Positions 1 through 64,000 of a DNA stretch of 64,000 nt are shown piece after piece (position 1 is the first letter of the stretch; each line of letters starts with the position of its first letter). A program made the position numbers and the translations under genes. The stretch comes from Candidatus Kaiserbacteria bacterium. GTDB taxonomy: Bacteria > Patescibacteriota > Minisyncoccia > Phycocordibacterales > Phycocordibacteraceae. Below the pieces are notes generated by a model that saw nothing but the letters and a program-made list of their open reading frames with translations, made no database searches and was not told the origin of the DNA. The stretch spans positions 468,562-532,561 of the forward strand of contig OY969413.1 in NCBI GenBank assembly GCA_963699165.1, written 5' to 3'.

Positions 1-380
1 GAGCGTAGTGATGTTTGGAAGCGAAGTAGTAGCAGAAAGGAGGGAGAGGACGCGCGCGTCTGCGCGCGCGTTGGTGAAGTACAAGTTAGTGCCTTCCGCA
101 ACATTGGTAGTCAGAAGTCCAAGCGAAGAGGTGGCAATGCCGGAGAGTACGTTTCCGTTTACTGCGTAGTATGCGACTTGATTTGCAGTGCCCGTAGTGA
201 CACTTGCGGTGCTCGTGGCAATGCCGCAAGTTGGGTCGGTAGGGAGACAGCCGGGGTCTAGGGTGGCGCCGGGGGCGAAAAGCGCCGCTTGCGCAGCAAG
301 CGGCGAGAGAATGAAGAGGCTAATGAGTGCGAGCGGAACTAAACGAGAGAGAGAGAGAGGAGTATCGCATGACGCTTCAT
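1..380 (-). CDS. secreted protein, N-terminal part (gene continues past window start); signal-peptide-like N-terminus MKRHAILLSLSRLVPLALISLFILSPLAAQA
   Basis: Own translation of the minus strand from ATG at 378-380 runs open to position 1; hydrophobic N-terminus followed by low-complexity T/S/A/G-rich sequence. Confidence 0.4.
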
Positions 381-393
381 AAACATTCCCATA

Positions 394-629
394 ATACCTC
401 GCGCATCGAAGCGGTTGCCGCTTCGATGCGCGAGGTATGTGGATAACATTTTTAGACTCTTTGGGAACTTGGGAAGGTCTGACCTTCCCAAGTGAACAAA
501 TTCCAAGGGTTACCCTTGGTAAGTCCGTCAAACTTTCCAAAAACCTTATTTTCCACGACCGTGGAAAATAAGGTTTTAAATTTTTGGGAGTGAGCCCAAG
601 TCCCGCGGCGCGAAGCGCCGCGGGACTTC
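394..629. repeat. tandem array of five perfect hairpin palindromes (394-438, 468-492, 503-519, 540-577, 599-629)
   Basis: Each arm pair verified by reverse-complement comparison; stems 8-21 bp, GC-rich; lies between the trmD 3' end and the start of the secreted-protein gene. Confidence 0.7.
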
Positions 630-637
630 CCTATTAG

Positions 638-1300
638 CTATTTTCGATGCTTTGCCCGCCACTCGTCCATCTTGGCGTGATGACCTGTCCGTAAAATCGC
701 AGGGACTTTGTATCGCTTGTCTTTGTATTCGATTGTCTCCGGCCGCGTGTAGACGGCGCTTGAGGCGATGCGGCGTTCCTCGACCGAAGCGTCTTTGCCG
801 AGCACGCCGGGAAGACGGCGCGTCACGGCATCGACGATGGCGAGCGCGGGCACTTCTCCGCCCGTGTACACTGCTTCGCCAACCGCAAATTCTTTGAGCG
901 TGCCGAGTGTCTTCAAAATCTTTTTCGCGCGTTCGTCGATGCCTTCATAGCGGCCGCAGACAAGCACCACGTCGTCAAACTTTGCGAGCGCATCGGCGTC
1001 TTTGTTTGTAAATTGTTTGCCGCTTGGAGAGAACCAGATGATGGCGCGGCGACGCTCCGCGCCGCCGCGTTTCTTCAACGCCTTCTCGACAGCCCGTACG
1101 ACAGGCAATGCCGTCACTACCATACCCGGACCGCCGCCGTACGGACGTTCGTCCACCTTGCCCCATTTATTGTCGACAAAATCGCGCGGCGTCTGGTAGC
1201 TTACGAAAATCTTTTTCTCCTTTCGGGCGCGCCCGATGATGGACGCCGAAAGATACGCGTCGCAGGCTTCCTCAAAAAGAGTTATGAGATGGAATTTCAT
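638..1300 (-). CDS. trmD: tRNA (guanine37-N1)-methyltransferase TrmD
   Basis: ORF 638..1369; motifs FSPSGKQF, VLVCGRYEGIDER, PYGGGPGMV typical of TrmD SPOUT fold; likely start MKFHL at 1300. Confidence 0.9.
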   Translation of the reverse strand: MKFHLITLFEEACDAYLSASIIGRARKEKKIFVSYQTPRDFVDNKWGKVDERPYGGGPGMVVTALPVVRAVEKALKKRGGAERRRAIIWFSPSGKQFTNKDADALAKFDDVVLVCGRYEGIDERAKKILKTLGTLKEFAVGEAVYTGGEVPALAIVDAVTRRLPGVLGKDASVEERRIASSAVYTRPETIEYKDKRYKVPAILRTGHHAKMDEWRAKHRK

Positions 1301-1453
1301 ACAAGATGGCCGGCAGAAGTGAGGTAAATGTTGCGAGAAATGAGTTGCGCAGGCGATGCGGCATTGCACCCGACGGGGTGCTGACGATTCGAGCAGGGCG
1401 AATTTTTCAGCAGAAAAATATCGCGCTCATTTCGAGCAACATTCCCGAGCGAT

Positions 1454-1771
1454 TTAGAGTTCATCGACCACCTGATCAACCGTCTTTATCTCCTGCTCGC
1501 GCTTTCCACCGACCGGCTCGTTTATCTTCAAGTTCACGCGCGCGTTCCCTTTCATCCCTACGACGCGCAAAAGAATACGGAGCGCTTCCGCGGTCTTTCC
1601 GTTTTTGCCTATGATTTTGCCCATATCGTCCGGATGAACGACAAGCGTCAAAAGGACGCCCATTTGGTCAATGGTGCGCGTTGTCTCAACCGACTCGGGA
1701 TGGTCGACAAGCGCATTAACGGCGTATTCGAGAAATGCTTGGTCAGTTTCCATGGTGGGATATGTTAGCAC
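1454..1771 (-). CDS. KH-domain RNA-binding protein (UPF0109/YlqC-like)
   Basis: IGKNGKTAEALRILL GxxG KH motif; position between rpsP and trmD as in the conserved rpsP operon. Confidence 0.8.
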   Translation of the reverse strand: MLTYPTMETDQAFLEYAVNALVDHPESVETTRTIDQMGVLLTLVVHPDDMGKIIGKNGKTAEALRILLRVVGMKGNARVNLKINEPVGGKREQEIKTVDQVVDEL

Positions 1772-1790
1772 CGCCCCCGTGGGCGATGGG

Positions 1791-2243
1791 TTAAGCTGCG
1801 GGCGTCTCTGCTGTCGGAACCTCTTCTGCCGCCTCTGCTACGGGCGTTTCTGCGGGAATCGCCTCGGCCTCAACTTCTGCCTCGGTCGGAGCCGCCACTT
1901 CTTCTGCGGCTGCCGGAGTTGCTGCTACAGGCGCTGCTGCCAGTGCCTCAACTACTTCCGGTTTCTTCTCAAGCAAGGACTTCGGAAGCACATTCACTTT
2001 CTTTCCCGAAATAACGCCTTTCGTAATGAGAAGGTTTTTAATGGAATCCGTCGGCTGGGCTCCCTTTGCGAGCCAGCTCTTTACGCTTTCCTCGTTCAAC
2101 GTGAGCGCCTTGCTGCGTGGGTTATACGTGCCGAGGAGCTCAACAATATTTCCCGCCTGCGCGGCGCGCTCTTTTTCGAGAACGGCAATGCGAAAAGCCG
2201 AATCATTGGTTCGGCCGATGCGCTGAAATCGAATCATCAACAT
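1791..2243 (-). CDS. rpsP: 30S ribosomal protein S16 with Ala/Glu/Pro-rich C-terminal extension
   Basis: N-terminus MLMIRFQRIGRTNDSAFRIAVLEKERAAQAGNIVELLGTYNP matches the S16 family. Confidence 0.9.
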   Translation of the reverse strand: MLMIRFQRIGRTNDSAFRIAVLEKERAAQAGNIVELLGTYNPRSKALTLNEESVKSWLAKGAQPTDSIKNLLITKGVISGKKVNVLPKSLLEKKPEVVEALAAAPVAATPAAAEEVAAPTEAEVEAEAIPAETPVAEAAEEVPTAETPAA

Positions 2244-2396
2244 GTTGGCGACTATAGCAGAACCTCGCTAATATTGCTAGTACCGTTACAAATTAACGGT
2301 TTTGTCTACTTTCCATATTCCGATATTTGAGAAAAATTACCGCGAAATGTTTAGAGCGCTATTGCTTTAATTTGTAACGGCACTAGAGTACAAGAA

Positions 2397-4343
2397 ATGT
2401 CGATCGAGACGTTCTACGAAGGACCCATCACGATGACCCGAAAAGGTTTCGGCTTTTTCCCTATCTCTGAAGACAAGGAAGACCTGATTATTCCACCCGA
2501 ATGGACCAATCATGCCCTCTCCGGCGACACGGTAAAAGTCGCGGCGGCAGGCTTGTATCGTGACCCGACGGGCCGCATGCCGCCCCGCGAGTCCGGCAAA
2601 GTCGTCGAAATCCTCTCCCGCGCCCGCGACACCTTCGTCGGCACGCTTATTGAGGAAGATGGACTCACAATGCTCGCGCCCGACTACAAAAAGATGTACG
2701 TTCCGATTGTCATCTTGCATCGGGGCGATGCGCCGCTTGGCTACAAAGTTCTCGTGCGCCTCGGTGAGTGGGCTGTCGACAAAGATTACCCGCTCGGCAC
2801 CATCGAAGAAGTCATCGGCAAAGCCGGCGTTCACGAAACCGAGATGCGCGCTCTCGCGCTCGGTCAGGGATTCTCAAGCGACTTCCCGCCCGGCGTCGTT
2901 GCCGATGCAAAATATCTCGAAGAGCACGGACGCAAATTGCTTGAAGACGAAACAAAGAATCCGAAGCGCCGCGATTTTCGAGACGCAAAAACTTGCACCA
3001 TAGACCCCGCCGATGCAAAGGACTTCGATGATGCACTTTCCGTGCGAAAACTCGATAACGGCCTCACCGAGGTCGGCGTCCATATTGCCGATGTTTCTTT
3101 TTTCGTGCGCCCCGGAAGCAACCTAGACAAAGAAGCCGTTGAACGTGCAACGAGCGTCTACCTCGTCGACCGCACGATTCCAATGCTTCCGGAAGTCCTT
3201 TCCACCGACCTTTGCTCGCTGAATCCAAATCAAGACCGACTCGCAGTTTCGGCCGTCTTTACGCTCGACGCGGATGCAAATATCACTTCCGAATGGTTCG
3301 GCGAAACTGTCATCCATTCCGACAAGCGCTTCACCTACGAAGACGCGCAGGCGGTGCTCGACGCGGGCGAAGGGACTTTGCACGAAGAACTTTCCACGCT
3401 TCTCGAACTCTCGAAAAAAATTCGCACGCGCCGTCAGGCAAAAGGCGCCGTCGAGTTTGATACCGCAGAAGTTAAAGTCGAGTTGAACGCCGAAGGCGCG
3501 CCAATCGCCATTCACCTCAAAGAACGCAAAGCGACCAATCTTCTCATCGAGGACTTCATGTTGCTCGCAAACGAAGCGGTGGCAAAACATCTTTCCGAAC
3601 TCACAAAGAAAGCGGGACCGCTTTCGCAATCGCTCTACCGCACGCACGGCGCGCCGGATGCCGACCGCATCGAAAATCTTGCAAATCTTTTGCGCGTCAT
3701 GGGCTACCACCTGAAAACGACCGGCGCGGGCAACGTCACGGGCGCAGAGCTTAATCGCCTGCTCGAATCGGTAAAAGGAAAACCGGAAGAATATCTCGTA
3801 AAGACCGCGACACTCCGCTCGATGAGCAAAGCCGCCTACACGACAAACAACATCGGCCACTTCGGGCTTGCCTTCGATTTTTATACGCATTTTACTTCCC
3901 CGATTCGCCGCTATCCGGACCTCGTCATTCACCGTCTCGTGAAATCGCATGCGGGCGGCGATCCGATTACAGAAAAAGAAATGCAGGCCTTCGACAAGCT
4001 TGCGCTCCACGCCTCTGAACGCGAAGTCGCCGCCGCAGACGCCGAGCGCGATTCGGTGAAGATGAAACAGGTGGAGTTTCTCGCGGGAAGAGTTGGAGAG
4101 GAATTCGATGCCGTCATTTCCGGCGTTACCGAGCGCGGACTCTATGTGGAAGAACAATCAACGCATTCCGACGGCATGATTCGCGTCAAAGATATCGGCG
4201 ACGATTATTTTGAATACGATGAAAAGCATTATCGCCTCGTCGGCCGCCGCACCAAAAAGGAATACCAGCTCGGCAACCCCATCCGCGTCAAACTCATCGC
4301 CGCCCGCATTGCGGAAAAGGAATTGGATTTTGTGCCTGTTTAA
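2397..4343 (+). CDS. rnr: ribonuclease R / exoribonuclease II family (RNB domain)
   Basis: 648 aa; RNB signature HFGLAFDFYTHFTSPIRRYPDLVIHR; C-terminal S1-like region. Confidence 0.9.
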   Translation: MSIETFYEGPITMTRKGFGFFPISEDKEDLIIPPEWTNHALSGDTVKVAAAGLYRDPTGRMPPRESGKVVEILSRARDTFVGTLIEEDGLTMLAPDYKKMYVPIVILHRGDAPLGYKVLVRLGEWAVDKDYPLGTIEEVIGKAGVHETEMRALALGQGFSSDFPPGVVADAKYLEEHGRKLLEDETKNPKRRDFRDAKTCTIDPADAKDFDDALSVRKLDNGLTEVGVHIADVSFFVRPGSNLDKEAVERATSVYLVDRTIPMLPEVLSTDLCSLNPNQDRLAVSAVFTLDADANITSEWFGETVIHSDKRFTYEDAQAVLDAGEGTLHEELSTLLELSKKIRTRRQAKGAVEFDTAEVKVELNAEGAPIAIHLKERKATNLLIEDFMLLANEAVAKHLSELTKKAGPLSQSLYRTHGAPDADRIENLANLLRVMGYHLKTTGAGNVTGAELNRLLESVKGKPEEYLVKTATLRSMSKAAYTTNNIGHFGLAFDFYTHFTSPIRRYPDLVIHRLVKSHAGGDPITEKEMQAFDKLALHASEREVAAADAERDSVKMKQVEFLAGRVGEEFDAVISGVTERGLYVEEQSTHSDGMIRVKDIGDDYFEYDEKHYRLVGRRTKKEYQLGNPIRVKLIAARIAEKELDFVPV

Positions 4344-4344
4344 A

Positions 4345-4382
4345 CAAAACAACGAGCAGTGCAGCCTGCTCGTTGTTTTGCC
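4345..4382 (+). terminator. stem-loop terminator after rnr
   Basis: AAAACAACGAGCAG-TGCAGC-CTGCTCGTTGTTTT perfect 14-bp stem immediately after the TAA stop. Confidence 0.6.
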
Positions 4383-4735
4383 GAATGTTCTACTCGGAAG
4401 TCTTACACTGCGCATTTTTTACGTCCCAGAAACTTTGAATTCTGGCGGACGACGCCAGAGACACGCAGAATCCTAGCTACAGAGGTCGTTTCGGACTCAT
4501 TGTTGTTTACCTCACTCGGTAGGTTAAACCCTCGGTACAACGATGGCGGTAGATGGCTTTTTAACGTCCTTGCATTCTCTTGCTAGACGACAGCAAGACC
4601 ATCTGACTACTCCAAGCGCCGAGGGCAATCAAAACTGCTTTCATGATAAAGAAAGTTAGTTATAAAATACCCTCTTATTGAGGGGCACGCTCACAATACC
4701 CCTCAGATGTAAGGATTCCTGTGGATGTTGCTCGA

Positions 4736-5458
4736 TTAACCCTTGCGTGGATTCCCTAATGCCGCAACAATCTCATTCTGTCTTTTATATTTCTCCTTTG
4801 CGCGATTCACCGCAATTCTCAAACTTTTTTCAATATTTGAGTTGAATGCCTCAACTTCCGCATTGATTTTATCGGTCTCTTTTTGAAGATTGACCAAAAA
4901 ATCGTCGCGTTCCTTTACGATGGACTCAGTATCATTTCCGAAATCGATAATATCAAAAGCTATCTCCCAAATAATTTTTGATTCGGCTTCTTTATAACTA
5001 ACCTTCCCATCGCCAATTGCCTCCGCAAGTTCAGATGAATTATTGCTGAGATGGACAATATGATTCCAGCCACTACTTGTTGGTACTCGCCATCTAATTT
5101 TCACAAGATCAATGTCCCCACTAAATGGGAGATGAAAAGAAACGACATTTCTCATGTGGGACTGGAGACGGTCAATCCGACATTCTGCGGGAAATTTTTT
5201 ACCATCAATCATTGCTTGTTTTTGGGATACGGTTATACCATCAACGTGCCAAACCAGAGGATTGATTGTGTAATCCTTCACATAGCCCTCAAAAAATTTC
5301 TCCTCGTTCTGTTCATAAGCATGGCGGGAATCCTCGCCAAAATCGAGTGACTCCAGTTCGGCAAGTCGATTCTCGAGAAATGGAATTAATTCCTTCTCTT
5401 CTCCGAAATTTCTTTCGCCCTCAGAATCGGATGAATAACCGTAATCGATGAGTAACAT
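4736..5458 (-). CDS. hypothetical protein in a locally AT-richer segment
   Basis: 240-aa ORF with no motif I recognise; base composition shifts relative to flanks. Confidence 0.45.
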   Translation of the reverse strand: MLLIDYGYSSDSEGERNFGEEKELIPFLENRLAELESLDFGEDSRHAYEQNEEKFFEGYVKDYTINPLVWHVDGITVSQKQAMIDGKKFPAECRIDRLQSHMRNVVSFHLPFSGDIDLVKIRWRVPTSSGWNHIVHLSNNSSELAEAIGDGKVSYKEAESKIIWEIAFDIIDFGNDTESIVKERDDFLVNLQKETDKINAEVEAFNSNIEKSLRIAVNRAKEKYKRQNEIVAALGNPRKG

Positions 5459-5483
5459 AGACCGAATATTACAAAATCTCTCT

Positions 5484-7703
5484 TTATTTCGCCACGGCGA
5501 CCGCCTCGTCGAATTTCACCGAAAGGAGTTTTGAAACACCGTCGCTTCCCATCGTCACGCCGTAGAGAATGCTCGTGCGGCTCATCGTCTCGCGGTTGTG
5601 CGTGATGACGATAAGCTGGGACTTCTTCGCGAGATTTTCAATCATGTCGCCGTAGCGGCGGCTATTGGCTTCGTCGAGCGCCGCATCGGTCTCGTCAAGA
5701 ATGAGGAACGGCGGGGGATTCACTTGGCTCATTGCAAAGATAAGCGCAATGGATGTGAGCGCGCGTTCGCCGCCCGAAAGCTGCATGAGGGAGCGCACTT
5801 TTTTCTTCGGGAGATTGACCGCGATTTCGATGCCCGGCCGTTCGCTTTCTTTCGGCGCTGATTCTTCGCCTTCGCTCTCGCCTTCTTCGTCGTCGGATTG
5901 TTCCGGTTCTTCAAGGGCAAGGCGCGCGCCGCCGCCGCCGAACATGAGCGCGAAGTATTCGCCAAATGAAGCGTTCACTTTTGCGAGCCCTTCGGAGAAA
6001 TGCTTGGCGAGTTCGGTATCCAAATCTTTTATGAGCGCATCAAGGCTGGCGGCGGATTTCGCCAAGTCCTCGAGCTCGGTCGCAAGAAATGCTTCGCGCT
6101 CGGAGACCTCTTTGTGCTCTTGTCTGATTTCCTCACCCATGCCGCCCGCTTCTTCGAGGCGGATTTTATTTCGCTCGAGCACGCGCTTCCGGTCCTCCTG
6201 TTCTTTGCGGTCCTCGGCGGGCAATTCGGAGAGCGGTTCGTATGAAAGCGCCGCCGCTCCCGCAAGCGCAAGCACTTCGCCTTTTTCGCGTTCAAGCGTT
6301 TCGGCAAGAAGCGTCAGCTCGTATTCCCGAGCTTCGGCTTTTGCGACAAGCCCTTCTTCGTGCGCTTTGTTTTGCGCGAGGTCGAGAATGCGGCGGCGGA
6401 TTTCGCGGCCCGTTTCTTCAAGCGCGACCATCGCCTCACGCGCGCGGGCGCGGGCCGCTTCGGCTTTCTCGAGGTCTGCTGAAACGGCAGTGAATTTTTC
6501 GGTCAGTTCGGCGCGCTCATTTTCAAGTTTGAGCGCAGCGGCTTCTTCATCGGAGAAATAATCATCGCGCGGCGCACTGTGGCGCGAGAAAAAGAGCTGC
6601 ACTGCGTTGCCGATGGCATCAAGCGCGGAACGCATTGATTCGACCGTCGTTCCGGCATCTTTGACTTGACGCTCGACTTCCGTGCGGAGCGCCTCAAGCT
6701 CTTCGCGCGGGACCTTTGCAATTGATTCGTGCGCAATCGCGGTTGCGCGGCGCTTCACTTCAGCGAGTGCTCCTTCGATGCGGCCCATATCGCGCGAAAG
6801 CGTCGCGCGGGAGCTCGAAAGTTCGCTGACTTCCCGCTCGGCTTTTCGAAGCGCTTCGGTGCGCTCGATAGTTTCCTGATCGGCGAGTCGCGGGTCAGCG
6901 ACGACATCGAGTTCGCCGCTCGCCACGGCGAGCCGCTCGGCCGCATTTCGCTTCTCCTCCGCCGCTTTCACTTTCTCCGCCGCAACATACGCGTCTTCAA
7001 TCGAAAAATATTTCTGCGCAAGGGCAATCAGGTCGCTTCGAAGCGCATCGGCGCGCTCAAGCTTCTTTACTTGGCTCTCAAGAAAACGCAGGTGCGGCGC
7101 AAGCTCTCGGCGGAGCGAATTGATTTGTGCGATATTATCCTCGGTCTTTACGAGTTTCCTTTGCGCCTCCTGTTTTTTAAATTCGTACAATTTGAGACCG
7201 AGCGCATCTTCAAGCATCGCGCGGCGGTCGCGCGGCGACGAAAGCAAAATGCGGTCCGCTTCGCCCTGCGAAATGATGTGATGGCCCGTCTCGCCGATAT
7301 TTGCGCTTGCAAGCAGTTCTTCGATGTCGCGCAGGCGCACACGCGAGCCGTTGATTGAGTATTCGCTCGCGCCGTCTCGAAAGACGACACGCTCGATAGC
7401 GACTTCGTCAAAATCGATGTTAAACGTGCGCTTTCCGCCGATGGTCGGATTGTCGAACACAATCACAACCGATGCGCGGTTTGCGCGCGGCGCCGAATGC
7501 GAACCATTGAAAATCAAATCCTCCGCGCGCTTGCCGCGCATGCTTTTCATCGACTGTTCGCCGAGCGCAAAACGAAACGCCTCGGCAACGTTGCTTTTGC
7601 CGGAACCGTTCGGACCGACAATCGCCGTGGTCGCGTTCGAAAAATCCAAGACGGTTTTCTTGGCGAACGATTTAAAACCGACTATTTCCAGCCGCTTCAA
7701 CAT
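5484..7703 (-). CDS. smc: SMC-family chromosome segregation ATPase (short form, 739 aa)
   Basis: SMC N-terminus LEIVGFKSFAKKTVLDFSNATTAIVGPNGSGKSN (Walker A), long coiled-coil, C-terminal LSGGERALT signature and ILDETDAALD Walker B. Confidence 0.8.
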   Translation of the reverse strand: MLKRLEIVGFKSFAKKTVLDFSNATTAIVGPNGSGKSNVAEAFRFALGEQSMKSMRGKRAEDLIFNGSHSAPRANRASVVIVFDNPTIGGKRTFNIDFDEVAIERVVFRDGASEYSINGSRVRLRDIEELLASANIGETGHHIISQGEADRILLSSPRDRRAMLEDALGLKLYEFKKQEAQRKLVKTEDNIAQINSLRRELAPHLRFLESQVKKLERADALRSDLIALAQKYFSIEDAYVAAEKVKAAEEKRNAAERLAVASGELDVVADPRLADQETIERTEALRKAEREVSELSSSRATLSRDMGRIEGALAEVKRRATAIAHESIAKVPREELEALRTEVERQVKDAGTTVESMRSALDAIGNAVQLFFSRHSAPRDDYFSDEEAAALKLENERAELTEKFTAVSADLEKAEAARARAREAMVALEETGREIRRRILDLAQNKAHEEGLVAKAEAREYELTLLAETLEREKGEVLALAGAAALSYEPLSELPAEDRKEQEDRKRVLERNKIRLEEAGGMGEEIRQEHKEVSEREAFLATELEDLAKSAASLDALIKDLDTELAKHFSEGLAKVNASFGEYFALMFGGGGARLALEEPEQSDDEEGESEGEESAPKESERPGIEIAVNLPKKKVRSLMQLSGGERALTSIALIFAMSQVNPPPFLILDETDAALDEANSRRYGDMIENLAKKSQLIVITHNRETMSRTSILYGVTMGSDGVSKLLSVKFDEAVAVAK

Positions 7704-7757
7704 TATCTGAAAGTATAACGCATAAAAAACGGGTATTCATGGGAAATGCATAAGTTC

Positions 7758-8815
7758 AGATACATTTGGCAGTCCTCATAACCGAGGATATATGCGCATC
7801 AGAAGCAATTTCAGGGGTACGAAGGGCTGGTTGAGCATGTGGGAAAGGACGATACGATTGCGGCATATGCGGAAACCAAAGGAAGTCGACAGACGGGTGA
7901 AGATATTGGGATTCTGGGACATGCACGGGACGGAGGCCGCATACGACGCCTTTGGCACCTCGGAGCGCACCTTGTATCGCTGGAAGGAGGAACTCAAAGC
8001 CCACGAGGGCCGCATTGATGCACTTGACCCGAAGAGCACTGCGCCGAAGGCGCGTCGAAGGAGGACTGTTCTGCCCGAGGTCGAGGATTTCATCATCCGC
8101 GAACGACAGGCGCATCCCCGGCTTGGGAAAGCAAAGCTTGCCGTTCTCCTGCGCGAAGAAGGGTACTCCGTGTCGGAGTCATACGTTGGGCGGGTCATTC
8201 TGGATTTGAAGAACCGCGGTCTGCTCCCGCAGCAGAGCCGGCTCTCGTTCCACGCACGTACGGGCAATCACACGGAAACACCGCAGAAACGCCGTACCAA
8301 GCTTCGCCGCACCGGCAAGCGCGGCATGGAGCTCGATACCGTCGTCCGCTTCATCGACGGCGTGAAGCGGTACGTCCTCACGGCAGTGGACGTGGAGCGG
8401 AAGTTCGCCTTTGCGGGCGCGTATACGAACCACTCGTCGAGAAGCGCGGACGACTTCCTTCGCCGAGTCATCGAGGTTTGCCCCTTCGATATCGACGAGT
8501 TGCAGACCGACAACGGGAGCGAGTTCGCCAAACACTTCGAGGATGCCTGTGCCGAACTCGGGCTCACGCACTTTCACACCCGCCCCCGCACTCCCAAGAT
8601 GAATGCCCACGTCGAACGATTCAATCGCACCGTCTCCGAGGACTTCATCATGCTGAATCGGGGCCTGCTGCGGGACGATATTCATTCCTTCAATCTGAAG
8701 CTTGTCGACTGGCTGATCTGGTACAACACCAAACGCCCGCACCAGTCGCTCGGCATGGTGTCCCCCTTGCGGTATATTGTGTGTACATTAACCGTCGGGG
8801 ACTGCCAAAAGTACT
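7758..8815 (+). mobile_element. IS481-family insertion sequence (approximate ends)
   Basis: Transposase ORF with rve/DDE core; terminal inverted repeats TTTGGCAGTCC (7765-7775) and GGACTGCCAAA (8799-8809). Confidence 0.45.
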
Positions 8816-8835
8816 GGACGCGTACAGGAAAGTGA
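7792..8835 (+). CDS. IS481-family DDE transposase (HTH plus integrase core)
   Basis: rve-core motifs TDNGSEF and WYNTKRPHQSLG; N-terminal HTH region. Confidence 0.85.
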   Translation: MRIRSNFRGTKGWLSMWERTIRLRHMRKPKEVDRRVKILGFWDMHGTEAAYDAFGTSERTLYRWKEELKAHEGRIDALDPKSTAPKARRRRTVLPEVEDFIIRERQAHPRLGKAKLAVLLREEGYSVSESYVGRVILDLKNRGLLPQQSRLSFHARTGNHTETPQKRRTKLRRTGKRGMELDTVVRFIDGVKRYVLTAVDVERKFAFAGAYTNHSSRSADDFLRRVIEVCPFDIDELQTDNGSEFAKHFEDACAELGLTHFHTRPRTPKMNAHVERFNRTVSEDFIMLNRGLLRDDIHSFNLKLVDWLIWYNTKRPHQSLGMVSPLRYIVCTLTVGDCQKYWTRTGK

Positions 8836-8876
8836 CGGTACCAAGGTGTTGGTTTATACTTACCGGACTCACTCGC

Positions 8877-9890
8877 ATGTCGTTCATCTCCTACTCCTTC
8901 CTCGTCTTTTTCCCAGTCGTAACCATTTTATATTTTTGGACGCCCCAGCGCCTGCGCTGGGCTTTGCTTCTTTTTGCGAGCTGTATTTTTTACGTGGCCT
9001 TCATACCCGCCTATATTTTCGTGCTTTTCGGCCTCATTGCGGTCGATTACACCGCAGGCCGCCTGCTTGGAAAAGCAACAGGTGCGTATCGGAAATGCAT
9101 CCTTCTCGCGAGCGTCATATCGACCTGCGCGGTGCTACTCGTATTCAAATATTTCAATTTCGCAAACGAAAACATTGCCGCGCTATCCTCGTTCCTTCAT
9201 TGGAACTATTCGATTGCCGCATTGTCGCTTGCATTGCCGCTCGGACTTTCCTTTCACACGTTCCAGAGCTTGAGTTACGTCATCGAGGTGTATCGGGGCA
9301 AATTCAAGCCCGAACGACACTTCGGCATCTACGCGCTCTATGTCATGTTTTATCCGCAACTCGTCGCGGGACCGATTGAACGTCCGCAACATCTTCTGCC
9401 GCAATTTTATGAAAACCATGTTTTTGACTACGAGCGCGTAAAAACCGGACTCATCCGCATGGCATGGGGATTTTTCAAAAAGATGGCGATAGCCGACAAT
9501 CTCGCGATCATTGTGAATCCGATTTTTGCTAATCCGTCGCAGTACGGCAGCATCTCGCTTATCATCGCGAGCATCTGCTTCACTCTCCAAATATATTTTG
9601 ATTTTTCAGGATATTGCGACATCGCGCTCGGTGCGGCACAGGTGATGGGATTTACGCTGATGGAAAACTTCAATCGGCCGTTCGCGGCAAAATCAATCGC
9701 GGAGTTTTGGCGCCGTTGGCACATTTCGCTCTCATCGTGGTTCCGCGACTATTTTTACTACCCGCTCGTGCTTTCGCAAAAGAAAGTCACTCCTGCGAAA
9801 ATTTACGCGACTACCCTTTTTACGTTTTTAGTAACGGGTTTTTGGCATGGCGCGAACTGGACCTTCGGCATTTTCGGACTTCTGCACGGT
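8877..9890 (+). pseudogene. MBOAT-family membrane O-acyltransferase (AlgI/DltB-like), 3' end replaced by IS3 insertion
   Basis: Multi-TM protein with MBOAT His motif region WRRWHISLSSWFRDYFYYPL and FWHGANW; reading frame runs into the IS left inverted repeat at 9891 and stops after LLHGARYPKRR... Confidence 0.7.
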
Positions 9891-10064
9891 GCAAGGTACC
9901 CCAAACGTCGGACACTCATTCTAAATACCAGCAGCTAATTTAGAATGTACCTATGGCAAAGAAAGCATACCGTATTGCTCCTGAGATTAAGGAGCAGATT
10001 ATCAACCGTATCAAAAACGATGGCATCAGTGTCGCTGAGGCAGCGAAAGAACACGGAGTCAGTA
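9891..10064 (+). mobile_element. solo duplicated left end of the IS3-family element (IRL plus first ~37 codons of orfA)
   Basis: 174 bp identical to 10065-10238, by direct comparison. Confidence 0.8.
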
Positions 10065-10127
10065 TGCAAGGTACCCCAAACGTCGGACACTCATTCTAAA
10101 TACCAGCAGCTAATTTAGAATGTACCT

Positions 10128-10388
10128 ATGGCAAAGAAAGCATACCGTATTGCTCCTGAGATTAAGGAGCAGATTATCAACCGTATCAAAAACGATGGCA
10201 TCAGTGTCGCTGAGGCAGCGAAAGAACACGGAGTCAGTACCGTCACTATCTATGCTTGGCTTGGCACCTCTGCAAAAGGAGTGAGTATCATTGAGCACAA
10301 CAGAGTGAAGAAGGAGAACGGTCTCCTTAAAGCACTCATCGGAGAATTGACGTTTAAACTCTCAAACGGAGAAAAAAGGGGCTCTTGA
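10128..10388 (+). CDS. IS3-family transposase OrfA (HTH)
   Basis: MAKKAYRIAPEIKEQIINRIKNDGISVAEAAKEHGVS helix-turn-helix, leucine-zipper-like C-terminus. Confidence 0.85.
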   Translation: MAKKAYRIAPEIKEQIINRIKNDGISVAEAAKEHGVSTVTIYAWLGTSAKGVSIIEHNRVKKENGLLKALIGELTFKLSNGEKRGS

Positions 10389-11167
10389 TGAGAGAAAACA
10401 AGAGTGCTCTTGCACGCGAGAGCGGTATTGCTCGCAGTACGCTGTACTACGAGCCGAAGCAGGCTCGGAGGGATTGGCACACAAAGCAACTCATCGAAGA
10501 AGCTCTGCGTAGCCATCCCGCCTATGGGCACAAACGGTTGGCACTCTACCTCAAAGTCAACAAAAAGCGCATTCTGCGTGTGATGAAATTGTTCGGTATC
10601 AAACCATATCGGAGGACCGCAAAGAAGCGATTTGTGCTAAAGACAAAAGACAGTATATTCCCGAACTTCTTGCTCCATCAAACTCCCGAGCAGGACGGTG
10701 ACATCTGGGCGAGTGACTTCACCTACCTCAAGTACCACGGGTACTGGGTATACGTCGCTACCATCCTTGACGTCTATTCCCGAGAGATTGTCGGTGTGTC
10801 AGTCCTCACCACCCACAGCACGCAACTCATCATGAATGCACTTCTCTCTGCGCTACATCACAAATCGCCACCTCGTGTCATCCATTCGGATCAAGGCAGC
10901 GAGTATGCCTCAAAGGATTATGCGATGCTCGTGGCAACGATCGGCATACAGCAATCTATGTCTCGTCCTGGATGTCCCTGGGAGAATGGCTACCAAGAGT
11001 CCTTCTACAAAGGGTTCAAGATTGACCTGGGTGATCCGAACCGATTCGACACGTTAGGTGAATTAGTGGCTGAGATCTACCTCACCATCCACTATCACAA
11101 TACCGCTCGCATTCACTCAGCACTGCGTATGGCGCCAAGAGAGTTTGTTGCTCTGAGCAGAGCATAG
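10385..11167 (+). CDS. IS3-family transposase OrfB (DDE integrase core)
   Basis: rve motifs WASDFTY, HSDQGSEY, and the family-typical C-terminus. Confidence 0.85.
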   Translation: MMRENKSALARESGIARSTLYYEPKQARRDWHTKQLIEEALRSHPAYGHKRLALYLKVNKKRILRVMKLFGIKPYRRTAKKRFVLKTKDSIFPNFLLHQTPEQDGDIWASDFTYLKYHGYWVYVATILDVYSREIVGVSVLTTHSTQLIMNALLSALHHKSPPRVIHSDQGSEYASKDYAMLVATIGIQQSMSRPGCPWENGYQESFYKGFKIDLGDPNRFDTLGELVAEIYLTIHYHNTARIHSALRMAPREFVALSRA

Positions 11168-11225
11168 TATCCTATACTTATAGAATGAGTGTACGAAGAA
11201 AGGGGTACCTTCCATCGGAGAGGTT

Positions 11226-11993
11226 GTGAAGGAAATTCTTTTACGTAGAATTGAAAATTTTCCAGAGATAGGCGCGGAGATACGAAATGCACCATTCCAT
11301 AGTGCGTTTCTAGAATGTTTTAATGACCGATTAGGTTCATTGAATATTGAGACTCCCTACCTCGTAGCTATCGCGAGCTGGCTTCATGGCCTCAACACTT
11401 CTCTCGGTACTGGATTTGAGAATATTTCACATATTCTATCTGGTGGATATAAACGGAAATTTACTGATGCTTACCACCTTACAGTAAAAAGAGGTCAAGC
11501 TAATCATGTTGAAGAAATTATTCGAGATTTGAAGGCGGGTGTACATACACCTAATCTAGAACGAGAAAACGGGCTTGTTTTAAATTTCGATGCAAACGAT
11601 GGAGAAATAGATTCTTTACCATTTACTGTGGACACTTATATTGAGAGAGGAAATGAAATCATTGCCATTGAACTGAAATCGGTTAGACCTAACTCGGGCG
11701 AAGGTCGTGGAGAGAAGCAGAAGATACTTTATGGCAAGGCGGCTTTGAAGTTACAGAATCCAGATAAAGATATTCGCTTCTTAGTAGGATTTCCTTTTGA
11801 CCCCACATCTCCAACCCCTATTGGTTATGACAAAGCAAGATTCTTTGATTACTTGATTGAATTCAAAAAATTCTTCGCTGAGGACGAAGTGCTTATTGCC
11901 TCAGAATTTTGGGATTTCTTGAGTGGTAGCGAAAATACTATGGAGGAGATTCTTGATGTTATTGCAGAAACTGTCGCTCAGGTTAGAGGTTAG
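11226..11993 (+). CDS. hypothetical protein, possible PD-(D/E)xK nuclease (restriction-endonuclease-like), AT-rich
   Basis: Candidate catalytic core FTVDTYIERGNEIIAIELKS; GTG start; low GC suggests foreign origin; no methyltransferase adjacent. Confidence 0.4.
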   Translation: MKEILLRRIENFPEIGAEIRNAPFHSAFLECFNDRLGSLNIETPYLVAIASWLHGLNTSLGTGFENISHILSGGYKRKFTDAYHLTVKRGQANHVEEIIRDLKAGVHTPNLERENGLVLNFDANDGEIDSLPFTVDTYIERGNEIIAIELKSVRPNSGEGRGEKQKILYGKAALKLQNPDKDIRFLVGFPFDPTSPTPIGYDKARFFDYLIEFKKFFAEDEVLIASEFWDFLSGSENTMEEILDVIAETVAQVRG

Positions 11994-12124
11994 TGTCGTC
12001 ATTGACAGATTCAGAAAACAATCCCGAACGCAAAAAATGTAACCTTTTCAGGATTGATTGTTGTCATAATTTTATCTTTTATTTATTGCAAATGTACCAT
12101 GTCTAATAATTTTGGGCCAACCCG

Positions 12125-12733
12125 CTAAAAAGATCCGGTTTGAATATCTCCCGCGCGCTCATAGTTAGCGATGATGACCCCTTTGGGTGAGACCTTGCTG
12201 TCTCTAAGTTTAAGGGCAGCCGGAATTGTACCTTCAGCGAAGAGGCGCTTGCCGGTGCCAAGCATGATTGGGAATATCTTAAGCCACAATTCATCAATCA
12301 AGTCATGTTTCAGAAGTGTTTGGATGAAATTACCGCTCCCGTGAACTTGGAGTTCCGGCCCGTCCTCTTCTTTGAGTTTTTTGATCGCTTTTGGGATGTC
12401 GCCGTTCAGTACCACCGTCTTTTCCCATGAGGGACTGAACGGCGCATCAGAAGCAACATACTTTGTCGCTTTATTAATTCCATTTCCAATAACGTTGCCT
12501 GCTTCATTATGGTCCGGCCAGTAGCTAGCGAAGATGTCGTAAGTCTTTTTTCCAAGGAGAAGGTCGAACGGGTGACCCATTTGTTCAAACATGACCTTGC
12601 CCCCAAACTCATCCATATACGGGACGGTCCAGCCGCCGTATTTGAAACCGCCTGACGTGTCTTCTTCCGGGCCCCCGGGCGCCTGCATCACGCCATCGAG
12701 TGTGATAAAAGATAGAACAATGAGTTTTCTCAT
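12125..12733 (-). CDS. dihydrofolate reductase family protein (RibD C-terminal-like)
   Basis: N-terminus MRKLIVLSFITLDGVMQAPGGPEED and overall ~200-aa pattern of the bacterial DHFR-like family. Confidence 0.6.
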   Translation of the reverse strand: MRKLIVLSFITLDGVMQAPGGPEEDTSGGFKYGGWTVPYMDEFGGKVMFEQMGHPFDLLLGKKTYDIFASYWPDHNEAGNVIGNGINKATKYVASDAPFSPSWEKTVVLNGDIPKAIKKLKEEDGPELQVHGSGNFIQTLLKHDLIDELWLKIFPIMLGTGKRLFAEGTIPAALKLRDSKVSPKGVIIANYERAGDIQTGSF

Positions 12734-12756
12734 AGGGTTATTTTACACCACCGAGT

Positions 12757-12930
12757 AAAAATACCCGAAAGTTCGGTGTCCCTTCGCCCTATCTAGCTTT
12801 TCTAAAATCGTGCTGCGTAATAATGGCTACAAACAAGGCTCTCGGGTCTGTCCGATACAAAAGTCTTCGGGCGGTGGCATGGGGATCCGAACTGTCAGCA
12901 TAGTACCGATAAAAAGTACTGAGACATGGC
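12757..12930. repeat. direct-repeat copy 1 (about 90% identical to 23128-23300), ending with att-like core CATAGTACCGATAAAAAGTACT
   Basis: Direct alignment of the two regions; contains AGTAC-N9-GTACT inverted half-sites at 12902-12920. Confidence 0.7.
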
Positions 12931-13082
12931 TTAAAATATAAGTTTCCCTATAATCGAATATTCTAGAACTTTGGTTCGAATCCCCGACAGTTTTTTCCAA
13001 TGGGTAGTTTCATTCTCACAACAGAGTGATATGACAAACTCTCCCATCGTGGGAGAGTTTGTCCGTAGAGCTCAAAGAGAGA

Positions 13083-13856
13083 CTAGTTCGTCGTCGTGCT
13101 TTTCGGGGTGCCGAGGGACTTCAGTCCTTGGAGGATTGTTGTTATGTCAGCGCGAGCAGCCTTGAGATCGGAACTTGCGGTCTGGATATCGGCCTTCGCT
13201 GCAACGAGTGCTGCCTTGTTCGAGGCTGCAGTCGTCGTATTACCCTGGTCAGGAACGAGGCCGGATACGCCGCTCTGAGCTGATGCAGATTGCGTGTTTG
13301 CATCGGCGATCTTCGAATTCATATCGGTAAGGGCCGCAGTAAGCGCAGTCACATTGTCTCCTGCGGTTTGATCCGTAGTTATGCGTGCCTGTATCTTCGT
13401 ACCAAGTGTAGTCATGAGACCGGTAATGGTCGTAACACGATCAGCCGAAGCCAAGATCCATCCCTGCGGGATGACAAGTGCATAGATTCGGAATGTCGTG
13501 AATATTGTCGCCGCGTCGGTGCGAGCCGTGGCTGGTGTCGTGTCTGCATCGATCTTGGACTGCAATGCGGTCAATCCAGTTATATTAGTTTGGACTTGAG
13601 TCGAGATACTCGCCTTTTCCGTCGCCGATTCATTCGTCATTGCCTGGACACGAGTATTCAGCGCATTGAGCGACGTGATCCGCTGCGCGATATCGGAATT
13701 CGCCTTGGTAATGATCGCAGCGAGCCTTGTGGCGGAATTTGCGCCAGAGCCGGACGATGACGTCGCTGTTTGGGCATACGCCGGTGCTACGCTCAATAGC
13801 ATAGCTACGACAGCTGCTGCGCTGACAATCGAAACACCTATCTTTCTACTGTTCAT
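13083..13856 (-). CDS. secreted low-complexity T/S/A-rich protein with signal peptide
   Basis: MNSRKIGVSIVSAAAVVAMLLSVAPAYAQ signal peptide, then low-complexity sequence. Confidence 0.55.
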   Translation of the reverse strand: MNSRKIGVSIVSAAAVVAMLLSVAPAYAQTATSSSGSGANSATRLAAIITKANSDIAQRITSLNALNTRVQAMTNESATEKASISTQVQTNITGLTALQSKIDADTTPATARTDAATIFTTFRIYALVIPQGWILASADRVTTITGLMTTLGTKIQARITTDQTAGDNVTALTAALTDMNSKIADANTQSASAQSGVSGLVPDQGNTTTAASNKAALVAAKADIQTASSDLKAARADITTILQGLKSLGTPKSTTTN

Positions 13857-13952
13857 ATGTATGGTAATGCTAATATGATTCGTGATAATAATTGACCCTC
13901 TACATTCTTTAACGAATGAACTCCGAAAGTGTGACACGAACTACTTTGTTCC

Positions 13953-14339
13953 CTACTGACTGTTTAGACCCGCATTCGTGCTCGCGGAGTCCGAATTAAG
14001 CCCCCCCAATTGCGCATCGATACTTTGTGCATCTTGTTGCAAGGAAGCATCAGATGCTGAAGCAGCTGTCACCGGAGCCGATCCGGAGTTTCCAGTTGGA
14101 CCTGCCGGATTGCTCGGCGCAGCACCTTGCGATGTGGCCGCCGGAGATCCAGTAGTGTCACTCGGACTCAGTGTTCCAGACGGAGTCACACCGGGACTTT
14201 GCTCTGCCGAAGGACCTGAACCGGTCGGTGTGGCATTCGATACAGTCGAAGAACTATTCATGCCCATATACCACCAAATGCCGGCGCCTATAATCACGAT
14301 TAATACCAAAGCGATGATCCACTTTACTGTGCTTGTCAT
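13953..14339 (-). CDS. membrane-anchored low-complexity S/T/P/G-rich protein
   Basis: Single N-terminal TM WIIALVLIVIIGAGIWWYM, then low-complexity sequence. Confidence 0.5.
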   Translation of the reverse strand: MTSTVKWIIALVLIVIIGAGIWWYMGMNSSSTVSNATPTGSGPSAEQSPGVTPSGTLSPSDTTGSPAATSQGAAPSNPAGPTGNSGSAPVTAASASDASLQQDAQSIDAQLGGLNSDSASTNAGLNSQ

Positions 14340-14430
14340 ATGTATTTCACGATACGTTAAGTTTTTAAAAGATTCCCGATTTGCAACCCCATCCTAGAAT
14401 TATACATTGAAACTTTCAGCGAATGGGCGT

Positions 14431-14937
14431 TCATTGCGTTTCTGACGTCGCCTGCTGTACCGCTTGGTCAGCCTGGGTTTCGTCCGAATCAAGGTCTCCG
14501 ATCTGGGTATCGATCATCTGTGCATCCAGGTTCAATGAAGAATCCGATTCATCATTCGCGAGGGCGACGTGCGCATTCGAAACAGCGCCATGCGGTATAA
14601 TCAGGATACCGCCTCCCAAAACCGAGCCGCTTCCGAGAAGTACGAGTGCCAAGATGGCAAGTGACACGCTTATCTTCGAGCGCAAGAAGGATGATCGTCC
14701 CATAGTGCTCGGAATCGGAGTCGATATCGTCGCGAGGGTGGATCGCAGAAGCTCTGGAGAAGGCTGCACCGCCTGAGCGGACTCGAACGATTTGATTGAT
14801 TCGAAAAATTCTCGCAACTCAGTAACATGCGTCGGGTGCAAGTCGATGATTTCCTGTTCAGGGACGCCTGCATCGAGCATGCGTAATGCGACTTCGAAAA
14901 TATCTTCTTTTGTGTTTATGTAGTGTTCTTTTTTCAT
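14431..14937 (-). CDS. putative anti-sigma factor (single TM, cytoplasmic N-domain)
   Basis: Overlaps the ECF sigma stop (ATGA); one central TM segment; acidic extracytoplasmic tail. Confidence 0.55.
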   Translation of the reverse strand: MKKEHYINTKEDIFEVALRMLDAGVPEQEIIDLHPTHVTELREFFESIKSFESAQAVQPSPELLRSTLATISTPIPSTMGRSSFLRSKISVSLAILALVLLGSGSVLGGGILIIPHGAVSNAHVALANDESDSSLNLDAQMIDTQIGDLDSDETQADQAVQQATSETQ

Positions 14938-15503
14938 ATGGTACTTGATACAGACTCCTCTTTCATCATACTCCTGAGTATGCGCAGACCCCGAGATTGC
15001 AACTGCCGAACGGCGACCTCACTCTTCCCCAGTATGGTTGCAATTTCAGAGGACGAAAGCCCATCAATGAACCGCAGCACGAGTGCATCCTGCTGATCCT
15101 GTGGGAGCTTGGCAATCTTCTGCCTGAGCGACCTACCATCATCCTTCATTGCAGCCATGGCCTCGGCGTTCTCAGAATCATCCGGTATACCCTCGAAGAA
15201 TTCATCGTCTGCGCGCACCGTCTTTTTCTTACGATAATGATCGATGATGCAGTTGCGAGCGACCGTATAAAAGAACGCGAGCGGAGATTTCCCTGATGAG
15301 ACATACCTTGGAAATGACTCATACGCCTTGAGGAACGATTCCTGTGTCAGATCCGCAGCATCGGACTCATCGGAGACACGGAAGTATATATAGCGATACG
15401 GCGGCGTGAAATATGCCTCATACAGCACTGTAAAAGCCTCGGATTCACCGAGTCGCGCGCGACGAATCAGGTCCTCGACATTTTCCGGGTCGATTTTCTT
15501 CAT
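14934..15503 (-). CDS. RNA polymerase ECF-type sigma-70 family factor
   Basis: Region 2 (YRYIYFRVSDESDAADLTQESFLKAY) and region 4 (LSSSEIATILGKSEVAVRQLQSRGLRILR) signatures. Confidence 0.85.
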   Translation of the reverse strand: MKKIDPENVEDLIRRARLGESEAFTVLYEAYFTPPYRYIYFRVSDESDAADLTQESFLKAYESFPRYVSSGKSPLAFFYTVARNCIIDHYRKKKTVRADDEFFEGIPDDSENAEAMAAMKDDGRSLRQKIAKLPQDQQDALVLRFIDGLSSSEIATILGKSEVAVRQLQSRGLRILRSMMKEESVSSTI

Positions 15504-15685
15504 GGTCTATGAGTATAACGGAATACCGGGAATTTTGTGACAATCGCGATTAATAGCACATTTGAGAGCACCCTTACGATGTCTGATGTCCATAAAAGCG
15601 CTACAAACTCAAATGGCTCAAATCCCTGAGCGGTCTCTAGATTTTCCCGAGAAGCGTGATATAACCGGTGCTTAAAATATGGCTC

Positions 15686-15709
15686 GGCATAGCACCGATA
15701 AAAACTACT
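15686..15709. other. att-like core site copy 2 (CATAGCACCGATAAAAACTACT), immediately outside inverted repeat IR-A
   Basis: Alignment with 12895-12920 and 23334-23357; flanking TAAAATAT box is shared with the copy at 23312. Confidence 0.5.
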
Positions 15710-15711
15710 AC

Positions 15712-15912
15712 GGGCGGTGTGTATTGAACGAAGTTCGAATGTATTTTGAATTGAATCCTGATGACCAATGATGCGCGCCTCGGACACGCTCGCGGACTCG
15801 CGTGTGCAAAAACCAAAAAATTTCCTTACATTTTTCCCGCGCCTCCTCCCCCCACCCCTCCGCCGCGAAGCGGAAAAAGAAATGGAAAGGAAATTTTTGG
15901 TTTTGCTTCGCC
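15712..15912. repeat. IR-A: 201-bp perfect inverted repeat (partner 17592-17792)
   Basis: Reverse complement of 17592-17792 is identical base for base; contains a polypyrimidine tract CCTCCTCCCCCCACCCCTCC. Confidence 0.9.
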
Positions 15913-16122
15913 GTTTCAGTCTCCGAAAAGAGCAATCTTATTTTAACATTTTTGTTTGCTCTTTTCTCCACCCTCACGGCGACCGAGGCGCTTCCTCTCC
16001 GCGTTTAGTGGTAGCTCTAGGGTTCGTGGCTTCGTTCGCTGGTCGTGGTAACTCATAAAGCGGATTGTGCATGGCACAAACAAATCTGTTTGTGCTTGCC
16101 CCGCCCGCCCTGTGCGCGCACA

Positions 16123-16163
16123 AATCCCCGCCGTTTTTAGGAGATATTATAAAACGGCGGGGA
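16123..16163. terminator. bidirectional stem-loop downstream of the Fic gene
   Basis: ATCCCCGCCGTTTT-N13-AAAACGGCGGGGAT perfect 14-bp stem. Confidence 0.5.
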
Positions 16164-16171
16164 TTGCTCCC

Positions 16172-17275
16172 TTACTTGCGAAAAACACTTTTGATAGCAA
16201 CATCTTCTCCTTCCTTAGTTTTCATTTTGTGATTTTCTGGATTCGCAAAAATATCAATCATGCTTTCAATAAACTTCGTTTTTACTTCTTTGTGAATTTC
16301 AATCAATCGGCGGGCGTCGTCTTCGGTAAGATTAGGCATAAGTTCTTCGGCATCAATCCCAGCAATTTTTTTGCCAACATCTTCGGGCACGACGCCCCGC
16401 CTTTCATCAAGTGGTTGTTTTACCTGATATTGATATTTTTGCAAATCAGTTTTTTCACTAAGAAATTTTGAAAGCACAATACCTCTAAAAGAAAAATTAT
16501 TTACATCGCCTTCGCCGAGGACTTTCTCGGCTAAAGTTGCTTCTTCGGGCGATAATTTTCCTTTTACGGCTTCCGACAAAAAACCAACACCAGAAGCGGA
16601 GGCAACATATATACTTCCATTTTCTTGAAGAAAATTATCGCCTAAAATTTCTTTGGCGACTTCACGATTTATGTAATAGTACGCACTATTAGCGTCCAAG
16701 ACTTTCTCCGCGAAAACATCTCGTCCTTTTCCAGTTCCACCATGACCCTCTTTGTCGTGATCTAAAAGTTCAGAAAGTTTTTCCTCTGTAAGTTCCTTGC
16801 CGTCCTCGGAAATTATTTCGTGAAGTAATCTTCCTGTTCTTCCGTTTCCGTCAGAATATGGATGTATGGCTTGAAGTGCGTAGTAAGTTAAAAGCGCGCG
16901 GTCTTCGTTATCTGGTATTTGTTTGAGTGCATCAAAACTTTCTCTCATCAAGCCGTCTTTCTGCTCGGCCGCTGGTGGGAGATATGAAATATCTCCCATA
17001 ATGCCAAAAGAAACTTCAACACCACTTCCGTCTACCGCACGCTTCTTTATCGGTACTTCGCGCAAGATTCCATTTAAACGAGTGAGATAATTTGTATAGT
17101 CTTCGTAAGAAAGTTTTTGAAGCCACTCATCAAACTGCTCGTCAGATTTTCTAACATCCAAAAATTTTGTGCGGTCCAAAAACTCAAAAACTTTCTTACC
17201 AGTTTCAAGTTTTTCCTCCACGGGTTCTTGTTTTTCTTGACGAGGAGTAGGTTGTGGGAATGATTCCATGCTCAT
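16172..17275 (-). CDS. Fic-family protein (AMPylation-type FIDO domain)
   Basis: Fic motif HPYSDGNGRTGRLL. Confidence 0.85.
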   Translation of the reverse strand: MSMESFPQPTPRQEKQEPVEEKLETGKKVFEFLDRTKFLDVRKSDEQFDEWLQKLSYEDYTNYLTRLNGILREVPIKKRAVDGSGVEVSFGIMGDISYLPPAAEQKDGLMRESFDALKQIPDNEDRALLTYYALQAIHPYSDGNGRTGRLLHEIISEDGKELTEEKLSELLDHDKEGHGGTGKGRDVFAEKVLDANSAYYYINREVAKEILGDNFLQENGSIYVASASGVGFLSEAVKGKLSPEEATLAEKVLGEGDVNNFSFRGIVLSKFLSEKTDLQKYQYQVKQPLDERRGVVPEDVGKKIAGIDAEELMPNLTEDDARRLIEIHKEVKTKFIESMIDIFANPENHKMKTKEGEDVAIKSVFRK

Positions 17276-17300
17276 AAATGTATTTTATCAGTTTTAATAA

Positions 17301-17513
17301 TTATTTCAAAAGTTCATCGCTCGCAACTCCTAACGCTTGAGCGATTTTTTCAATAGTAGAAAGTGTCGGGTTGCCCTTGCCAGCCTCGATATTACTCATT
17401 TGAGCGCGATCAAATCCGAGAGCACGACAAATGTCGCCTTGCGACATTTTCTTCCGCTCCCGTATGCGTTTGATGTTTTTTCCAAGCTTTATTGACGAAG
17501 TTTTCATATTCAC
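17301..17513 (-). CDS. XRE-family HTH transcriptional regulator (Cro/C1 type)
   Basis: 70 aa; LGKNIKRIRERKKMSQGDICRALGFDRAQMSNIEAGKGNPTLSTIEKIAQAL. Confidence 0.8.
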   Translation of the reverse strand: MNMKTSSIKLGKNIKRIRERKKMSQGDICRALGFDRAQMSNIEAGKGNPTLSTIEKIAQALGVASDELLK

Positions 17514-17591
17514 AGCTTGTATTCTAGCAGTTTGTTGTGTCCTATATCAATAATGTGATATATTACAATAGATGATGAATGATTTTATAAC

Positions 17592-17792
17592 GGCGAAGCA
17601 AAACCAAAAATTTCCTTTCCATTTCTTTTTCCGCTTCGCGGCGGAGGGGTGGGGGGAGGAGGCGCGGGAAAAATGTAAGGAAATTTTTTGGTTTTTGCAC
17701 ACGCGAGTCCGCGAGCGTGTCCGAGGCGCGCATCATTGGTCATCAGGATTCAATTCAAAATACATTCGAACTTCGTTCAATACACACCGCCA
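17592..17792. repeat. IR-A': inverted partner of 15712-15912
   Basis: Perfect reverse-complement identity. Confidence 0.9.
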
Positions 17793-17910
17793 AAATTCGG
17801 AATCAGAAGAAACGGACAAAGCGGGGTCGCGCCGAAGGCGCGACACTAATGCATTCCCCCCGCCGAATCCAGAATCCAAAAGGGTTTTCCACGCTCCGCG
17901 TGGCTCGTCG
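17793..17910. repeat. IR-B: 118-bp perfect inverted repeat (partner 19341-19458), directly abutting IR-A'
   Basis: Reverse complement identical to 19341-19458. Confidence 0.9.
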
Positions 17911-17927
17911 TTTGCCAATACAATTCT

Positions 17928-19583
17928 ATGAATAATCAAACCAAAAAGTTTTTCATATATACTCGCAAGTCTACGGACGACAAAGACAGACAAGTCCGCA
18001 GTATTTCTGACCAACTTTCAGAGTTAAAGGAGTTAGCGTTGAAAGAACAACTGGAAGTGGTAGATGTCTTTGTCGAAAAGCAGACCGCCAAAATACCAGG
18101 TCGCCCTGTGTTTAATGAAATGATAGAGCGTATGGAAAAAGGCGAAGCGTCTGGTATTTTGGCGTGGCATCCCGATAGACTTGCGAGAAACTCGGTAGAT
18201 GGAGGAAAAATCATCTACCTCGTTGATACTGGCGTAATCGTAGAGATGAAATTTCCAACTTTTTGGTTTGATCCGACACCGCAAGGGAAATTCATGCTCT
18301 CAATCGCTTTTTCGCAATCCAAGTATTATGTGGATAATTTAAGCGAGAACATTAAGCGCGGACATAGAAACAAAGTGAAGGAAGGAATATGGCCTCAAAT
18401 GTCTCCGATTGGATATGTGAACGAGAAAGGAAAAGGTATCGTGCCACATCCCGAGCTTGCTCCACTTGTCCGTAAGACATTTGAGGCATATTCAACTGGA
18501 AACTTCACTTTGCGGGAAGTCCGCGACAAATTTAATGGTCTTGGATTGAAGCGAAAAAGCGGTAGAGAGCTTGCGGTGTCGAATTATCAAAAACTTCTCA
18601 AAAATCCTATTTACACTGGTCTAATGAGGTATAACGGAGAGATTTTTGAGGGCAAGCACGAACCGATTATTTCAAAGAAACTTTTTGATACAGTACAAGA
18701 AGTGATGAGCCGAAAATCTAAACCGCATAGCAAAGGCTTGAAGCCATATATCTATCGCGGATTTTTCCGTTGTGGAGAGTGTGGTTGTTTCATTACCACC
18801 GAGCAACAAAAAGGTCATAACTATCTCCGCTGTACCAAACGGAAAAATCCTTGCTCACAGAAATATGTTCGCGAGGAGCTCATCACTTCTCAAATTCAAG
18901 AAGAAATCAAAAAAGTTTCTTTGCCTCTCGATTGGACGGAATGGATGATTGCCGAAAATGCAAAAGATCGGCAATCGGAAGTCCAGTCGAGTGAGATTTT
19001 TTCTCAAAAAATTCAAAATGAAATTTCTCTTTTGGATTCAAAAATAGAGAAGCTGATGAGTGCCTACCTCGAAAGTGCGTTGTCACTTGAAGAATATCGC
19101 GAAGCTAAAAACAAGTTGGTTAACCAAAATCAGCTTCTCAAAGAGAAATTAATAGCTTTTGAGAAAAAATCTCATAATCGGTTCGAACTTACCGAAAAGT
19201 TTTTGAAATACAATATGGAATTGGCAAACGACCGAACAAATGAGGAAAATACTCATTTGTTCAAAAAAGTCGGTTCGAACTTTCAAATTAAGGATCGAAC
19301 CGTACTTTTTGAGCCACGCGGAGCGTGGAAAACCCTTTTGGATTCTGGATTCGGCGGGGGGAATGCATTAGTGTCGCGCCTTCGGCGCGACCCCGCTTTG
19401 TCCGTTTCTTCTGATTCCGAATTTTGGCGGAGGCGAAGAGATACGAACCCGACGGGTCGCACCTTCGCCCTATGGCTTACATCCTCAGTATTTTATTTCT
19501 GCTGCTCGGTTCGAATCTCGGCGGGGGTTCCATGTCATGCCTCATGGTTAGGTGATAAGAGCTACTCGGGACGGTGGACGTAA
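17928..19583 (+). CDS. large serine recombinase (resolvase domain, recombinase domain, zinc ribbon)
   Basis: N-terminus YTRKSTDDKDRQVRSISDQ (catalytic Ser region), CGECGCF zinc ribbon, C-terminal coiled-coil; the frame continues into IR-B', so the true stop may be earlier. Confidence 0.85.
   Translation: MNNQTKKFFIYTRKSTDDKDRQVRSISDQLSELKELALKEQLEVVDVFVEKQTAKIPGRPVFNEMIERMEKGEASGILAWHPDRLARNSVDGGKIIYLVDTGVIVEMKFPTFWFDPTPQGKFMLSIAFSQSKYYVDNLSENIKRGHRNKVKEGIWPQMSPIGYVNEKGKGIVPHPELAPLVRKTFEAYSTGNFTLREVRDKFNGLGLKRKSGRELAVSNYQKLLKNPIYTGLMRYNGEIFEGKHEPIISKKLFDTVQEVMSRKSKPHSKGLKPYIYRGFFRCGECGCFITTEQQKGHNYLRCTKRKNPCSQKYVREELITSQIQEEIKKVSLPLDWTEWMIAENAKDRQSEVQSSEIFSQKIQNEISLLDSKIEKLMSAYLESALSLEEYREAKNKLVNQNQLLKEKLIAFEKKSHNRFELTEKFLKYNMELANDRTNEENTHLFKKVGSNFQIKDRTVLFEPRGAWKTLLDSGFGGGNALVSRLRRDPALSVSSDSEFWRRRRDTNPTGRTFALWLTSSVFYFCCSVRISAGVPCHASWLGDKSYSGRWT
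19341..19458. repeat. IR-B': inverted partner of 17793-17910, overlapping the 3' end of the recombinase ORF
   Basis: Perfect reverse-complement identity. Confidence 0.9.
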
Positions 19584-21914
19584 ATCAAATTTTGATTCGA
19601 TAATCTTCATCCCTTCGCCCACCTGCATCCAGAAGAACGCCCAGAGCCAAATAAATGCAGCGAGCGAGAGCGGGATAGCTGTGACGAAGAGGCCAAAGAC
19701 AGCAAACGCGGTTGCTAAGATTTGCGTGAGCGAAGTCGCCCATATGATGCTCTTGGCTGGCAGGAACTTCCACCACCGTTCTTTGGTATGAGCGACATAG
19801 ACGAGCATGTGGCCGGAGACGGTCAGCTTAAGGAAGAATGCGGTCTGAATAATCGCGAGCGGCAGATGGAAAACCTCAGCAAGCAAGAAATACATGAGGA
19901 GACTGTTGGCGACGCCCACGAGGCCGAAGAGTGTTCCGAGCGTGAAGCGTTCGCGGGGCGCGAGATCGGCGGGTCGGTCGGCGCGCTTCACGCGGTCGAA
20001 GGCGAGCGTGATGATAGGAATGTCGTTAAGAAATGCGAGCAGAATAATCTGCACCGGAGTCAGCGGGAATCCTTTGATGATGAGGCCGAGTACAAGCGCA
20101 GTGACGATGAGACGGAAGCTCTCGCTGATGCGATAGACGGAATAGTTATAGAGGCGGAAAAAGATTTTGCGCGCCTCGGTGAGCGCGATCTGCATCACCG
20201 AGATGCCGGAGTCCAAGAGGACGATATCGGCAGTGCCTTTCAAGGCATCGACCGCATTGGCAACCGCAATGCCGACATCAGCCTTGCGTACGGCGGGCAG
20301 GTCGTTCACGCCGTCGCCGGTTGCGGCGACGATGTAGTGCTTTTGCGCGGCCGTCACGAGCGCGAGTTTGTCTTCAGGCGAGACCTCGGCGAAGGCGGCG
20401 GTCGTCGCGAAGATGTTGGCAGGTAGATGTGCGAGATCGAGATCCTTTGTTCGGATGACATTGCCCATGAGCCCAAGCGTTGCGGCGACATGCGTGGCGG
20501 TCTCCTTCGTGTCGCCAGTGACCATAATCGCATCAACGCCTTCGTCTTTAAGGAAACGAAGGGTCTCTTTCGCATCGGCGCGAAGCGGGTCGGCGAGAAC
20601 GAGCATACCGATGAGGCTCATGCCGTGCTCGTCCTCGATGCCCGACGGGTCTTTCTTGATCGCCACCGCTATCGCACGGGAGCCATCCTTGCTGGCGGCG
20701 TCCGTGTCACGATGCACGGTCTCTACGAGGCCGTCGAGCGGTGCACATAAGCCCTCGATGACTGGCGGCGTCCCGATAGATACGACGTAGCGAGTGCCGT
20801 CGTGCTCCAAAAGGGCTGTAGTGCGCTTCCTGGTCGAGTCGGCAGGGATTGAGGCAAGCACGCGATAGTCGGCGACACCGGCCTCGGGCGCGGCGCGGAT
20901 GATTGCTGCATCGATGGCACTCGCCGCCTCGGGGCCCGCTGCTGCGGCTGCATACGCACGCAGCAGCGCTTCAGAGAACTGCGCGTAGGCATGGACGCGC
21001 TCGACGGATATTTTGTTCTCCGTGAGCGTGCCCGTCTTATCGGTGAGCAGGAGCGAGACATTCGCGAAGTCTTCAAGGGAGGAGAGGCGGCGCACCAATG
21101 CTTTCTTGGCCGCCACCGCCAGCGCTCCAATCGAGATAATGAGCGTCATCACGGTCGGCAGAGAGACCGGTATGCCCGCAATGAGGAGCGAGAGATCGAG
21201 GATAAGTATGCTTGCAATCGGCTGACCGTCGAGAATGAAGATGATTGTAAGGATTACGACGGCAATCAAGCTCGCGATGATGAGATAGCGCGAAATGGAG
21301 AGAATGTCGCGCTCCATGCTCGACTTCCGCTTTCCTTCCTTTCCTGCGGAAGCAATCTTACCGAAGAATGCTTGATTGCCGATTGCAGAGACAGTGCCAG
21401 TGAAGTTGCCCGTCACGACGACCGACCCCGAGTATGCGGTATCGCCGACTTTTTTCTCCTTCGGGAGCGACTCGCCGGTGAGCACCGCTTCATTTATTTC
21501 AAGATTGATCGCTTCGTCGATGCACGTGTCGGCCGTCACCAGTGCGCCGACGCCGCATTCGATGACATCCCCCACTACAAGATTGTGCGACGGAACGTTC
21601 TCCCATGCGCCATCGCGCAGCACCTTCGCCTCCACCGAGAGCTGAGAGCGCAGTGCTTCGAGCGCGTTGTCGGCCTTGCGCGTGTGCCAGAGCGTCATGC
21701 CGACGTTCAGCGCCAAGAGCGCGAGGATGAACCACCCGTCAAACTGTTGGCCAATATAGAAGGAGAGCGCTGATGCAACGATAAGCATTAGCGACGCCGG
21801 CGAGGCGAGTGCCTTGAGGAGTTTGACGAATGCGCTTGGCCGCTTCTCAACTATTTCGTTGGGCCCATACTTCGCTAACAAACGGCCCGCTTCTGCGGAT
21901 GAGAGTCCTACCAT
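19548..21914 (-). CDS. cation-transporting P-type ATPase
   Basis: TGES, DKTGTLTEN phosphorylation motif, GDGVNDLPA hinge; 10 TM-like segments. Confidence 0.85.
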   Translation of the reverse strand: MVGLSSAEAGRLLAKYGPNEIVEKRPSAFVKLLKALASPASLMLIVASALSFYIGQQFDGWFILALLALNVGMTLWHTRKADNALEALRSQLSVEAKVLRDGAWENVPSHNLVVGDVIECGVGALVTADTCIDEAINLEINEAVLTGESLPKEKKVGDTAYSGSVVVTGNFTGTVSAIGNQAFFGKIASAGKEGKRKSSMERDILSISRYLIIASLIAVVILTIIFILDGQPIASILILDLSLLIAGIPVSLPTVMTLIISIGALAVAAKKALVRRLSSLEDFANVSLLLTDKTGTLTENKISVERVHAYAQFSEALLRAYAAAAAGPEAASAIDAAIIRAAPEAGVADYRVLASIPADSTRKRTTALLEHDGTRYVVSIGTPPVIEGLCAPLDGLVETVHRDTDAASKDGSRAIAVAIKKDPSGIEDEHGMSLIGMLVLADPLRADAKETLRFLKDEGVDAIMVTGDTKETATHVAATLGLMGNVIRTKDLDLAHLPANIFATTAAFAEVSPEDKLALVTAAQKHYIVAATGDGVNDLPAVRKADVGIAVANAVDALKGTADIVLLDSGISVMQIALTEARKIFFRLYNYSVYRISESFRLIVTALVLGLIIKGFPLTPVQIILLAFLNDIPIITLAFDRVKRADRPADLAPRERFTLGTLFGLVGVANSLLMYFLLAEVFHLPLAIIQTAFFLKLTVSGHMLVYVAHTKERWWKFLPAKSIIWATSLTQILATAFAVFGLFVTAIPLSLAAFIWLWAFFWMQVGEGMKIIESKFDLRPPSRVALIT

Positions 21915-21929
21915 TCTCCCAATTCTAAC

Positions 21930-22346
21930 TTATTTCTTGAATGCGAAATGGAAACTGGAATACGAAAGGTATCCGGGTATGATGACGCCGAGCCACGAGA
22001 GCCAGAGCGGGATGGATACCTCGCCGAGGATAAGATTCCAGCCGAAGGCGATGCGAACTAGGTGAAGCAGGGCGACGATGAGGAAGGCGAGCCCGACCAC
22101 CTTCAACAGGCCGCGCTCAGTCGGCGATTTGATCGGCAGCTTCATGTTCCAGCTGTAGTGGGCAAGGAGCAAGATGAGCACGAGATCGAAAACGATGCCG
22201 GGCCATATCGCGCTCGCGTTCCAGGCGATGCCGAGAATCGTGACCGGCAAGAGCCCCGAGCCCGAGAGCCACAGGGCACAAATAATGTCGGCGATGACGA
22301 GGCCAACGGCGACTTTCGCCAGTTCACGTAAGAAGTGGTGGTGCAT
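21930..22346 (-). CDS. hypothetical integral membrane protein
   Basis: Four hydrophobic segments, no motif recognised. Confidence 0.45.
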   Translation of the reverse strand: MHHHFLRELAKVAVGLVIADIICALWLSGSGLLPVTILGIAWNASAIWPGIVFDLVLILLLAHYSWNMKLPIKSPTERGLLKVVGLAFLIVALLHLVRIAFGWNLILGEVSIPLWLSWLGVIIPGYLSYSSFHFAFKK

Positions 22347-22373
22347 ACCTCTTAAGTATGCCTTGCCCTCCGA

Positions 22374-22556
22374 TTATTTCCACCTATACAAGTGCACAGC
22401 GATGTACATCGCGAGCATCCCAAGGAGGAAGCCCGCGCACACCGTGACAACGTCGTGGAAGGGCACCCAAATGATTCCAAACCATGAGCAGGCGAGAATA
22501 ATCGCCCATACAACGGCGACTCCGATTACGTACACATAGAGCGGGCGCTTGTTCAT
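22374..22556 (-). CDS. small hypothetical membrane protein
   Basis: 60 aa, two TM segments; ATGA overlap with the upstream ORF. Confidence 0.35.
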   Translation of the reverse strand: MNKRPLYVYVIGVAVVWAIILACSWFGIIWVPFHDVVTVCAGFLLGMLAMYIAVHLYRWK

Positions 22557-22804
22557 GAGTGTGTGCTATCACTTTTTTGCGCTCTCCACTTCACAATAAA
22601 AAGAGCTAGAGCACCTGTGACCCAGGCGATTAACAACCCGACTCCTACGCCACGAAAATAGGCATTCCCGGCACTATACCCAATCACAAAGAACACCGCG
22701 CACAGGACAAGCTCAAGTAATACGAGTTTTACGAGGGTCGAGCGCCATGTGTCCATAGTGTCGTAATTGTAGCATAGTTCGATACCGCTTAATTCCAAGC
22801 CCAC
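22553..22804 (-). CDS. small hypothetical membrane protein
   Basis: Two TM segments; start ambiguous (internal Met at 22756). Confidence 0.4.
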   Translation of the reverse strand: MGLELSGIELCYNYDTMDTWRSTLVKLVLLELVLCAVFFVIGYSAGNAYFRGVGVGLLIAWVTGALALFIVKWRAQKSDSTHS

Positions 22805-22820
22805 TTGTTATACTAAATAA

Positions 22821-23123
22821 ATGAAGGTCTCTTCCGGAACGGTACATACTCTGCCCGCAGATCTGAAGAAGGCACTTGCCGCTTCTCCGGGAGCGCTCGC
22901 AGCATGGGAGGACATCTCACCACTTGCGCGCAATGAGTGGATTTGTTGGACCATTTCGGTCAAGCAAGAGGCAACCCGAAAGGACCACGTAAAGAGGGTG
23001 GTCTCGGAACTCCTCGAGGGGATGCGCCGACCGTGTTGTTGGATAGGATGCATTCATAGAACTGACAAATCAATCAGCCCGTCGATACGAGGAATTCTCG
23101 ATAAACGAGCGAAGCGAAAGTAG
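22821..23123 (+). CDS. YdeI/OmpD-associated-like small protein
   Basis: Pattern WEDISPLARNEWICWTISVKQEATRKDHVKRVVSELLEG resembles the YdeI family; not verified. Confidence 0.4.
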   Translation: MKVSSGTVHTLPADLKKALAASPGALAAWEDISPLARNEWICWTISVKQEATRKDHVKRVVSELLEGMRRPCCWIGCIHRTDKSISPSIRGILDKRAKRK

Positions 23124-23127
23124 ACGA

Positions 23128-23362
23128 GCGGAAAAGTTCGGTGTCCCTTCGCCCTATCTAGATTTTCTAAAAACGTACTGTGTAATAACGGCCAAGAATA
23201 AAGCTCTCGGGTCTATCCGATACTAAAGTCTTCGGGCGGGGGCGCAGTCATTCGAACCGTCAACATAGTACTAAGCCCTCACACAGAAGGCGCAGAGATT
23301 CGAACTAAAAATACGTTGTAAAATATAGGTTTCAACATACTACCGATAAAAAGTACTACCTG
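23128..23362. repeat. direct-repeat copy 2 plus tRNA-3'-fragment debris, ending with att-like core copy 3 at 23334-23357, abutting the tRNA-Ser 3' end
   Basis: Alignment with 12757-12930; internal T-arm-like fragments GCGCAGAGATTCGAACT and CAGTCATTCGAACCGTC. Confidence 0.65.
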
Positions 23363-23449
23363 CGGAGGCGGAGAGATTCGAACTCTCGAGAGCCTTTCGA
23401 CCCTGCCGCCTTTCCAAGGCGGTGCACTAGACCACTATGCGACGCCTCC
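23363..23449 (-). tRNA. tRNA-Ser (anticodon GGA)
   Basis: Manual fold: acceptor GGAGGCG/CGCCTCC, anticodon loop TTGGAAA, long variable arm, T-loop TTCGAAT; CCA not encoded. Confidence 0.85.
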
Positions 23450-23479
23450 AAGCGTCTATGTGTTATAGCAGAAAAAAAA

Positions 23480-24394
23480 TTATTTTGCCTGCGTACCAAG
23501 CAAAGCTTGGATTCTGTCAGGTATCGGCGGATGCGTCGAGAAGAACCGTTCAATCCAGCCGCTCGTACCGCCGCCGCCCTCTTCTTTAGAACCGAACGGA
23601 TCGCCGATAAAGAGGTGCGCCGTTGCGAGGTTCGCGCTTTGCATTGGCGCGGCATAATTGCCGATTTTCTGAAGCGCAGACGCAAGACCCTCCGGATAGC
23701 GAGTGAGCAAAACGCCCGACTCGTCGGCTAGGTATTCGCGGCGGCGGGAAATCGCGAGCTCAATGAGCTGCGCCGCAAGCGGCGCAAGAATGATGCCGAC
23801 AATCGCAAGAATCATCAGTATCGCATTTCCGTTTCCGTTATCATCGCGCCGGCCGCCGCCCCAAAATGACATTCGCAGAAAAATGTTTGCGACAAGCGCG
23901 ACGAACCCGGCAAGAACAACGGCAATAGTCATCAAAAGAATGTCCTGATTTTTAATGTGTGAAAGTTCGTGGCCGATAACACCTTCCAGCTCGACTCGCG
24001 TCATCATCGAAAGCAAACCGGTCGTTGCGCAAACAACGGCATGTTTTTCATCGCGGCCGGTTGAAAATGCATTTGGAGACGGGTCGTCAATCACATAGAG
24101 TTTCGGCATGGGCAAGCCCGCCGTGATTGCAAGATTTTCGGTAACGGTGTAGAAATCGAAAAATTCTTCGCGCGTTGCAGGCCGCGCATGATTGAGCGAT
24201 AACACGAGCTTGTCGGACTGCCAGTATGCATAAAAGTTTGTCGCAAAAGCAACGACGATGGCGATGTACAAAATCACCGGATCGCCGTAGTACCAGGAAA
24301 TCGCGTAACCGAGCGCGATGACCACAATCAAAAAGACAAGGACAAGCATCCATGTTCGTCGAATATTTGCGGAACGTTGTTGGTAGAGGTTCAT
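23480..24394 (-). CDS. htpX: protease HtpX (M48 zinc metalloprotease)
   Basis: HELSHIKNQD HExxH motif, N-terminal TM helices, C-terminal FSTHPPIPDRI. Confidence 0.9.
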   Translation of the reverse strand: MNLYQQRSANIRRTWMLVLVFLIVVIALGYAISWYYGDPVILYIAIVVAFATNFYAYWQSDKLVLSLNHARPATREEFFDFYTVTENLAITAGLPMPKLYVIDDPSPNAFSTGRDEKHAVVCATTGLLSMMTRVELEGVIGHELSHIKNQDILLMTIAVVLAGFVALVANIFLRMSFWGGGRRDDNGNGNAILMILAIVGIILAPLAAQLIELAISRRREYLADESGVLLTRYPEGLASALQKIGNYAAPMQSANLATAHLFIGDPFGSKEEGGGGTSGWIERFFSTHPPIPDRIQALLGTQAK

Positions 24395-24894
24395 TTTGAA
24401 TTAAGCCGTTCTTCGACCAGTGCAATTTCGTGGTCAATGCCCGAAATGAGCTCGTACTTCGCGGTCTCGGCGGTGGTTACCCACGCGTACTCCGTGGCAT
24501 CCGCATCAAGCTTTACTTCTCCGCCGGCATAGCGGCAATACATGCTTAGCACAAGGCAGGCTATGCCGTCCGGACGAATGAACGTCAAATCGAGCAAATA
24601 GGATATCTGATCAACATCGACGCCGACTTCCTCATTGATTTCTCTGCGAAGCGTTTTTTCAATGGCGTTGTACCATTGCGGACTTTCGTCGTTTTGATAC
24701 GTCGCTTCGGTCGCCGTATAGTCGGTGGCTTCGAGCCCGCCGCCCGGCACTGTCCACTTCCCCGGCCACGCTTTCTTGTGCGGCGCGCGCTTGGTGATGA
24801 GGTAGCGAAACTGCCCATCACCGTCTTTTTTCCAAATGATTCCCGTAACCGCGATGCGATGAAGCTCGTTGTCTTTCGGAATCGGCACCGGCAT
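24391..24894 (-). CDS. NUDIX hydrolase
   Basis: Nudix box GGGLEATDY...REINEEVGV. Confidence 0.8.
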   Translation of the reverse strand: MPVPIPKDNELHRIAVTGIIWKKDGDGQFRYLITKRAPHKKAWPGKWTVPGGGLEATDYTATEATYQNDESPQWYNAIEKTLRREINEEVGVDVDQISYLLDLTFIRPDGIACLVLSMYCRYAGGEVKLDADATEYAWVTTAETAKYELISGIDHEIALVEERLNSK

Positions 24895-24896
24895 GG

Positions 24897-25466
24897 TTAG
24901 AACTGAACTTTCACCGGTTCGGCCGCGGCGGCATCGGCGCCAGACAACTCGAAGAGATCCATCGGCTTAAAACCGAACGTAGAGGCGATGACGTTGCCCG
25001 GAAATGACTGAAGCGAGGTATTGAGCGACATCACGGTCGTATTGTAGAAGCGGCGCGCCGCCTGAATCTTGTCCTCGGTATCGCCGAGCTCCTGCTGAAG
25101 CTGAAGGAAATTCTGATTGGCTTTCAGTTCCGGATACGCTTCGGAAACGGCGAAAAGCGTTTTGAGCGTTCCGGAGAGCTGATTCTCCGCGGCGGCCTGC
25201 GCGGCCGGTGTCGCATTGCCCGCGCCCATGGCCGCCGCTCGCGCCTTCGTTACATTTTCAAATGCGCTCGACTCGTGCGCGGCATATCCTTTCACCGTCT
25301 CGACGAGATTCGGAATAAGGTCATAGCGGCGCTTGAGCTGAACCGCAATGTCGGCCCACGCTTCTTTGGCCTGATTCGTCAGCGAAACAAAACCGTTAAA
25401 GGCGAAAATGAGCCAGAGCACAATAACCGCAACAATGACAAGCAATACGATAATGGTTGTAGACAT
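24897..25466 (-). CDS. lemA: LemA family protein
   Basis: N-terminal TM plus the LemA pattern NQAKEAWADIAVQLKRRYDLIPNLVETVKGYAAHE. Confidence 0.85.
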   Translation of the reverse strand: MSTTIIVLLVIVAVIVLWLIFAFNGFVSLTNQAKEAWADIAVQLKRRYDLIPNLVETVKGYAAHESSAFENVTKARAAAMGAGNATPAAQAAAENQLSGTLKTLFAVSEAYPELKANQNFLQLQQELGDTEDKIQAARRFYNTTVMSLNTSLQSFPGNVIASTFGFKPMDLFELSGADAAAAEPVKVQF

Positions 25467-25511
25467 ATGCGCGCATTATACCACTTTTGGTAATGGCTAT
25501 ATACTAGCAAA

Positions 25512-27704
25512 ATGAATCCGGGCGATCCTATCGAGAAGCATTTCCCGCGACTGAAGCCCGACCAGCAGCAGGCGCTTCGCAAGCTCGGCATACGGACGAT
25601 TCGCGACCTGCTCTATCATTTTCCTGCGCGCTATGAAAATGCGGGACCGACCGGAACCATCGCGGGCGCGACTAAGGGCGGAACGGTCACATTGTATGGA
25701 ACCGTGCGCAAACCGGACATCCGCAAAACATGGAAAACAAGGCGACCGATTGCGGAAGCGTGGCTCGAGGACGCGTCCGGCAAAATCAAAATGATGTGGT
25801 TTAGCCAGCCGTACATCGCGAAAAGTTTGCACGACGGCATGGTGGTGAAAGTGAGCGGACGCGTCGCGGGCGAAGGCGCGAAGGCGTATCTCGCGAATCC
25901 CGAAATCGATAAAACGCCGATTAACCCGGAAGAAATTCACGATTCGCTTTTTGCGGCCGCAACGGCGCCGGACGATAAACAGCTGTATCCGATTTATCCC
26001 GAAAGCCACGGCGTTTCGTCGCTCTGGTTTTTGCACGCGCTTAAAAAAGTGTTCGAGGCGCATGCGCACGAAAAGCTCGATGACCCGATTCCTGCGGATA
26101 TTTTGGAACGATACAAATTGCCGGCGCTTTCTTCCGCGCTTGTATTCATCCATGCACCTCGGCGGCTCACGGATGCGGAAGCGGCGCGCAAACGATTTGC
26201 ATTTGAGGAAGTGTTTGCTCTTCAAATCGTGATGCAACAGCGCCGCCGCGCGCTTTTGAAAGAAGAGGCATTGCCGGTTGCGGTAAACAGAAAAGCACTC
26301 GCCGACTTTGTGGCGTCGTTCCCCTTCCCCGCGACGGACGCGCAAACACGCGCCATCGAAACAATCGTCGGCGATTTTGAAAAAACGCATCCGATGTTGC
26401 GGCTTCTTGAGGGCGATGTCGGAAGCGGAAAGACCGCGGTCGCGGCGGCAACCGCGTATTTGGTCGCAACCTCGCTCCCGAAAGGCCGCATCGCGGGAAC
26501 GCTTCAAGTCGCATACCTATGCCCGACCGAAATTCTCGCGAAACAGCATTTCTCCACGTTCGTTTCATATTTTAAAGACCACCCGATACCGATTGGGCTC
26601 ATTACCGGAAGCGAATGCCGAAAATTTCCCTCGCGCGTCCGCTACGAAGAATCCGCGAAACTCTCGAAGGCCGTGTTCAAGAAAATGGTCGCGAACGGCG
26701 AGATACCGATTGTCATCGGCACGCATGCGCTCATCGAAAAATCGCTTTCGTTTAAATATTTCGCGTACGCCATCATCGATGAACAGCACCGCTTCGGCAT
26801 CGTGCATCGTTCCGCACTGCTCCGGAAAAGTGCTACTGGTATGATATATCATACCAGTAGCACTCAGCCGCATTTGCTTTCGATGACGGCGACGCCGATT
26901 CCCCGCACACTTGCACTCACCATTTACGGCGACCTCGACCTTTCAGTGCTCGACGAGATGCCGGTTGGCCGCAAACCGGTTATCACGGAAGTTCTCGGAC
27001 CCGAGAAACGCGAGAAAGCGTATGAGCGCGTTCGCGCCGAACTTGCGCTCGGCCATCAGGCATATGTGATTTGCCCGCGCATCGACGAACCCGACCCCGC
27101 AAAAGAAATGGCGCTTCAGGCAAAATCGGTCAAAGCTGAAGCGGCTCGGCTAGCGAAGTTCGTTTTCCCGGATGCAACCATCGGCATTCTGCACAGCAAG
27201 ATGAAGACATCGGAAAAAGAAGAAACGATGACATCATTCGAAAAAGGCGAAATCGACATCCTCGTAGCAACCTCTGTCGTGGAAGTCGGCGTGAATGTGC
27301 CGAATGCAACGGCGATTCTCATTGAAGGCGCCGAACGATTCGGCCTCGCGCAATTGCACCAGCTTCGCGGCCGCGTGATTCGCTCGACGCACCAGTCATA
27401 CTGCTTCGCACTGCCAGAATCGTTCGGCGAAGCAACGCGCGACCGCATGAAAGCTTTTTCAACTGCAAAAAACGGTTTCGAACTCGCCGAATACGACCTC
27501 GCACTTCGTGGCGCCGGCGAACTCACCGGCGGGCGGCAGTGGGGCGTTTCTGACATCGCGATGGAAGCGTTAAAAAACATAAAGCTGGTCGAAGCGGCGC
27601 GCACCGAAGCCGCCCGTCTCGTCGCGCGAGACCCCGAGCTTCGCACCGAACCCGAACTCGCCCACCGCGCGCACGCGGCCGAAAAAGAAATGCATTTGGA
27701 ATAA
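25512..27704 (+). CDS. recG: ATP-dependent DNA helicase RecG
   Basis: 730 aa; Walker A GDVGSGKT; DEQHRFGI box; helicase C motifs; N-terminal wedge region. Confidence 0.85.
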   Translation: MNPGDPIEKHFPRLKPDQQQALRKLGIRTIRDLLYHFPARYENAGPTGTIAGATKGGTVTLYGTVRKPDIRKTWKTRRPIAEAWLEDASGKIKMMWFSQPYIAKSLHDGMVVKVSGRVAGEGAKAYLANPEIDKTPINPEEIHDSLFAAATAPDDKQLYPIYPESHGVSSLWFLHALKKVFEAHAHEKLDDPIPADILERYKLPALSSALVFIHAPRRLTDAEAARKRFAFEEVFALQIVMQQRRRALLKEEALPVAVNRKALADFVASFPFPATDAQTRAIETIVGDFEKTHPMLRLLEGDVGSGKTAVAAATAYLVATSLPKGRIAGTLQVAYLCPTEILAKQHFSTFVSYFKDHPIPIGLITGSECRKFPSRVRYEESAKLSKAVFKKMVANGEIPIVIGTHALIEKSLSFKYFAYAIIDEQHRFGIVHRSALLRKSATGMIYHTSSTQPHLLSMTATPIPRTLALTIYGDLDLSVLDEMPVGRKPVITEVLGPEKREKAYERVRAELALGHQAYVICPRIDEPDPAKEMALQAKSVKAEAARLAKFVFPDATIGILHSKMKTSEKEETMTSFEKGEIDILVATSVVEVGVNVPNATAILIEGAERFGLAQLHQLRGRVIRSTHQSYCFALPESFGEATRDRMKAFSTAKNGFELAEYDLALRGAGELTGGRQWGVSDIAMEALKNIKLVEAARTEAARLVARDPELRTEPELAHRAHAAEKEMHLE
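26829..26864. repeat. 36-bp perfect palindrome embedded in frame in recG
   Basis: AGTGCTACTGGTATGATA|TATCATACCAGTAGCACT; encodes SATGMIYHTSST inserted between the DEQHRFG box and the MTATPIPRTLA motif. Confidence 0.8.
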
Positions 27705-27729
27705 CGATAATGACGGTATACTGCAAAAT

Positions 27730-28914
27730 ATGAATTTTGAGGAATTAGGCGGGAAACCAAAAGAACCAAGGGAAAATAATGTCGGGGAAGAAACCTTTTC
27801 TTATACCCCTTTTGACGCTTATAAAGAGCTCCGAGAACTTAGCCTTTTCTCTTCGGATGAGGATCGGCTCTCATCGCAAGAAAAGCGGGAGCTTAAGCAA
27901 CAGCGACTTAAGGAGTTGAAAGAAAATCTGGCCCAGCAACAGGTCGGGATTGCCGCTATCATTCAATCATTGAGAAATACGATTGAGTCAAATCCTGACA
28001 CGCCTACAGAACTCCTTATGCGCACAGTGAGACAAAGCGCTCCCAAGTTACGACTTAATCAATTTCAGCTTGATAATATTGCTCACGTTCTTCATCAATA
28101 CGAAGCAAGACATCGACAGGTTGAAACATGGCGGGCCCAATATCCCGATGATGCTGATTTGTTTGAGGCATACTTCGGCAAGAAACCGGTTGGACGAATA
28201 CGGATAGTAAAACTGCCCATGACCCTGCATTTTGAGTGCTATTCTCTTGAGGACTATGCCTTTGCGTATCATCGAAAAGGCAACGTGTCTGAACCGTTAA
28301 CGGATGAGGAGATTCAATCTGCCGGACTCTCCGGCGGAGCGGCATTATTTGGTTCAATTGCAACAATCGAGAATGTGTGTGAAGATCTAGAAGAAGAGAT
28401 ACCGGTGGTGTTCAAAACAAAAATTTCAAAAGGAGCGACTCGCTCTCTTCGTTTGCATGAGGAGCTTGAGGACGTCCGAGTATCAGTGGAGGGTCTGGGT
28501 TCTTGGACCCTTGAGATTTTGGAGAGGGATGGTAACTATTTCCCGAAACATATGCGTTTAAAAAACCCTGAAGGCGGCACAGTGTTCGATGTTCGGTCAG
28601 TCAATGCCCCTCAGGGGCCAGGAAAAATATACGTATACCCTCCCAAGATATTTGAGGATGCTAACGAACCGCATGGCAAGCACACAGAGCTGTCCGGCGA
28701 TTTGGTAACCAACGGCAAAGTGTGGGGCAGCTATCACATTGAAAATGATTCTTTGCAGCTGAATGGGTTCTCTGAAGGGTTGGTGTTGGAACATACCATG
28801 TTACAAGAACGTTCACTTGCCAAATTTCCGGAAACGGGATCAATACGCGTTCTGAAACATGAAGAGCAACATGCAATAAACCAATTGCTTGAACCAATCG
28901 AGGGGTTTTTTTAG
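27730..28914 (+). CDS. hypothetical protein (lower GC)
   Basis: 394-aa ORF, no recognised motif. Confidence 0.45.
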   Translation: MNFEELGGKPKEPRENNVGEETFSYTPFDAYKELRELSLFSSDEDRLSSQEKRELKQQRLKELKENLAQQQVGIAAIIQSLRNTIESNPDTPTELLMRTVRQSAPKLRLNQFQLDNIAHVLHQYEARHRQVETWRAQYPDDADLFEAYFGKKPVGRIRIVKLPMTLHFECYSLEDYAFAYHRKGNVSEPLTDEEIQSAGLSGGAALFGSIATIENVCEDLEEEIPVVFKTKISKGATRSLRLHEELEDVRVSVEGLGSWTLEILERDGNYFPKHMRLKNPEGGTVFDVRSVNAPQGPGKIYVYPPKIFEDANEPHGKHTELSGDLVTNGKVWGSYHIENDSLQLNGFSEGLVLEHTMLQERSLAKFPETGSIRVLKHEEQHAINQLLEPIEGFF

Positions 28915-29437
28915 AAAAGAGACGGAAATGATACTCGCGGCCGCAAAAGCAAAGACACCGCAAGAGGCCCGGTCTATCTTGGTTCGAGGAATATTGCGCG
29001 AAGAACGACGAAAGAGTTTCGACACACGGGCACGCGATGAAATTATCGCATATTACAGAGACGGCACCTCTTTAGGCGCAATCGAAGAAACCTTGAAGGA
29101 GAGCCCGTTGTACGACTATTACGGGAATAAATCGCCATTCTTGGAAGGAGCAATCAGGAGAACCGTTGCTTACCTTGAGCATAAAAAGATTGACGTAGGT
29201 GCAAACGAGAAAACGATCCGAGAGTTCATTCGACCCATATTCAAGGAAGAGTTCACAAGAGAGCTTGAACGCTGGATTCGCGCAGTAAAGCGTCTTGAGG
29301 AAGCAGGATGCGAAAGAGATGAAATTGTCGCTTTGCTTTCTCAAGAGCCGGTAAGCAATTGGGATGCGCTTTCCCGCCGCCACCTTGGTCACAGAAAAGT
29401 GGGTGAACATCCCGAACACGGCGGCAGTTCTCATTGA
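28889..29437 (+). CDS. hypothetical protein
   Basis: ORF only; probable start MILAAAK at 28928. Confidence 0.35.
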   Translation: MNQSRGFFRKETEMILAAAKAKTPQEARSILVRGILREERRKSFDTRARDEIIAYYRDGTSLGAIEETLKESPLYDYYGNKSPFLEGAIRRTVAYLEHKKIDVGANEKTIREFIRPIFKEEFTRELERWIRAVKRLEEAGCERDEIVALLSQEPVSNWDALSRRHLGHRKVGEHPEHGGSSH

Positions 29438-29470
29438 AGGCCCCGCAATAGATGCATTTGGAATAATTTG

Positions 29471-29543
29471 TGCGCCCACCACGACTCGAACGTGGAACCG
29501 CAGAGGTATAAGCTCTGTGCTCTAACCATTGAGCTATGGGCGC
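29471..29543 (-). tRNA. tRNA-Ile (anticodon UAU)
   Basis: Manual fold: acceptor GCGCCCA/TGGGCGC, D-arm GCTC-AATGGTTA-GAGC, anticodon stem CAGAG/CTCTG with loop CTTATAC, T-arm CCACG-TTCGAGT-CGTGG, discriminator A. Confidence 0.7.
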
Positions 29544-29670
29544 ATGTCTGTATGGAATCATACAGCGAGGGCTTCGGCAAATTGATACACGCGCGGAAAT
29601 ACAAATACGAGCATGGCCGGACGCGAGGTGGCGAAAATACCGGTTTTATGCGGAATCGACAGTATCCCCG

Positions 29671-30012
29671 TCAAGAAGCGGTTTGCTCGATTTTTGTTCT
29701 GATTGCGGCAATACCGCTCAAAAGCGTTTTTCTCGTAAGTTCCTCCGAACATTGATGGGCGGCTTTGCCGGCACAATTGAGAAGTTCATTGATTTTCTCT
29801 TTGTATGAACGCGAGTGGGCCAATTCCGCAAGTTTAAGAAACGCGGTGACGGCAAGTTCCGGATCCGTGATTTTCCGAGCGAAAGCTTCCGCCTGTGTAA
29901 ACATTTCCAATTGCGTGCCTCCATTTTTTTCTGACGCTATCTTTGTTACGAGATTAACGACTTTCTCGAATTCAGACGGCTCATGCGGTAAACGCTCTAT
30001 CATAAGTGCCAT
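29671..30012 (-). CDS. hypothetical protein
   Basis: 113-aa ORF. Confidence 0.35.
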   Translation of the reverse strand: MALMIERLPHEPSEFEKVVNLVTKIASEKNGGTQLEMFTQAEAFARKITDPELAVTAFLKLAELAHSRSYKEKINELLNCAGKAAHQCSEELTRKTLLSGIAAIRTKIEQTAS

Positions 30013-30073
30013 AGGTTACAAAATAGTATCATCTGTCGACGGGAACAGAAGGATTTTGCTCCATCGCTTCAGA

Positions 30074-32014
30074 TTATTGCACGGCGGGAACGGCGCGCGG
30101 CGAGACCATCGCGTCCTCTTCCCGTTTCTTCGGCGTAATGCCGTTTGCAATGAGAATTTTTTCAAAATCCTCGCGTTCGATGGTCTCCTTTTCGGTCAAT
30201 TCTTTTGCGATGGCATCGAGCGCCTTCCTATGTTCCGAGATGACGGCAATCGCGCGTGCTTTCGCTCCTTCGATAATTCGCGTGACTTCGGCATCGATTT
30301 CGGCCGCCACATGTTCGGAATACGGTTCGTTCCCGAGCTGGCGGTCGCCGAATGCAATCGGTCCGAGTTTTTCGCTCATGCCGTACCGCACGACCATGTC
30401 GCGCGCAATCGCGGTGATGACCATCAAATCGTTGCTCGGCCCCGTCGTAACGTCGTCAAAAAGCATTTCTTCGGCAACATAGCCGCCCAAGGTAGCGGCG
30501 ATGTCATCCAAAAATTGTTTTCGCGATTGCATCTTTTTGTCTTCAAACGGAAGTTTGAGCGTATAGCCCGCCGCGCGGCCGCGGCTGATAATGGAAATTT
30601 TGTGAACCGGATCGGCATTCGGCAAAATAGACGATACGAGCGCATGGCCGGCCTCGTGATATGCCGTCAATTCCTTTTCTTTTTTCGAAAGCAAATGGCT
30701 CTTGCGCTCCGGACCGAGCATCACCTTTTCAATCGAGCGGATGAGGTCGTATTGCGTTACCTCTTTCCGGTTTTCGCGCGCCGCAAGAATCGCGCCTTCG
30801 TTCATGAGCGAATACAGCTCCGCGCCCGAGAAGCCCGGCGTGCGCTCGGCGACGACGGAAAGCACGACGTCCGGACCGAGCGGTTTCTTGCGCGCGTGAA
30901 TCTTCAATATCTCCTCGCGGTCGCGGCGGTCGGGCAAATCGATGGTCACGCGGCGGTCAAAGCGTCCCGGGCGAAGCAGCGCCGGGTCGAGCACATCCGG
31001 ACGATTCGTCGCCGCCATCACCACGACTTTCTCGGTCGGCTCGAAACCGTCCATCTCGACGAGGATTTGATTGAGCGTCTGCTCGCGTTCGTCGTTGCCG
31101 CCGCCCACGCCGGTGCCGCGCACGCGTCCGACCGCATCGATTTCATCCACGAAAATAATCGACGGCGATGCTTTCTTCGCAAGCAGGAACAAATCGCGCA
31201 CGCGCGACGCGCCGACCCCGACAAACATTTCGACAAACTCGGAACCGGAAATCGAGAAGAAAGGCACGCCTGCTTCGCCCGCAACCGCGCGCGCGAGAAG
31301 CGTCTTCCCCGTTCCCGGCGCGCCCATCAAAATGATTCCTTTCGGAATGCGTGCGCCGATGTCGAGGAATTTTTTCGGGCTTTTCAAAAAGTCGACGATT
31401 TCTAGCAGTTCCTCTTTTGCTTCGCGCGCGCCCGCCACGTCGGCAAACGTAACGCGCTGCGTCAGGTCGGCCGGGTCGATGACACGCGCTTTCGATTGCC
31501 CGAAACTAAATGCCTGCATGCCCGCACCACGCACCTGGCGCGACAGAAACCAAAAGAGGAATGCGATGAATAAAAGCGGAATCAGTATCGGCGCAAGATT
31601 CAAAAACCAAAATTGAAATCCCGATTGCCCCTGAACGGTTATGGCGACTTTTGTCAGTTCGGCCGGCGTTACGCCGTAGGTCGCGAGCGTTTCCGGTAAT
31701 CCGGATGCCGGATCTTTGCGCGAGGTTTTCGTCGAGTTATCGGCATACGTGACATCAAGCGAGTCGCCGTTAACGGTGATTGAAGTAATCTTCCCCGCGG
31801 CAACGTCGGCCGCGACGGTCGAAAGCGGCACATCGGTCGACGGCTTCATGAGACCAACCACGAGCGAATACGCGCTCATAAGGAGCAGGAAGATGAGCAC
31901 CGTTGTGATGAGATTGCTCAAAAACGACGGGCCGTTCATGTTCGAAAACCAACCGCGTTTCGGCGGCGGAAGCGGTGTTTTTTTGTTCGGTTTCTTCGGA
32001 GAGACGTTCGGCAT
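30074..32014 (-). CDS. ftsH: ATP-dependent zinc metalloprotease FtsH
   Basis: Two N-terminal TMs, AAA Walker A GPPGTGKT, SRH, HEAGHAL zinc motif. Confidence 0.9.
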
Positions 32015-32040
32015 AACAAAATGTTATTATACTACTTCAT

Positions 32041-32484
32041 ATGACATTAGTCGAATATAAGAAAGCCCTGCTCCGATTTGCGCCGCTTGAGACGTTTGCG
32101 GCGGGTCTTGAGCTGTACGGCACCGAAGTGAAAGCGCTGCGCGGCAAGCTCGGTTCCCTCGACGGTTCCCGCGTCGTGGTGCGCGGCGGCGAGGCCTTTA
32201 TTGTCGGCATGACCATCCCTCCATATCAGCCGGCGAACACCGCAAAGGACTACGACCCGGAGCGTTCGCGGCGCCTTTTGCTCGCGAAAAAGGAGATTGC
32301 AGAGCTCGCGGATGCCGAATCGAAAAAGGGCTTGACAATTGTGCCTCTTGAGGTATATACTAGCAGCAAGCTCATAAAAGCCCGCATCGCCATCGTCCGC
32401 GGCAAGGGCAAAACCGACCGGCGAGAAGATTTGAAAAAACGAGATGCGGAGCGTGAGACAGGTCGAGTTTTGAGAAATCGGTAG
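32041..32484 (+). CDS. smpB: SsrA-binding protein SmpB
   Basis: LYGTEVKALR, the RRLLLAKKE pattern, ~150 aa. Confidence 0.9.
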   Translation: MTLVEYKKALLRFAPLETFAAGLELYGTEVKALRGKLGSLDGSRVVVRGGEAFIVGMTIPPYQPANTAKDYDPERSRRLLLAKKEIAELADAESKKGLTIVPLEVYTSSKLIKARIAIVRGKGKTDRREDLKKRDAERETGRVLRNR

Positions 32485-32502
32485 TTCCCCTAAAGCATGG
32501 CT

Positions 32503-32757
32503 TATACGGTTTACATCCTTTACAATCGCGGGGATAGAGGGATGTACGTCGGTTGCACAAGCAATATCGAAAAGCGTTTGTAGCGGCACGGAAATGGGTA
32601 TGTTCCGGCAACAGCAGACAGAAGACCGCTCGACATTGTTCATTCCGAACAATTTGAATCGAAAGCGGATGCCTTCAATCGCGAGAGGTTCCTCAAGAGT
32701 CTTTGGGGAGCGCGCGAAAAAAGGAAGATATTGCTAAGATGGATTCAGGACGAGGCA
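32503..32757 (+). pseudogene. GIY-YIG nuclease (UPF0213/YhbQ-like) with an in-frame TAG
   Basis: Own translation MAYTVYILYNRGDRGMYVGCTSNIEKRL*RHGNGYVPATADRRPLDIVHSEQFESKADAFNRERFLKSLWGAREKRKILL; the stop falls at the usual (E/Q)H position. Confidence 0.6.
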
Positions 32758-32862
32758 GAAAAAGTAAAAGATGCCTAGTCCGGTTCACGGTGTGTTTCTG
32801 GCTAAAACATTTTTGCAGCAAAAATGTTCGCCCGAACACATCTTGCAGCAAGATGTGTTTTA

Positions 32863-33267
32863 GGGGGGTGACCGGCTTTGACGGTCTGTACTTTGAAAGA
32901 CGTGCGACGCAGTGCACTCCAATCAACACTAAAAACTGTTGGAAAACAAACTTGCCAAGAACACTCTTGCAAGCGTGAAGTCGCCGTACTTCGGTATGCG
33001 TGATTTCGCGTTCGCGTACGCGGCAGCCTAACGGCTCCTCGCCTGCGCGACGTCTGCCCTCCCGGGTTTCTACAGCCGGAGGAGCGGGCGGAATTATCTG
33101 AAGAATCGATGTCCGGTCTCCCGTCCGGCGCATTTAAATAAGGGATCGGGCAGGAATGGTTTCGTCTGCGTTCCTCGCATCCTGCCTAAGACACTAACGC
33201 TGACTATGCGTCGTAGAAGCGCTTTCATAGCCGGATTCGGACGGGGGTTCGATTCTCCCCACCTCCA
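32863..33267 (+). ncRNA. ssrA: tmRNA (ssrA)
   Basis: 5' GGGGGUGACCGGCUUUGACGG; 3' tRNA-like GGACGGGGGTTCGATTCTCCCCACCTCCA; acceptor pairing GGGGGUG/CACCUCC with a G3:U70 Ala identity pair; internal tag ORF ending FAYAAA*. Confidence 0.8.
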
Positions 33268-33277
33268 CTCGATAAAC

Positions 33278-33307
33278 AAACGCCACCTTCAGAAGGTGGC
33301 GTTTGCG
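33278..33307 (+). terminator. rho-independent-type hairpin after ssrA
   Basis: AAACGCCACCTTCAGAAGGTGGCGTTTG. Confidence 0.7.
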
Positions 33308-33319
33308 TTTAACAGAGTG

Positions 33320-33790
33320 GAGATGGAACGAGACGCCTGCGCGTCTCGTGTGGAGAATCGAAAGGCGCAGCGATGTTTTGTCAGCAGACAAAACCGCGAG
33401 CCGGGGTCGAGCAAATTCGCGAGTGACGACGAGCGAATTATGCGTGACCGACTCTCCCCGCTTAGCGATTCGTGACTTCGACTCCCGTTTTTCATATAAA
33501 CCGCGAGCCGGGGTCGCGAAAATTTCGAGCGGCGGCGAGAAATTATTCGTGACCAATTCTCCCCGCCCCAATTTGTCCGGAGCATTTTACTTAGCGATTC
33601 GTGACTTCGACTCCCTGTCTGCACGCCTCACGTGGAGAATCGAATGGCGGAGCGATGTTTTGTCAGCAGACAAAACCGCGAGCCGGGGTCGAGCAAATTC
33701 GCGAGTGGCGACGAGCGAATTATGCGTGACCTGTTATAAGAAAAGTAGCAGGTTCCAACGAATGTTTAGGCATAAATCCGGCCGCTAACT
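33320..33790. repeat. hairpin-rich repeat family A (two ~105-nt units at 33349-33452 and 33641-33744, plus GTGAC...CTCCCC subrepeats)
   Basis: Units are ~98% identical; internal hairpins GTTTTGTC-AGCA-GACAAAAC and AATTCGC/GCGAATT; begins with the reverse complement of a tmRNA-3'-like TTCGATTCTCCAC. Confidence 0.6.
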
Positions 33791-33897
33791 CACATCTCAA
33801 ATATTGGATCAGGGCAACAGAGGGTGGATGTTATTGAACTCAAACGGTTTGCGAGGATATATAATAAAGAGGTTTCTTACTTCATCAAATAATTACT

Positions 33898-34533
33898 ATG
33901 AAAAAAATCACAACAATTCTTGCCGCTCTATTTTTTGTGGTTCCATCTGTATCATTTGCGGCGGCTCTCACTCCACAGCAATCAAACAGTCTCATCGCGG
34001 TCGTACAAGCATCCCCAGGTACACCTGCAAACGCTTTCGTTTCCCTCATAACCGCTTTCTCAAATATATCAGTCACCCAAGCTACCAGTCTCATCACAGT
34101 TATTCAAGCAGCCCCTGGCGTACCTGCAAGTGCCTTTGTTAGCCTTTTAACTTCTTTTACCGCAGACACGACCGCAACACAAACAGTTACGCCAGTAACA
34201 AACCCCATCTCGACTACTCAACCGGTGACATCAACAGCGACTTGGCATCAGGCCTTCACATTTTCTGGTAGCGGCACATCGCTTACAAATTCTCCCCAAT
34301 TCACGTTGCATGGGAAAGAACAACGTATTGACTGGAGTTGTTCCGTAGTCGATGCATCACTCGACATTAGTAATTTTGGTGCCAATATTCAGGCGACACA
34401 AGATTATTCTGGTGACAGTATCGCGAGTGATGAAACCTGTCCGACCTCTAAAACAACGTACGAGTACGACTTGTCTCCTGGACAGTACTATCTTCAGCTT
34501 GGTCCAACCAATGCTAGTTCTAATAGACATTAA
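33898..34533 (+). CDS. secreted protein with internal tandem repeats
   Basis: Signal peptide MKKITTILAALFFVVPSVSFA; duplicated segment QASPGTPANAFVSLITAFS / QAAPGVPASAFVSLLTSFT. Confidence 0.55.
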   Translation: MKKITTILAALFFVVPSVSFAAALTPQQSNSLIAVVQASPGTPANAFVSLITAFSNISVTQATSLITVIQAAPGVPASAFVSLLTSFTADTTATQTVTPVTNPISTTQPVTSTATWHQAFTFSGSGTSLTNSPQFTLHGKEQRIDWSCSVVDASLDISNFGANIQATQDYSGDSIASDETCPTSKTTYEYDLSPGQYYLQLGPTNASSNRH

Positions 34534-34589
34534 CGATTTCCAAAAAATAATGCGGGCCGCCCTTTGGGGCGGCTTTCGCATTATTTTGT

Positions 34590-34960
34590 GGAGGTGAGCA
34601 AGACACCTGCGTGTCTTGCGTGGGAGAATCGAATGCCGGAGCCATGTGCGAAGCACAGCGAGGCGGGGTCGAGAGCACTTAGCACTTTTGCGAATACTTG
34701 GAGCAAAATGCTTAGTGACTCGTGACCAACTCCCCACCTATATACAAACCGCAGTCCTTTAGGAGTCGCGCAAATTCGCGAGCGAACCCAGTAGGTCATT
34801 CTGCTGAATGAGACGAGCGAATTATGCGTGACCGACTCTCACCGCTTAGCGATTCGTGACTTCGACTCCCCTACTGAAATGTATTGGAGCAAAATGCTTA
34901 GTGACTCGTGACCAATTCTCCCCGCTTCAGCTCTTGGAGCAATCCGATTAGCGATTCTCT
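34590..34960. repeat. hairpin-rich repeat family A, second cluster
   Basis: Shares GAGAATCGAATGCCGGAGC, GACGAGCGAATTATGCGTGACCGACTCTC[A/C]CCGCTTAGCGATTCGTGACTTCGACTCCC and GCTTAGTGACTCGTGACCAA(T/C)TC motifs with 33320-33790. Confidence 0.55.
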
Positions 34961-34962
34961 GC

Positions 34963-35367
34963 TTGGACCCCCATTTCCAACGTCGCATTGCCATCTTCCC
35001 CAAAAAATGGTTCCATTCATTCGGTAGCAACTTTCACAAAGGAGTATCCGTGGCAACCCTGCAATCCGGACCCATTCCATGCACAGAAATCATCGAGCGC
35101 GGCGAAGACGAGATTGTTCTAGAACCGGGTCATATTCGTATCAAAATCCTCAGTTGGACACTGGCGGCCGTTCAGGTCGAAATTCATTGTTCGAGTGGGA
35201 GGATAGGGCGCACAATCCTCGCCGGAAAACGTCTTGTCGTAGCCCCAAACAGGCCGTGCCTCGTGGTAAATTGCCTCGGCACGTTATCCGGACCGCGCCT
35301 TGTGCTGACACCTGAGCGGTCAGAATCTCAAGTGGGTCGATTGGTCGTTGAACGGTATAGCGAATAA
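34963..35367 (+). CDS. hypothetical protein
   Basis: ORF only. Confidence 0.3.
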   Translation: MDPHFQRRIAIFPKKWFHSFGSNFHKGVSVATLQSGPIPCTEIIERGEDEIVLEPGHIRIKILSWTLAAVQVEIHCSSGRIGRTILAGKRLVVAPNRPCLVVNCLGTLSGPRLVLTPERSESQVGRLVVERYSE

Positions 35368-35384
35368 ACGACCAGCCCCGGACA

Positions 35385-35425
35385 TCAAACCCACCGAGCA
35401 CCGCGCTCCGTGGGTTTGATTTTTT
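35385..35425 (+). terminator. rho-independent terminator
   Basis: CAAACCCACCGAGCACCGCGCTCCGTGGGTTTGATTTTTTG. Confidence 0.65.
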
Positions 35426-35557
35426 GCGCCCGGGAAAGTTTGCATCCCTCTTCGCTTTTTAGAGATTTTGACTTCCTCCTCTTTTTCTCATACGCTAATC
35501 ACGCAACCAGCCGAAAAGGATGTGGTTGTAAGTTCGTTATGAAATGAAGGGGAAATT

Positions 35558-36295
35558 ATGGGAGTCGTCATACCCCGCCATGGGGAATCTCCTCTCGAAG
35601 TGCTCGCGCGGTGCGGCGCATACTATTCCTGTCCGAAGGACGCGCAAGGCAAACGACGGGGTCCTCTCGTGGGAGTCGTCGGGCGAGACCGACACAATCG
35701 CCAGTATGTTGCAGAGAAGTACGTATACTTCCCGGCAGTGGAAACGAGCCCGCCGGCTGTGCGGCACTTCTCCGAACTGCTCGATAGAGAAATACACGCT
35801 CGGGGCTTCCAAGACGATATTACTTTTTGCGCCGTTCCTGCCGGTGGCATCGTTCTGGCCGCGACGTTGGCCGATATCCATGGATGTGCGTATTTATCGG
35901 CCGAGAAGCGAGCAGTCGCGGTTGCGACTGCATCCTCGCGAGAAATTACGACGATTGTCTTTGGACGGCATCGACCTCGGCTCGGCGAAAAAATCATACT
36001 CATCGATGATGTCTGCAACAACTTCAGCACCACCGGTGCCATGATAGAACTCGTCGAACGCTATGGCGCAACCGTTGTCGGCATTGCGTGTGCGTTCAAC
36101 CGCTCCGTTGATGTTGAGTCGCATTTTGTGACGGTTTACGGGCTCGACTTGCCCATCATGACGGTCATCCGGCAACCGATTCGACAATACTCGCAAGATG
36201 ACCCGTTTGTGGCCGGCGATGTCCAAAAGGGAAACGTCGTATGGAATCCGAAAGCGGAATGGCCTTTACTGGCTGCGGCAATGGCCGCGGCATAA
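35558..36295 (+). CDS. phosphoribosyltransferase (type I PRTase fold) family protein
   Basis: PRPP-binding motif ILIDDVCNNFSTTGAMIE. Confidence 0.6.
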   Translation: MGVVIPRHGESPLEVLARCGAYYSCPKDAQGKRRGPLVGVVGRDRHNRQYVAEKYVYFPAVETSPPAVRHFSELLDREIHARGFQDDITFCAVPAGGIVLAATLADIHGCAYLSAEKRAVAVATASSREITTIVFGRHRPRLGEKIILIDDVCNNFSTTGAMIELVERYGATVVGIACAFNRSVDVESHFVTVYGLDLPIMTVIRQPIRQYSQDDPFVAGDVQKGNVVWNPKAEWPLLAAAMAAA

Positions 36296-36435
36296 CGACA
36301 ACCTCCCGAATAGGAAGGGCCGCGACCGAAAGGGAGCGGCTTTTCGTTTGAATATCCGGCCATTATATGCATAATGGTTTGCGGAGCGACTTCGCGTCGC
36401 AAACTACTGTTCGTCATTGGGACCAAGGTGTGAAC

Positions 36436-36999
36436 ATGGAACTACCGCATAAATCATGGGTCGTGGGAGAACGGCTCCTTCAGCTCGGAATCGTCAGTAC
36501 GAGTACTAACGATATCCTCAAGCCGCCGACTGGCAAAGAGTTGTATCAGCTGGCATTGGCCATGTTGGACCGCTTTGGACTGCTCTACAAAGTCGAGCGG
36601 TTGCCTTCCCCTCGCCCGCGGGCAATTGTAAGCGTCTCCGAGTCGGATGATGAACTGGCCGGACAGCTTGCGCGAATACTCAAAATGAGAATTGTTCGAG
36701 CGAACGACGCAATTTATCACGACGCGGAACGGATTTTGCTCGTGAACTTCTTTCTGACCTCCGGCGCTTCGGTTTTGCATAGAATCGAGAAAAAACCGCC
36801 GGAAGTCGAAATCACTGCGATGTGGGTGGCAGTCGACCACGAAAAGGGCGACACCGAATTCCCATTTCCGGTTCAAGCGGCGCTGACCTTCTCTATGTTG
36901 CGCGAAATCGATGCGTGGCGAAAAGAGGAGGAGGAAAGACGGAAAAGAGAGATAGAGGAGATTCGGAAACGGGAAGCAGCGCAAATTCAAACCCGGTAG
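36436..36999 (+). CDS. hypothetical protein, degenerate PRTase-like, Glu/Arg/Lys-rich C-terminal tail
   Basis: ILLVNFFLTSGASV resembles a PRPP motif; start ambiguous (ORF from 36367). Confidence 0.4.
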   Translation: MELPHKSWVVGERLLQLGIVSTSTNDILKPPTGKELYQLALAMLDRFGLLYKVERLPSPRPRAIVSVSESDDELAGQLARILKMRIVRANDAIYHDAERILLVNFFLTSGASVLHRIEKKPPEVEITAMWVAVDHEKGDTEFPFPVQAALTFSMLREIDAWRKEEEERRKREIEEIRKREAAQIQTR

Positions 37000-37011
37000 C
37001 GGGAGAGAACG

Positions 37012-37050
37012 AAAACCCGCCGCGTGCTGCACGCGGCGGGTATTTCTTTT
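37012..37050. terminator. bidirectional hairpin between convergent genes
   Basis: CCCGCCGCGTGCTGCACGCGGCGGG with T-runs on both sides. Confidence 0.55.
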
Positions 37051-37056
37051 TTCGTT

Positions 37057-38841
37057 TTAGCGCCGCGATTTTGAACGGTCGTTTTCGGTGAGGTATTGCT
37101 TGCGCAGGCGCACGCTCTTCGGCGTGATTTCCAGATATTCGTCGTCGGCCATGATTTCAAGACCGCGCTCGATGGTGAGGTCGAAAATCGGAACGAGCAC
37201 AATGGCTTCGTCGGTGCCGGAGGAGCGGACGTTCGACTGGTTCTTCCCTTTTGTCGGATTCGCCACCATCTCTTCGCCCTTCGCGGTGTTGCCGATAACC
37301 ATGCCTTCATACACTTCCATCGCGGGCTTGATGTAGAGTTGTCCGCGGTCCTGCAAATTCCAAAGCGAGTAGCCGAGCGCTTTGCCGGTCGCCATCGAAA
37401 TCATGGAGCCCACAACGCGCTTCTTGATTTCGCCCGCATACGGCTGGAAGCCGATAAAGTGCGAGGAGAGAATGCCCTCGCCGCGCGTGTCGATGATGAA
37501 CATATTTTTGTAACCGAGCAGGCCGCGCGTCGGTCCGACAAAGGTGAGGCGCACGATGTCGCCGTGCTGAACGAGGTTTTGCATGACAAAGCCGCGGGGA
37601 CCGAGCTTCTCGATAATCGCGCCCTGAAATTCCGACGGCGTATCAATGACGACTTCTTCAAACGGTTCTTTTTTTACGCCGTCTTCTTCGCGAATGATGA
37701 CGTGCGGCTGGGAGACCTGAAGTTCGTATCCTTCGCGGCGCATATTTTCAAGAAGCACGGCAATGTGGAGCTCGCCGCGGCCGCTCACATGGAATGAATC
37801 GGCGCTATCGAAATCGATTTTGAGACCGACGTTCACTTCAAGTTCTTTCAAAAGACGGTCGCGAATCTGGCGGCTCGTCACAAACTTCCCTTCCCGTCCG
37901 GCAAACGGAGAATTGTTGACGAGAAAATTGAGCGCGATGGTCGGCTCGTCGACCGCAATAGCCGGAAGCGTCTGCGCCGACTCATCGGTCGTCACCGTCT
38001 CGCCAATGTAAATATCGGGAAGACCGGCAATGAGCGCGATGTCGCCTGCCGACGCCTCCTCCGTCTCGACGCGCTCGAGTCCTTTAAAGGTAAACACTTT
38101 GGTCGTGCGTCCGGTGCGCGTCTCGCCGTCCGGCTTTTTTATGAAAACGTTTTGGTTTGGGCGAACGGTGCCTTGGTAGATGCGACCGACCGCGAGACGG
38201 CCCATGAAGTTGTCGTATGCCAAGTTGAATGGCTGGAGCATGAGAGGCGCATTCGCATCGGCGTTTGCATTTGCGGCCGGTACTTTTTCAAGAATGAGGT
38301 CGAGAAGCGGCGCGAGGTCTTTGCGCTCGTCATCGAGATTTTTGATGGCGATGCCTTCGCGGCCGATTGAGTAGATAACCGGAAAATCGGATTGCTCGTC
38401 GGATGCGCCGAGTTCCAGGAAAAGCTCAAGGACTTGCTCTTCCGAGCGCGCCGGATTTGCGGCCGGCTTGTCTATCTTATTGAGCACGACAATCGGCTTC
38501 AACCCGAGTTCAAGCGACTTCTTCAAAACGAACCGCGTCTGCGGCATCGGTCCTTCCTGCGCATCGACGACGAGAAGCACCGAGTCGATGGAGCGCAGTA
38601 CGCGCTCGACTTCGCTGCCGAAGTCCGCATGTCCCGGCGTATCGACGATGTTGATTTTCGTGCCTTTGTATTCGACGGCGGCATTTTTTGCGTAAATGGT
38701 AATGCCCCGCTCGTGTTCAAGCGGATTGGTGTCCATCGTCGTGCCTTCGGGAGAGGCATGCGTTTGTTTTAGGATAGCGTCAGTGAGCGCGGTTTTCCCG
38801 TGGTCCACGTGCGCAATGATTGCGATATTCCGGATTTCCAT
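37057..38841 (-). CDS. typA: translational GTPase TypA/BipA
   Basis: MEIRNIAIIAHVDHGKT G1; DTPGHADF; 594 aa; EF-G-like domain order. Confidence 0.9.
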   Translation of the reverse strand: MEIRNIAIIAHVDHGKTALTDAILKQTHASPEGTTMDTNPLEHERGITIYAKNAAVEYKGTKINIVDTPGHADFGSEVERVLRSIDSVLLVVDAQEGPMPQTRFVLKKSLELGLKPIVVLNKIDKPAANPARSEEQVLELFLELGASDEQSDFPVIYSIGREGIAIKNLDDERKDLAPLLDLILEKVPAANANADANAPLMLQPFNLAYDNFMGRLAVGRIYQGTVRPNQNVFIKKPDGETRTGRTTKVFTFKGLERVETEEASAGDIALIAGLPDIYIGETVTTDESAQTLPAIAVDEPTIALNFLVNNSPFAGREGKFVTSRQIRDRLLKELEVNVGLKIDFDSADSFHVSGRGELHIAVLLENMRREGYELQVSQPHVIIREEDGVKKEPFEEVVIDTPSEFQGAIIEKLGPRGFVMQNLVQHGDIVRLTFVGPTRGLLGYKNMFIIDTRGEGILSSHFIGFQPYAGEIKKRVVGSMISMATGKALGYSLWNLQDRGQLYIKPAMEVYEGMVIGNTAKGEEMVANPTKGKNQSNVRSSGTDEAIVLVPIFDLTIERGLEIMADDEYLEITPKSVRLRKQYLTENDRSKSRR

Positions 38842-38964
38842 ACAAATAAAAATGGCCGTACTGGCCGATGTAGAAAATATACAACATTAATGTATTTAAA
38901 ACAAGGTATCTGCTTCGTTGTAAAACAGAAACGCCCGCAAGAGCAGGCGCTCTGCGGGCGGTAT

Positions 38965-39246
38965 TTATCCGCCGATACCGTCAACTACCTCCGCGGCCTT
39001 CTCACGCCAAAAATCCACATCAGCGACGTCAGGACCGTACGCGGCTTCATACGAAAGTCCGACTTCTTCTCTATCGATGACCCTGTCGTTGTCCTTGTGG
39101 TCGAATACCACGAAAAGGCCCTGGTAATCGCTAAGTCTGCGGACCTCAACGAGATATCGACCATCCAACCTCGACCACCAGACGACTCCGGCCGGAACAT
39201 CTTCAGATTCAAAACGAACAATTGGAACAAGAGCTTCAACGGACAT
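38965..39246 (-). CDS. hypothetical protein
   Basis: 93-aa ORF followed by a hairpin. Confidence 0.35.
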   Translation of the reverse strand: MSVEALVPIVRFESEDVPAGVVWWSRLDGRYLVEVRRLSDYQGLFVVFDHKDNDRVIDREEVGLSYEAAYGPDVADVDFWREKAAEVVDGIGG

Positions 39247-39324
39247 TAGCAGCCTCCTTTCTCTTAGGAAAGTATCTTAGGTAATTAGGATTTGCAAGTT
39301 TTTCCCGCGGTCGAATGCAATTGA

Positions 39325-40599
39325 TTAAAACAAGGTCGAAATGGCGGCTACGCCCGAAACGGCCATAAATACAATCGTTATCCAACCCAGCCAGGAAATA
39401 GTACGATTGTTCGCATACTGCCCCATGATTTTTTTATTGCCCGAAATTCGCACAACGAAAAAGAGGACGAACGGCGCAATGACGCCGTTCGCAACTGCCG
39501 CATAAATGAGCGTCTTAATCGGGTCGAGGTGCGCGAAGTTCGCAAGGATGCCGAGCAGCATCGAAAGAATGATGACGCCGTAAAAAGCCCACGCTTGTTT
39601 CAGCTTGCGATACAAACCGTATTTCCATCCGAAAATTTCTGCGAGCGCATACGCGGTCGAGCCCGCGAGCACCGGTATGGCAAGCAGTCCGGTCCCGATG
39701 ATGCCGAGCGCAAAGATGAAATACGCAAATTCTCCAAACGGTTTGAGGGCGAGCGCGGCTTGGTCTGCCGTCGCAATGTTGGTGAGGCCGTGCGCGTACA
39801 GCGTTCCGGCGCACGCGGCGAAGATAAAAAAAGTTGTTAGGTTTGAAAACAGCATGCCGCTCCAGATATCGGTACGCATATTTTTAATGGAGTGCGGAGT
39901 AACGTCGGCTCGGCGTTTTTTTACACTCGTCTCACCGTGCAAAATATCTTCCTCGATTTCCTGCGACGTCTGCCAAAAGAACAGGTACGGCGAGATGGTC
40001 GTGCCGAGCACGGCGCAAATCAGAAACAGCTGGTCTTTCGAAAATGTAATCGATGGAACGACGGTGTGATACAGAATATTCGCCCAGTCGAGATGCACCG
40101 AAAACGCAACGACCGCGTACGAGAGCAATGCGAACGTGAGGTATTTTAGATATTTCGAGTACTGCGCGTAGCTTACGAAAATTTGCAGCACCAAACTGAC
40201 GCATGCGAAGAAAATCACAAACAGTTCGATGGCAATGCCGGGGAAAATTAGCCGGGACGCCGCGGCCATTGCGGCAAGATCCGCCGCGATATTGAGCGTA
40301 TTCGCAAAAAACAGGAGCGCGGTCACCGTATAGAGCGCGCCCGGCGAGTAGTGCCGGCGGATATTTGCCGCAAGGCCGCGGCCCGAGACGAGCCCGATGC
40401 GCGCGCACATCTCCTGCACGACGGCCATGAACGGATACGTAAACAGCGCCATCCAAATGAGTTGCGGACCGTATTGCGCGCCCGCCTGCGAATACGTCGC
40501 AATGCCGGACGGGTCGTCGTCCGCGGCGCCGGTGGTGAGGCCCGGACCGAGTATTTCCCAATATTCCTCGAGTTCTTCGGGGAGCGTTTGTTTTTCCAT
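39325..40599 (-). CDS. mntH: NRAMP-family divalent metal (Mn2+/Fe2+) transporter
   Basis: GPGLTTGAADDDPSGIATYSQAGAQYG NRAMP signature; ~11 TMs. Confidence 0.85.
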   Translation of the reverse strand: MEKQTLPEELEEYWEILGPGLTTGAADDDPSGIATYSQAGAQYGPQLIWMALFTYPFMAVVQEMCARIGLVSGRGLAANIRRHYSPGALYTVTALLFFANTLNIAADLAAMAAASRLIFPGIAIELFVIFFACVSLVLQIFVSYAQYSKYLKYLTFALLSYAVVAFSVHLDWANILYHTVVPSITFSKDQLFLICAVLGTTISPYLFFWQTSQEIEEDILHGETSVKKRRADVTPHSIKNMRTDIWSGMLFSNLTTFFIFAACAGTLYAHGLTNIATADQAALALKPFGEFAYFIFALGIIGTGLLAIPVLAGSTAYALAEIFGWKYGLYRKLKQAWAFYGVIILSMLLGILANFAHLDPIKTLIYAAVANGVIAPFVLFFVVRISGNKKIMGQYANNRTISWLGWITIVFMAVSGVAAISTLF

Positions 40600-40963
40600 A
40601 CCGATGGAATCAGTATATCAAAGTCAGACCCGCGCCTTTCGGCGCGGGTGAATGGAATAGAATCTACTTCGAGGGCTTCGGGAAGCGATTCAGGGATTCG
40701 AGAGACCCGCGTGCGGCATGAATCATTGCGAACAAGGCCGCGACGCCTATCATTCCCATTGCGACTATGTGCTGAACCGGATTTCCGCGCGCGCGTGGCT
40801 TGTTCGGATTTCCGGCAATTCCCCCAGCGTGGGAATACGGGGATTTTTTATTGAACTCGTAACACATGATATTGAGTGACCTCTCTTTCTTCCTAGTAGG
40901 ACAATACCACCTTCTCCAAAAAAGTACACCGCTCACGAAAGAGACCCGTCCTCACGACGGGCC

Positions 40964-41245
40964 TCAAGAACGAATCCTGAATCGTAATCGTAGAACAAGC
41001 GGTTCTATCGTTATGCTGAAGAGCAGGCGCCCAACGAATACGAACAGCGCCACAACAAGCCAACGCAAAGTACTCGGATCGACGGGAACGAACGCTCGAA
41101 ACAGAGCGTTTACAAACCGGAAGATTGCGAACAGCAGGCAGGTCCCGGCAAACCACACCAGCACATCAATGTTGTCGAGGATCTGCCACAACTCCATCGA
41201 AAGCTCCTTTCCGGCCATCCGGAATGACCATAGTAATAGTACCAA
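40964..41245 (-). CDS. hypothetical membrane protein
   Basis: Two TM segments. Confidence 0.35.
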   Translation of the reverse strand: MVLLLWSFRMAGKELSMELWQILDNIDVLVWFAGTCLLFAIFRFVNALFRAFVPVDPSTLRWLVVALFVFVGRLLFSITIEPLVLRLRFRIRS

Positions 41246-41248
41246 ATC

Positions 41249-42715
41249 CTAGAGTTTATTTTCCAGGTCCAGAATATCGTCGATGCGTATCTGCGCCACA
41301 AATTCGGGCACGTGCGAGACGAGTATCATCGCACCGGCATACGCATCGAGCGCTTTGGCGATAATCGGCAGGTGGCGAAAGTTGATGTGGTTCGTCGGCT
41401 CATCGAGAATAAGGAGTCCGGGACGCTCAAGCACGAGCGACGCGAACGCAACAAGTCCTTTCTGGCCTTCGGAAAGGTTGCCGATTTTCGTATGAATCAC
41501 ATCGCCCATGAGTAAAAAACCGGCCGCGACCGTGCGCAGATGCTGTTCGCCCGCCTTCCCCATCGCATGCGCAAGCGCTTCGTACACGGTCTGATTGAAA
41601 TCAAGCGTTGAAAAATCCTGCCGATAGTAGCCGACTTTTACGCCCGCAGAAATTGTCGCGCCTGCCGCATCGCCGCGCGCGATGGCTTCAAGCAGGGTGC
41701 TTTTGCCGATACCGTTCGGACCTTTGAGAAGAAGATGATTATTTTTCCGCAAAGCGATGTTTGCCGTTTTCTTCACCGGCTTTTTTCCTTTTTGCACGCT
41801 GTACGACGCGAGCGAAAGCACCACGCCGCTTAATTCCTGCTGCGCCGGAATCGTAAACGGCCGAATCGTTTTGTCTTCTTTGCGCACATCCACTTTGGCT
41901 TCCTCCATTTCTTCAACCTCCATGCGCATCTTCTTTGCGACGAGGCGCATCTTGCCACCTTTCTGCGCGAAGAAGTTCGCCTTGTCTTTATTGTCCTGAA
42001 TCTTTTTCTCGAGCTGGGCATTCTTCCGATTTTCTTTTTCGATGCGAAGCAAGATGTCGCGCTGGACGTCGCGATAGTTTCCGGGATACTGCTCGATTTT
42101 GCGCGTAAAAACGTCGAGGTAGAGCACGCCGGTGGTAAACGCATTTAAAAAGTCCGCATCGTGAGAGATGACGATGCAGGTTTTCGGATAGTCGACGAGA
42201 AAATCGGTGAGGTGTTTGATGCCCGCCGTATCAAGATTGTTTGTCGGCTCGTCAAGCAAGAGCAATTCCGGATTCTGAATGAGCGCTGAAGCGAGCAGTA
42301 ATCGCGCCTGCTGTCCGCCGGAAAATGTTTTAAGTACGCGGTCGTGAAGTTTCTCGTGGTGCTTGAGATTTACGACTTCAAGCACATCGTCGATTCTTGG
42401 GTCGATGTCGTACATCGGCTTGCTAAAACATTTTTGGAAAAATTCACGGACAGTCAGATTGAGCGCGTCTCGCGGAATCACCTGCGGCGCGGTTGCAATC
42501 GTCACGCCGTGCGCCGTATGAATTTCGCCCGACTCCGGCTTGAGCGTTCCGGCGATAAGCCCGAAGAGTGTCGACTTCCCCGCGCCGTTCTGTCCCATCA
42601 CCGCCATCTTCATCCCGCGTCGAATCGGAAAATCAACCTCGTCGAGGATTGGTTTGTTGTGTCCGTATTCAAATGAGACCTTTTCGAAGCGAATGACGCT
42701 TTCTTCGCGAGCCAT
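41249..42715 (-). CDS. ABC-F family ATPase (two tandem ABC domains, no TMD)
   Basis: Two Walker A motifs (GQNGAGKST, GPNGIGKST) and two LSGG/LSEG signatures. Confidence 0.8.
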   Translation of the reverse strand: MAREESVIRFEKVSFEYGHNKPILDEVDFPIRRGMKMAVMGQNGAGKSTLFGLIAGTLKPESGEIHTAHGVTIATAPQVIPRDALNLTVREFFQKCFSKPMYDIDPRIDDVLEVVNLKHHEKLHDRVLKTFSGGQQARLLLASALIQNPELLLLDEPTNNLDTAGIKHLTDFLVDYPKTCIVISHDADFLNAFTTGVLYLDVFTRKIEQYPGNYRDVQRDILLRIEKENRKNAQLEKKIQDNKDKANFFAQKGGKMRLVAKKMRMEVEEMEEAKVDVRKEDKTIRPFTIPAQQELSGVVLSLASYSVQKGKKPVKKTANIALRKNNHLLLKGPNGIGKSTLLEAIARGDAAGATISAGVKVGYYRQDFSTLDFNQTVYEALAHAMGKAGEQHLRTVAAGFLLMGDVIHTKIGNLSEGQKGLVAFASLVLERPGLLILDEPTNHINFRHLPIIAKALDAYAGAMILVSHVPEFVAQIRIDDILDLENKL

Positions 42716-42797
42716 CTCTCCACCCTAGCGCAATTCGGGGAAAAATGGAAAAAGGCGCCGCACGTGCGACGCCTTTGCTGCGGCGCTCTTTAGGCCG

Positions 42798-43292
42798 CTA
42801 CATCGGCCACTCTGCCAAATCTTCGATGGCGGCAGTGAGCGTTTTGTACCACTCCGTCGGACTGCATCCGAAAAGCAGCAAATCGGCAGCCGACCTATAG
42901 TGGCGCACCACTCCGTCGCCGGCGAGAACTTGAAAACCGATTCCATTATGGTAGTCGGCCCAAATTCTTTTGCCCAGAAGACGCAGCGTGTCGAGCGGAA
43001 AAGCGGGCGGCTTTGTCCTGATTGGGGGTTGTCCTACGACGACGGCGACGCACCTTTGCATCGGCAAGGAGAACGTTCCATTCCCCTCATCCATAACAAC
43101 CTTGCCGCCCGTGAGGAGACCCATGTGGTACATGACACTGAGGTGACGGCCCCGGTCTTCCTTTTTGCCGTCGGCGGACCGAGCAAGGAGCGAGTTCTGC
43201 ATTTCCCGCCGGATTATGAGCACCAATTCTCTCGTATGTCCTCCTAACATATTTTCGAGATGTACCAAGGACTCTTGCAATACAGTCGGCAT
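42798..43292 (-). CDS. hypothetical protein
   Basis: ORF only. Confidence 0.35.
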   Translation of the reverse strand: MPTVLQESLVHLENMLGGHTRELVLIIRREMQNSLLARSADGKKEDRGRHLSVMYHMGLLTGGKVVMDEGNGTFSLPMQRCVAVVVGQPPIRTKPPAFPLDTLRLLGKRIWADYHNGIGFQVLAGDGVVRHYRSAADLLLFGCSPTEWYKTLTAAIEDLAEWPM

Positions 43293-43375
43293 GTCGTTCC
43301 TTTCCGATTTGCCGCAAATGCGCATGCATCATGCGCTCAAAGCATCTGCGGTGATACTGCGCGTTTCCGCAACCA

Positions 43376-44143
43376 TTGTCAAGAAAAATAAGGTATAGTG
43401 CGCTTATGGCAAAACCTACCAAACCGGCCGCGGAGGAATACCCTATGCGCATCAACAAATACCTCGCAAAGCAGGGCGTTTCAACGCGCCGCGGCGCAGA
43501 CGAGCTTATCGCCCGCGGCAAAGTGCTTTTGAACGACCGCGTGGCCGTGCTTGGCGACAAAGTGCAAGAAGGCGACCGCGTCGAGCTTCGCGGCAAAGAT
43601 AAACCTAAAAAGTATGTATATTTCGCATACAATAAACCGGTCGGCATCATTACTCACTCGCCGCAAAACGGTGAAAAAGACATCAAGCAGGCGGTAGAAA
43701 AAGCGAAGGAGCTTCGCAATGTCTTTCCGGTCGGCCGCCTCGATAAGGACTCGAGCGGATTGCTGATTCTGACCGACGACGGCCGCGTCACCGACCGGCT
43801 CTTGAGTCCCGAGTACGAACACGAAAAAGAATACCGCGTGCGCACGCAAGAACCGCTCCGCGAAAGCTTCAAACAGAAAATGGAGTCGGGTGTGATGATT
43901 GACGACTATCTCACGAAGCCGTGCAAGATTAAAAAGACCGGCGCAAATACGTTTACGATTACGCTTACCGAGGGCAAAAAGCATCAGATACGCCGCATGG
44001 TCTCGGCGCTGTACAACACCGTCGTCGAACTGGAACGCACGCGCGTGCTCAACATTCGTCTCGAAAACTTGCCAAAAGGCGCGTGGCGGCCGATAGAAGG
44101 AAAAGAACTTGAAACGTTCCTAACGCACATCGGACTGAAATAA
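43376..44143 (+). CDS. pseudouridine synthase, RsuA/RluB family (S4 domain plus catalytic domain)
   Basis: S4: INKYLAKQGVSTRRGADELI; catalytic GRLDKDSSGLLILTDDG. Confidence 0.8.
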   Translation: MSRKIRYSALMAKPTKPAAEEYPMRINKYLAKQGVSTRRGADELIARGKVLLNDRVAVLGDKVQEGDRVELRGKDKPKKYVYFAYNKPVGIITHSPQNGEKDIKQAVEKAKELRNVFPVGRLDKDSSGLLILTDDGRVTDRLLSPEYEHEKEYRVRTQEPLRESFKQKMESGVMIDDYLTKPCKIKKTGANTFTITLTEGKKHQIRRMVSALYNTVVELERTRVLNIRLENLPKGAWRPIEGKELETFLTHIGLK

Positions 44144-44161
44144 ATCGGGTATACTGATTGA

Positions 44162-44635
44162 ATGAAAAACGGAAAGAAAACCGTTGTTGTCTCCGGAGGT
44201 TTCGACCCGATTCATATCGGACACATCCGCATGATGCAGGAAGCGCGTGCGCTCGGCGACCGGCTCGTCGTGATTTTGAATAACGACAACTGGCTGACAA
44301 CTAAGAAAGGGTTTGTTTTTATGCCGGAAGCAGAACGCGCGGAAATCATCGGCGCGTTTGATTTCGTCGATGAGGTTGTGCTGTCGACGCATGGAGAAGA
44401 TGACATCGATCGTTCGGTTTGCCGCGAACTCGATGCAATTCGACCGGATATTTTTGCAAACGGCGGCGACCGGCGGAATGAGGATGAAATCCCCGAATCC
44501 GCCGTATGCAAGAAGCACGGTATCGAGATGCTATTCAATATCGGCTTCGGGGGCAAAGTGCAGTCGAGCTCGTGGCTCACGGGAAAACTGAAAACGCATA
44601 GCGAAAAACTCGCTGAAAAATCAGCCGCCGCGTGA
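44162..44635 (+). CDS. cytidylyltransferase-like nucleotidyltransferase
   Basis: VVVSGGFDPIHIGHIRMM H-x-G-H motif. Confidence 0.6.
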   Translation: MKNGKKTVVVSGGFDPIHIGHIRMMQEARALGDRLVVILNNDNWLTTKKGFVFMPEAERAEIIGAFDFVDEVVLSTHGEDDIDRSVCRELDAIRPDIFANGGDRRNEDEIPESAVCKKHGIEMLFNIGFGGKVQSSSWLTGKLKTHSEKLAEKSAAA

Positions 44636-44651
44636 GCGAAATCCGCGCCGT

Positions 44652-45053
44652 TTAGGTATTTAGATACGTCACCGTCAGTTGCAAAACGGTAGCGAAAGAT
44701 ACCCAGAGTAAATACGGAATGTTCGCATACGCGACCCACGGAACGAGCGGAAAGACGGCGACAATCGCCCAGATGAGCGTCGCGAGAACGAGCAGAACAT
44801 CGACCGCCGCGAGCCGCATATTTTTAATGCCGAATTCAAGCCATGTGAAGGAAAAATTGAATACGAGATTGAGCGCAAACGGCAGCGCGACGAGCCACGA
44901 CAGATTTCCCGCAAACGTTTGGTAGAAAACCGCGCCGAAGGAAATCGCAATGAGAATGTAGAGCACCGTCCACACGGGACCGAACAGCCATGCGGGCGGC
45001 GCCCACGATGGCTTGCGAAATTCCCGATACGACCGATACGTACCCGATGCCAT
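44652..45053 (-). CDS. tspO: TspO/MBR family tryptophan-rich membrane protein
   Basis: PSWAPPAWLFGPVWTVLYILIAISFG and W-rich TMs. Confidence 0.7.
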   Translation of the reverse strand: MASGTYRSYREFRKPSWAPPAWLFGPVWTVLYILIAISFGAVFYQTFAGNLSWLVALPFALNLVFNFSFTWLEFGIKNMRLAAVDVLLVLATLIWAIVAVFPLVPWVAYANIPYLLWVSFATVLQLTVTYLNT

Positions 45054-45054
45054 A

Positions 45055-46038
45055 CTACTGCGCGACCGTGAGCGTATGGCGAATCCCGTCAAACTCCGTA
45101 AGCAGCGCTTGTTTGTCGAATTCTTTCACCGCGCCGGCGGGATAATTTTCGATGACGCCGTAGTGAATGAAGTAACGCACGGCGATGCAAGGACTCGTGC
45201 CCGGATACGCATACACCGTCTCCTCGTAGCGGTTGCCTGCGCCTGCGCCGGTTGACGTTGCGAGCGAATACTGCATGTCTCCCTCGTTCACGATTGTTGC
45301 CGTGATTCCCTTTTCAAGAAAAAGCGCGGCGGTGCAAATCGGCGCTTTCGGAATCTGTTCGACGCCCACATAGCTGTCGGACCCGAGATTGGTGCCTGCG
45401 TGTGTGCTAGACGCTATAGTGAACTTTATTCCGGAAATGCTTTTCCCCGGACCGAGTTCCTGGTACTTATACGGCGTACCGGTCGCATAGCCGTAGGGCA
45501 AACGAATCGAGAAACCGAATATGGAATTCGAATATATTTCCGGAAGCGCGATTCCCGTCGGCTCCGGCGCAACTACGATGCAACCGGTAAAGGATGACGG
45601 TTTATTATTTTCGAGAACGAGCGCAGTGTTGCCCTTATCCCAAAATACGAACGATTCGTCGGCATTCGCGTAGCGGCCGCCGTCGGCTGAAATGGTTTGG
45701 TTAAGCGTCATCGCGCGGCCGTCGGAAAGAGTGAGCGCGACGATGCCGTTCGGCACGGGCGGCTGATCTGGGCTTGTGGATGTTGCCGCCGTGGATGAAG
45801 CGTTTTCCGAAAACGCGGCCGTAATACTCTTGCCGCCGTCGCACGAGTACAACGCGGTCGTAACTTGCGGCTGCACTACCGGCGTCGAAGTGGCAACCGT
45901 AACCGGCAACACAGGCACAGGCGCGGGCGGAAACAAATGCGACACTTCAAAATAGATGGCGACGCCGGCGACCGCGACAATCACAATAGCAAGAATTATT
46001 TTCGTGGTTGTATTCATACCGCAAGTATACTCCTTCAA
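45055..46038 (-). CDS. membrane-anchored protein with an MliC-like domain
   Basis: N-terminal TM; CDGGKSITAAF...LTLSDGRAMTLNQTISADGGRYANADESFVFWDKG resembles the MliC fold. Confidence 0.45.
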   Translation of the reverse strand: MKEYTCGMNTTTKIILAIVIVAVAGVAIYFEVSHLFPPAPVPVLPVTVATSTPVVQPQVTTALYSCDGGKSITAAFSENASSTAATSTSPDQPPVPNGIVALTLSDGRAMTLNQTISADGGRYANADESFVFWDKGNTALVLENNKPSSFTGCIVVAPEPTGIALPEIYSNSIFGFSIRLPYGYATGTPYKYQELGPGKSISGIKFTIASSTHAGTNLGSDSYVGVEQIPKAPICTAALFLEKGITATIVNEGDMQYSLATSTGAGAGNRYEETVYAYPGTSPCIAVRYFIHYGVIENYPAGAVKEFDKQALLTEFDGIRHTLTVAQ

Positions 46039-46283
46039 AAGCCCGCAACGCCCTTCCCTTTTAGATATTCCGCAACCTGCTCTTTGTCCGAATCGGCGAG
46101 AATGTAACCATCGATGTCGAGCGTCGGCGTCTTTGTCTGAAAGGATTTCACGAGAAGCTCGTCGAAATACGCCGTGTTGCCGAGCACTTCGCGCTCCTCA
46201 AACGCAACTCGTTTTTCACGCAGCAAATCCAAAACGCCTTTGCACCAAGGACAGCCGTTTTTTGTGTACAAAATTATATTCAT
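46035..46283 (-). CDS. glutaredoxin-like protein
   Basis: CPWC active site; 82 aa. Confidence 0.7.
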   Translation of the reverse strand: MNIILYTKNGCPWCKGVLDLLREKRVAFEEREVLGNTAYFDELLVKSFQTKTPTLDIDGYILADSDKEQVAEYLKGKGVAGF

Positions 46284-46318
46284 AGTTCAATACTACACGA
46301 AATTCGCGCCGGACAGAA

Positions 46319-47212
46319 TTATGGATGCACGACTTTCCATTGGTTTGCGACGCCCTGACCTTTCATATCGCCGGACTTCGTATCCGATTTGTAATAGTAT
46401 AGCGGCGCGCCGTTGTACGTCATCTGTTTCGTGCCGTCGCCGCGCGTCAACGTGCCGACCGTTCCCGAGACGCCCGATTGCACGTTCGCAAGGACGCTCG
46501 TCGTGCCGACAAGATACGGCGGCCACGCCGCCGCGCACGCGCCGGTGCAATTTGACGTGCTTGAAGCGTCTTTGTCGTACGCATAGAGCGTCATGCCGTT
46601 CGAGCCGATGAGATATGTTCCGAGCTTTGCGCTTGCGTCCGTGCCGAGAAGAAGATTCCCGGCGGCGTATTCGTTTGCGGGAATTTCAGCGAGCATACCG
46701 TTTGCGATCTGCAGATATTTCGATACGCCGATTGACGGCTCCGCGGACATCGGCTCGCTTGGACTGCGGTCGGCGTAATTCACGACAACCTGTCCGTCTT
46801 CGATTTGCGTCGTTTGCGGAGCAATGCGGTCGCCAAGCAGAATGCCGTTCGTGCCTTGATAGCCGTCCGGCGTTTTAATCGCCGCGACAATGTAATAAAA
46901 GGTGCCGCTGCCGCCGCTGTTTTGCGTAAGAATAAACGCAACGTCCGGAACGCCGTCGCCGTTCAAATCGCCGGTCGCCTCATTCCCGAAATACTGCGTC
47001 ACGATGTTCGAAGCCGAACCGGGCGCGGCCGGAACCGTCGAACTTCCGTTTACGAGCGTTACCGATTGCCCTTCGATAGTGTATGCCGCGTTTTTGTAAT
47101 CTGCGGTTTGCGTTTGCGGGGCCTGCGTTTGCGCCACGTGAGACTTGCTTGCCCAATACCAAATACCGAGTATTGCGACGATAATGACGGCAGATATGAT
47201 GAAGCGCATATT
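46319..47212 (-). CDS. secreted protein with a C-terminal Yx(FWY)xxD-motif lipoprotein-like domain (COG4315-like)
   Basis: N-terminal TM/signal; repeats TLYAYDKDAS...CTGACAAAWPPY and PLYYYKSDTKSGD...WKVV. Confidence 0.55.
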   Translation of the reverse strand, partial: NMRFIISAVIIVAILGIWYWASKSHVAQTQAPQTQTADYKNAAYTIEGQSVTLVNGSSTVPAAPGSASNIVTQYFGNEATGDLNGDGVPDVAFILTQNSGGSGTFYYIVAAIKTPDGYQGTNGILLGDRIAPQTTQIEDGQVVVNYADRSPSEPMSAEPSIGVSKYLQIANGMLAEIPANEYAAGNLLLGTDASAKLGTYLIGSNGMTLYAYDKDASSTSNCTGACAAAWPPYLVGTTSVLANVQSGVSGTVGTLTRGDGTKQMTYNGAPLYYYKSDTKSGDMKGQGVANQWKVVHP

Positions 47213-47292
47213 CATAGAGGCATAGTTTTTAGACGGCATAAGAACTATAGTATGACAGACATTCGAATATAAACACCGCCCCGCCCGCGCCC

Positions 47293-48345
47293 GTGAGAAA
47301 ATGCGCGGGAATAGCGTATACTACCCTCGTCCCCATGACGTTTCCGAGAGAAACCAGAATGCATTGGCTGCCGGTTCTCGCGCTTTGCGCCGGAGTGCTC
47401 GCCGGCCTACTCATCGGCCGTCAAATGGGAGCGCAATCCGCACCGGCTCCTGCGGCGACCGACCAGGAAGTCGATATCCGCGCAAACGCGGACGAACATG
47501 ATTTCATCAGCCCGCTCATCGAATGCGCCAATACCGACCCTGCCGCTCTGCAAAATAGCGACGCGAACAAGCTGAAGAGCGGCCTGCAATCGCTTATTTC
47601 CGCCTGGACCGCGCAAGGCAAGGTCACGGAGGTCTCCGTATATTTCAGGCAAATGAACGACGGCGCGTGGTTCGGCATCGACGGATCCGCTGTCTTTACT
47701 CCGGGAAGCCTTCTCAAGGTCCCGGTCGTCATGAGCGTATTGCACCACGCCGAAAGCGACCCCGGGTTCATCGATAAAAAAATCACGTTCGACACTCCGC
47801 CCATCGACGACGAACAGCACTACCCTCCAGCGCAGAAGATTGCGCCCGGAAAATCGTACACGGTTAAAGAGCTCATCGAATCGACGCTGAAATACTCCGA
47901 CAACAACGCCGCCTATTTGCTTGCGAACTCCATCGACTGGAAAGAACTCACCGACTCGTTTTCCGATCTCGGCATTCAAAATCCGCCGCAGGATGTGGAC
48001 GCCACGACCACCGTGCAGAATTACGCGTCTTTCTTCCGCACCCTGTACAACGCAACGTATCTCAACCGGGACGATTCGGAATTTGTGCTCGACGCTCTGT
48101 CTCAATCGACATTCACGCAAGGACTCGTCGCGGGCGTGCCGAACGGCGTTCCCGTATCGCACAAGTTCGGAGAACGCGAGCTGGATACCGTCAACCAACT
48201 CCACGACTGCGGCATCGTGTATGCCCCGACCAGCCCGTATCTGCTCTGTGTGATGACGCGCGGAGACAATTACGACGATTTGGCATCGGCCATCGCGAGC
48301 ATTTCGCGGACCGTGTACAACTCCGTCAACGCGCCGAAGCAGTAG
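47293..48345 (+). CDS. class A beta-lactamase-like serine hydrolase
   Basis: SxxK (SLLK), SDN (YSDNNAA), KxG-like HKFGE; signal peptide. Confidence 0.6.
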   Translation: MRKCAGIAYTTLVPMTFPRETRMHWLPVLALCAGVLAGLLIGRQMGAQSAPAPAATDQEVDIRANADEHDFISPLIECANTDPAALQNSDANKLKSGLQSLISAWTAQGKVTEVSVYFRQMNDGAWFGIDGSAVFTPGSLLKVPVVMSVLHHAESDPGFIDKKITFDTPPIDDEQHYPPAQKIAPGKSYTVKELIESTLKYSDNNAAYLLANSIDWKELTDSFSDLGIQNPPQDVDATTTVQNYASFFRTLYNATYLNRDDSEFVLDALSQSTFTQGLVAGVPNGVPVSHKFGERELDTVNQLHDCGIVYAPTSPYLLCVMTRGDNYDDLASAIASISRTVYNSVNAPKQ

Positions 48346-48358
48346 CAGGCGGCCGCAG

Positions 48359-49765
48359 TCAAATCTTCAGGACGAACAGCATGTTCGTCGAGCCGCGCAC
48401 GCCGAAGTCGAGTCCGGCCGCAATCACAACCGAGTCGCCCTCCTGCGCAAGCTTCTCGTTTTGGATGAATTCTTTTACCAATGCGACATTTGCGTCGAAA
48501 TTGCCTGCGCTTTTGAATTCGTACGAGTACACGCCGCGCGAGAGCGCCAAGCTATGGAGCGTTTTCTGGTTCGGCGTGAGCGCAATAATCGGACACGCCG
48601 GGCGAAAGCGCGAGACGAGCCGAGCGGTCGTGCCGGATTCGGTCAAGGTCACGATGATTCTCGCGTGTATCATGCGCGCCGTGTGCCACACCGATTTGCT
48701 TATTGAATCCTGAATGCTGATTTCTTTGACCTCTTTCACCGCCGCCTGATGTTTCTCGATGGTCTCGGCGATGCGCGACATCATCGAGACCGCTTCGACG
48801 GGATACTCGCCGAGCGCGCTTTCTTCGGAAAGCATCACGGCGTCCGTGCCGTCGTTGATAGCGTTTGCGATGTCGGAGACCTCCGCGCGCGTCGGCACGG
48901 GAGAATGAATCATCGATTCGAGCATTTGCGTTGCGGTGATGACCGGCTTGCCGAGCAAATTGCATTTGCCGATGATTTCTTTTTGATAGAGCGGCACCAT
49001 TTCGGTCGGAACTTCGACGGCGAGGTCGCCGCGCGCAACCATTGCGCCGTCCGCCTCGGCAAGAATCGCGTCCAGATTATCAATCGCTTCCTGCGTCTCG
49101 ATTTTTACGATAATAGGAACGATGTTGCCCGCCTTTTCCATGAGTGCGCGAAGTTCGCGCACGTCCTCGGCGCGGCGTACAAACGAGAGTGTGACGATAT
49201 CAACGCCGAGTTGCAAACCGAACGCGAGGTCCTCGCGGTCTTTTTCGGTAATCGTCGCGATGGAAAGATGAGCGCCCGGAACATTCACGCCGCGGCGCGA
49301 TTTAAGTTCGCCGCCCATTACGATGCGGCAGCGGATTTCGGTACCATCCACGGACATAACCTCGAGAATTTTCTTTCCGTCGTCAACAAGGATGTTCGTA
49401 CCTGTTTCCACTTCCTGCGGAAGTTTCGGGTAGTTGACGGAGATGCGCGAAGCGTCGCCGACGATTTCTTCGGTTGTGATAATGATTTCCCTCCCCGTCT
49501 CAATGGTGATGCGTTCGGTCACGTAGTCGCCGGTGCGGATTTTCGGACCCGAGAGGTCAAGAAGAACCGGCAGCGGCACGTCGAGTTTTTCCGCGACGGT
49601 GCGAATGTTTTTTATCTGCGCGGCATGGCTCTCATGATTGCCGTGGCTCATGTTGCAGCGCGCAACGTTTAACCCCGCGTTCACGAGCTTTTCAAGCATC
49701 TCGACCGATTCGCTTGCGGGACCGATAGTGGCGACGATTTGCGTCTTTTTCTTTTGATAGTGCAT
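48359..49765 (-). CDS. pyk: pyruvate kinase
   Basis: 468 aa; TKIVATIGP-like N-terminus (TQIVATIGPASE), MVARGDLAVE motif. Confidence 0.9.
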   Translation of the reverse strand: MHYQKKKTQIVATIGPASESVEMLEKLVNAGLNVARCNMSHGNHESHAAQIKNIRTVAEKLDVPLPVLLDLSGPKIRTGDYVTERITIETGREIIITTEEIVGDASRISVNYPKLPQEVETGTNILVDDGKKILEVMSVDGTEIRCRIVMGGELKSRRGVNVPGAHLSIATITEKDREDLAFGLQLGVDIVTLSFVRRAEDVRELRALMEKAGNIVPIIVKIETQEAIDNLDAILAEADGAMVARGDLAVEVPTEMVPLYQKEIIGKCNLLGKPVITATQMLESMIHSPVPTRAEVSDIANAINDGTDAVMLSEESALGEYPVEAVSMMSRIAETIEKHQAAVKEVKEISIQDSISKSVWHTARMIHARIIVTLTESGTTARLVSRFRPACPIIALTPNQKTLHSLALSRGVYSYEFKSAGNFDANVALVKEFIQNEKLAQEGDSVVIAAGLDFGVRGSTNMLFVLKI

Positions 49766-49859
49766 ATTCCCACTATGTCAGATGGCGCTATTTCGCACCA
49801 CTGGGGACAACGATGCGCGGCGCCAAGGGCGCCGCGCATCGTGTGCTACGCTATTCCCT

Positions 49860-50567
49860 ATGAAAATCCACACACTGCCGGGCGACAAGGTAATCGAAGG
49901 GGCCGCACAAGCGCTGAACGAAGCTTTTGCGAAGCAAGCGGGCAAAGAATTCCTCTTTCTCTCCTGCGGCGGTTCGTCGCTTGCGATTCTCGACCACCTC
50001 GACTCGAATAATTTCGGCCCGCGAAGCACGGTGAGCGTGCTCGACGAGCGATACACCACCGATCCGGCAAACAATACGTTTGCGCTCATTACGCAAACCG
50101 ATTTTTATAAAAAGATTTCGGCAAATGGCGCGCATTTTATCGATACGCGTGTAGAGGATGGCGAAAGCATCGAAGGACTCGCAAAGCGTTTTGAAGACGG
50201 ACTCCGCGACTGGCGCGGACGCACGCATGGCGCCGTTATTGCAATGGTCGGCATCGGGCCGGACGGCCACACGGGCGGCATGATGCCCCACCCCGACGAG
50301 GTCGAGTTTTTCAACACGACGTTTAACGACGACGCACATTGGGTCGCGTCCTACGATGCAAAAGACAGAAATCCATTTCGCCTGCGCGTGACGACGACGC
50401 TCCCTTTCATGCGAACCATCGACACGGCGATTATTTATATGGTCGGCGAAAACAAACGCCGGTCACTCGAAAGACTGCTCGCAGACGAGGGCGGACTTGC
50501 GGAGACGCCGTGCCGCGTATGGAAAGATGTCGCGGGCGCGGAGCTTTTTACCGACCTTACGCCTTAA
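49860..50567 (+). CDS. pgl: 6-phosphogluconolactonase
   Basis: LSCGGSS and GIGPDGHTGG motifs of the 6PGL/NagB family; ORF reported from 49782. Confidence 0.7.
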   Translation: MKIHTLPGDKVIEGAAQALNEAFAKQAGKEFLFLSCGGSSLAILDHLDSNNFGPRSTVSVLDERYTTDPANNTFALITQTDFYKKISANGAHFIDTRVEDGESIEGLAKRFEDGLRDWRGRTHGAVIAMVGIGPDGHTGGMMPHPDEVEFFNTTFNDDAHWVASYDAKDRNPFRLRVTTTLPFMRTIDTAIIYMVGENKRRSLERLLADEGGLAETPCRVWKDVAGAELFTDLTP

Positions 50568-52036
50568 ACGCTGTAGGTGCTGCTGCTCGTCGAACCGCCG
50601 CGGCCCGTCCAGTTCGTGTGGAAGAATTCGCCGCGCGGTTTGTCGACGCGTTCGTAGGTGTGCGCGCCAAAGTAGTCGCGCTGGGCTTGGAGCAGGTTCG
50701 CGGGAAGTGATGCGCTTCGATACTGGTCGAAGAAAGAGAGCGCCGTGCTGAAGGCCGGCACGGGAATTCCCCGCTTCGCGGCTGTCGCGACGATGTTTCG
50801 CCATCCTTTTTGCGCGGCGCGTATTTCGCCGCGAAAATAATCGTCGAGAAGCAGATTCGCGAGCTTCGGATTCTTTTCGTACGCCTCTTTTATCTTTCCG
50901 AGAAAACGCGAGCGAATGATACAGCCGCCGCGCCACATGAGCGCGATGTTGCCGTAGTTGAGGTCAAAGCCGTACTCTTTCGCGGCGGCGCGCATGAGCA
51001 TGTAGCCCTGCGCATAGCTCACGATTTTTGATGCATACAGCGCATCGTGCAAATCGGCGATAAACTTTTTTTTCTTTTCCGCATCACCCGCAATGCTTCC
51101 GAGCAATGCTTTCGGCCCCTTCAGTTTCTTCGACGCCTTCACGCGTTCGTCTTTCAGCGCGGAAACACAGCGCGAGTAGACCGCCTCGGCGATGAGCGTA
51201 ATCGGGATGCCGACGTGAAGCGAGTTAATCACCGTCCATTTGCCCGTTCCCTTTTGACCGGCGGCATCCAAAATCTTGTCGACGAGCGGCGAGCCGTCTT
51301 CGTCTTTTTTCGCGAGAATGTCGGCGGTGATTTCTATCAAATACGAATCGAGCGTGCCCTTGTTCCACTCGGCAAAGACGCTCTGCATTTCATCCGCGCT
51401 CATGCCGAGGCCGTTTTTCATAATGCTGTACGCCTCGCCGATGAGCTGCATGTCGCCGTACTCGATGCCGTTGTGCACCATTTTGACGTAGTGCCCCGCG
51501 CCGCGCTCGCCCACCCAGTCACAGCAGGGCGTGCCATCTTCGACTTTTGCCGAAATGCTCTGAAAAATTTCCTTCACAAAAGGCCACCCGGCGGCGGAGC
51601 CGCCGGGCATGATGCTCGGCCCGCGCCGCGCACCCTCCTCGCCGCCCGAAACGCCCGTGCCGATGTAGAGCAGGCCTTTGCTCTCCACATATGCCGTGCG
51701 CCGATTCGTATCTTCAAAAAGCGAATTTCCGCCGTCGATGATGATGTCGCCTTTCTCCAGGTGCGAAAGCAACTGCTCGATAAACTCATCCACCGGCGCG
51801 CCTGCTTTGACGAGCATCATCACGCGCCGCGGGCGCTTTAACTTCGACACCATCTCCTCGATTGAATGTGCGCCGATAATCTTCGTCCCTTTCGCTTCAT
51901 TCGCCAAAAACTCGTCCACTTTCGACGTCGTCCGGTTATACACGACGACGGTATACCCGTGGTCGTCCATGTTCAGCACCAAGTTCTGCCCCATCACCGC
52001 GAGCCCTATAAGCGCAATGTCTGCTTTCGGTTCCAT
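50564..52036 (-). CDS. gnd: 6-phosphogluconate dehydrogenase (decarboxylating)
   Basis: IGLAVMGQNLVLN NAD-binding site, full-length 490 aa. Confidence 0.9.
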   Translation of the reverse strand: MEPKADIALIGLAVMGQNLVLNMDDHGYTVVVYNRTTSKVDEFLANEAKGTKIIGAHSIEEMVSKLKRPRRVMMLVKAGAPVDEFIEQLLSHLEKGDIIIDGGNSLFEDTNRRTAYVESKGLLYIGTGVSGGEEGARRGPSIMPGGSAAGWPFVKEIFQSISAKVEDGTPCCDWVGERGAGHYVKMVHNGIEYGDMQLIGEAYSIMKNGLGMSADEMQSVFAEWNKGTLDSYLIEITADILAKKDEDGSPLVDKILDAAGQKGTGKWTVINSLHVGIPITLIAEAVYSRCVSALKDERVKASKKLKGPKALLGSIAGDAEKKKKFIADLHDALYASKIVSYAQGYMLMRAAAKEYGFDLNYGNIALMWRGGCIIRSRFLGKIKEAYEKNPKLANLLLDDYFRGEIRAAQKGWRNIVATAAKRGIPVPAFSTALSFFDQYRSASLPANLLQAQRDYFGAHTYERVDKPRGEFFHTNWTGRGGSTSSSTYSV

Positions 52037-52113
52037 AATGGCCTCATACTAGCATTTCCGATTGTGAAGGTCGGGCGAACATCCTCCCGCATTTCAAGAA
52101 AAGCCCAGACGGC

Positions 52114-52575
52114 TCAATAACCTTCAGGGGGCCGCATCTTCTCGCCCAAAAGGTTAAATGTTTGCGCCCGTATCTGTGCGTCAATCTTTTTGACCTCATC
52201 GTCTATTTTTTCCCGCTCGTGCGGTGATTTGTCGGCCAGTATGTGTTCGAGTGTTTTCTCAAAATCATTTTTAAACTTCTGGTTTATGTCCTTCCAGCGA
52301 ATGCCTTTCATCTCTTCAGCGATTGCGGCTGTGTACGATAGTTTTCCAATCGCCATCAAGAATGCTATCGCAGGATATCCGAGATAGCCCTTATAAAAAG
52401 ACCCGTTATCGTTAGTCATGATGGAGTTTGAAGCGGGGTCGTACATAACGTCATAGAACTTATTGCCACTGGATGAGTAGACCTTGGCAGTATCCTTAGA
52501 AACCATTATGCGTTTGTCGGTTAAAGCCCCCAACGCTTCATAGATTTTGATTATAGGGGGATGTTTCCACTGCAT
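52114..52575 (-). CDS. hypothetical protein (AT-rich)
   Basis: ORF only. Confidence 0.35.
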   Translation of the reverse strand: MQWKHPPIIKIYEALGALTDKRIMVSKDTAKVYSSSGNKFYDVMYDPASNSIMTNDNGSFYKGYLGYPAIAFLMAIGKLSYTAAIAEEMKGIRWKDINQKFKNDFEKTLEHILADKSPHEREKIDDEVKKIDAQIRAQTFNLLGEKMRPPEGY

Positions 52576-52639
52576 GGCTTTATCTTATAGGTTTCGCGCT
52601 CAAATTAAAAACCTCGGTACAACGTACCGAGGTTTTTGG

Positions 52640-53425
52640 CTATTTGTAGTACTTGGACAGAAAATCTGCCAAGTCGGCAGAGAGTTTCTGCCCTTGTTGC
52701 TGTGATTCACGCTTCCGAAATGCCGAGTAAATCTCGATTTGAATAGCGTTGATGCCGTAGTGTTTTGCATACCAGCGCGTGGTATGACCGGCACTAAACG
52801 GATCGCCTTCGGGAACAGCAGGCGTCTCGGCGGGCAGGAAGACTTTGTATCCGCGCGCTTCCAAAAAGCGTGCAAGCAGCCGGTCGACTTCTCCGAAATG
52901 GATAGTCGTCCGATTTCCCGTTCCAAGGATGAGGTCATAACCCTCTGTCGGAGCTATTTTGGGTTGTTTGCCGAACCCGTGCATGTCCAAGAAGATGATG
53001 TTTTCTTTTCCAAACATGCGCATCGACTGCTCTACCAAGCGGCACAACTCCGAGTGGTAGTGCTCATAGACGCCTTTTAATCGGGTATCATCAAGTGCCG
53101 TTTGCCCTTGCGTGTCCGGGTCAAGATTGGCGCCTGATGGCAATTCTCGATTGGCATCGACATACGCCCGCGCCATCAAGAAGCGCACAACATCTATCTT
53201 TGCGCCACGCATCAAAGCGCCGTACACGATGTCGTTTACAATCGGATACACATGGGCATCGCGCCCTTTGACGCCCGATCTTCGCACTTGAAACATTCCC
53301 GCAAAATCGTTTGCTATGAACCCGTCATGCGGTACTGCGAGGATGACTCTTGAAGCGGTTGGATGCGAAAGAACAATCGAGAAGTTGGAGTTAACGAGTG
53401 TTACACCAGGTGCAAGTTGAATCAC
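52640..53425 (-). CDS. N-formylglutamate amidohydrolase family protein
   Basis: AVPHDG, VDANRE, LDMHGFG motifs. Confidence 0.65.
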   Translation of the reverse strand: MIQLAPGVTLVNSNFSIVLSHPTASRVILAVPHDGFIANDFAGMFQVRRSGVKGRDAHVYPIVNDIVYGALMRGAKIDVVRFLMARAYVDANRELPSGANLDPDTQGQTALDDTRLKGVYEHYHSELCRLVEQSMRMFGKENIIFLDMHGFGKQPKIAPTEGYDLILGTGNRTTIHFGEVDRLLARFLEARGYKVFLPAETPAVPEGDPFSAGHTTRWYAKHYGINAIQIEIYSAFRKRESQQQGQKLSADLADFLSKYYK

Positions 53426-53561
53426 GATTTACTCCTTTGATTTCTGAGTTTGCAGTTCTGCCATATCCGGCTCATTTCTGAAAAACAAAAACTGCCCCGA
53501 GAGGGCAGGTTCAGTTGTGAACAGAATTTGGCAGCCGTCTCAGTCAATATGAATAGCCACC

Positions 53562-53696
53562 GTGGGGCGGATAGCTCGACCAAGTAGAGACGTGCTGGTT
53601 GATAAGCATGTGCCCGACTATAACGCTGTAGAAGCCCGTAGTAAAGATTGCCCCCGAATACTGAAAGAGCCGAAATCGAGCTATCCCCAACCTCAT
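53562..53696. other. candidate structured ncRNA or cis-element closed by a 13-15 bp helix
   Basis: GGGGCGGATAGCTCGA ... TCGAGCTATCCCC enclosing ~100 nt; intergenic. Confidence 0.3.
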
Positions 53697-53784
53697 TGAA
53701 ATTAAATCTTGAGGATGTATAATACGCTCAATCACCACGGAAAAGACCCTTGCAGAGTTCGTCTCTGCCGGGGGTTTTTCCTTT

Positions 53785-54303
53785 TTATATTCGCCTTTTT
53801 GTCCGTGCCTCAAGAAGATGCTTTTGGTCGTCAATATACGCAATCGGGGCGTCCGTCCTCTTCAACAAGATTGAGCATTTGCTTGCAGGAGCGGGAGATA
53901 AGATTGTCTCCAGTTTTCCTTTGTCACTCAATATTTTTATCAGCGGAGCATAATCACCATCGCTCGCGACGATTACCGCTTTCTGTAAGTCGCCCTCGTA
54001 CATATCTGTCATGGCTTGCGTCACAAGATCTGTATCGCAATTCCCTTTCACCTTACCCATGTCATAGAGAACATCTTTGAAAACCAGTTCAAAACCGCAA
54101 CCTTGCAGATAATTATAAAGATTCTTGTACCGCGGAATCAGACCGATGAAAATATATGCACGCTCGACTTTGTATTTATCGCTAAGCCATTTGCGGAATC
54201 TTCCGTAATCGAGCTCCCAGAGAAGCGTCAACCGAAGCGCCTTATCGAGATTGGCGGCATCGATATACGCTATGTTGACTAACTTCCGTCCGTCGGCATC
54301 CAT
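53785..54303 (-). CDS. NYN-domain (LabA-like) protein
   Basis: IAYIDAANL and the overall NYN pattern. Confidence 0.65.
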   Translation of the reverse strand: MDADGRKLVNIAYIDAANLDKALRLTLLWELDYGRFRKWLSDKYKVERAYIFIGLIPRYKNLYNYLQGCGFELVFKDVLYDMGKVKGNCDTDLVTQAMTDMYEGDLQKAVIVASDGDYAPLIKILSDKGKLETILSPAPASKCSILLKRTDAPIAYIDDQKHLLEARTKRRI

Positions 54304-54330
54304 TTTCGAATTTTACCACCTCCACTCGCC

Positions 54331-54909
54331 TCAAGAAAAACCCAGGCGGCTTTTCTTGAGTTCTTTTCGCAAAGCACGGTAGTCCGGCACGGTTTTGGCG
54401 ACCAAATCCCAAAATTTCTTCGAATGATTGAATTCGCCTAAGTGGCAGAGCTCATGCACGACGATGTAGTCCGCAAGATGCGGCGGCAAAAGCGCGATTT
54501 TGTAGTTAAAATTCAAATTGCCCTTGCGCGAGCAACTGCCCCACCGCGTCTTTTGATTTCTGATTTGTATCTTGTTCACGCGAAAATGATACGAGGAATT
54601 GAAATGTTCAATGCGTTTTTCAGCAAGCGCTAGCGCGCTTGCTTTGTGCTCGGCAAAATGCTTTTTACTGCTTTTTACAAAAACCTGTCCGGTAAACTTT
54701 TTAAAATAGTCGAGCTTGTCCGAAATCCAAACCGATTTTTTTGCGACAAATTCCTCGGCCAGCCGCTTATTCATTTGCCGCGGCACCGTCACTACGCACG
54801 CGCCGTCACAGCGTACGGTTAGCCGCATCCTCCGCGCGCGCTTACTCACCTTGAGCGTGTATGAGATGTTTCTCTTTGGCAATTGACTTCGCATTTGCAA
54901 TTTTGACAT
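54331..54909 (-). CDS. YgjP-like (DUF45/WLM) metallopeptidase
   Basis: HELCHL HExxH near the C-terminus; basic N-terminal region. Confidence 0.7.
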   Translation of the reverse strand: MSKLQMRSQLPKRNISYTLKVSKRARRMRLTVRCDGACVVTVPRQMNKRLAEEFVAKKSVWISDKLDYFKKFTGQVFVKSSKKHFAEHKASALALAEKRIEHFNSSYHFRVNKIQIRNQKTRWGSCSRKGNLNFNYKIALLPPHLADYIVVHELCHLGEFNHSKKFWDLVAKTVPDYRALRKELKKSRLGFS

Positions 54910-54952
54910 CAGTTTTGATTAAAACTCGGTCATGTCTATCTGCGACTACCAA

Positions 54953-55771
54953 CTAATTTCCAACTAGTGGTGCTGCTTTCTTTTCAACGCCAATTTGATG
55001 CTCGCCGAATTTAACTTTATACGCTGTGAAAAGTTCTTGCGCCAGATCTAAGATGGTTTTTGTATATCCCTCCATAGTGGATTCAGTTCTAGTTTTTCGA
55101 GTACGATATCTAACTGTCCTCGAAGCTGCGCCAAGCAGATTAATATCCATATTATGGCTAATTTCATTTCTCACCGTAAAGGCGTCTCTTAATAAATTAA
55201 GTTTTGCAGTAGTAAAAATCTGCTTGGTATTTAATCCAGATGCGTCGGAAGCTTTGCAAAGTTGGCCTGTCGACTGGAGACTTTCTTTTGTCATGCTTTC
55301 AATATAGTCCCTCAGAAAAACGTCTCGCGGTTGTCTATCAATCAATGCAAGGGCAACTGTATTTAGCGTATCTTTCTCGTTTCGGTTAATTCCACTCCTG
55401 ACGTATTCTTTAAATTTGTTCTGTGCAGTCTCATCGACATCAACCAACATCGAGAGTTTGGAACTCAAAAGTTGTTTGACAAGCATATCCAGTCCGGCAC
55501 ACGCAAAAATTAACATGGCTCGATATAAATCTTGTTGTGCGTGCGTAGACGGTCCACCTCTCGCCCCACTACGCCCCGTTCTGTATAATGTATTGAAATT
55601 ATTGACCGCCTCGACCGTTTTTAAAATGACACTGTGTTCAAATTCGAATAGGCTCCCGGGACTTTCTGCTTCGAGGGTAGTTCTGTAAAAAATGTGAGAT
55701 TGGTTTGGTATTGCTCTTCCAGGGTGCGGTCTCCGAACTGTAATTTTTTTTGATACTTTTTTTGCTGCCAT
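54953..55771 (-). CDS. hypothetical protein (AT-rich accessory)
   Basis: ORF only. Confidence 0.4.
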   Translation of the reverse strand: MAAKKVSKKITVRRPHPGRAIPNQSHIFYRTTLEAESPGSLFEFEHSVILKTVEAVNNFNTLYRTGRSGARGGPSTHAQQDLYRAMLIFACAGLDMLVKQLLSSKLSMLVDVDETAQNKFKEYVRSGINRNEKDTLNTVALALIDRQPRDVFLRDYIESMTKESLQSTGQLCKASDASGLNTKQIFTTAKLNLLRDAFTVRNEISHNMDINLLGAASRTVRYRTRKTRTESTMEGYTKTILDLAQELFTAYKVKFGEHQIGVEKKAAPLVGN

Positions 55772-55777
55772 AAAATT

Positions 55778-56176
55778 TTATGAAATGCGATCTTCTGTTG
55801 TTGGAAGTGCAGTTGCAACACCTTCCGAAAATAAAGTATCACAATGCTGCAACATACTTTCTATAAAACGCCCATGATAAACGGCATATACCAGCGAGCT
55901 GATGTTGACGGGTTCTGGTTTAATAATTGTTAGAACAAGTTCACCAGTCCTGACGTGTGGGCGAAGCCAAGCCTTATTCCTCCACTGATCTGGCGTATGC
56001 GTAAAATCACCATCCGTATCACATGACCAAGTTACAATTAGCTTTTCGTCAATCGCTTTTTTGAAAGCATTTAGTAAAGCCTGTGGGGTGTTTGTTTTGA
56101 AATGTATTGCCATATTTGTACAAGTGTCACGCCTTAAATTATGGCAGTGGCCTTTTCGTATAACATCGGTAGACAA
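55778..56176 (-). CDS. hypothetical protein
   Basis: ORF only; overlaps the REase 3' end by ~40 nt. Confidence 0.35.
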   Translation of the reverse strand: MSTDVIRKGHCHNLRRDTCTNMAIHFKTNTPQALLNAFKKAIDEKLIVTWSCDTDGDFTHTPDQWRNKAWLRPHVRTGELVLTIIKPEPVNISSLVYAVYHGRFIESMLQHCDTLFSEGVATALPTTEDRIS

Positions 56177-56928
56177 TCCTGCCTCATCCTAAATTTCGTA
56201 CCATGATTGTGTCCCGTGCGCGCGTCGAAATCGACAAGAACTTTCCCTTCTTCCAAAGCTTTTAGAAAGCCTTCAAAGCTGAATTTCTGCAACATAGTCA
56301 CTTTCGTATAGTGGTAAAACTCTTTCTTCTTTTCTTTCTTGACTTCGGCCTGTACATAAAACGCATTAAGCAATTTTGTCCCTGCCTTGTGCTCCAAATC
56401 GTCGAATCCCCAATAGGGTTGCGGATTGAGATCCTTAAGGCCCACCTTCTTGCCCACACCAGCGAGCCACTTCTTGTGCCGAACATCAACACTTTGTGCA
56501 TCAAACGAAATCAAGACTTTGCGTTCCTTTCGGTCTATGACAACTTTAAAGCCTCTATCGCTCGGCGACTGTCCATGTATTGTTTGTCGAAAACTCATTT
56601 CGCATTTCGGGTACGTCGTGCCACTTTCCTGGTGAGCCCACCCGTATTTCGGCAGGAGAATTTGCGGAACGAATCGAATGGCTCGCGGCGAAGGCTCAAT
56701 ATGGAAAAGTGTCGTGAGAGAAGTTGTGTCGATTCTTTGCGTCTTCAATTCCCATTCCGCAGCATTTGGTATCGGCAAATTATTTTCTTTTATACCGAGC
56801 AAATCTTCCAGCGTGTTTCCAATTCCACCCGCATTACCGTGTCGAGCATTTGGAATCCATCCAGCAGCTGAAATCTTTTGCAGTTTTGCAATGAGTGCTG
56901 GCTTCGTATAAATGACAGGTTTGGGCAT
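56134..56928 (-). CDS. candidate type II restriction endonuclease
   Basis: Starts 4 nt after the stop of the SPPY methyltransferase; family not recognised (MvaI/BcnI-like is a guess). Confidence 0.45.
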   Translation of the reverse strand: MPKPVIYTKPALIAKLQKISAAGWIPNARHGNAGGIGNTLEDLLGIKENNLPIPNAAEWELKTQRIDTTSLTTLFHIEPSPRAIRFVPQILLPKYGWAHQESGTTYPKCEMSFRQTIHGQSPSDRGFKVVIDRKERKVLISFDAQSVDVRHKKWLAGVGKKVGLKDLNPQPYWGFDDLEHKAGTKLLNAFYVQAEVKKEKKKEFYHYTKVTMLQKFSFEGFLKALEEGKVLVDFDARTGHNHGTKFRMRQDCLPMLYEKATAII

Positions 56929-56932
56929 GGAA

Positions 56933-57814
56933 TTATAAAAGTCTTATTTGTGCTAAATGGTCTTTGATTCTTTTCTCTGCCATTTCGCAGTACTCCGGCG
57001 AAATCTCGATACCGACATATTGTCGCCCATGATTAAGAGCTGAAATAGCAGTAGTACCTGAACCCATGAAAGGATCTAGGATTGTTTTAGCAGTAGTTGA
57101 AGATATGATTCTGTCTATCAAATCTACTGGAAAAGCCGCCGGGTGTTCGTTATTCATTTCTTGCGTAAATTCCCACACGTCTCCATGCCCATTTGCTTTC
57201 GGAGCAAGTCTAAAATCTTTTTTCGCGATGAGATAAATAACTTCGTATGTCGGCACAAAATAACCCGGATTAAAATTGAAACCACCTTTCCGGCGCCAGA
57301 TAATTATTTGGCGAACGGGAAAACTGTTCACAATGTCCTGTCGGTCCTGTAATAGTCCGTTTTGCACGCGCCATTTGTGATTATAAAAAATTGCGCCGTC
57401 GTCAGGGATAATCCGCATCATTTCAATAAGGCATCGTCTCTGCCAGTCCACATACTCCTCATGCGGCATGCAGTCATTGTGATGAGAATATCCTTTTTGG
57501 AGTGCAGCGTTCGCCCATTTGCCTCCACGTCCGTCTTTCATTCCGTTGCCAGTAGAATTCTTCAGATTGTACGGAGGCGAAGTTACGACGATGTCGATTG
57601 AACCGTCAGGAATTCTTTTCATTACGTCAACGACATCTCCGCATATGATTTTATTCAAAAAAGTATCGGCAAAAGATGGCTCCTGCCTTTTTTGTGAGAC
57701 AGCGCGTTTTGGTTCCTTTTTAAGAGTAAGCGTAGGCATATTGCTTTGGAAATAATACGCGAAAATCCTCGCAAATCCTAGTGGTGTTTGAAAAGCAATA
57801 TGCATTTTTTGCAT
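56933..57814 (-). CDS. DNA methyltransferase, beta-class amino-MTase (SPPY motif IV; N4-cytosine or N6-adenine)
   Basis: DIVVTSPPY and FDPFMGSGTT (motif I after motif IV = beta permutation); alternative start MPTLT at 57739; ORF reported from a TTG at 57880. Confidence 0.8.
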   Translation of the reverse strand: MQKMHIAFQTPLGFARIFAYYFQSNMPTLTLKKEPKRAVSQKRQEPSFADTFLNKIICGDVVDVMKRIPDGSIDIVVTSPPYNLKNSTGNGMKDGRGGKWANAALQKGYSHHNDCMPHEEYVDWQRRCLIEMMRIIPDDGAIFYNHKWRVQNGLLQDRQDIVNSFPVRQIIIWRRKGGFNFNPGYFVPTYEVIYLIAKKDFRLAPKANGHGDVWEFTQEMNNEHPAAFPVDLIDRIISSTTAKTILDPFMGSGTTAISALNHGRQYVGIEISPEYCEMAEKRIKDHLAQIRLL

Positions 57815-57823
57815 ATTGCTTTT
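57791..57823. promoter_or_regulatory. 14-bp perfect inverted repeat with 5-T spacer overlapping the methyltransferase start region (candidate operator)
   Basis: AAAAGCAATATGCA-TTTTT-TGCATATTGCTTTT. Confidence 0.5.
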
Positions 57824-57877
57824 CAATAGATGGCTTACTTTATAGATATTCGAACTGTTGCAAGTTTTGCAACAGCT

Positions 57878-57927
57878 CAACTCTCCCGCTTGCCGTGGAG
57901 GAGGAGGTCGAGGGCGTATTGCATCGA
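57878..57927. repeat. ABC-3'-end repeat copy 1 (minus strand encodes FSMQYALDLLLHGKRES*)
   Basis: Alignment with 61433-61496. Confidence 0.85.
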
Positions 57928-57932
57928 AAACA

Positions 57933-58622
57933 TTATTTCTTCTGAAGAACTTCCCATTCCAACTTCAATGCTGACATTCGGTCAAGCAAAATGGGATGAG
58001 AAATATATGGAAGCGCATAAGTATAAAATTCTTCAAACAACGGAATATGTTGTTCCTTTTCATACTCCAATGCCTTTTCAACCGCTTGATATTTATCGAG
58101 CTGTCTTCCGAAAGATGCGGCGGCATCGCCTGAAGATTCAAAGCGAAGCCAAAGTTTCATAATCTCCTCTCCGGCATCCCCCATTCCACTGCAAATTTGC
58201 GTCAATGCTTTCTTTTCATTTTCGAACTTGATTGCTTTCAGCATTTTTCTTTCAGCCTCGTCGATTGTTGTGATGACTTCATCTCCGTGAATTGCCTCCG
58301 GCCAATCGTGCACTTCAAGCATGTCGAACAATCCATCTTTCTCCTCATCGGTGAGATTCCCGAACGAATTCGCCAAAACCCTTAACGCAACTATGTGATC
58401 TTGAACGGTTTCTGGATTTTCAACACCTCTACGTACCCATACGGTCCTAGGCAATTCTCCCAAGGCCTTCCAGACTTCAGGTGCGAGTTGTGCAAATTTA
58501 AGATTAGGCGCTTTCTCACTTTCGCCCGCCGTCTTGGGGTTAGGAAATGATTCATTCATTTTACTATTGTAGCTTAGCGGAGAATGAGATTCGACCGGGT
58601 GCTCAACTCTCCCTCTTGCCAT
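57933..58622 (-). CDS. HD-domain phosphohydrolase (YfbR-like)
   Basis: H...HD pattern: VQDHIVAL ... EVHDWPEAIHGD; alternative start MNESF at 58560. Confidence 0.65.
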   Translation of the reverse strand: MARGRVEHPVESHSPLSYNSKMNESFPNPKTAGESEKAPNLKFAQLAPEVWKALGELPRTVWVRRGVENPETVQDHIVALRVLANSFGNLTDEEKDGLFDMLEVHDWPEAIHGDEVITTIDEAERKMLKAIKFENEKKALTQICSGMGDAGEEIMKLWLRFESSGDAAASFGRQLDKYQAVEKALEYEKEQHIPLFEEFYTYALPYISHPILLDRMSALKLEWEVLQKK

Positions 58623-58660
58623 GAAGGAGGAGGTCGAGGGCGTGCTGCATCGAGCCCGCG
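58605..58660. repeat. ABC-3'-end repeat copy 2 (FAGSMQHALDLLLHGKRES*)
   Basis: Alignment. Confidence 0.85.
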
Positions 58661-58673
58661 AAACACGGCAGAG

Positions 58674-59132
58674 TTATTTCTCTACGATTCCCAATCGTGA
58701 TATGCCATACTCTTCAAATTCGTCCTCCCACTTAATAATGCAATCTTGCAGTTTCATAAACCGCTCTTCCTGCGTCATTTTTTTCCATTCTTCTTCGCTA
58801 TATCTATTGAAGAAATCCCTATCGCCAAGACGATCTTCAAGTTCATCCCAAAAAGCTTCATCGTCATATTCCTTAATAAGCCGGCTGATTTCAGTATCTT
58901 GTCCTGAAGGGTCGTATTCCAATTGGTGTTCAAATTGCTTGGGAAGGCCAAACAGCGGCGCAAGCGAAAAAACGTAATCCGCAATTTCATTGTATTTATC
59001 CAGATGCGGGTCGTCTTCCCTTCCTGTCCTATGACAATTTGCCATCCAATTCCCGAGGTAAACCAGTTGCGCGAGCGCAATATATTGATCTTTCGTAAAT
59101 TCCAGCGGCACTTTGGGCGTATTTGTCTCCAT
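58674..59132 (-). CDS. hypothetical acidic protein immediately downstream of the Doc/RhuM gene
   Basis: 152 aa, D/E-rich; 4-nt gap to the upstream gene. Confidence 0.4.
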   Translation of the reverse strand: METNTPKVPLEFTKDQYIALAQLVYLGNWMANCHRTGREDDPHLDKYNEIADYVFSLAPLFGLPKQFEHQLEYDPSGQDTEISRLIKEYDDEAFWDELEDRLGDRDFFNRYSEEEWKKMTQEERFMKLQDCIIKWEDEFEEYGISRLGIVEK

Positions 59133-59135
59133 AAT

Positions 59136-60083
59136 TTATTTCAGGAGTTGGGTAATGAGCGCGACCATTTGCTCTTTGTTTTTCGGGTCGCTCTCGGCCG
59201 TCAAAAGAGTAAGCGCAGTGAGCGCGCTCGGATTGATATTTCGGGCCGTTTTTACTTTCGCCTTTCGCAAGAACCAGATAAACGCAAAAGCACCCGAGCG
59301 CTTGTTGCCGTCGGTAAACGGATGGTTCTTGACCATGAAATACAGAAGATGTGCGGCCTTTTCTTCGATGCTCGCGTACACCGGCTTCCCGCCAAACGTC
59401 TGCATGACGTTACCGACAATTCCTTCCACATTCCCGGCGGCTCGTTCTTGCGCAAAAATTTCCGTCGCTTCTCCTTTCTTTAAAAGTTCCGAGCGAAGAT
59501 TGGCGATTGCCTCGGTAAGTTCGACGCCGGTGAGCTTAATTGCTTTCTTGGTAATTCCGACCGGCGTGAGCGTACCGCGGTCGTAGGCATCGAGCGAAAT
59601 CCATGTTCCCGAAAACTCTTTTACCAATTCGAGTATCGCTTTCGGATCGAGAACGACGTGTTCGGGCAAAAGCGCCTGAATGTCGCCGACCGACTTCATA
59701 AAGGCATCGTAGTTTTTGCCGATTTGCTTGCGATTGATGGTGTACCCCTTCGTGATGTGCTCGCGAAGCGTCTTGGTCGCCCATTGGCGGAATTCGATGG
59801 CAACTTTCGAATTTGTCCTGTATCCGACGCTTAAAACAACATCCAATGAATACATGGCCGTCGGCTTGAAGGAAGTAATGTGCATTTTTTGCACATTACT
59901 CTTTTCATCAATTTCCTTGTCTGTGAAGATCTTTCTGATGTGTTTTGTGACCACCGAACGTTCAATTCCAAAAACGTCTGCAATCTGGGCTTGTGTCGCC
60001 CAAATGCTCTCGTGTTCGAAATCGCCACGCAGTTCGATTGCGCCATTCTTCGCCTGATATATCACCACCTTATTTTTCGCCAT
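59136..60083 (-). CDS. Fic/Doc-family protein with an RhuM-like N-terminal domain
   Basis: N-terminus AKNKVVIYQAKNGAIELRGDFEHESIWATQAQIADVFGIERSVVTKHI (RhuM-like); Doc motif HPFTDGNKRSGAFA. Confidence 0.75.
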   Translation of the reverse strand: MAKNKVVIYQAKNGAIELRGDFEHESIWATQAQIADVFGIERSVVTKHIRKIFTDKEIDEKSNVQKMHITSFKPTAMYSLDVVLSVGYRTNSKVAIEFRQWATKTLREHITKGYTINRKQIGKNYDAFMKSVGDIQALLPEHVVLDPKAILELVKEFSGTWISLDAYDRGTLTPVGITKKAIKLTGVELTEAIANLRSELLKKGEATEIFAQERAAGNVEGIVGNVMQTFGGKPVYASIEEKAAHLLYFMVKNHPFTDGNKRSGAFAFIWFLRKAKVKTARNINPSALTALTLLTAESDPKNKEQMVALITQLLK

Positions 60084-60109
60084 ATACCGGCTATTGTATC
60101 ACTGCGGTT

Positions 60110-60162
60110 CTAACTCTCCCTTTTGCCGTGGAGGAGGAGGTCGAGGGCGTGCTGCACGAGCA
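60110..60162. repeat. ABC-3'-end repeat copy 3 (...ECSVQHALDLLLHGKRES*)
   Basis: Alignment. Confidence 0.85.
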
Positions 60163-60209
60163 CTCGGATGTGACATTGTCTTTTTTATCGTAATTAGTCC
60201 CACTTAGCT

Positions 60210-60746
60210 CTACTTTAAATTCCAAGCATCTTTTCCCGTTTCTAGAATCTTCCGTTCTTTTTCTAACAGCGGGTCATGAACTCGCTCTCTGTCACTTTTC
60301 TCGATAACAGTCCACATCTTGCCCGGCTTTTTTTCTCCACCATCAAGTTTTGGCTTCCTGTAACCTCTATTTAGGTTAATCTGTGCAGCTTTCTCAGCTG
60401 TTTTAATTGGAAGAATATAGCACTGATATTTTGATGGCGATTGAACTGCGACAAAAGCGACATACTGTGCTGTGTAAAATGAATCCTTTCTGTTGAAAAC
60501 GGGCTCTCGTCCACTGATAGTTTCCGAATCGGAATGCCCATACTGAATCCACCATCTGGCACCTATTTTATTGGTCGCGCCTTTCACTTGTATTTGCCAA
60601 GTTTTTCCATTCTTTGCGGCGAGTATATCTGAATTCGCACTCATACCGTCTTTGTTAAGATCCGTTGTGCGGTACCCGCGCGACTCGAGTTCGTTCATGA
60701 CTATTCTCTCGGCAATCTTCCCTATGCTTATTTTATTGAGAGACAT
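60210..60746 (-). CDS. PD-(D/E)xK nuclease, Hjc/Mrr-cat-like fold (restriction-endonuclease-like)
   Basis: IAERIVMNELESRGYRTTD...DILAAKNGKTWQIQVKG pattern. Confidence 0.5.
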   Translation of the reverse strand: MSLNKISIGKIAERIVMNELESRGYRTTDLNKDGMSANSDILAAKNGKTWQIQVKGATNKIGARWWIQYGHSDSETISGREPVFNRKDSFYTAQYVAFVAVQSPSKYQCYILPIKTAEKAAQINLNRGYRKPKLDGGEKKPGKMWTVIEKSDRERVHDPLLEKERKILETGKDAWNLK

Positions 60747-60802
60747 AGCGACTAGATTAACACTGATTGGAATTTAGGTGGAGAGGGTTTTACCACACTT
60801 TG

Positions 60803-60868
60803 TTAACTCTCCCTCTTGCCGTGGAGGAGGAGGTCGAGGGCGTGCTGCATCGAGCCCGCGGAGGTGAT
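60803..60868. repeat. ABC-3'-end repeat copy 4 (in frame after the kinase stop: ENISRLNHGITSAGSMQHALDLLLHGKRES*)
   Basis: Alignment; frame check. Confidence 0.85.
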
Positions 60869-60895
60869 TCCGTGATTCAAGCGAGAAATGTTCTC

Positions 60896-61405
60896 TTAGG
60901 ACAAACGTTCAAGATAGGCATCAATTTCTTTATGTGAGCGCAAAATGAGTACTTTATTTTTGTGTTCATTAATAAATCGACGGAGTTTCGACGCCTTGGT
61001 AAAGGTTCGCTTAATAATTTCCCCGAAGAATAGTACGTCGTCCCAAAAACTCGTTTCTTTATGGCGTTCTCGCGGATGCAACATTCTTTTCCCGTGGCTT
61101 ACTAGCCGTCTCCAAAGTGGGATATCGAGAAAAATAATCTGATCTGCCTGTGCGGCTATAAGATCTTGTATATGCAGATATGTCCCGTCTGAAACCCAAG
61201 ACTCTGCTTTAAGCGCCTCTGTCGCTTTATCTCTCACTCTCGCCCGCACTTGTTGGATAGTCGGCGCCGAACCACCGCTGATGTGTCCGCCACTCTCAAA
61301 CCAAAAACGGTCGAGATGGATGTGCGGTATAGAAAGTTTTTTTGATATCGCTTCAGCAAGCGTCGACTTCCCCGCCGCCGGTAGTCCGACTATATCTATG
61401 CGCAT
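60896..61405 (-). CDS. P-loop NTPase (adenylate-kinase-like / AAA_18 topology-modulation-like kinase)
   Basis: Walker A GLPAAGKST near the N-terminus; 169 aa. Confidence 0.55.
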   Translation of the reverse strand: MRIDIVGLPAAGKSTLAEAISKKLSIPHIHLDRFWFESGGHISGGSAPTIQQVRARVRDKATEALKAESWVSDGTYLHIQDLIAAQADQIIFLDIPLWRRLVSHGKRMLHPRERHKETSFWDDVLFFGEIIKRTFTKASKLRRFINEHKNKVLILRSHKEIDAYLERLS

Positions 61406-61429
61406 GGAAATAAGTATACCGCTTCTACC

Positions 61430-63187
61430 CTAACTCTCCCGCTTGCCATGAAGGAGGAGGTCGAGGGCGTGTTGCATCGAGCCCGCGGAGGTGATTTCGC
61501 CCGAGTTTACGAAGTAGATTTCGTCCGCGTCGCTGATGGTGTTTAGGCGGTGCGCGATAACTACTTTCGTCGTGGTGGCCGGAAGCTTATTTAAAATGTC
61601 TTCAAGCAATTTCTCCGTGACGGTATCGATGTTGGCGGTGGCTTCGTCCAAAATGAGAAGCTCGGGACTTCGAAGCACGGCGCGGATAAATGCGATGAGC
61701 TGTTTTTGCCCCAAGCTTATGGTCTCGCCACCCGACGTGATTTCGGTGTCGAGCCCGCCTTCAAAGCGCTCCAAAAGATTTGCGAGGCCTTCGTCTTTCA
61801 AAATCGCGGCCAACTCTTCGCTTGTGCGATTGAGGTATGCGGCATTGCCGTACACAATGTTGTCGCGCACGGTTCCGGTAAAGAGGAACGGCTCTTGGAG
61901 GAGATAGCCGATTTTTTGCGCGCGCTCGGCCGACTCGTATGCGCGGATGTCTTTACCTTGAAAGAAGACACTGCCTTTGGTCGGGTCGTAAAGCCGCGCC
62001 ATGAGCGAAGCAGTTGTAGTCTTGCCGCCGCCGGTCGGACCAACAAGCGCATAGGTCTTCCCTTTTTCAAGTTTCAAATTGATGTTTTTCAAGATGTCGG
62101 TGCCGTCCGGATAATGGAAAGAAACATCTTTGAATTCGAGCACGAGCGGTGAGTCGGTTTGCTTTGAAGGCACGATGGGCATGTCGGACTCGAGATTCAG
62201 GATATCGGTGATGCGCTGAAGCCCGGCGAGTGCGAGCTGAACGCTCGACCATACGGAAGCAAATTGGCGGAGCGGGTTGTAGAAATTGCTCGTGTAGATA
62301 AGGAAGCTAATGAGAAGTCCGACCGTAAAAATGCCGCTCGAAATGAGATAGATACCGTAAGCAAGCACGATGAGCTGTCCTAAATCGTAGGAGAGATCAA
62401 ACATCGGGCCGAACAGATTGTTCGCGACGCCCGCGCCGATGGAAGCGCGATAGTTTGCCGTATTGCTCTCGTTGAATTTTTCGCGGAAGTAGTCGAGGCG
62501 ATTGAAAGCAATCATCGCTTTGAAGTTTTTGAGGGATTCTTGGATTTCCGCGCTCATGCCGCCCAAGGACTGGAGGCTTTTGAGGTTGCGCGCCTGCACC
62601 CACGGGGAGATGACGCGCACGATGAGGGTGACCATGAGCGCGGGAAGAAGTGCGGCAATCCCGAGCCGCCAGTTGAGCACGATGAGGAAGATGCCGGTGC
62701 CGGTCAGTGTAAAGAGACCGCCGATAAAGCGCGTGAGGGATTCCGCAAACAGCTGGTTGAGCTTCTGCGTGTCGTTGTTGATGCGCGAAATCAGGTCGCC
62801 CGATTTATTTTGATTGAAGAAAACAATCGGCAGCTCCTGCAGTTTATTGAAAATCGAATTGCGCAGTTTGAAAAGAATGCGGATACCGATGCCGCCCATC
62901 GTAAGCGTCTGCACATAGCTTCCGATTCCGCCCACGATGTACACGGCAAGAAGCACACATGATGCAACAAGCACGCCGTGGAAATCTTTTGTTGCTATGA
63001 AATGGTCGATGGTGTAGCCGATGATGAACGGCGCCGCAAGCGAGCTCGCGGACGAAACCAAAATCGCGGCGAGCGACACGAATAGATTGCGTCCTTCGCC
63101 CGCGGTGAGCGCCCAAAGCTTTCGAAGCCCTTGCCCCAAGGACCCCTTCTCACTCTCCGTTTCGGACATATTAAGCTTGTAGTTCAT
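61430..63187 (-). CDS. ABC exporter, fused permease-ATPase (half-transporter)
   Basis: 6 TM, then NBD with GPTGGGKTT, LSGGQKQ, ILDEATA; the C-terminal ~20 codons form repeat copy 5; ORF reported from an upstream in-frame start. Confidence 0.85.
   Translation of the reverse strand: MNYKLNMSETESEKGSLGQGLRKLWALTAGEGRNLFVSLAAILVSSASSLAAPFIIGYTIDHFIATKDFHGVLVASCVLLAVYIVGGIGSYVQTLTMGGIGIRILFKLRNSIFNKLQELPIVFFNQNKSGDLISRINNDTQKLNQLFAESLTRFIGGLFTLTGTGIFLIVLNWRLGIAALLPALMVTLIVRVISPWVQARNLKSLQSLGGMSAEIQESLKNFKAMIAFNRLDYFREKFNESNTANYRASIGAGVANNLFGPMFDLSYDLGQLIVLAYGIYLISSGIFTVGLLISFLIYTSNFYNPLRQFASVWSSVQLALAGLQRITDILNLESDMPIVPSKQTDSPLVLEFKDVSFHYPDGTDILKNINLKLEKGKTYALVGPTGGGKTTTASLMARLYDPTKGSVFFQGKDIRAYESAERAQKIGYLLQEPFLFTGTVRDNIVYGNAAYLNRTSEELAAILKDEGLANLLERFEGGLDTEITSGGETISLGQKQLIAFIRAVLRSPELLILDEATANIDTVTEKLLEDILNKLPATTTKVVIAHRLNTISDADEIYFVNSGEITSAGSMQHALDLLLHGKRES
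61433..61496. repeat. ABC-3'-end repeat copy 5 (master copy; native 3' end of the ABC gene: ...SGEITSAGSMQHALDLLLHGKRES*)
   Basis: Alignment. Confidence 0.85.
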
Positions 63188-64000
63188 AGGCATTGGTGCT
63201 TTTTTGCGATTCGAAAATCTGCGCGTATTCGGGCGACGTTTCGAGCAAATGCTCGTGCGTCCCGCTTGCGAGCACTTCCCCTTCCATAAGCAGAACGATT
63301 TGGTCGTACTTTTCAATCGGCGCAATTTTCTGCGTGACGGAAATGAGCGTGAGCTCCGGATAATTTTTCCGGAGATTTTCCACAATCGTGCGCTCGGTGC
63401 GCACGTCGACGCGCGCAGTGAAGTCGTCGAGAAGCAATACGCGCGGATTGAGCGCGAGCGCGCGGGCAAGCATGAGACGCTGTTTTTGCCCGCCCGAAAT
63501 CGAGGTTCCTCGCTCCGACAAAACGGTATCAAGCCCGTCCGGCAGATTTTGAATAAAGTCCGAGAGCTCCGCCGTCTCAATCGCTTTTTGAATGTCCTCG
63601 TCTTTGACCGTGTTGCTGAAAGCGATATTTTCGCGAAGCGTCAGATTGAAAATGACGCTGTCCTGAAAGACAAAGCCGATTTGATTGTGCAGGGATTTTT
63701 TATCGTATTCGTCTATCGGTTTGCCGTCGTATTTGATGACGCCCTCCTTTGGCTTCAAAAGGCCGATGAGCAGATTCAAAAGCTGTGTCTTCCCTGCGGC
63801 AGTGGGGCCGATAATCGCCGTGCGCGTGCCGGCGGGAACCGAAAGCGAGACATCGCGCAAAATGTCTTTATCGCCGAGAACGAGCGAGACCTGCTCGACA
63901 TCGACATCGCCCTTCAAATCGGCGACAAGCGTGCCGCCCTGCGGTTTGTCGGGGGCAAACAGAACCTGCGCGATGCGCTTATACGAAGCGTCCGCCTGCG
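63171..64000 (-). CDS. ABC exporter, fused permease-ATPase, partner subunit (NBD visible; gene continues beyond window end)
   Basis: GPTAAGKTQLLNL Walker A, LSGGQKQRL, LLLDDFTARVD; the frame stays open to position 64000 (the reported start at 63917 is a TTG, not the true start). Confidence 0.8.
   Translation of the reverse strand, partial: QADASYKRIAQVLFAPDKPQGGTLVADLKGDVDVEQVSLVLGDKDILRDVSLSVPAGTRTAIIGPTAAGKTQLLNLLIGLLKPKEGVIKYDGKPIDEYDKKSLHNQIGFVFQDSVIFNLTLRENIAFSNTVKDEDIQKAIETAELSDFIQNLPDGLDTVLSERGTSISGGQKQRLMLARALALNPRVLLLDDFTARVDVRTERTIVENLRKNYPELTLISVTQKIAPIEKYDQIVLLMEGEVLASGTHEHLLETSPEYAQIFESQKSTNAYELQA

Follow-up and report, generated by a model that had tools for sequence, protein, structure and literature searches.

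How did the end of one protein-coding gene come to be repeated behind that gene, with unrelated genes between the copies? In the 64,000-nt stretch of DNA analyzed here (the window), the question is raised by an ABC exporter gene, the second in a tandem pair of genes for transmembrane plus ATPase half-transporters, whose last codons are the repeated sequence.

Anatomy of the array

The 3'-terminal 47-70 nt of the ABC exporter gene are present in five copies in the window and nowhere else in it (Table 1). All are direct copies on the strand of the ABC gene, with stop codons beginning at plus-strand coordinates 57877, 58603, 60110, 60803 and 61430. A 37-nt pattern gave 5 matches, compared with 0.00 expected from shuffles, and an nhmmer profile of the five copies recovered only the same five (E 1e-19 to 1e-23) in the window and 9 kb beyond, with the next-best match at E 0.25. 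Each copy encodes the peptide (Q)(H/Y)ALDLLLHGKRES followed by a stop, contains the invariant 19-nt block ACGCCCTCGACCTCCTCCT, and loses homology to the others at the stop codon. Copies 2 and 4 share an identical 36-nt stretch. Among the displaced copies, the longest homology to the ABC gene is found in copy 4 (~66 nt), and copy 1 has the shortest 5' arm (8 nt), with an H to Y change immediately 5' of the block.

Table 1. Positions in the window of the repeat copies, cassettes, genes and surrounding features
Feature	Position	Strand	Details
ABC exporter gene	61430..63187	-	585 aa; Pfam ABC_membrane 6.7e-49, ABC_tran 1.4e-29
Copy 5	61430..61499	-	Functional 3' end of ABC gene, ...SGEITSAGSMQHALDLLLHGKRES; stop TAG; 19-nt block 61452-61470
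Cassette A	60803-61429	-	627 nt
Cassette A gene	60896..61405	-	P-loop kinase-like, 169 aa
Copy 4	60803..60872	-	Stop TAA; 19-nt block 60825-60843
Cassette B	60110-60802	-	693 nt
Cassette B gene	60210..60746	-	PD-(D/E)XK-like, 178 aa
Copy 3	60110..60177	-	Stop TAG; 19-nt block 60132-60150
Cassette C	58603-60109	-	1507 nt; two genes
Cassette C gene 1	59136..60083	-	RhuM/Fic-DOC, 315 aa; Pfam Virulence_RhuM 3.6e-16, Fic 1.9e-11
Cassette C gene 2	58674..59132	-	152 aa; begins 4 nt past Fic gene end
Copy 2	58603..58662	-	Stop TGA; 19-nt block 58625-58643
Cassette D	57877-58602	-	726 nt
Cassette D gene	57933..58559	-	HD-domain phosphohydrolase, 208 aa; Pfam HD_3 9.1e-18
Copy 1	57877..57927	-	Stop TGA; farthest from ABC gene; 19-nt block 57899-57917
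Hairpin	57855..57875	-	Perfect, 9 bp, CTGTTGCAA-AAC-TTGCAACAG; directly past copy 1 stop
Low-GC island remainder	52050..57876	-	No gene-end repeats (nhmmer)
N4/N6 methylase	56933-57622	-	Island remainder; Pfam/PADLOC
MvaI/BcnI endonuclease	56134-56928	-	Island remainder; Pfam/PADLOC
HEPN-like	54953-55771	-	Island remainder; Pfam/PADLOC
YgjP-like	54331-54909	-	Island remainder; Pfam/PADLOC
NYN	53785-54303	-	Island remainder; Pfam/PADLOC
FGase	52640-53425	-	Island remainder; Pfam/PADLOC
UCP014422	52114-52575	-	Island remainder; Pfam
Large serine recombinase	17928..19583	+	551 aa; Pfam Resolvase, Recombinase, Zn_ribbon_recom

The copies bound four compact same-strand cassettes filled with intact ORFs. 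The composition of the cassettes is foreign, with a GC content of 0.44-0.48 compared with 0.52-0.57 for the ABC genes. A Pfam scan and gene calls revealed no recombinase within or adjoining the array, and the cassettes lack terminal inverted repeats. The kinase-like protein of cassette A has weak Pfam matches to AAA_18/AAA_33, and an NCBIfam match to 'DNA topology modulation protein' (4.8e-18) that is under the cut-off; in other Paceibacteria, its homologs occupy a conserved housekeeping neighborhood (HhH-GPD/HAD/PspC), not beside an ABC gene. The 178-aa protein of cassette B has no Pfam match itself, but belongs to a family of homologs (45-79% identical) scattered over several phyla, some of them with PF11645 and one named 'PD(D/E)XK endonuclease domain-containing' by one source; one homolog sits in an element that also encodes a primase and a serine recombinase. 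Both genes are outside their usual context. The RhuM/Fic-DOC protein of cassette C matches the PADLOC defence candidate PDC-S23 (8.6e-103) and a Doc-like toxin in PHROGs, and its 152-aa neighbor has no match in Pfam, PADLOC, NCBIfam, PHROGs or PDB.

The 585-aa ABC gene is also called in GCA_049279115.1, and its nearest ortholog is 76% identical. Its tail is under strong selection across the family; the motif AGSMxxAxxxLLHGxxxS-stop is nearly invariant among 74 orthologs, each exactly 585 aa. Gene-end repeats were present at none of 109 other ABC exporter loci, made up of 92 loci (most distant, ~30% identity) and 17 contigs from two further lineages, and including ~20 distinct close Patescibacteria orthologs. 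The array is known from one organism only, and no circular form, empty site or other cassette order was observed.

The source is a metagenome-assembled genome, and assembly might have joined, through the shared repeat, strains that differ in the genes following the ABC gene. A Logan contig assembled from short reads of the same organism does break within copy 4; the 36-nt identity of copies 2 and 4, being longer than 31 nt (k = 31 assumed), explains this break. Joining of strains that each carry a full ABC gene could not produce junctions between a cassette 3' end and 5' arms of 8-30 nt, and the copies differ among themselves. Moreover, the 12.6-kb arrangement is 100% identical in the separately deposited 54.5-kb GCA_049279115.1 (possibly from the same reads), and the 993-kb contig is the longest recorded that carries the protein. 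We consider such an artefact very unlikely, and an assembly error could touch the cassette order only.

Coding constraint on the repeats is one-sided

The initial annotation described the differences between copies as mostly synonymous, and this was confirmed for 5 of the 6 variable sites in the 14 shared sense codons, the exception being the missense change of copy 1. The codons that it read as KR (AAG CGG, AAG AGG, AAA AGG), LHG (CTC CAC GGC, CTT CAT GGC) and Q (CAA, CAG) are correct, and the stop codons do vary among TAG, TAA and TGA from copy to copy (Table 1). Its translations are also correct except for copy 3, where the reported 'ECSVQH' spans two reading frames; this copy carries a 1-nt deletion (TCG-TGCAG), and its in-frame translation is ...IRVLVQHALDLLLHGKRES followed by the stop. 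With an expected synonymous fraction of 0.21-0.27, the probability of at least 5 of 6 synonymous sites is 0.002-0.007, or 0.009-0.02 if the linked CTT/CAT pair is taken as one event. Read in any of the five other frames, just 0-3 of the 6 sites are silent. All four displaced copies retain an in-frame stop (chance P = 0.0012, with the shared T granted). The synonymous excess is real; the numbers behind all of the repeat statistics (6-13 variable sites) are small but consistent.

Copy 4 is in frame with the upstream kinase-like ORF, as had been pointed out and as the coordinates confirm. It is the only one of the four displaced copies that is in frame with the preceding gene, which corresponds to the 1-in-3 chance expectation, and the arrangement is most likely a coincidence.

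A function of the repeat in place, either as an RNA or DNA structure (terminator, processing site or attC hairpin) or as a 15-residue peptide (M/V)QHALDLLLHGKRES, would be in line with the integron-like layout of small same-strand cassettes, and an in-frame ATG (GTG in copy 3) does precede QHALD... in all five copies. However, this ATG has no purine-rich ribosome-binding sequence ahead of it (CGCGGGCTCG ATG), and an RNA or DNA element would not confine variation to the third codon positions of one frame. None of 10 folds (both strands of five copies) was better than shuffled sequences (z -0.92 to +1.99), the array has no Rfam match, and a terminator-like site was predicted at none of the copies. 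We regard a function in place as very improbable.

The constraint differs between the two sides of the 19-nt block. All four changes 3' of it are synonymous, whereas the 5' side contains missense changes and the frameshift of copy 3 (Fisher P = 0.048 under conservative limits and ~0.02 when the whole copy-3 arm is counted). Within copy 3, the 5' arm has 5 changes in 26 nt (the 1-nt deletion, 3 missense and 1 silent), compared with 1 change in 42 nt, plus a different stop codon, in the block and 3' arm. This contrast excludes neutral decay in place, and can be accounted for by arm-specific constraint. A piece taken from a working ABC gene is expected to be clean on both sides; the observed pattern fits better an attachment site carried and maintained by the cassettes, of which only the arm that replaces the gene end must code correctly.

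The variants form a mosaic. Six informative sites give four different splits of the five copies, and 5 of the 6 pairs of splits are mutually incompatible, so that the pattern fits no tree. Duplication of the gene end in place followed by divergence, with the intervening genes arriving separately, would suit the closeness of the copies, which are 89-96% identical to one another over 45 nt, compared with 84% for the best ortholog 3' end. Yet the incompatible splits mean that a chain of duplication and divergence would need many exact reversals, and the linked CTT-CAT/CTC-CAC pair would have to switch three times. Untranslated duplicates should also gain random changes, not changes of which 5 of 6 are silent with all stops kept, and duplication offers no mechanism for putting unrelated low-GC genes precisely between duplicates. 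This explanation is hardly credible. The earlier claim that the copies were not duplicated in place is borne out by the incompatible splits and by the unrelated genes between copies. Its companion, that each copy came from a different allele and donor lineage, is not: no database sequence matches any copy, and the best ortholog 3' ends have at least 7 mismatches in 44 nt.

Possible origin by stacked insertion

The explanation that we favor, and judge somewhat better than an even bet, is that the copies are attachment-site scars left by serial insertion of small circular recombinase-less cassettes at the 3' end of the ABC gene. Each cassette would carry a mimic of the gene end, consisting of a loosely similar 5' arm, the identical 19-nt block as the place of strand exchange, and a 3' arm encoding the last 8 residues and the stop. 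Recombination between the cassette site and the gene end would place the cassette directly behind the ABC gene; the incoming 3' arm would become the new end of the ABC protein, and the earlier end would be displaced downstream, behind the cassette. Four such events would give the order ABC, kinase-like, PD-(D/E)XK-like, RhuM-Fic plus 152 aa, HD and old gene end, and the newest cassette would be the one adjoining the ABC gene. Because the ABC tail is functionally constrained, only cassettes with a correctly coding 3' arm would persist, and their persistence would lead to synonymous-only variation and an obligatory stop codon.

As the catalyst we propose a site-specific recombinase provided in trans. 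Just one enzyme of this type was found in the window, the large serine recombinase, 42 kb from the array in a separate island marked by partial tRNA-Ser copies. It is not specifically Ccr-like, scoring far under the cut-offs for XisF and for CcrA/B/C, and is a candidate for action in trans only.

The same stacking might instead have been driven by host RecA homologous recombination with no dedicated recombinase. Direct copies would loop out a circle with one cassette and one copy, which, once taken up by a related cell, would insert at the end of its ABC gene by a single crossover in 20-36 nt of identity. This would suit an array with no associated recombinase, the uninterrupted identity of 19-36 nt among copies, and a length of homology that varies by copy (51-70 nt). 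Sites that flank the block, and sites within the 3' arm, show all four combinations of variants, which variable end points of crossover or conversion would produce. These combinations are present even for sites only 7 nt apart (LH vs R); a single fixed crossover point, as in the explanation that we favor, is therefore insufficient for the mosaic, and recurrent silent mutation or gene conversion is also needed. However, 19-36 nt of identity does not exceed the minimum needed for efficient RecA recombination, and a segment from a working ABC gene should have no frameshift or missense change on either side of the block, yet the 5' arms do. The gene-end copy of the first cassette, and homology always ending at the stop codon, are left unexplained. 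We consider the RecA version possible but rather unlikely.

The hairpin directly past copy 1 may mark where the ABC transcription unit originally ended. No terminator-like site was predicted in the minus-strand intergenic stretches from 61430 to copy 1; in this span, the terminator scan gave two minus-strand matches only, both inside the Fic ORF. Beyond the hairpin, the remainder of the island has a GC content of 0.40-0.50, compared with 0.52-0.60 in the flanks.

Comparison with known systems

Of the known systems, SCC/SCCmec at orfX (rlmH) of staphylococci comes closest to the array, followed by CIME accretion. SCCmec likewise inserts into a conserved chromosomal gene at its 3' end, and is bounded by direct repeats holding the last codons of that gene. 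Insertion swaps 15 bp of orfX for other nucleotides that encode the same peptide, and SCCs stack in tandem downstream between direct repeats, each of which is a possible next target (PMC3780952). Composite SCCmec islands include recombinase-less elements. The array differs in its target (an ABC exporter gene instead of rlmH), its repeat (45 nt of shared codons and stop with a 19-nt block, compared with ~15-18 bp), and its cassettes (0.6-1.5 kb with 1-2 genes, compared with tens of kb). Unlike SCCmec, it has no ccr-type recombinase and no terminal inverted repeats, and its host is an uncultured member of the Patescibacteria. It would represent single-gene cassettes in an SCCmec-like arrangement, in a phylum whose mobile elements are little known.

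In CIMEs and ICE-IME accretion (ICESt1-related elements of Streptococcus thermophilus; IMEs at the 3' ends of tRNA and protein genes), elements that lack integration genes retain att sites and, as in the array, accumulate in tandem at the 3' ends of target genes (PMC5704250). CIMEs are by definition decayed ICEs or IMEs, whereas the array contains no decayed transfer or integration genes and its ORFs are intact.

Integron arrays, including those with no nearby integrase, resemble the array in their small, closely packed, repeat-ended cassettes of 1-2 genes in one orientation, in the absence of a recombinase inside the cassettes, and in the lack of a predicted terminator-like site in the intergenic stretches that separate the upstream gene and the cassettes. 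The repeats differ in lacking a hairpin fold and the R''/L''/L'/R' organization, and in that the coding end of a host gene serves at the same time as the recombination site. Identity of the repeats with integron attC sites was rejected because the copies do not fold. No tyrosine recombinase of the IntI type turned up in the window ORFs that were scanned.

Islands at tRNA and tmRNA genes also have older elements pushed inward and scars of the target 3' end. Those at ssrA of Dehalococcoides reportedly arose by repeated integration at the tmRNA gene. In the tycheposon islands of Prochlorococcus, incoming elements push older ones inward and leave partial tRNA copies (bioRxiv 10.1101/2020.12.28.424599). 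The array differs in that its cassettes carry no integrase and its target is protein-coding, which makes the constraint visible as silent codon changes and a preserved stop. A tRNA-Ser island of this repeated-integration kind is present in the same window.

Copies of the ABC gene end and their coding constraint

The window derives from a metagenome-assembled genome of the Minisyncoccia (Patescibacteria). Its ABC exporter protein was identical to one in GCA_049279115.1, and the longest contig on record for this protein is 993 kb. The protein is encoded by the second gene of a tandem pair, and the final 47–70 nt (14–22 codons) of this second gene are repeated in direct orientation at four further places downstream. 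We numbered the copies from 5, the functional gene end, to 1, the farthest from it. A 37-nt pattern gave five matches in the window, as against none in shuffles. An nhmmer search of the window and 9 kb beyond it, using a profile made from these five copies, recovered exactly the same five; neither the distal island nor the upstream DNA contained a further, decayed copy. The GC content of one copy is about 62% by our count.

Each of the five copies encodes (Q)(H/Y)ALDLLLHGKRES and then a stop. Six sites vary among the 14 shared sense codons, and five of these are silent (CAA/CAG, CTT/CTC, CAT/CAC, AAG/AAA, CGG/AGG), the single missense site being H to Y in copy 1. The silent share expected for random changes is 21–27%, and the excess is significant (P = 0.002–0.007, or 0.009–0.02 with the linked CTT/CAT pair taken as one). 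In the remaining five reading frames, just 0–3 of the six sites are silent. Homology stops at the stop codon, and each of the four displaced copies still has an in-frame stop (TAA, TAG, TGA, TGA; P = 0.0012 for all four by chance), with three different stop codons in use. Fourteen codons are too few for a meaningful dN/dS estimate, and binomial and Fisher tests were applied instead. Although the counts are small, all tests agree in direction.

The silent excess and the variable stop codons had both been claimed in the initial annotation, and both held. Its peptide strings were right except for that of copy 3, where 'ECSVQH' joins two frames because this copy has a 1-nt deletion. Copy 4 does lie in frame with the preceding kinase-like ORF, as also stated there, but no other copy is in frame with the ORF before it, a frequency expected by chance, and fusion of the copies to cassette proteins was rejected. 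Among 74 orthologues, each exactly 585 aa long, the terminal pattern AGSMxxAxxxLLHGxxxS-stop is nearly invariant, and the part of the ABC tail encoded 3′ in the repeat appears from this conservation to matter.

Features of the window discussed in the text
Feature	Position	Strand	Remarks
ABC exporter pair, second gene	61430-63187	minus	pair ends at 61430
Stop codons of displaced copies 4, 3, 2, 1	60803, 60110, 58603, 57877	minus	
Kinase-like cassette (A)			P-loop kinase-like protein
Second cassette (B)			178-aa protein, PD-(D/E)XK-type family, scattered across phyla
Third cassette (C)			RhuM/Fic-DOC protein and 152-aa unknown protein; Fic matches PADLOC defence candidate PDC-S23
Fourth cassette (D)			HD-domain hydrolase
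Low-GC DNA past copy 1			MvaI/BcnI restriction-modification pair, HEPN-like, YgjP-like, NYN, others
31-nt palindrome, first copy	57793-57823		GCAATATGCA-TTTTTT-TGCATATTGC; between copy 1 and methylase gene
31-nt palindrome, second copy	59873-59903		GTAATGTGCA-TTTTTT-TGCACATTAC; inside RhuM/Fic ORF
Second integration hotspot	12768-23449		at tRNA-Ser(gga)
tRNA-Ser(gga)	23362-23449	minus	
Partial copies of tRNA-Ser 3′ end	23284, 23236, 19427, 12871		73-91% identity
139-nt direct repeat	12768-12906 / 23133-23271		85%; encloses ~10 kb with ECF sigma factor, second Fic gene, large serine recombinase, P-type ATPase
203-nt inverted repeat, perfect	15713-15915 / 17589-17791		encloses Fic gene
Fic gene	16172-17275		
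120-nt inverted repeat, perfect	17787-17906 / 19311-19430		one arm just upstream of serine recombinase gene, other in its 3′ part
Large serine recombinase gene	17928-19583		
175-nt tandem duplication, perfect	9890-10064 / 10065-10239		just upstream of rve-type transposase gene
rve-type transposase gene	10385-11167		flanked by 35-37-nt inverted repeats
Region of the duplication and the transposase gene	9887-11217		TdeIII-type restriction endonuclease gene follows
tRNA-Ile, anticodon TAT	29470-29543		ARAGORN

Block, arms and proposed mode of insertion

The five copies share an unchanged block of 19 nt, ACGCCCTCGACCTCCTCCT, which separates a 5′ arm from a 3′ arm. The four sites that vary on the 3′ side (the last 8 codons and the stop) are without exception silent. 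On the 5′ side, homology to the gene extends for about 30 nt in copy 4, 26 in copy 3, 17 in copy 2 and 8 in copy 1, and missense changes occur in copies 1 (H to Y), 2 (S to F) and 4 (E to G). Copy 3 has, on this side, three missense changes and a silent one as well as the frameshifting 1-nt deletion. The contrast between the two sides gave a Fisher P of 0.048 with conservative homology limits, and of about 0.02 when the whole arm of copy 3 was included. Within copy 3 alone, there are five changes in the 26 nt of the 5′ arm versus one silent change, plus a different stop codon, in the 42 nt of block and 3′ arm; this difference rules out neutral decay after insertion for this copy. Constraints on the two arms have differed.

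Judged from the sequence, these features are most likely those expected of attachment sites left by the serial insertion of circular cassettes into the gene end. Through a crossover within the invariant block, the gene would become linked to the 3′ arm of the cassette, which would provide the ABC gene with new last codons and a stop, while the former gene end would come to lie behind the cassette, following the cassette's 5′ arm. Because the 3′ arm alone would ever need to encode protein, it would be the only arm to vary by silent changes only and to require a stop. For the kinase-like cassette, the predicted circle junction (5′ arm, block, own 3′ arm) is ...GGAATCACCTCCGCGGGCTCGATGCAGC-ACGCCCTCGACCTCCTCCT-TCATGGCAAGCGGGAGAGTTAGGGTAGAAGCGG, and the predicted junction of the ABC gene after its loss is ...GGCTCGATGCAAC-ACGCCCTCGACCTCCTCCT-CCACGGCAAGAGGGAGAGTTAACAAAGTG.

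The variable sites show the patterns AGGGA, TCCTC (twice), CAAAC, AAAGG and GAGAA (in the order of copies 5 to 1). They define four splits, five of the six pairs of which are incompatible, indicating a mosaic, and copies 2 and 4 have an identical stretch of 36 nt in common. Duplication in place, which the initial annotation had also dismissed, is rejected on three grounds: the variants form a mosaic, the changes are biased towards silent ones, and the inserts are foreign. The main rival is a RecA-dependent single crossover through the 19–36 nt of identity. Such a crossover agrees with the fine-scale mosaic and with the absence of a recombinase gene from 52 kb to the window end and in the 9 kb beyond, but the damaged 5′ arms fit it poorly, as does homology so short. 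We favour a trans-acting site-specific recombinase as the catalyst of the exchange. The sole candidate in the window is a large serine recombinase, which lies in the other island, marked by partial tRNA-Ser copies; it scored 34–95 bits, against cut-offs of 700–900 for CcrA/B/C, and is not specifically Ccr-like.

An assembly artefact was rejected, as the junctions of cassettes to short arms must be present in reads and the arrangement also occurs in a separately deposited record. A short-read Logan contig of the same organism (SRR27973122_91408, locus L092) ends at window position 60831, inside copy 4. The break falls 30 nt into the stretch common to copies 2 and 4, as expected for an assembly graph of k = 31 (an assumed value), and is therefore not evidence of population variation.

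Cassettes, their homologs and the occurrence of the array

Four compact cassettes, of 627, 693, 1507 and 726 nt, are marked off by the copies. Every ORF in them lies on the minus strand, as does the ABC gene, and only 8–150 nt per cassette are non-coding. Their GC content is 0.44–0.48, versus 0.52–0.57 in the ABC genes. Past copy 1 lie 5.8 kb more of low-GC DNA without repeats. No consistent terminal inverted repeats or common motifs were found at the cassette ends. The array had no Rfam match and the copies no terminator-like site, and a known RNA family or terminator was rejected as the identity of the repeat. No terminator-like site was predicted in the minus-strand intergenic stretches from the ABC stop to copy 1, and a perfect 9-bp hairpin lies directly past copy 1; joint transcription of the cassettes with the ABC genes is therefore possible. 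The 31-nt palindrome occurs in two copies with unrelated flanks. At both positions where one arm differs between these copies, the other arm carries the matching change, so that compensatory changes have preserved the palindrome. It might act as an operator or form a hairpin.

When the cassette proteins were looked up by exact match, only this organism was returned, and searches of viral contigs with two of the proteins gave no match. Homologs of two cassette genes were found elsewhere, without flanking repeats and not beside ABC genes. Those of the kinase-like protein (63–65% identity; loci L103–L116) were found in other Paceibacteria, in many samples, and share a conserved housekeeping neighbourhood, HhH-GPD / HAD hydrolase / kinase / PspC / HhH-GPD; the gene is therefore away from its usual context here. 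A homolog of the 178-aa protein, 75% identical to it, is located in what is probably a mobile element (locus L135, 2369-8849). This element also encodes an HTH/ImmA pair, a Prim-Pol/PriCT primase and a serine recombinase, and the homolog gene has no repeats on either side.

The array was not found outside this organism in the sets searched. The gene-end repeat was absent from all 92 other ABC exporter loci of a control set, most of them distant relatives, from seven Patescibacteria orthologs from genomes, from 10 metagenome contigs found by a degenerate codon pattern, and from 17 contigs of two further lineages. These two lineages were sampled on 14 and 15 contigs, and their downstream genes were the same across samples, the context being stable within lineages. 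In the closest orthologs (76% and 66% identity), the gene end occurs once. Scanning metagenome contigs with the degenerate codon pattern revealed single-copy orthologs only, with at least 7 mismatches in 44 nt, and the pattern had no match in viral contigs. Four matches to the 19-mer in viral contigs were attributed to chance, their flanks being unrelated. No autonomous element with this putative att site was found in the viral contigs or, beyond the single-copy orthologs, in the metagenome contigs.

The initial annotation had proposed that each copy was captured from the ABC allele of a different donor lineage. No copy exactly matched the ABC 3′ end of another lineage, and the donor lineages are hypothetical, because searches of relatives, metagenome contigs and viral contigs gave no such site. 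Its observation is confirmed, and its interpretation partly supported.

Comparison with known systems and a second hotspot

The closest case is SCCmec at orfX, where 15 bp of the gene 3′ end are replaced, with different nucleotides and an unchanged peptide, and where SCC elements form tandem stacks between direct repeats (PMC3780952). Here too, the insertions lie at the 3′ end of a conserved gene, direct repeats holding its last codons bound the cassettes, and the replaced gene end has different nucleotides and the same peptide. However, the target is an ABC_membrane + ABC_tran exporter rather than rlmH (orfX), no Ccr large serine recombinase was found in the array or neighbouring DNA (52 kb to the window end and 9 kb beyond), and no consistent terminal inverted repeats link cassette starts and ends. 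CIMEs without recombinases accrete at the 3′ ends of genes (PMC5704250). The cassettes resemble them in standing in tandem, flanked by att sites that include the target gene 3′ end, but contain intact kinase-like, PD-(D/E)XK-like, RhuM/Fic, 152-aa and HD-domain ORFs instead of ICE/IME remnants. Tycheposon islands follow the same logic as SCCmec and CIME accretion.

Integrons are resembled in the small cassettes of one or two ORFs, in a single orientation, each ending in the repeat. Unlike attC sites, the copies lack the R″-L″...L′-R′ hairpin: both strands of all five folded no better than shuffles (ten folds, z −0.92 to +1.99), and no RYYYAAC partner for their GTT end was seen by eye. The gene adjoining the array encodes the ABC exporter, not an IntI tyrosine recombinase, and no tyrosine-recombinase domain was found in the window ORFs scanned or annotated (nearly all ORFs of at least 200 aa); an identity as integron attC sites was rejected on both grounds. 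The locus is a member of none of these families, because of its other target gene and its lack of Ccr, terminal inverted repeats, decayed ICE genes and attC hairpins. Unusual is the combination of integron-sized, recombinase-less single-gene cassettes, a linear coding attachment site and a Patescibacteria host.

Mobile elements and gene flow are poorly known in the Patescibacteria (Candidate Phyla Radiation), and we found no description of comparable arrays from them in the literature. The locus would represent the SCCmec principle, insertion into the end of a needed gene with a silent replacement end, in a distant phylum, at an integron-like scale of single-gene cassettes without a recombinase. 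It is a directly testable system, as the circle and empty-site junctions can be predicted from sequence. If the cassettes are mobile, the array would serve as a compact model for the sampling of defence and toxin genes by very small genomes, and as an example of an attachment site evolving with coding constraint on one arm only; if not, the locus would be an ordinary integration hotspot. We consider it rather improbable that it is a Patescibacteria cassette-capture platform, integron-like in its working but built differently, with recombinase-less single-gene cassettes inserted by a trans-acting enzyme into the ABC coding 3′ end and expressed by read-through, a linear non-hairpin site made of the gene's last codons and stop, and a kinase-like cassette that would be an ordinary chromosomal gene taken up into cassette form.

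A second integration hotspot lies at tRNA-Ser(gga), with partial copies of the tRNA 3′ end and a direct repeat around several genes (see table). The two perfect inverted repeats within it may represent invertible segments or result from misassembly. Elsewhere in the window are a perfect tandem duplication, the transposase and endonuclease genes, and a tRNA-Ile with the anticodon TAT; in most bacteria, AUA is read by a modified CAT anticodon instead.
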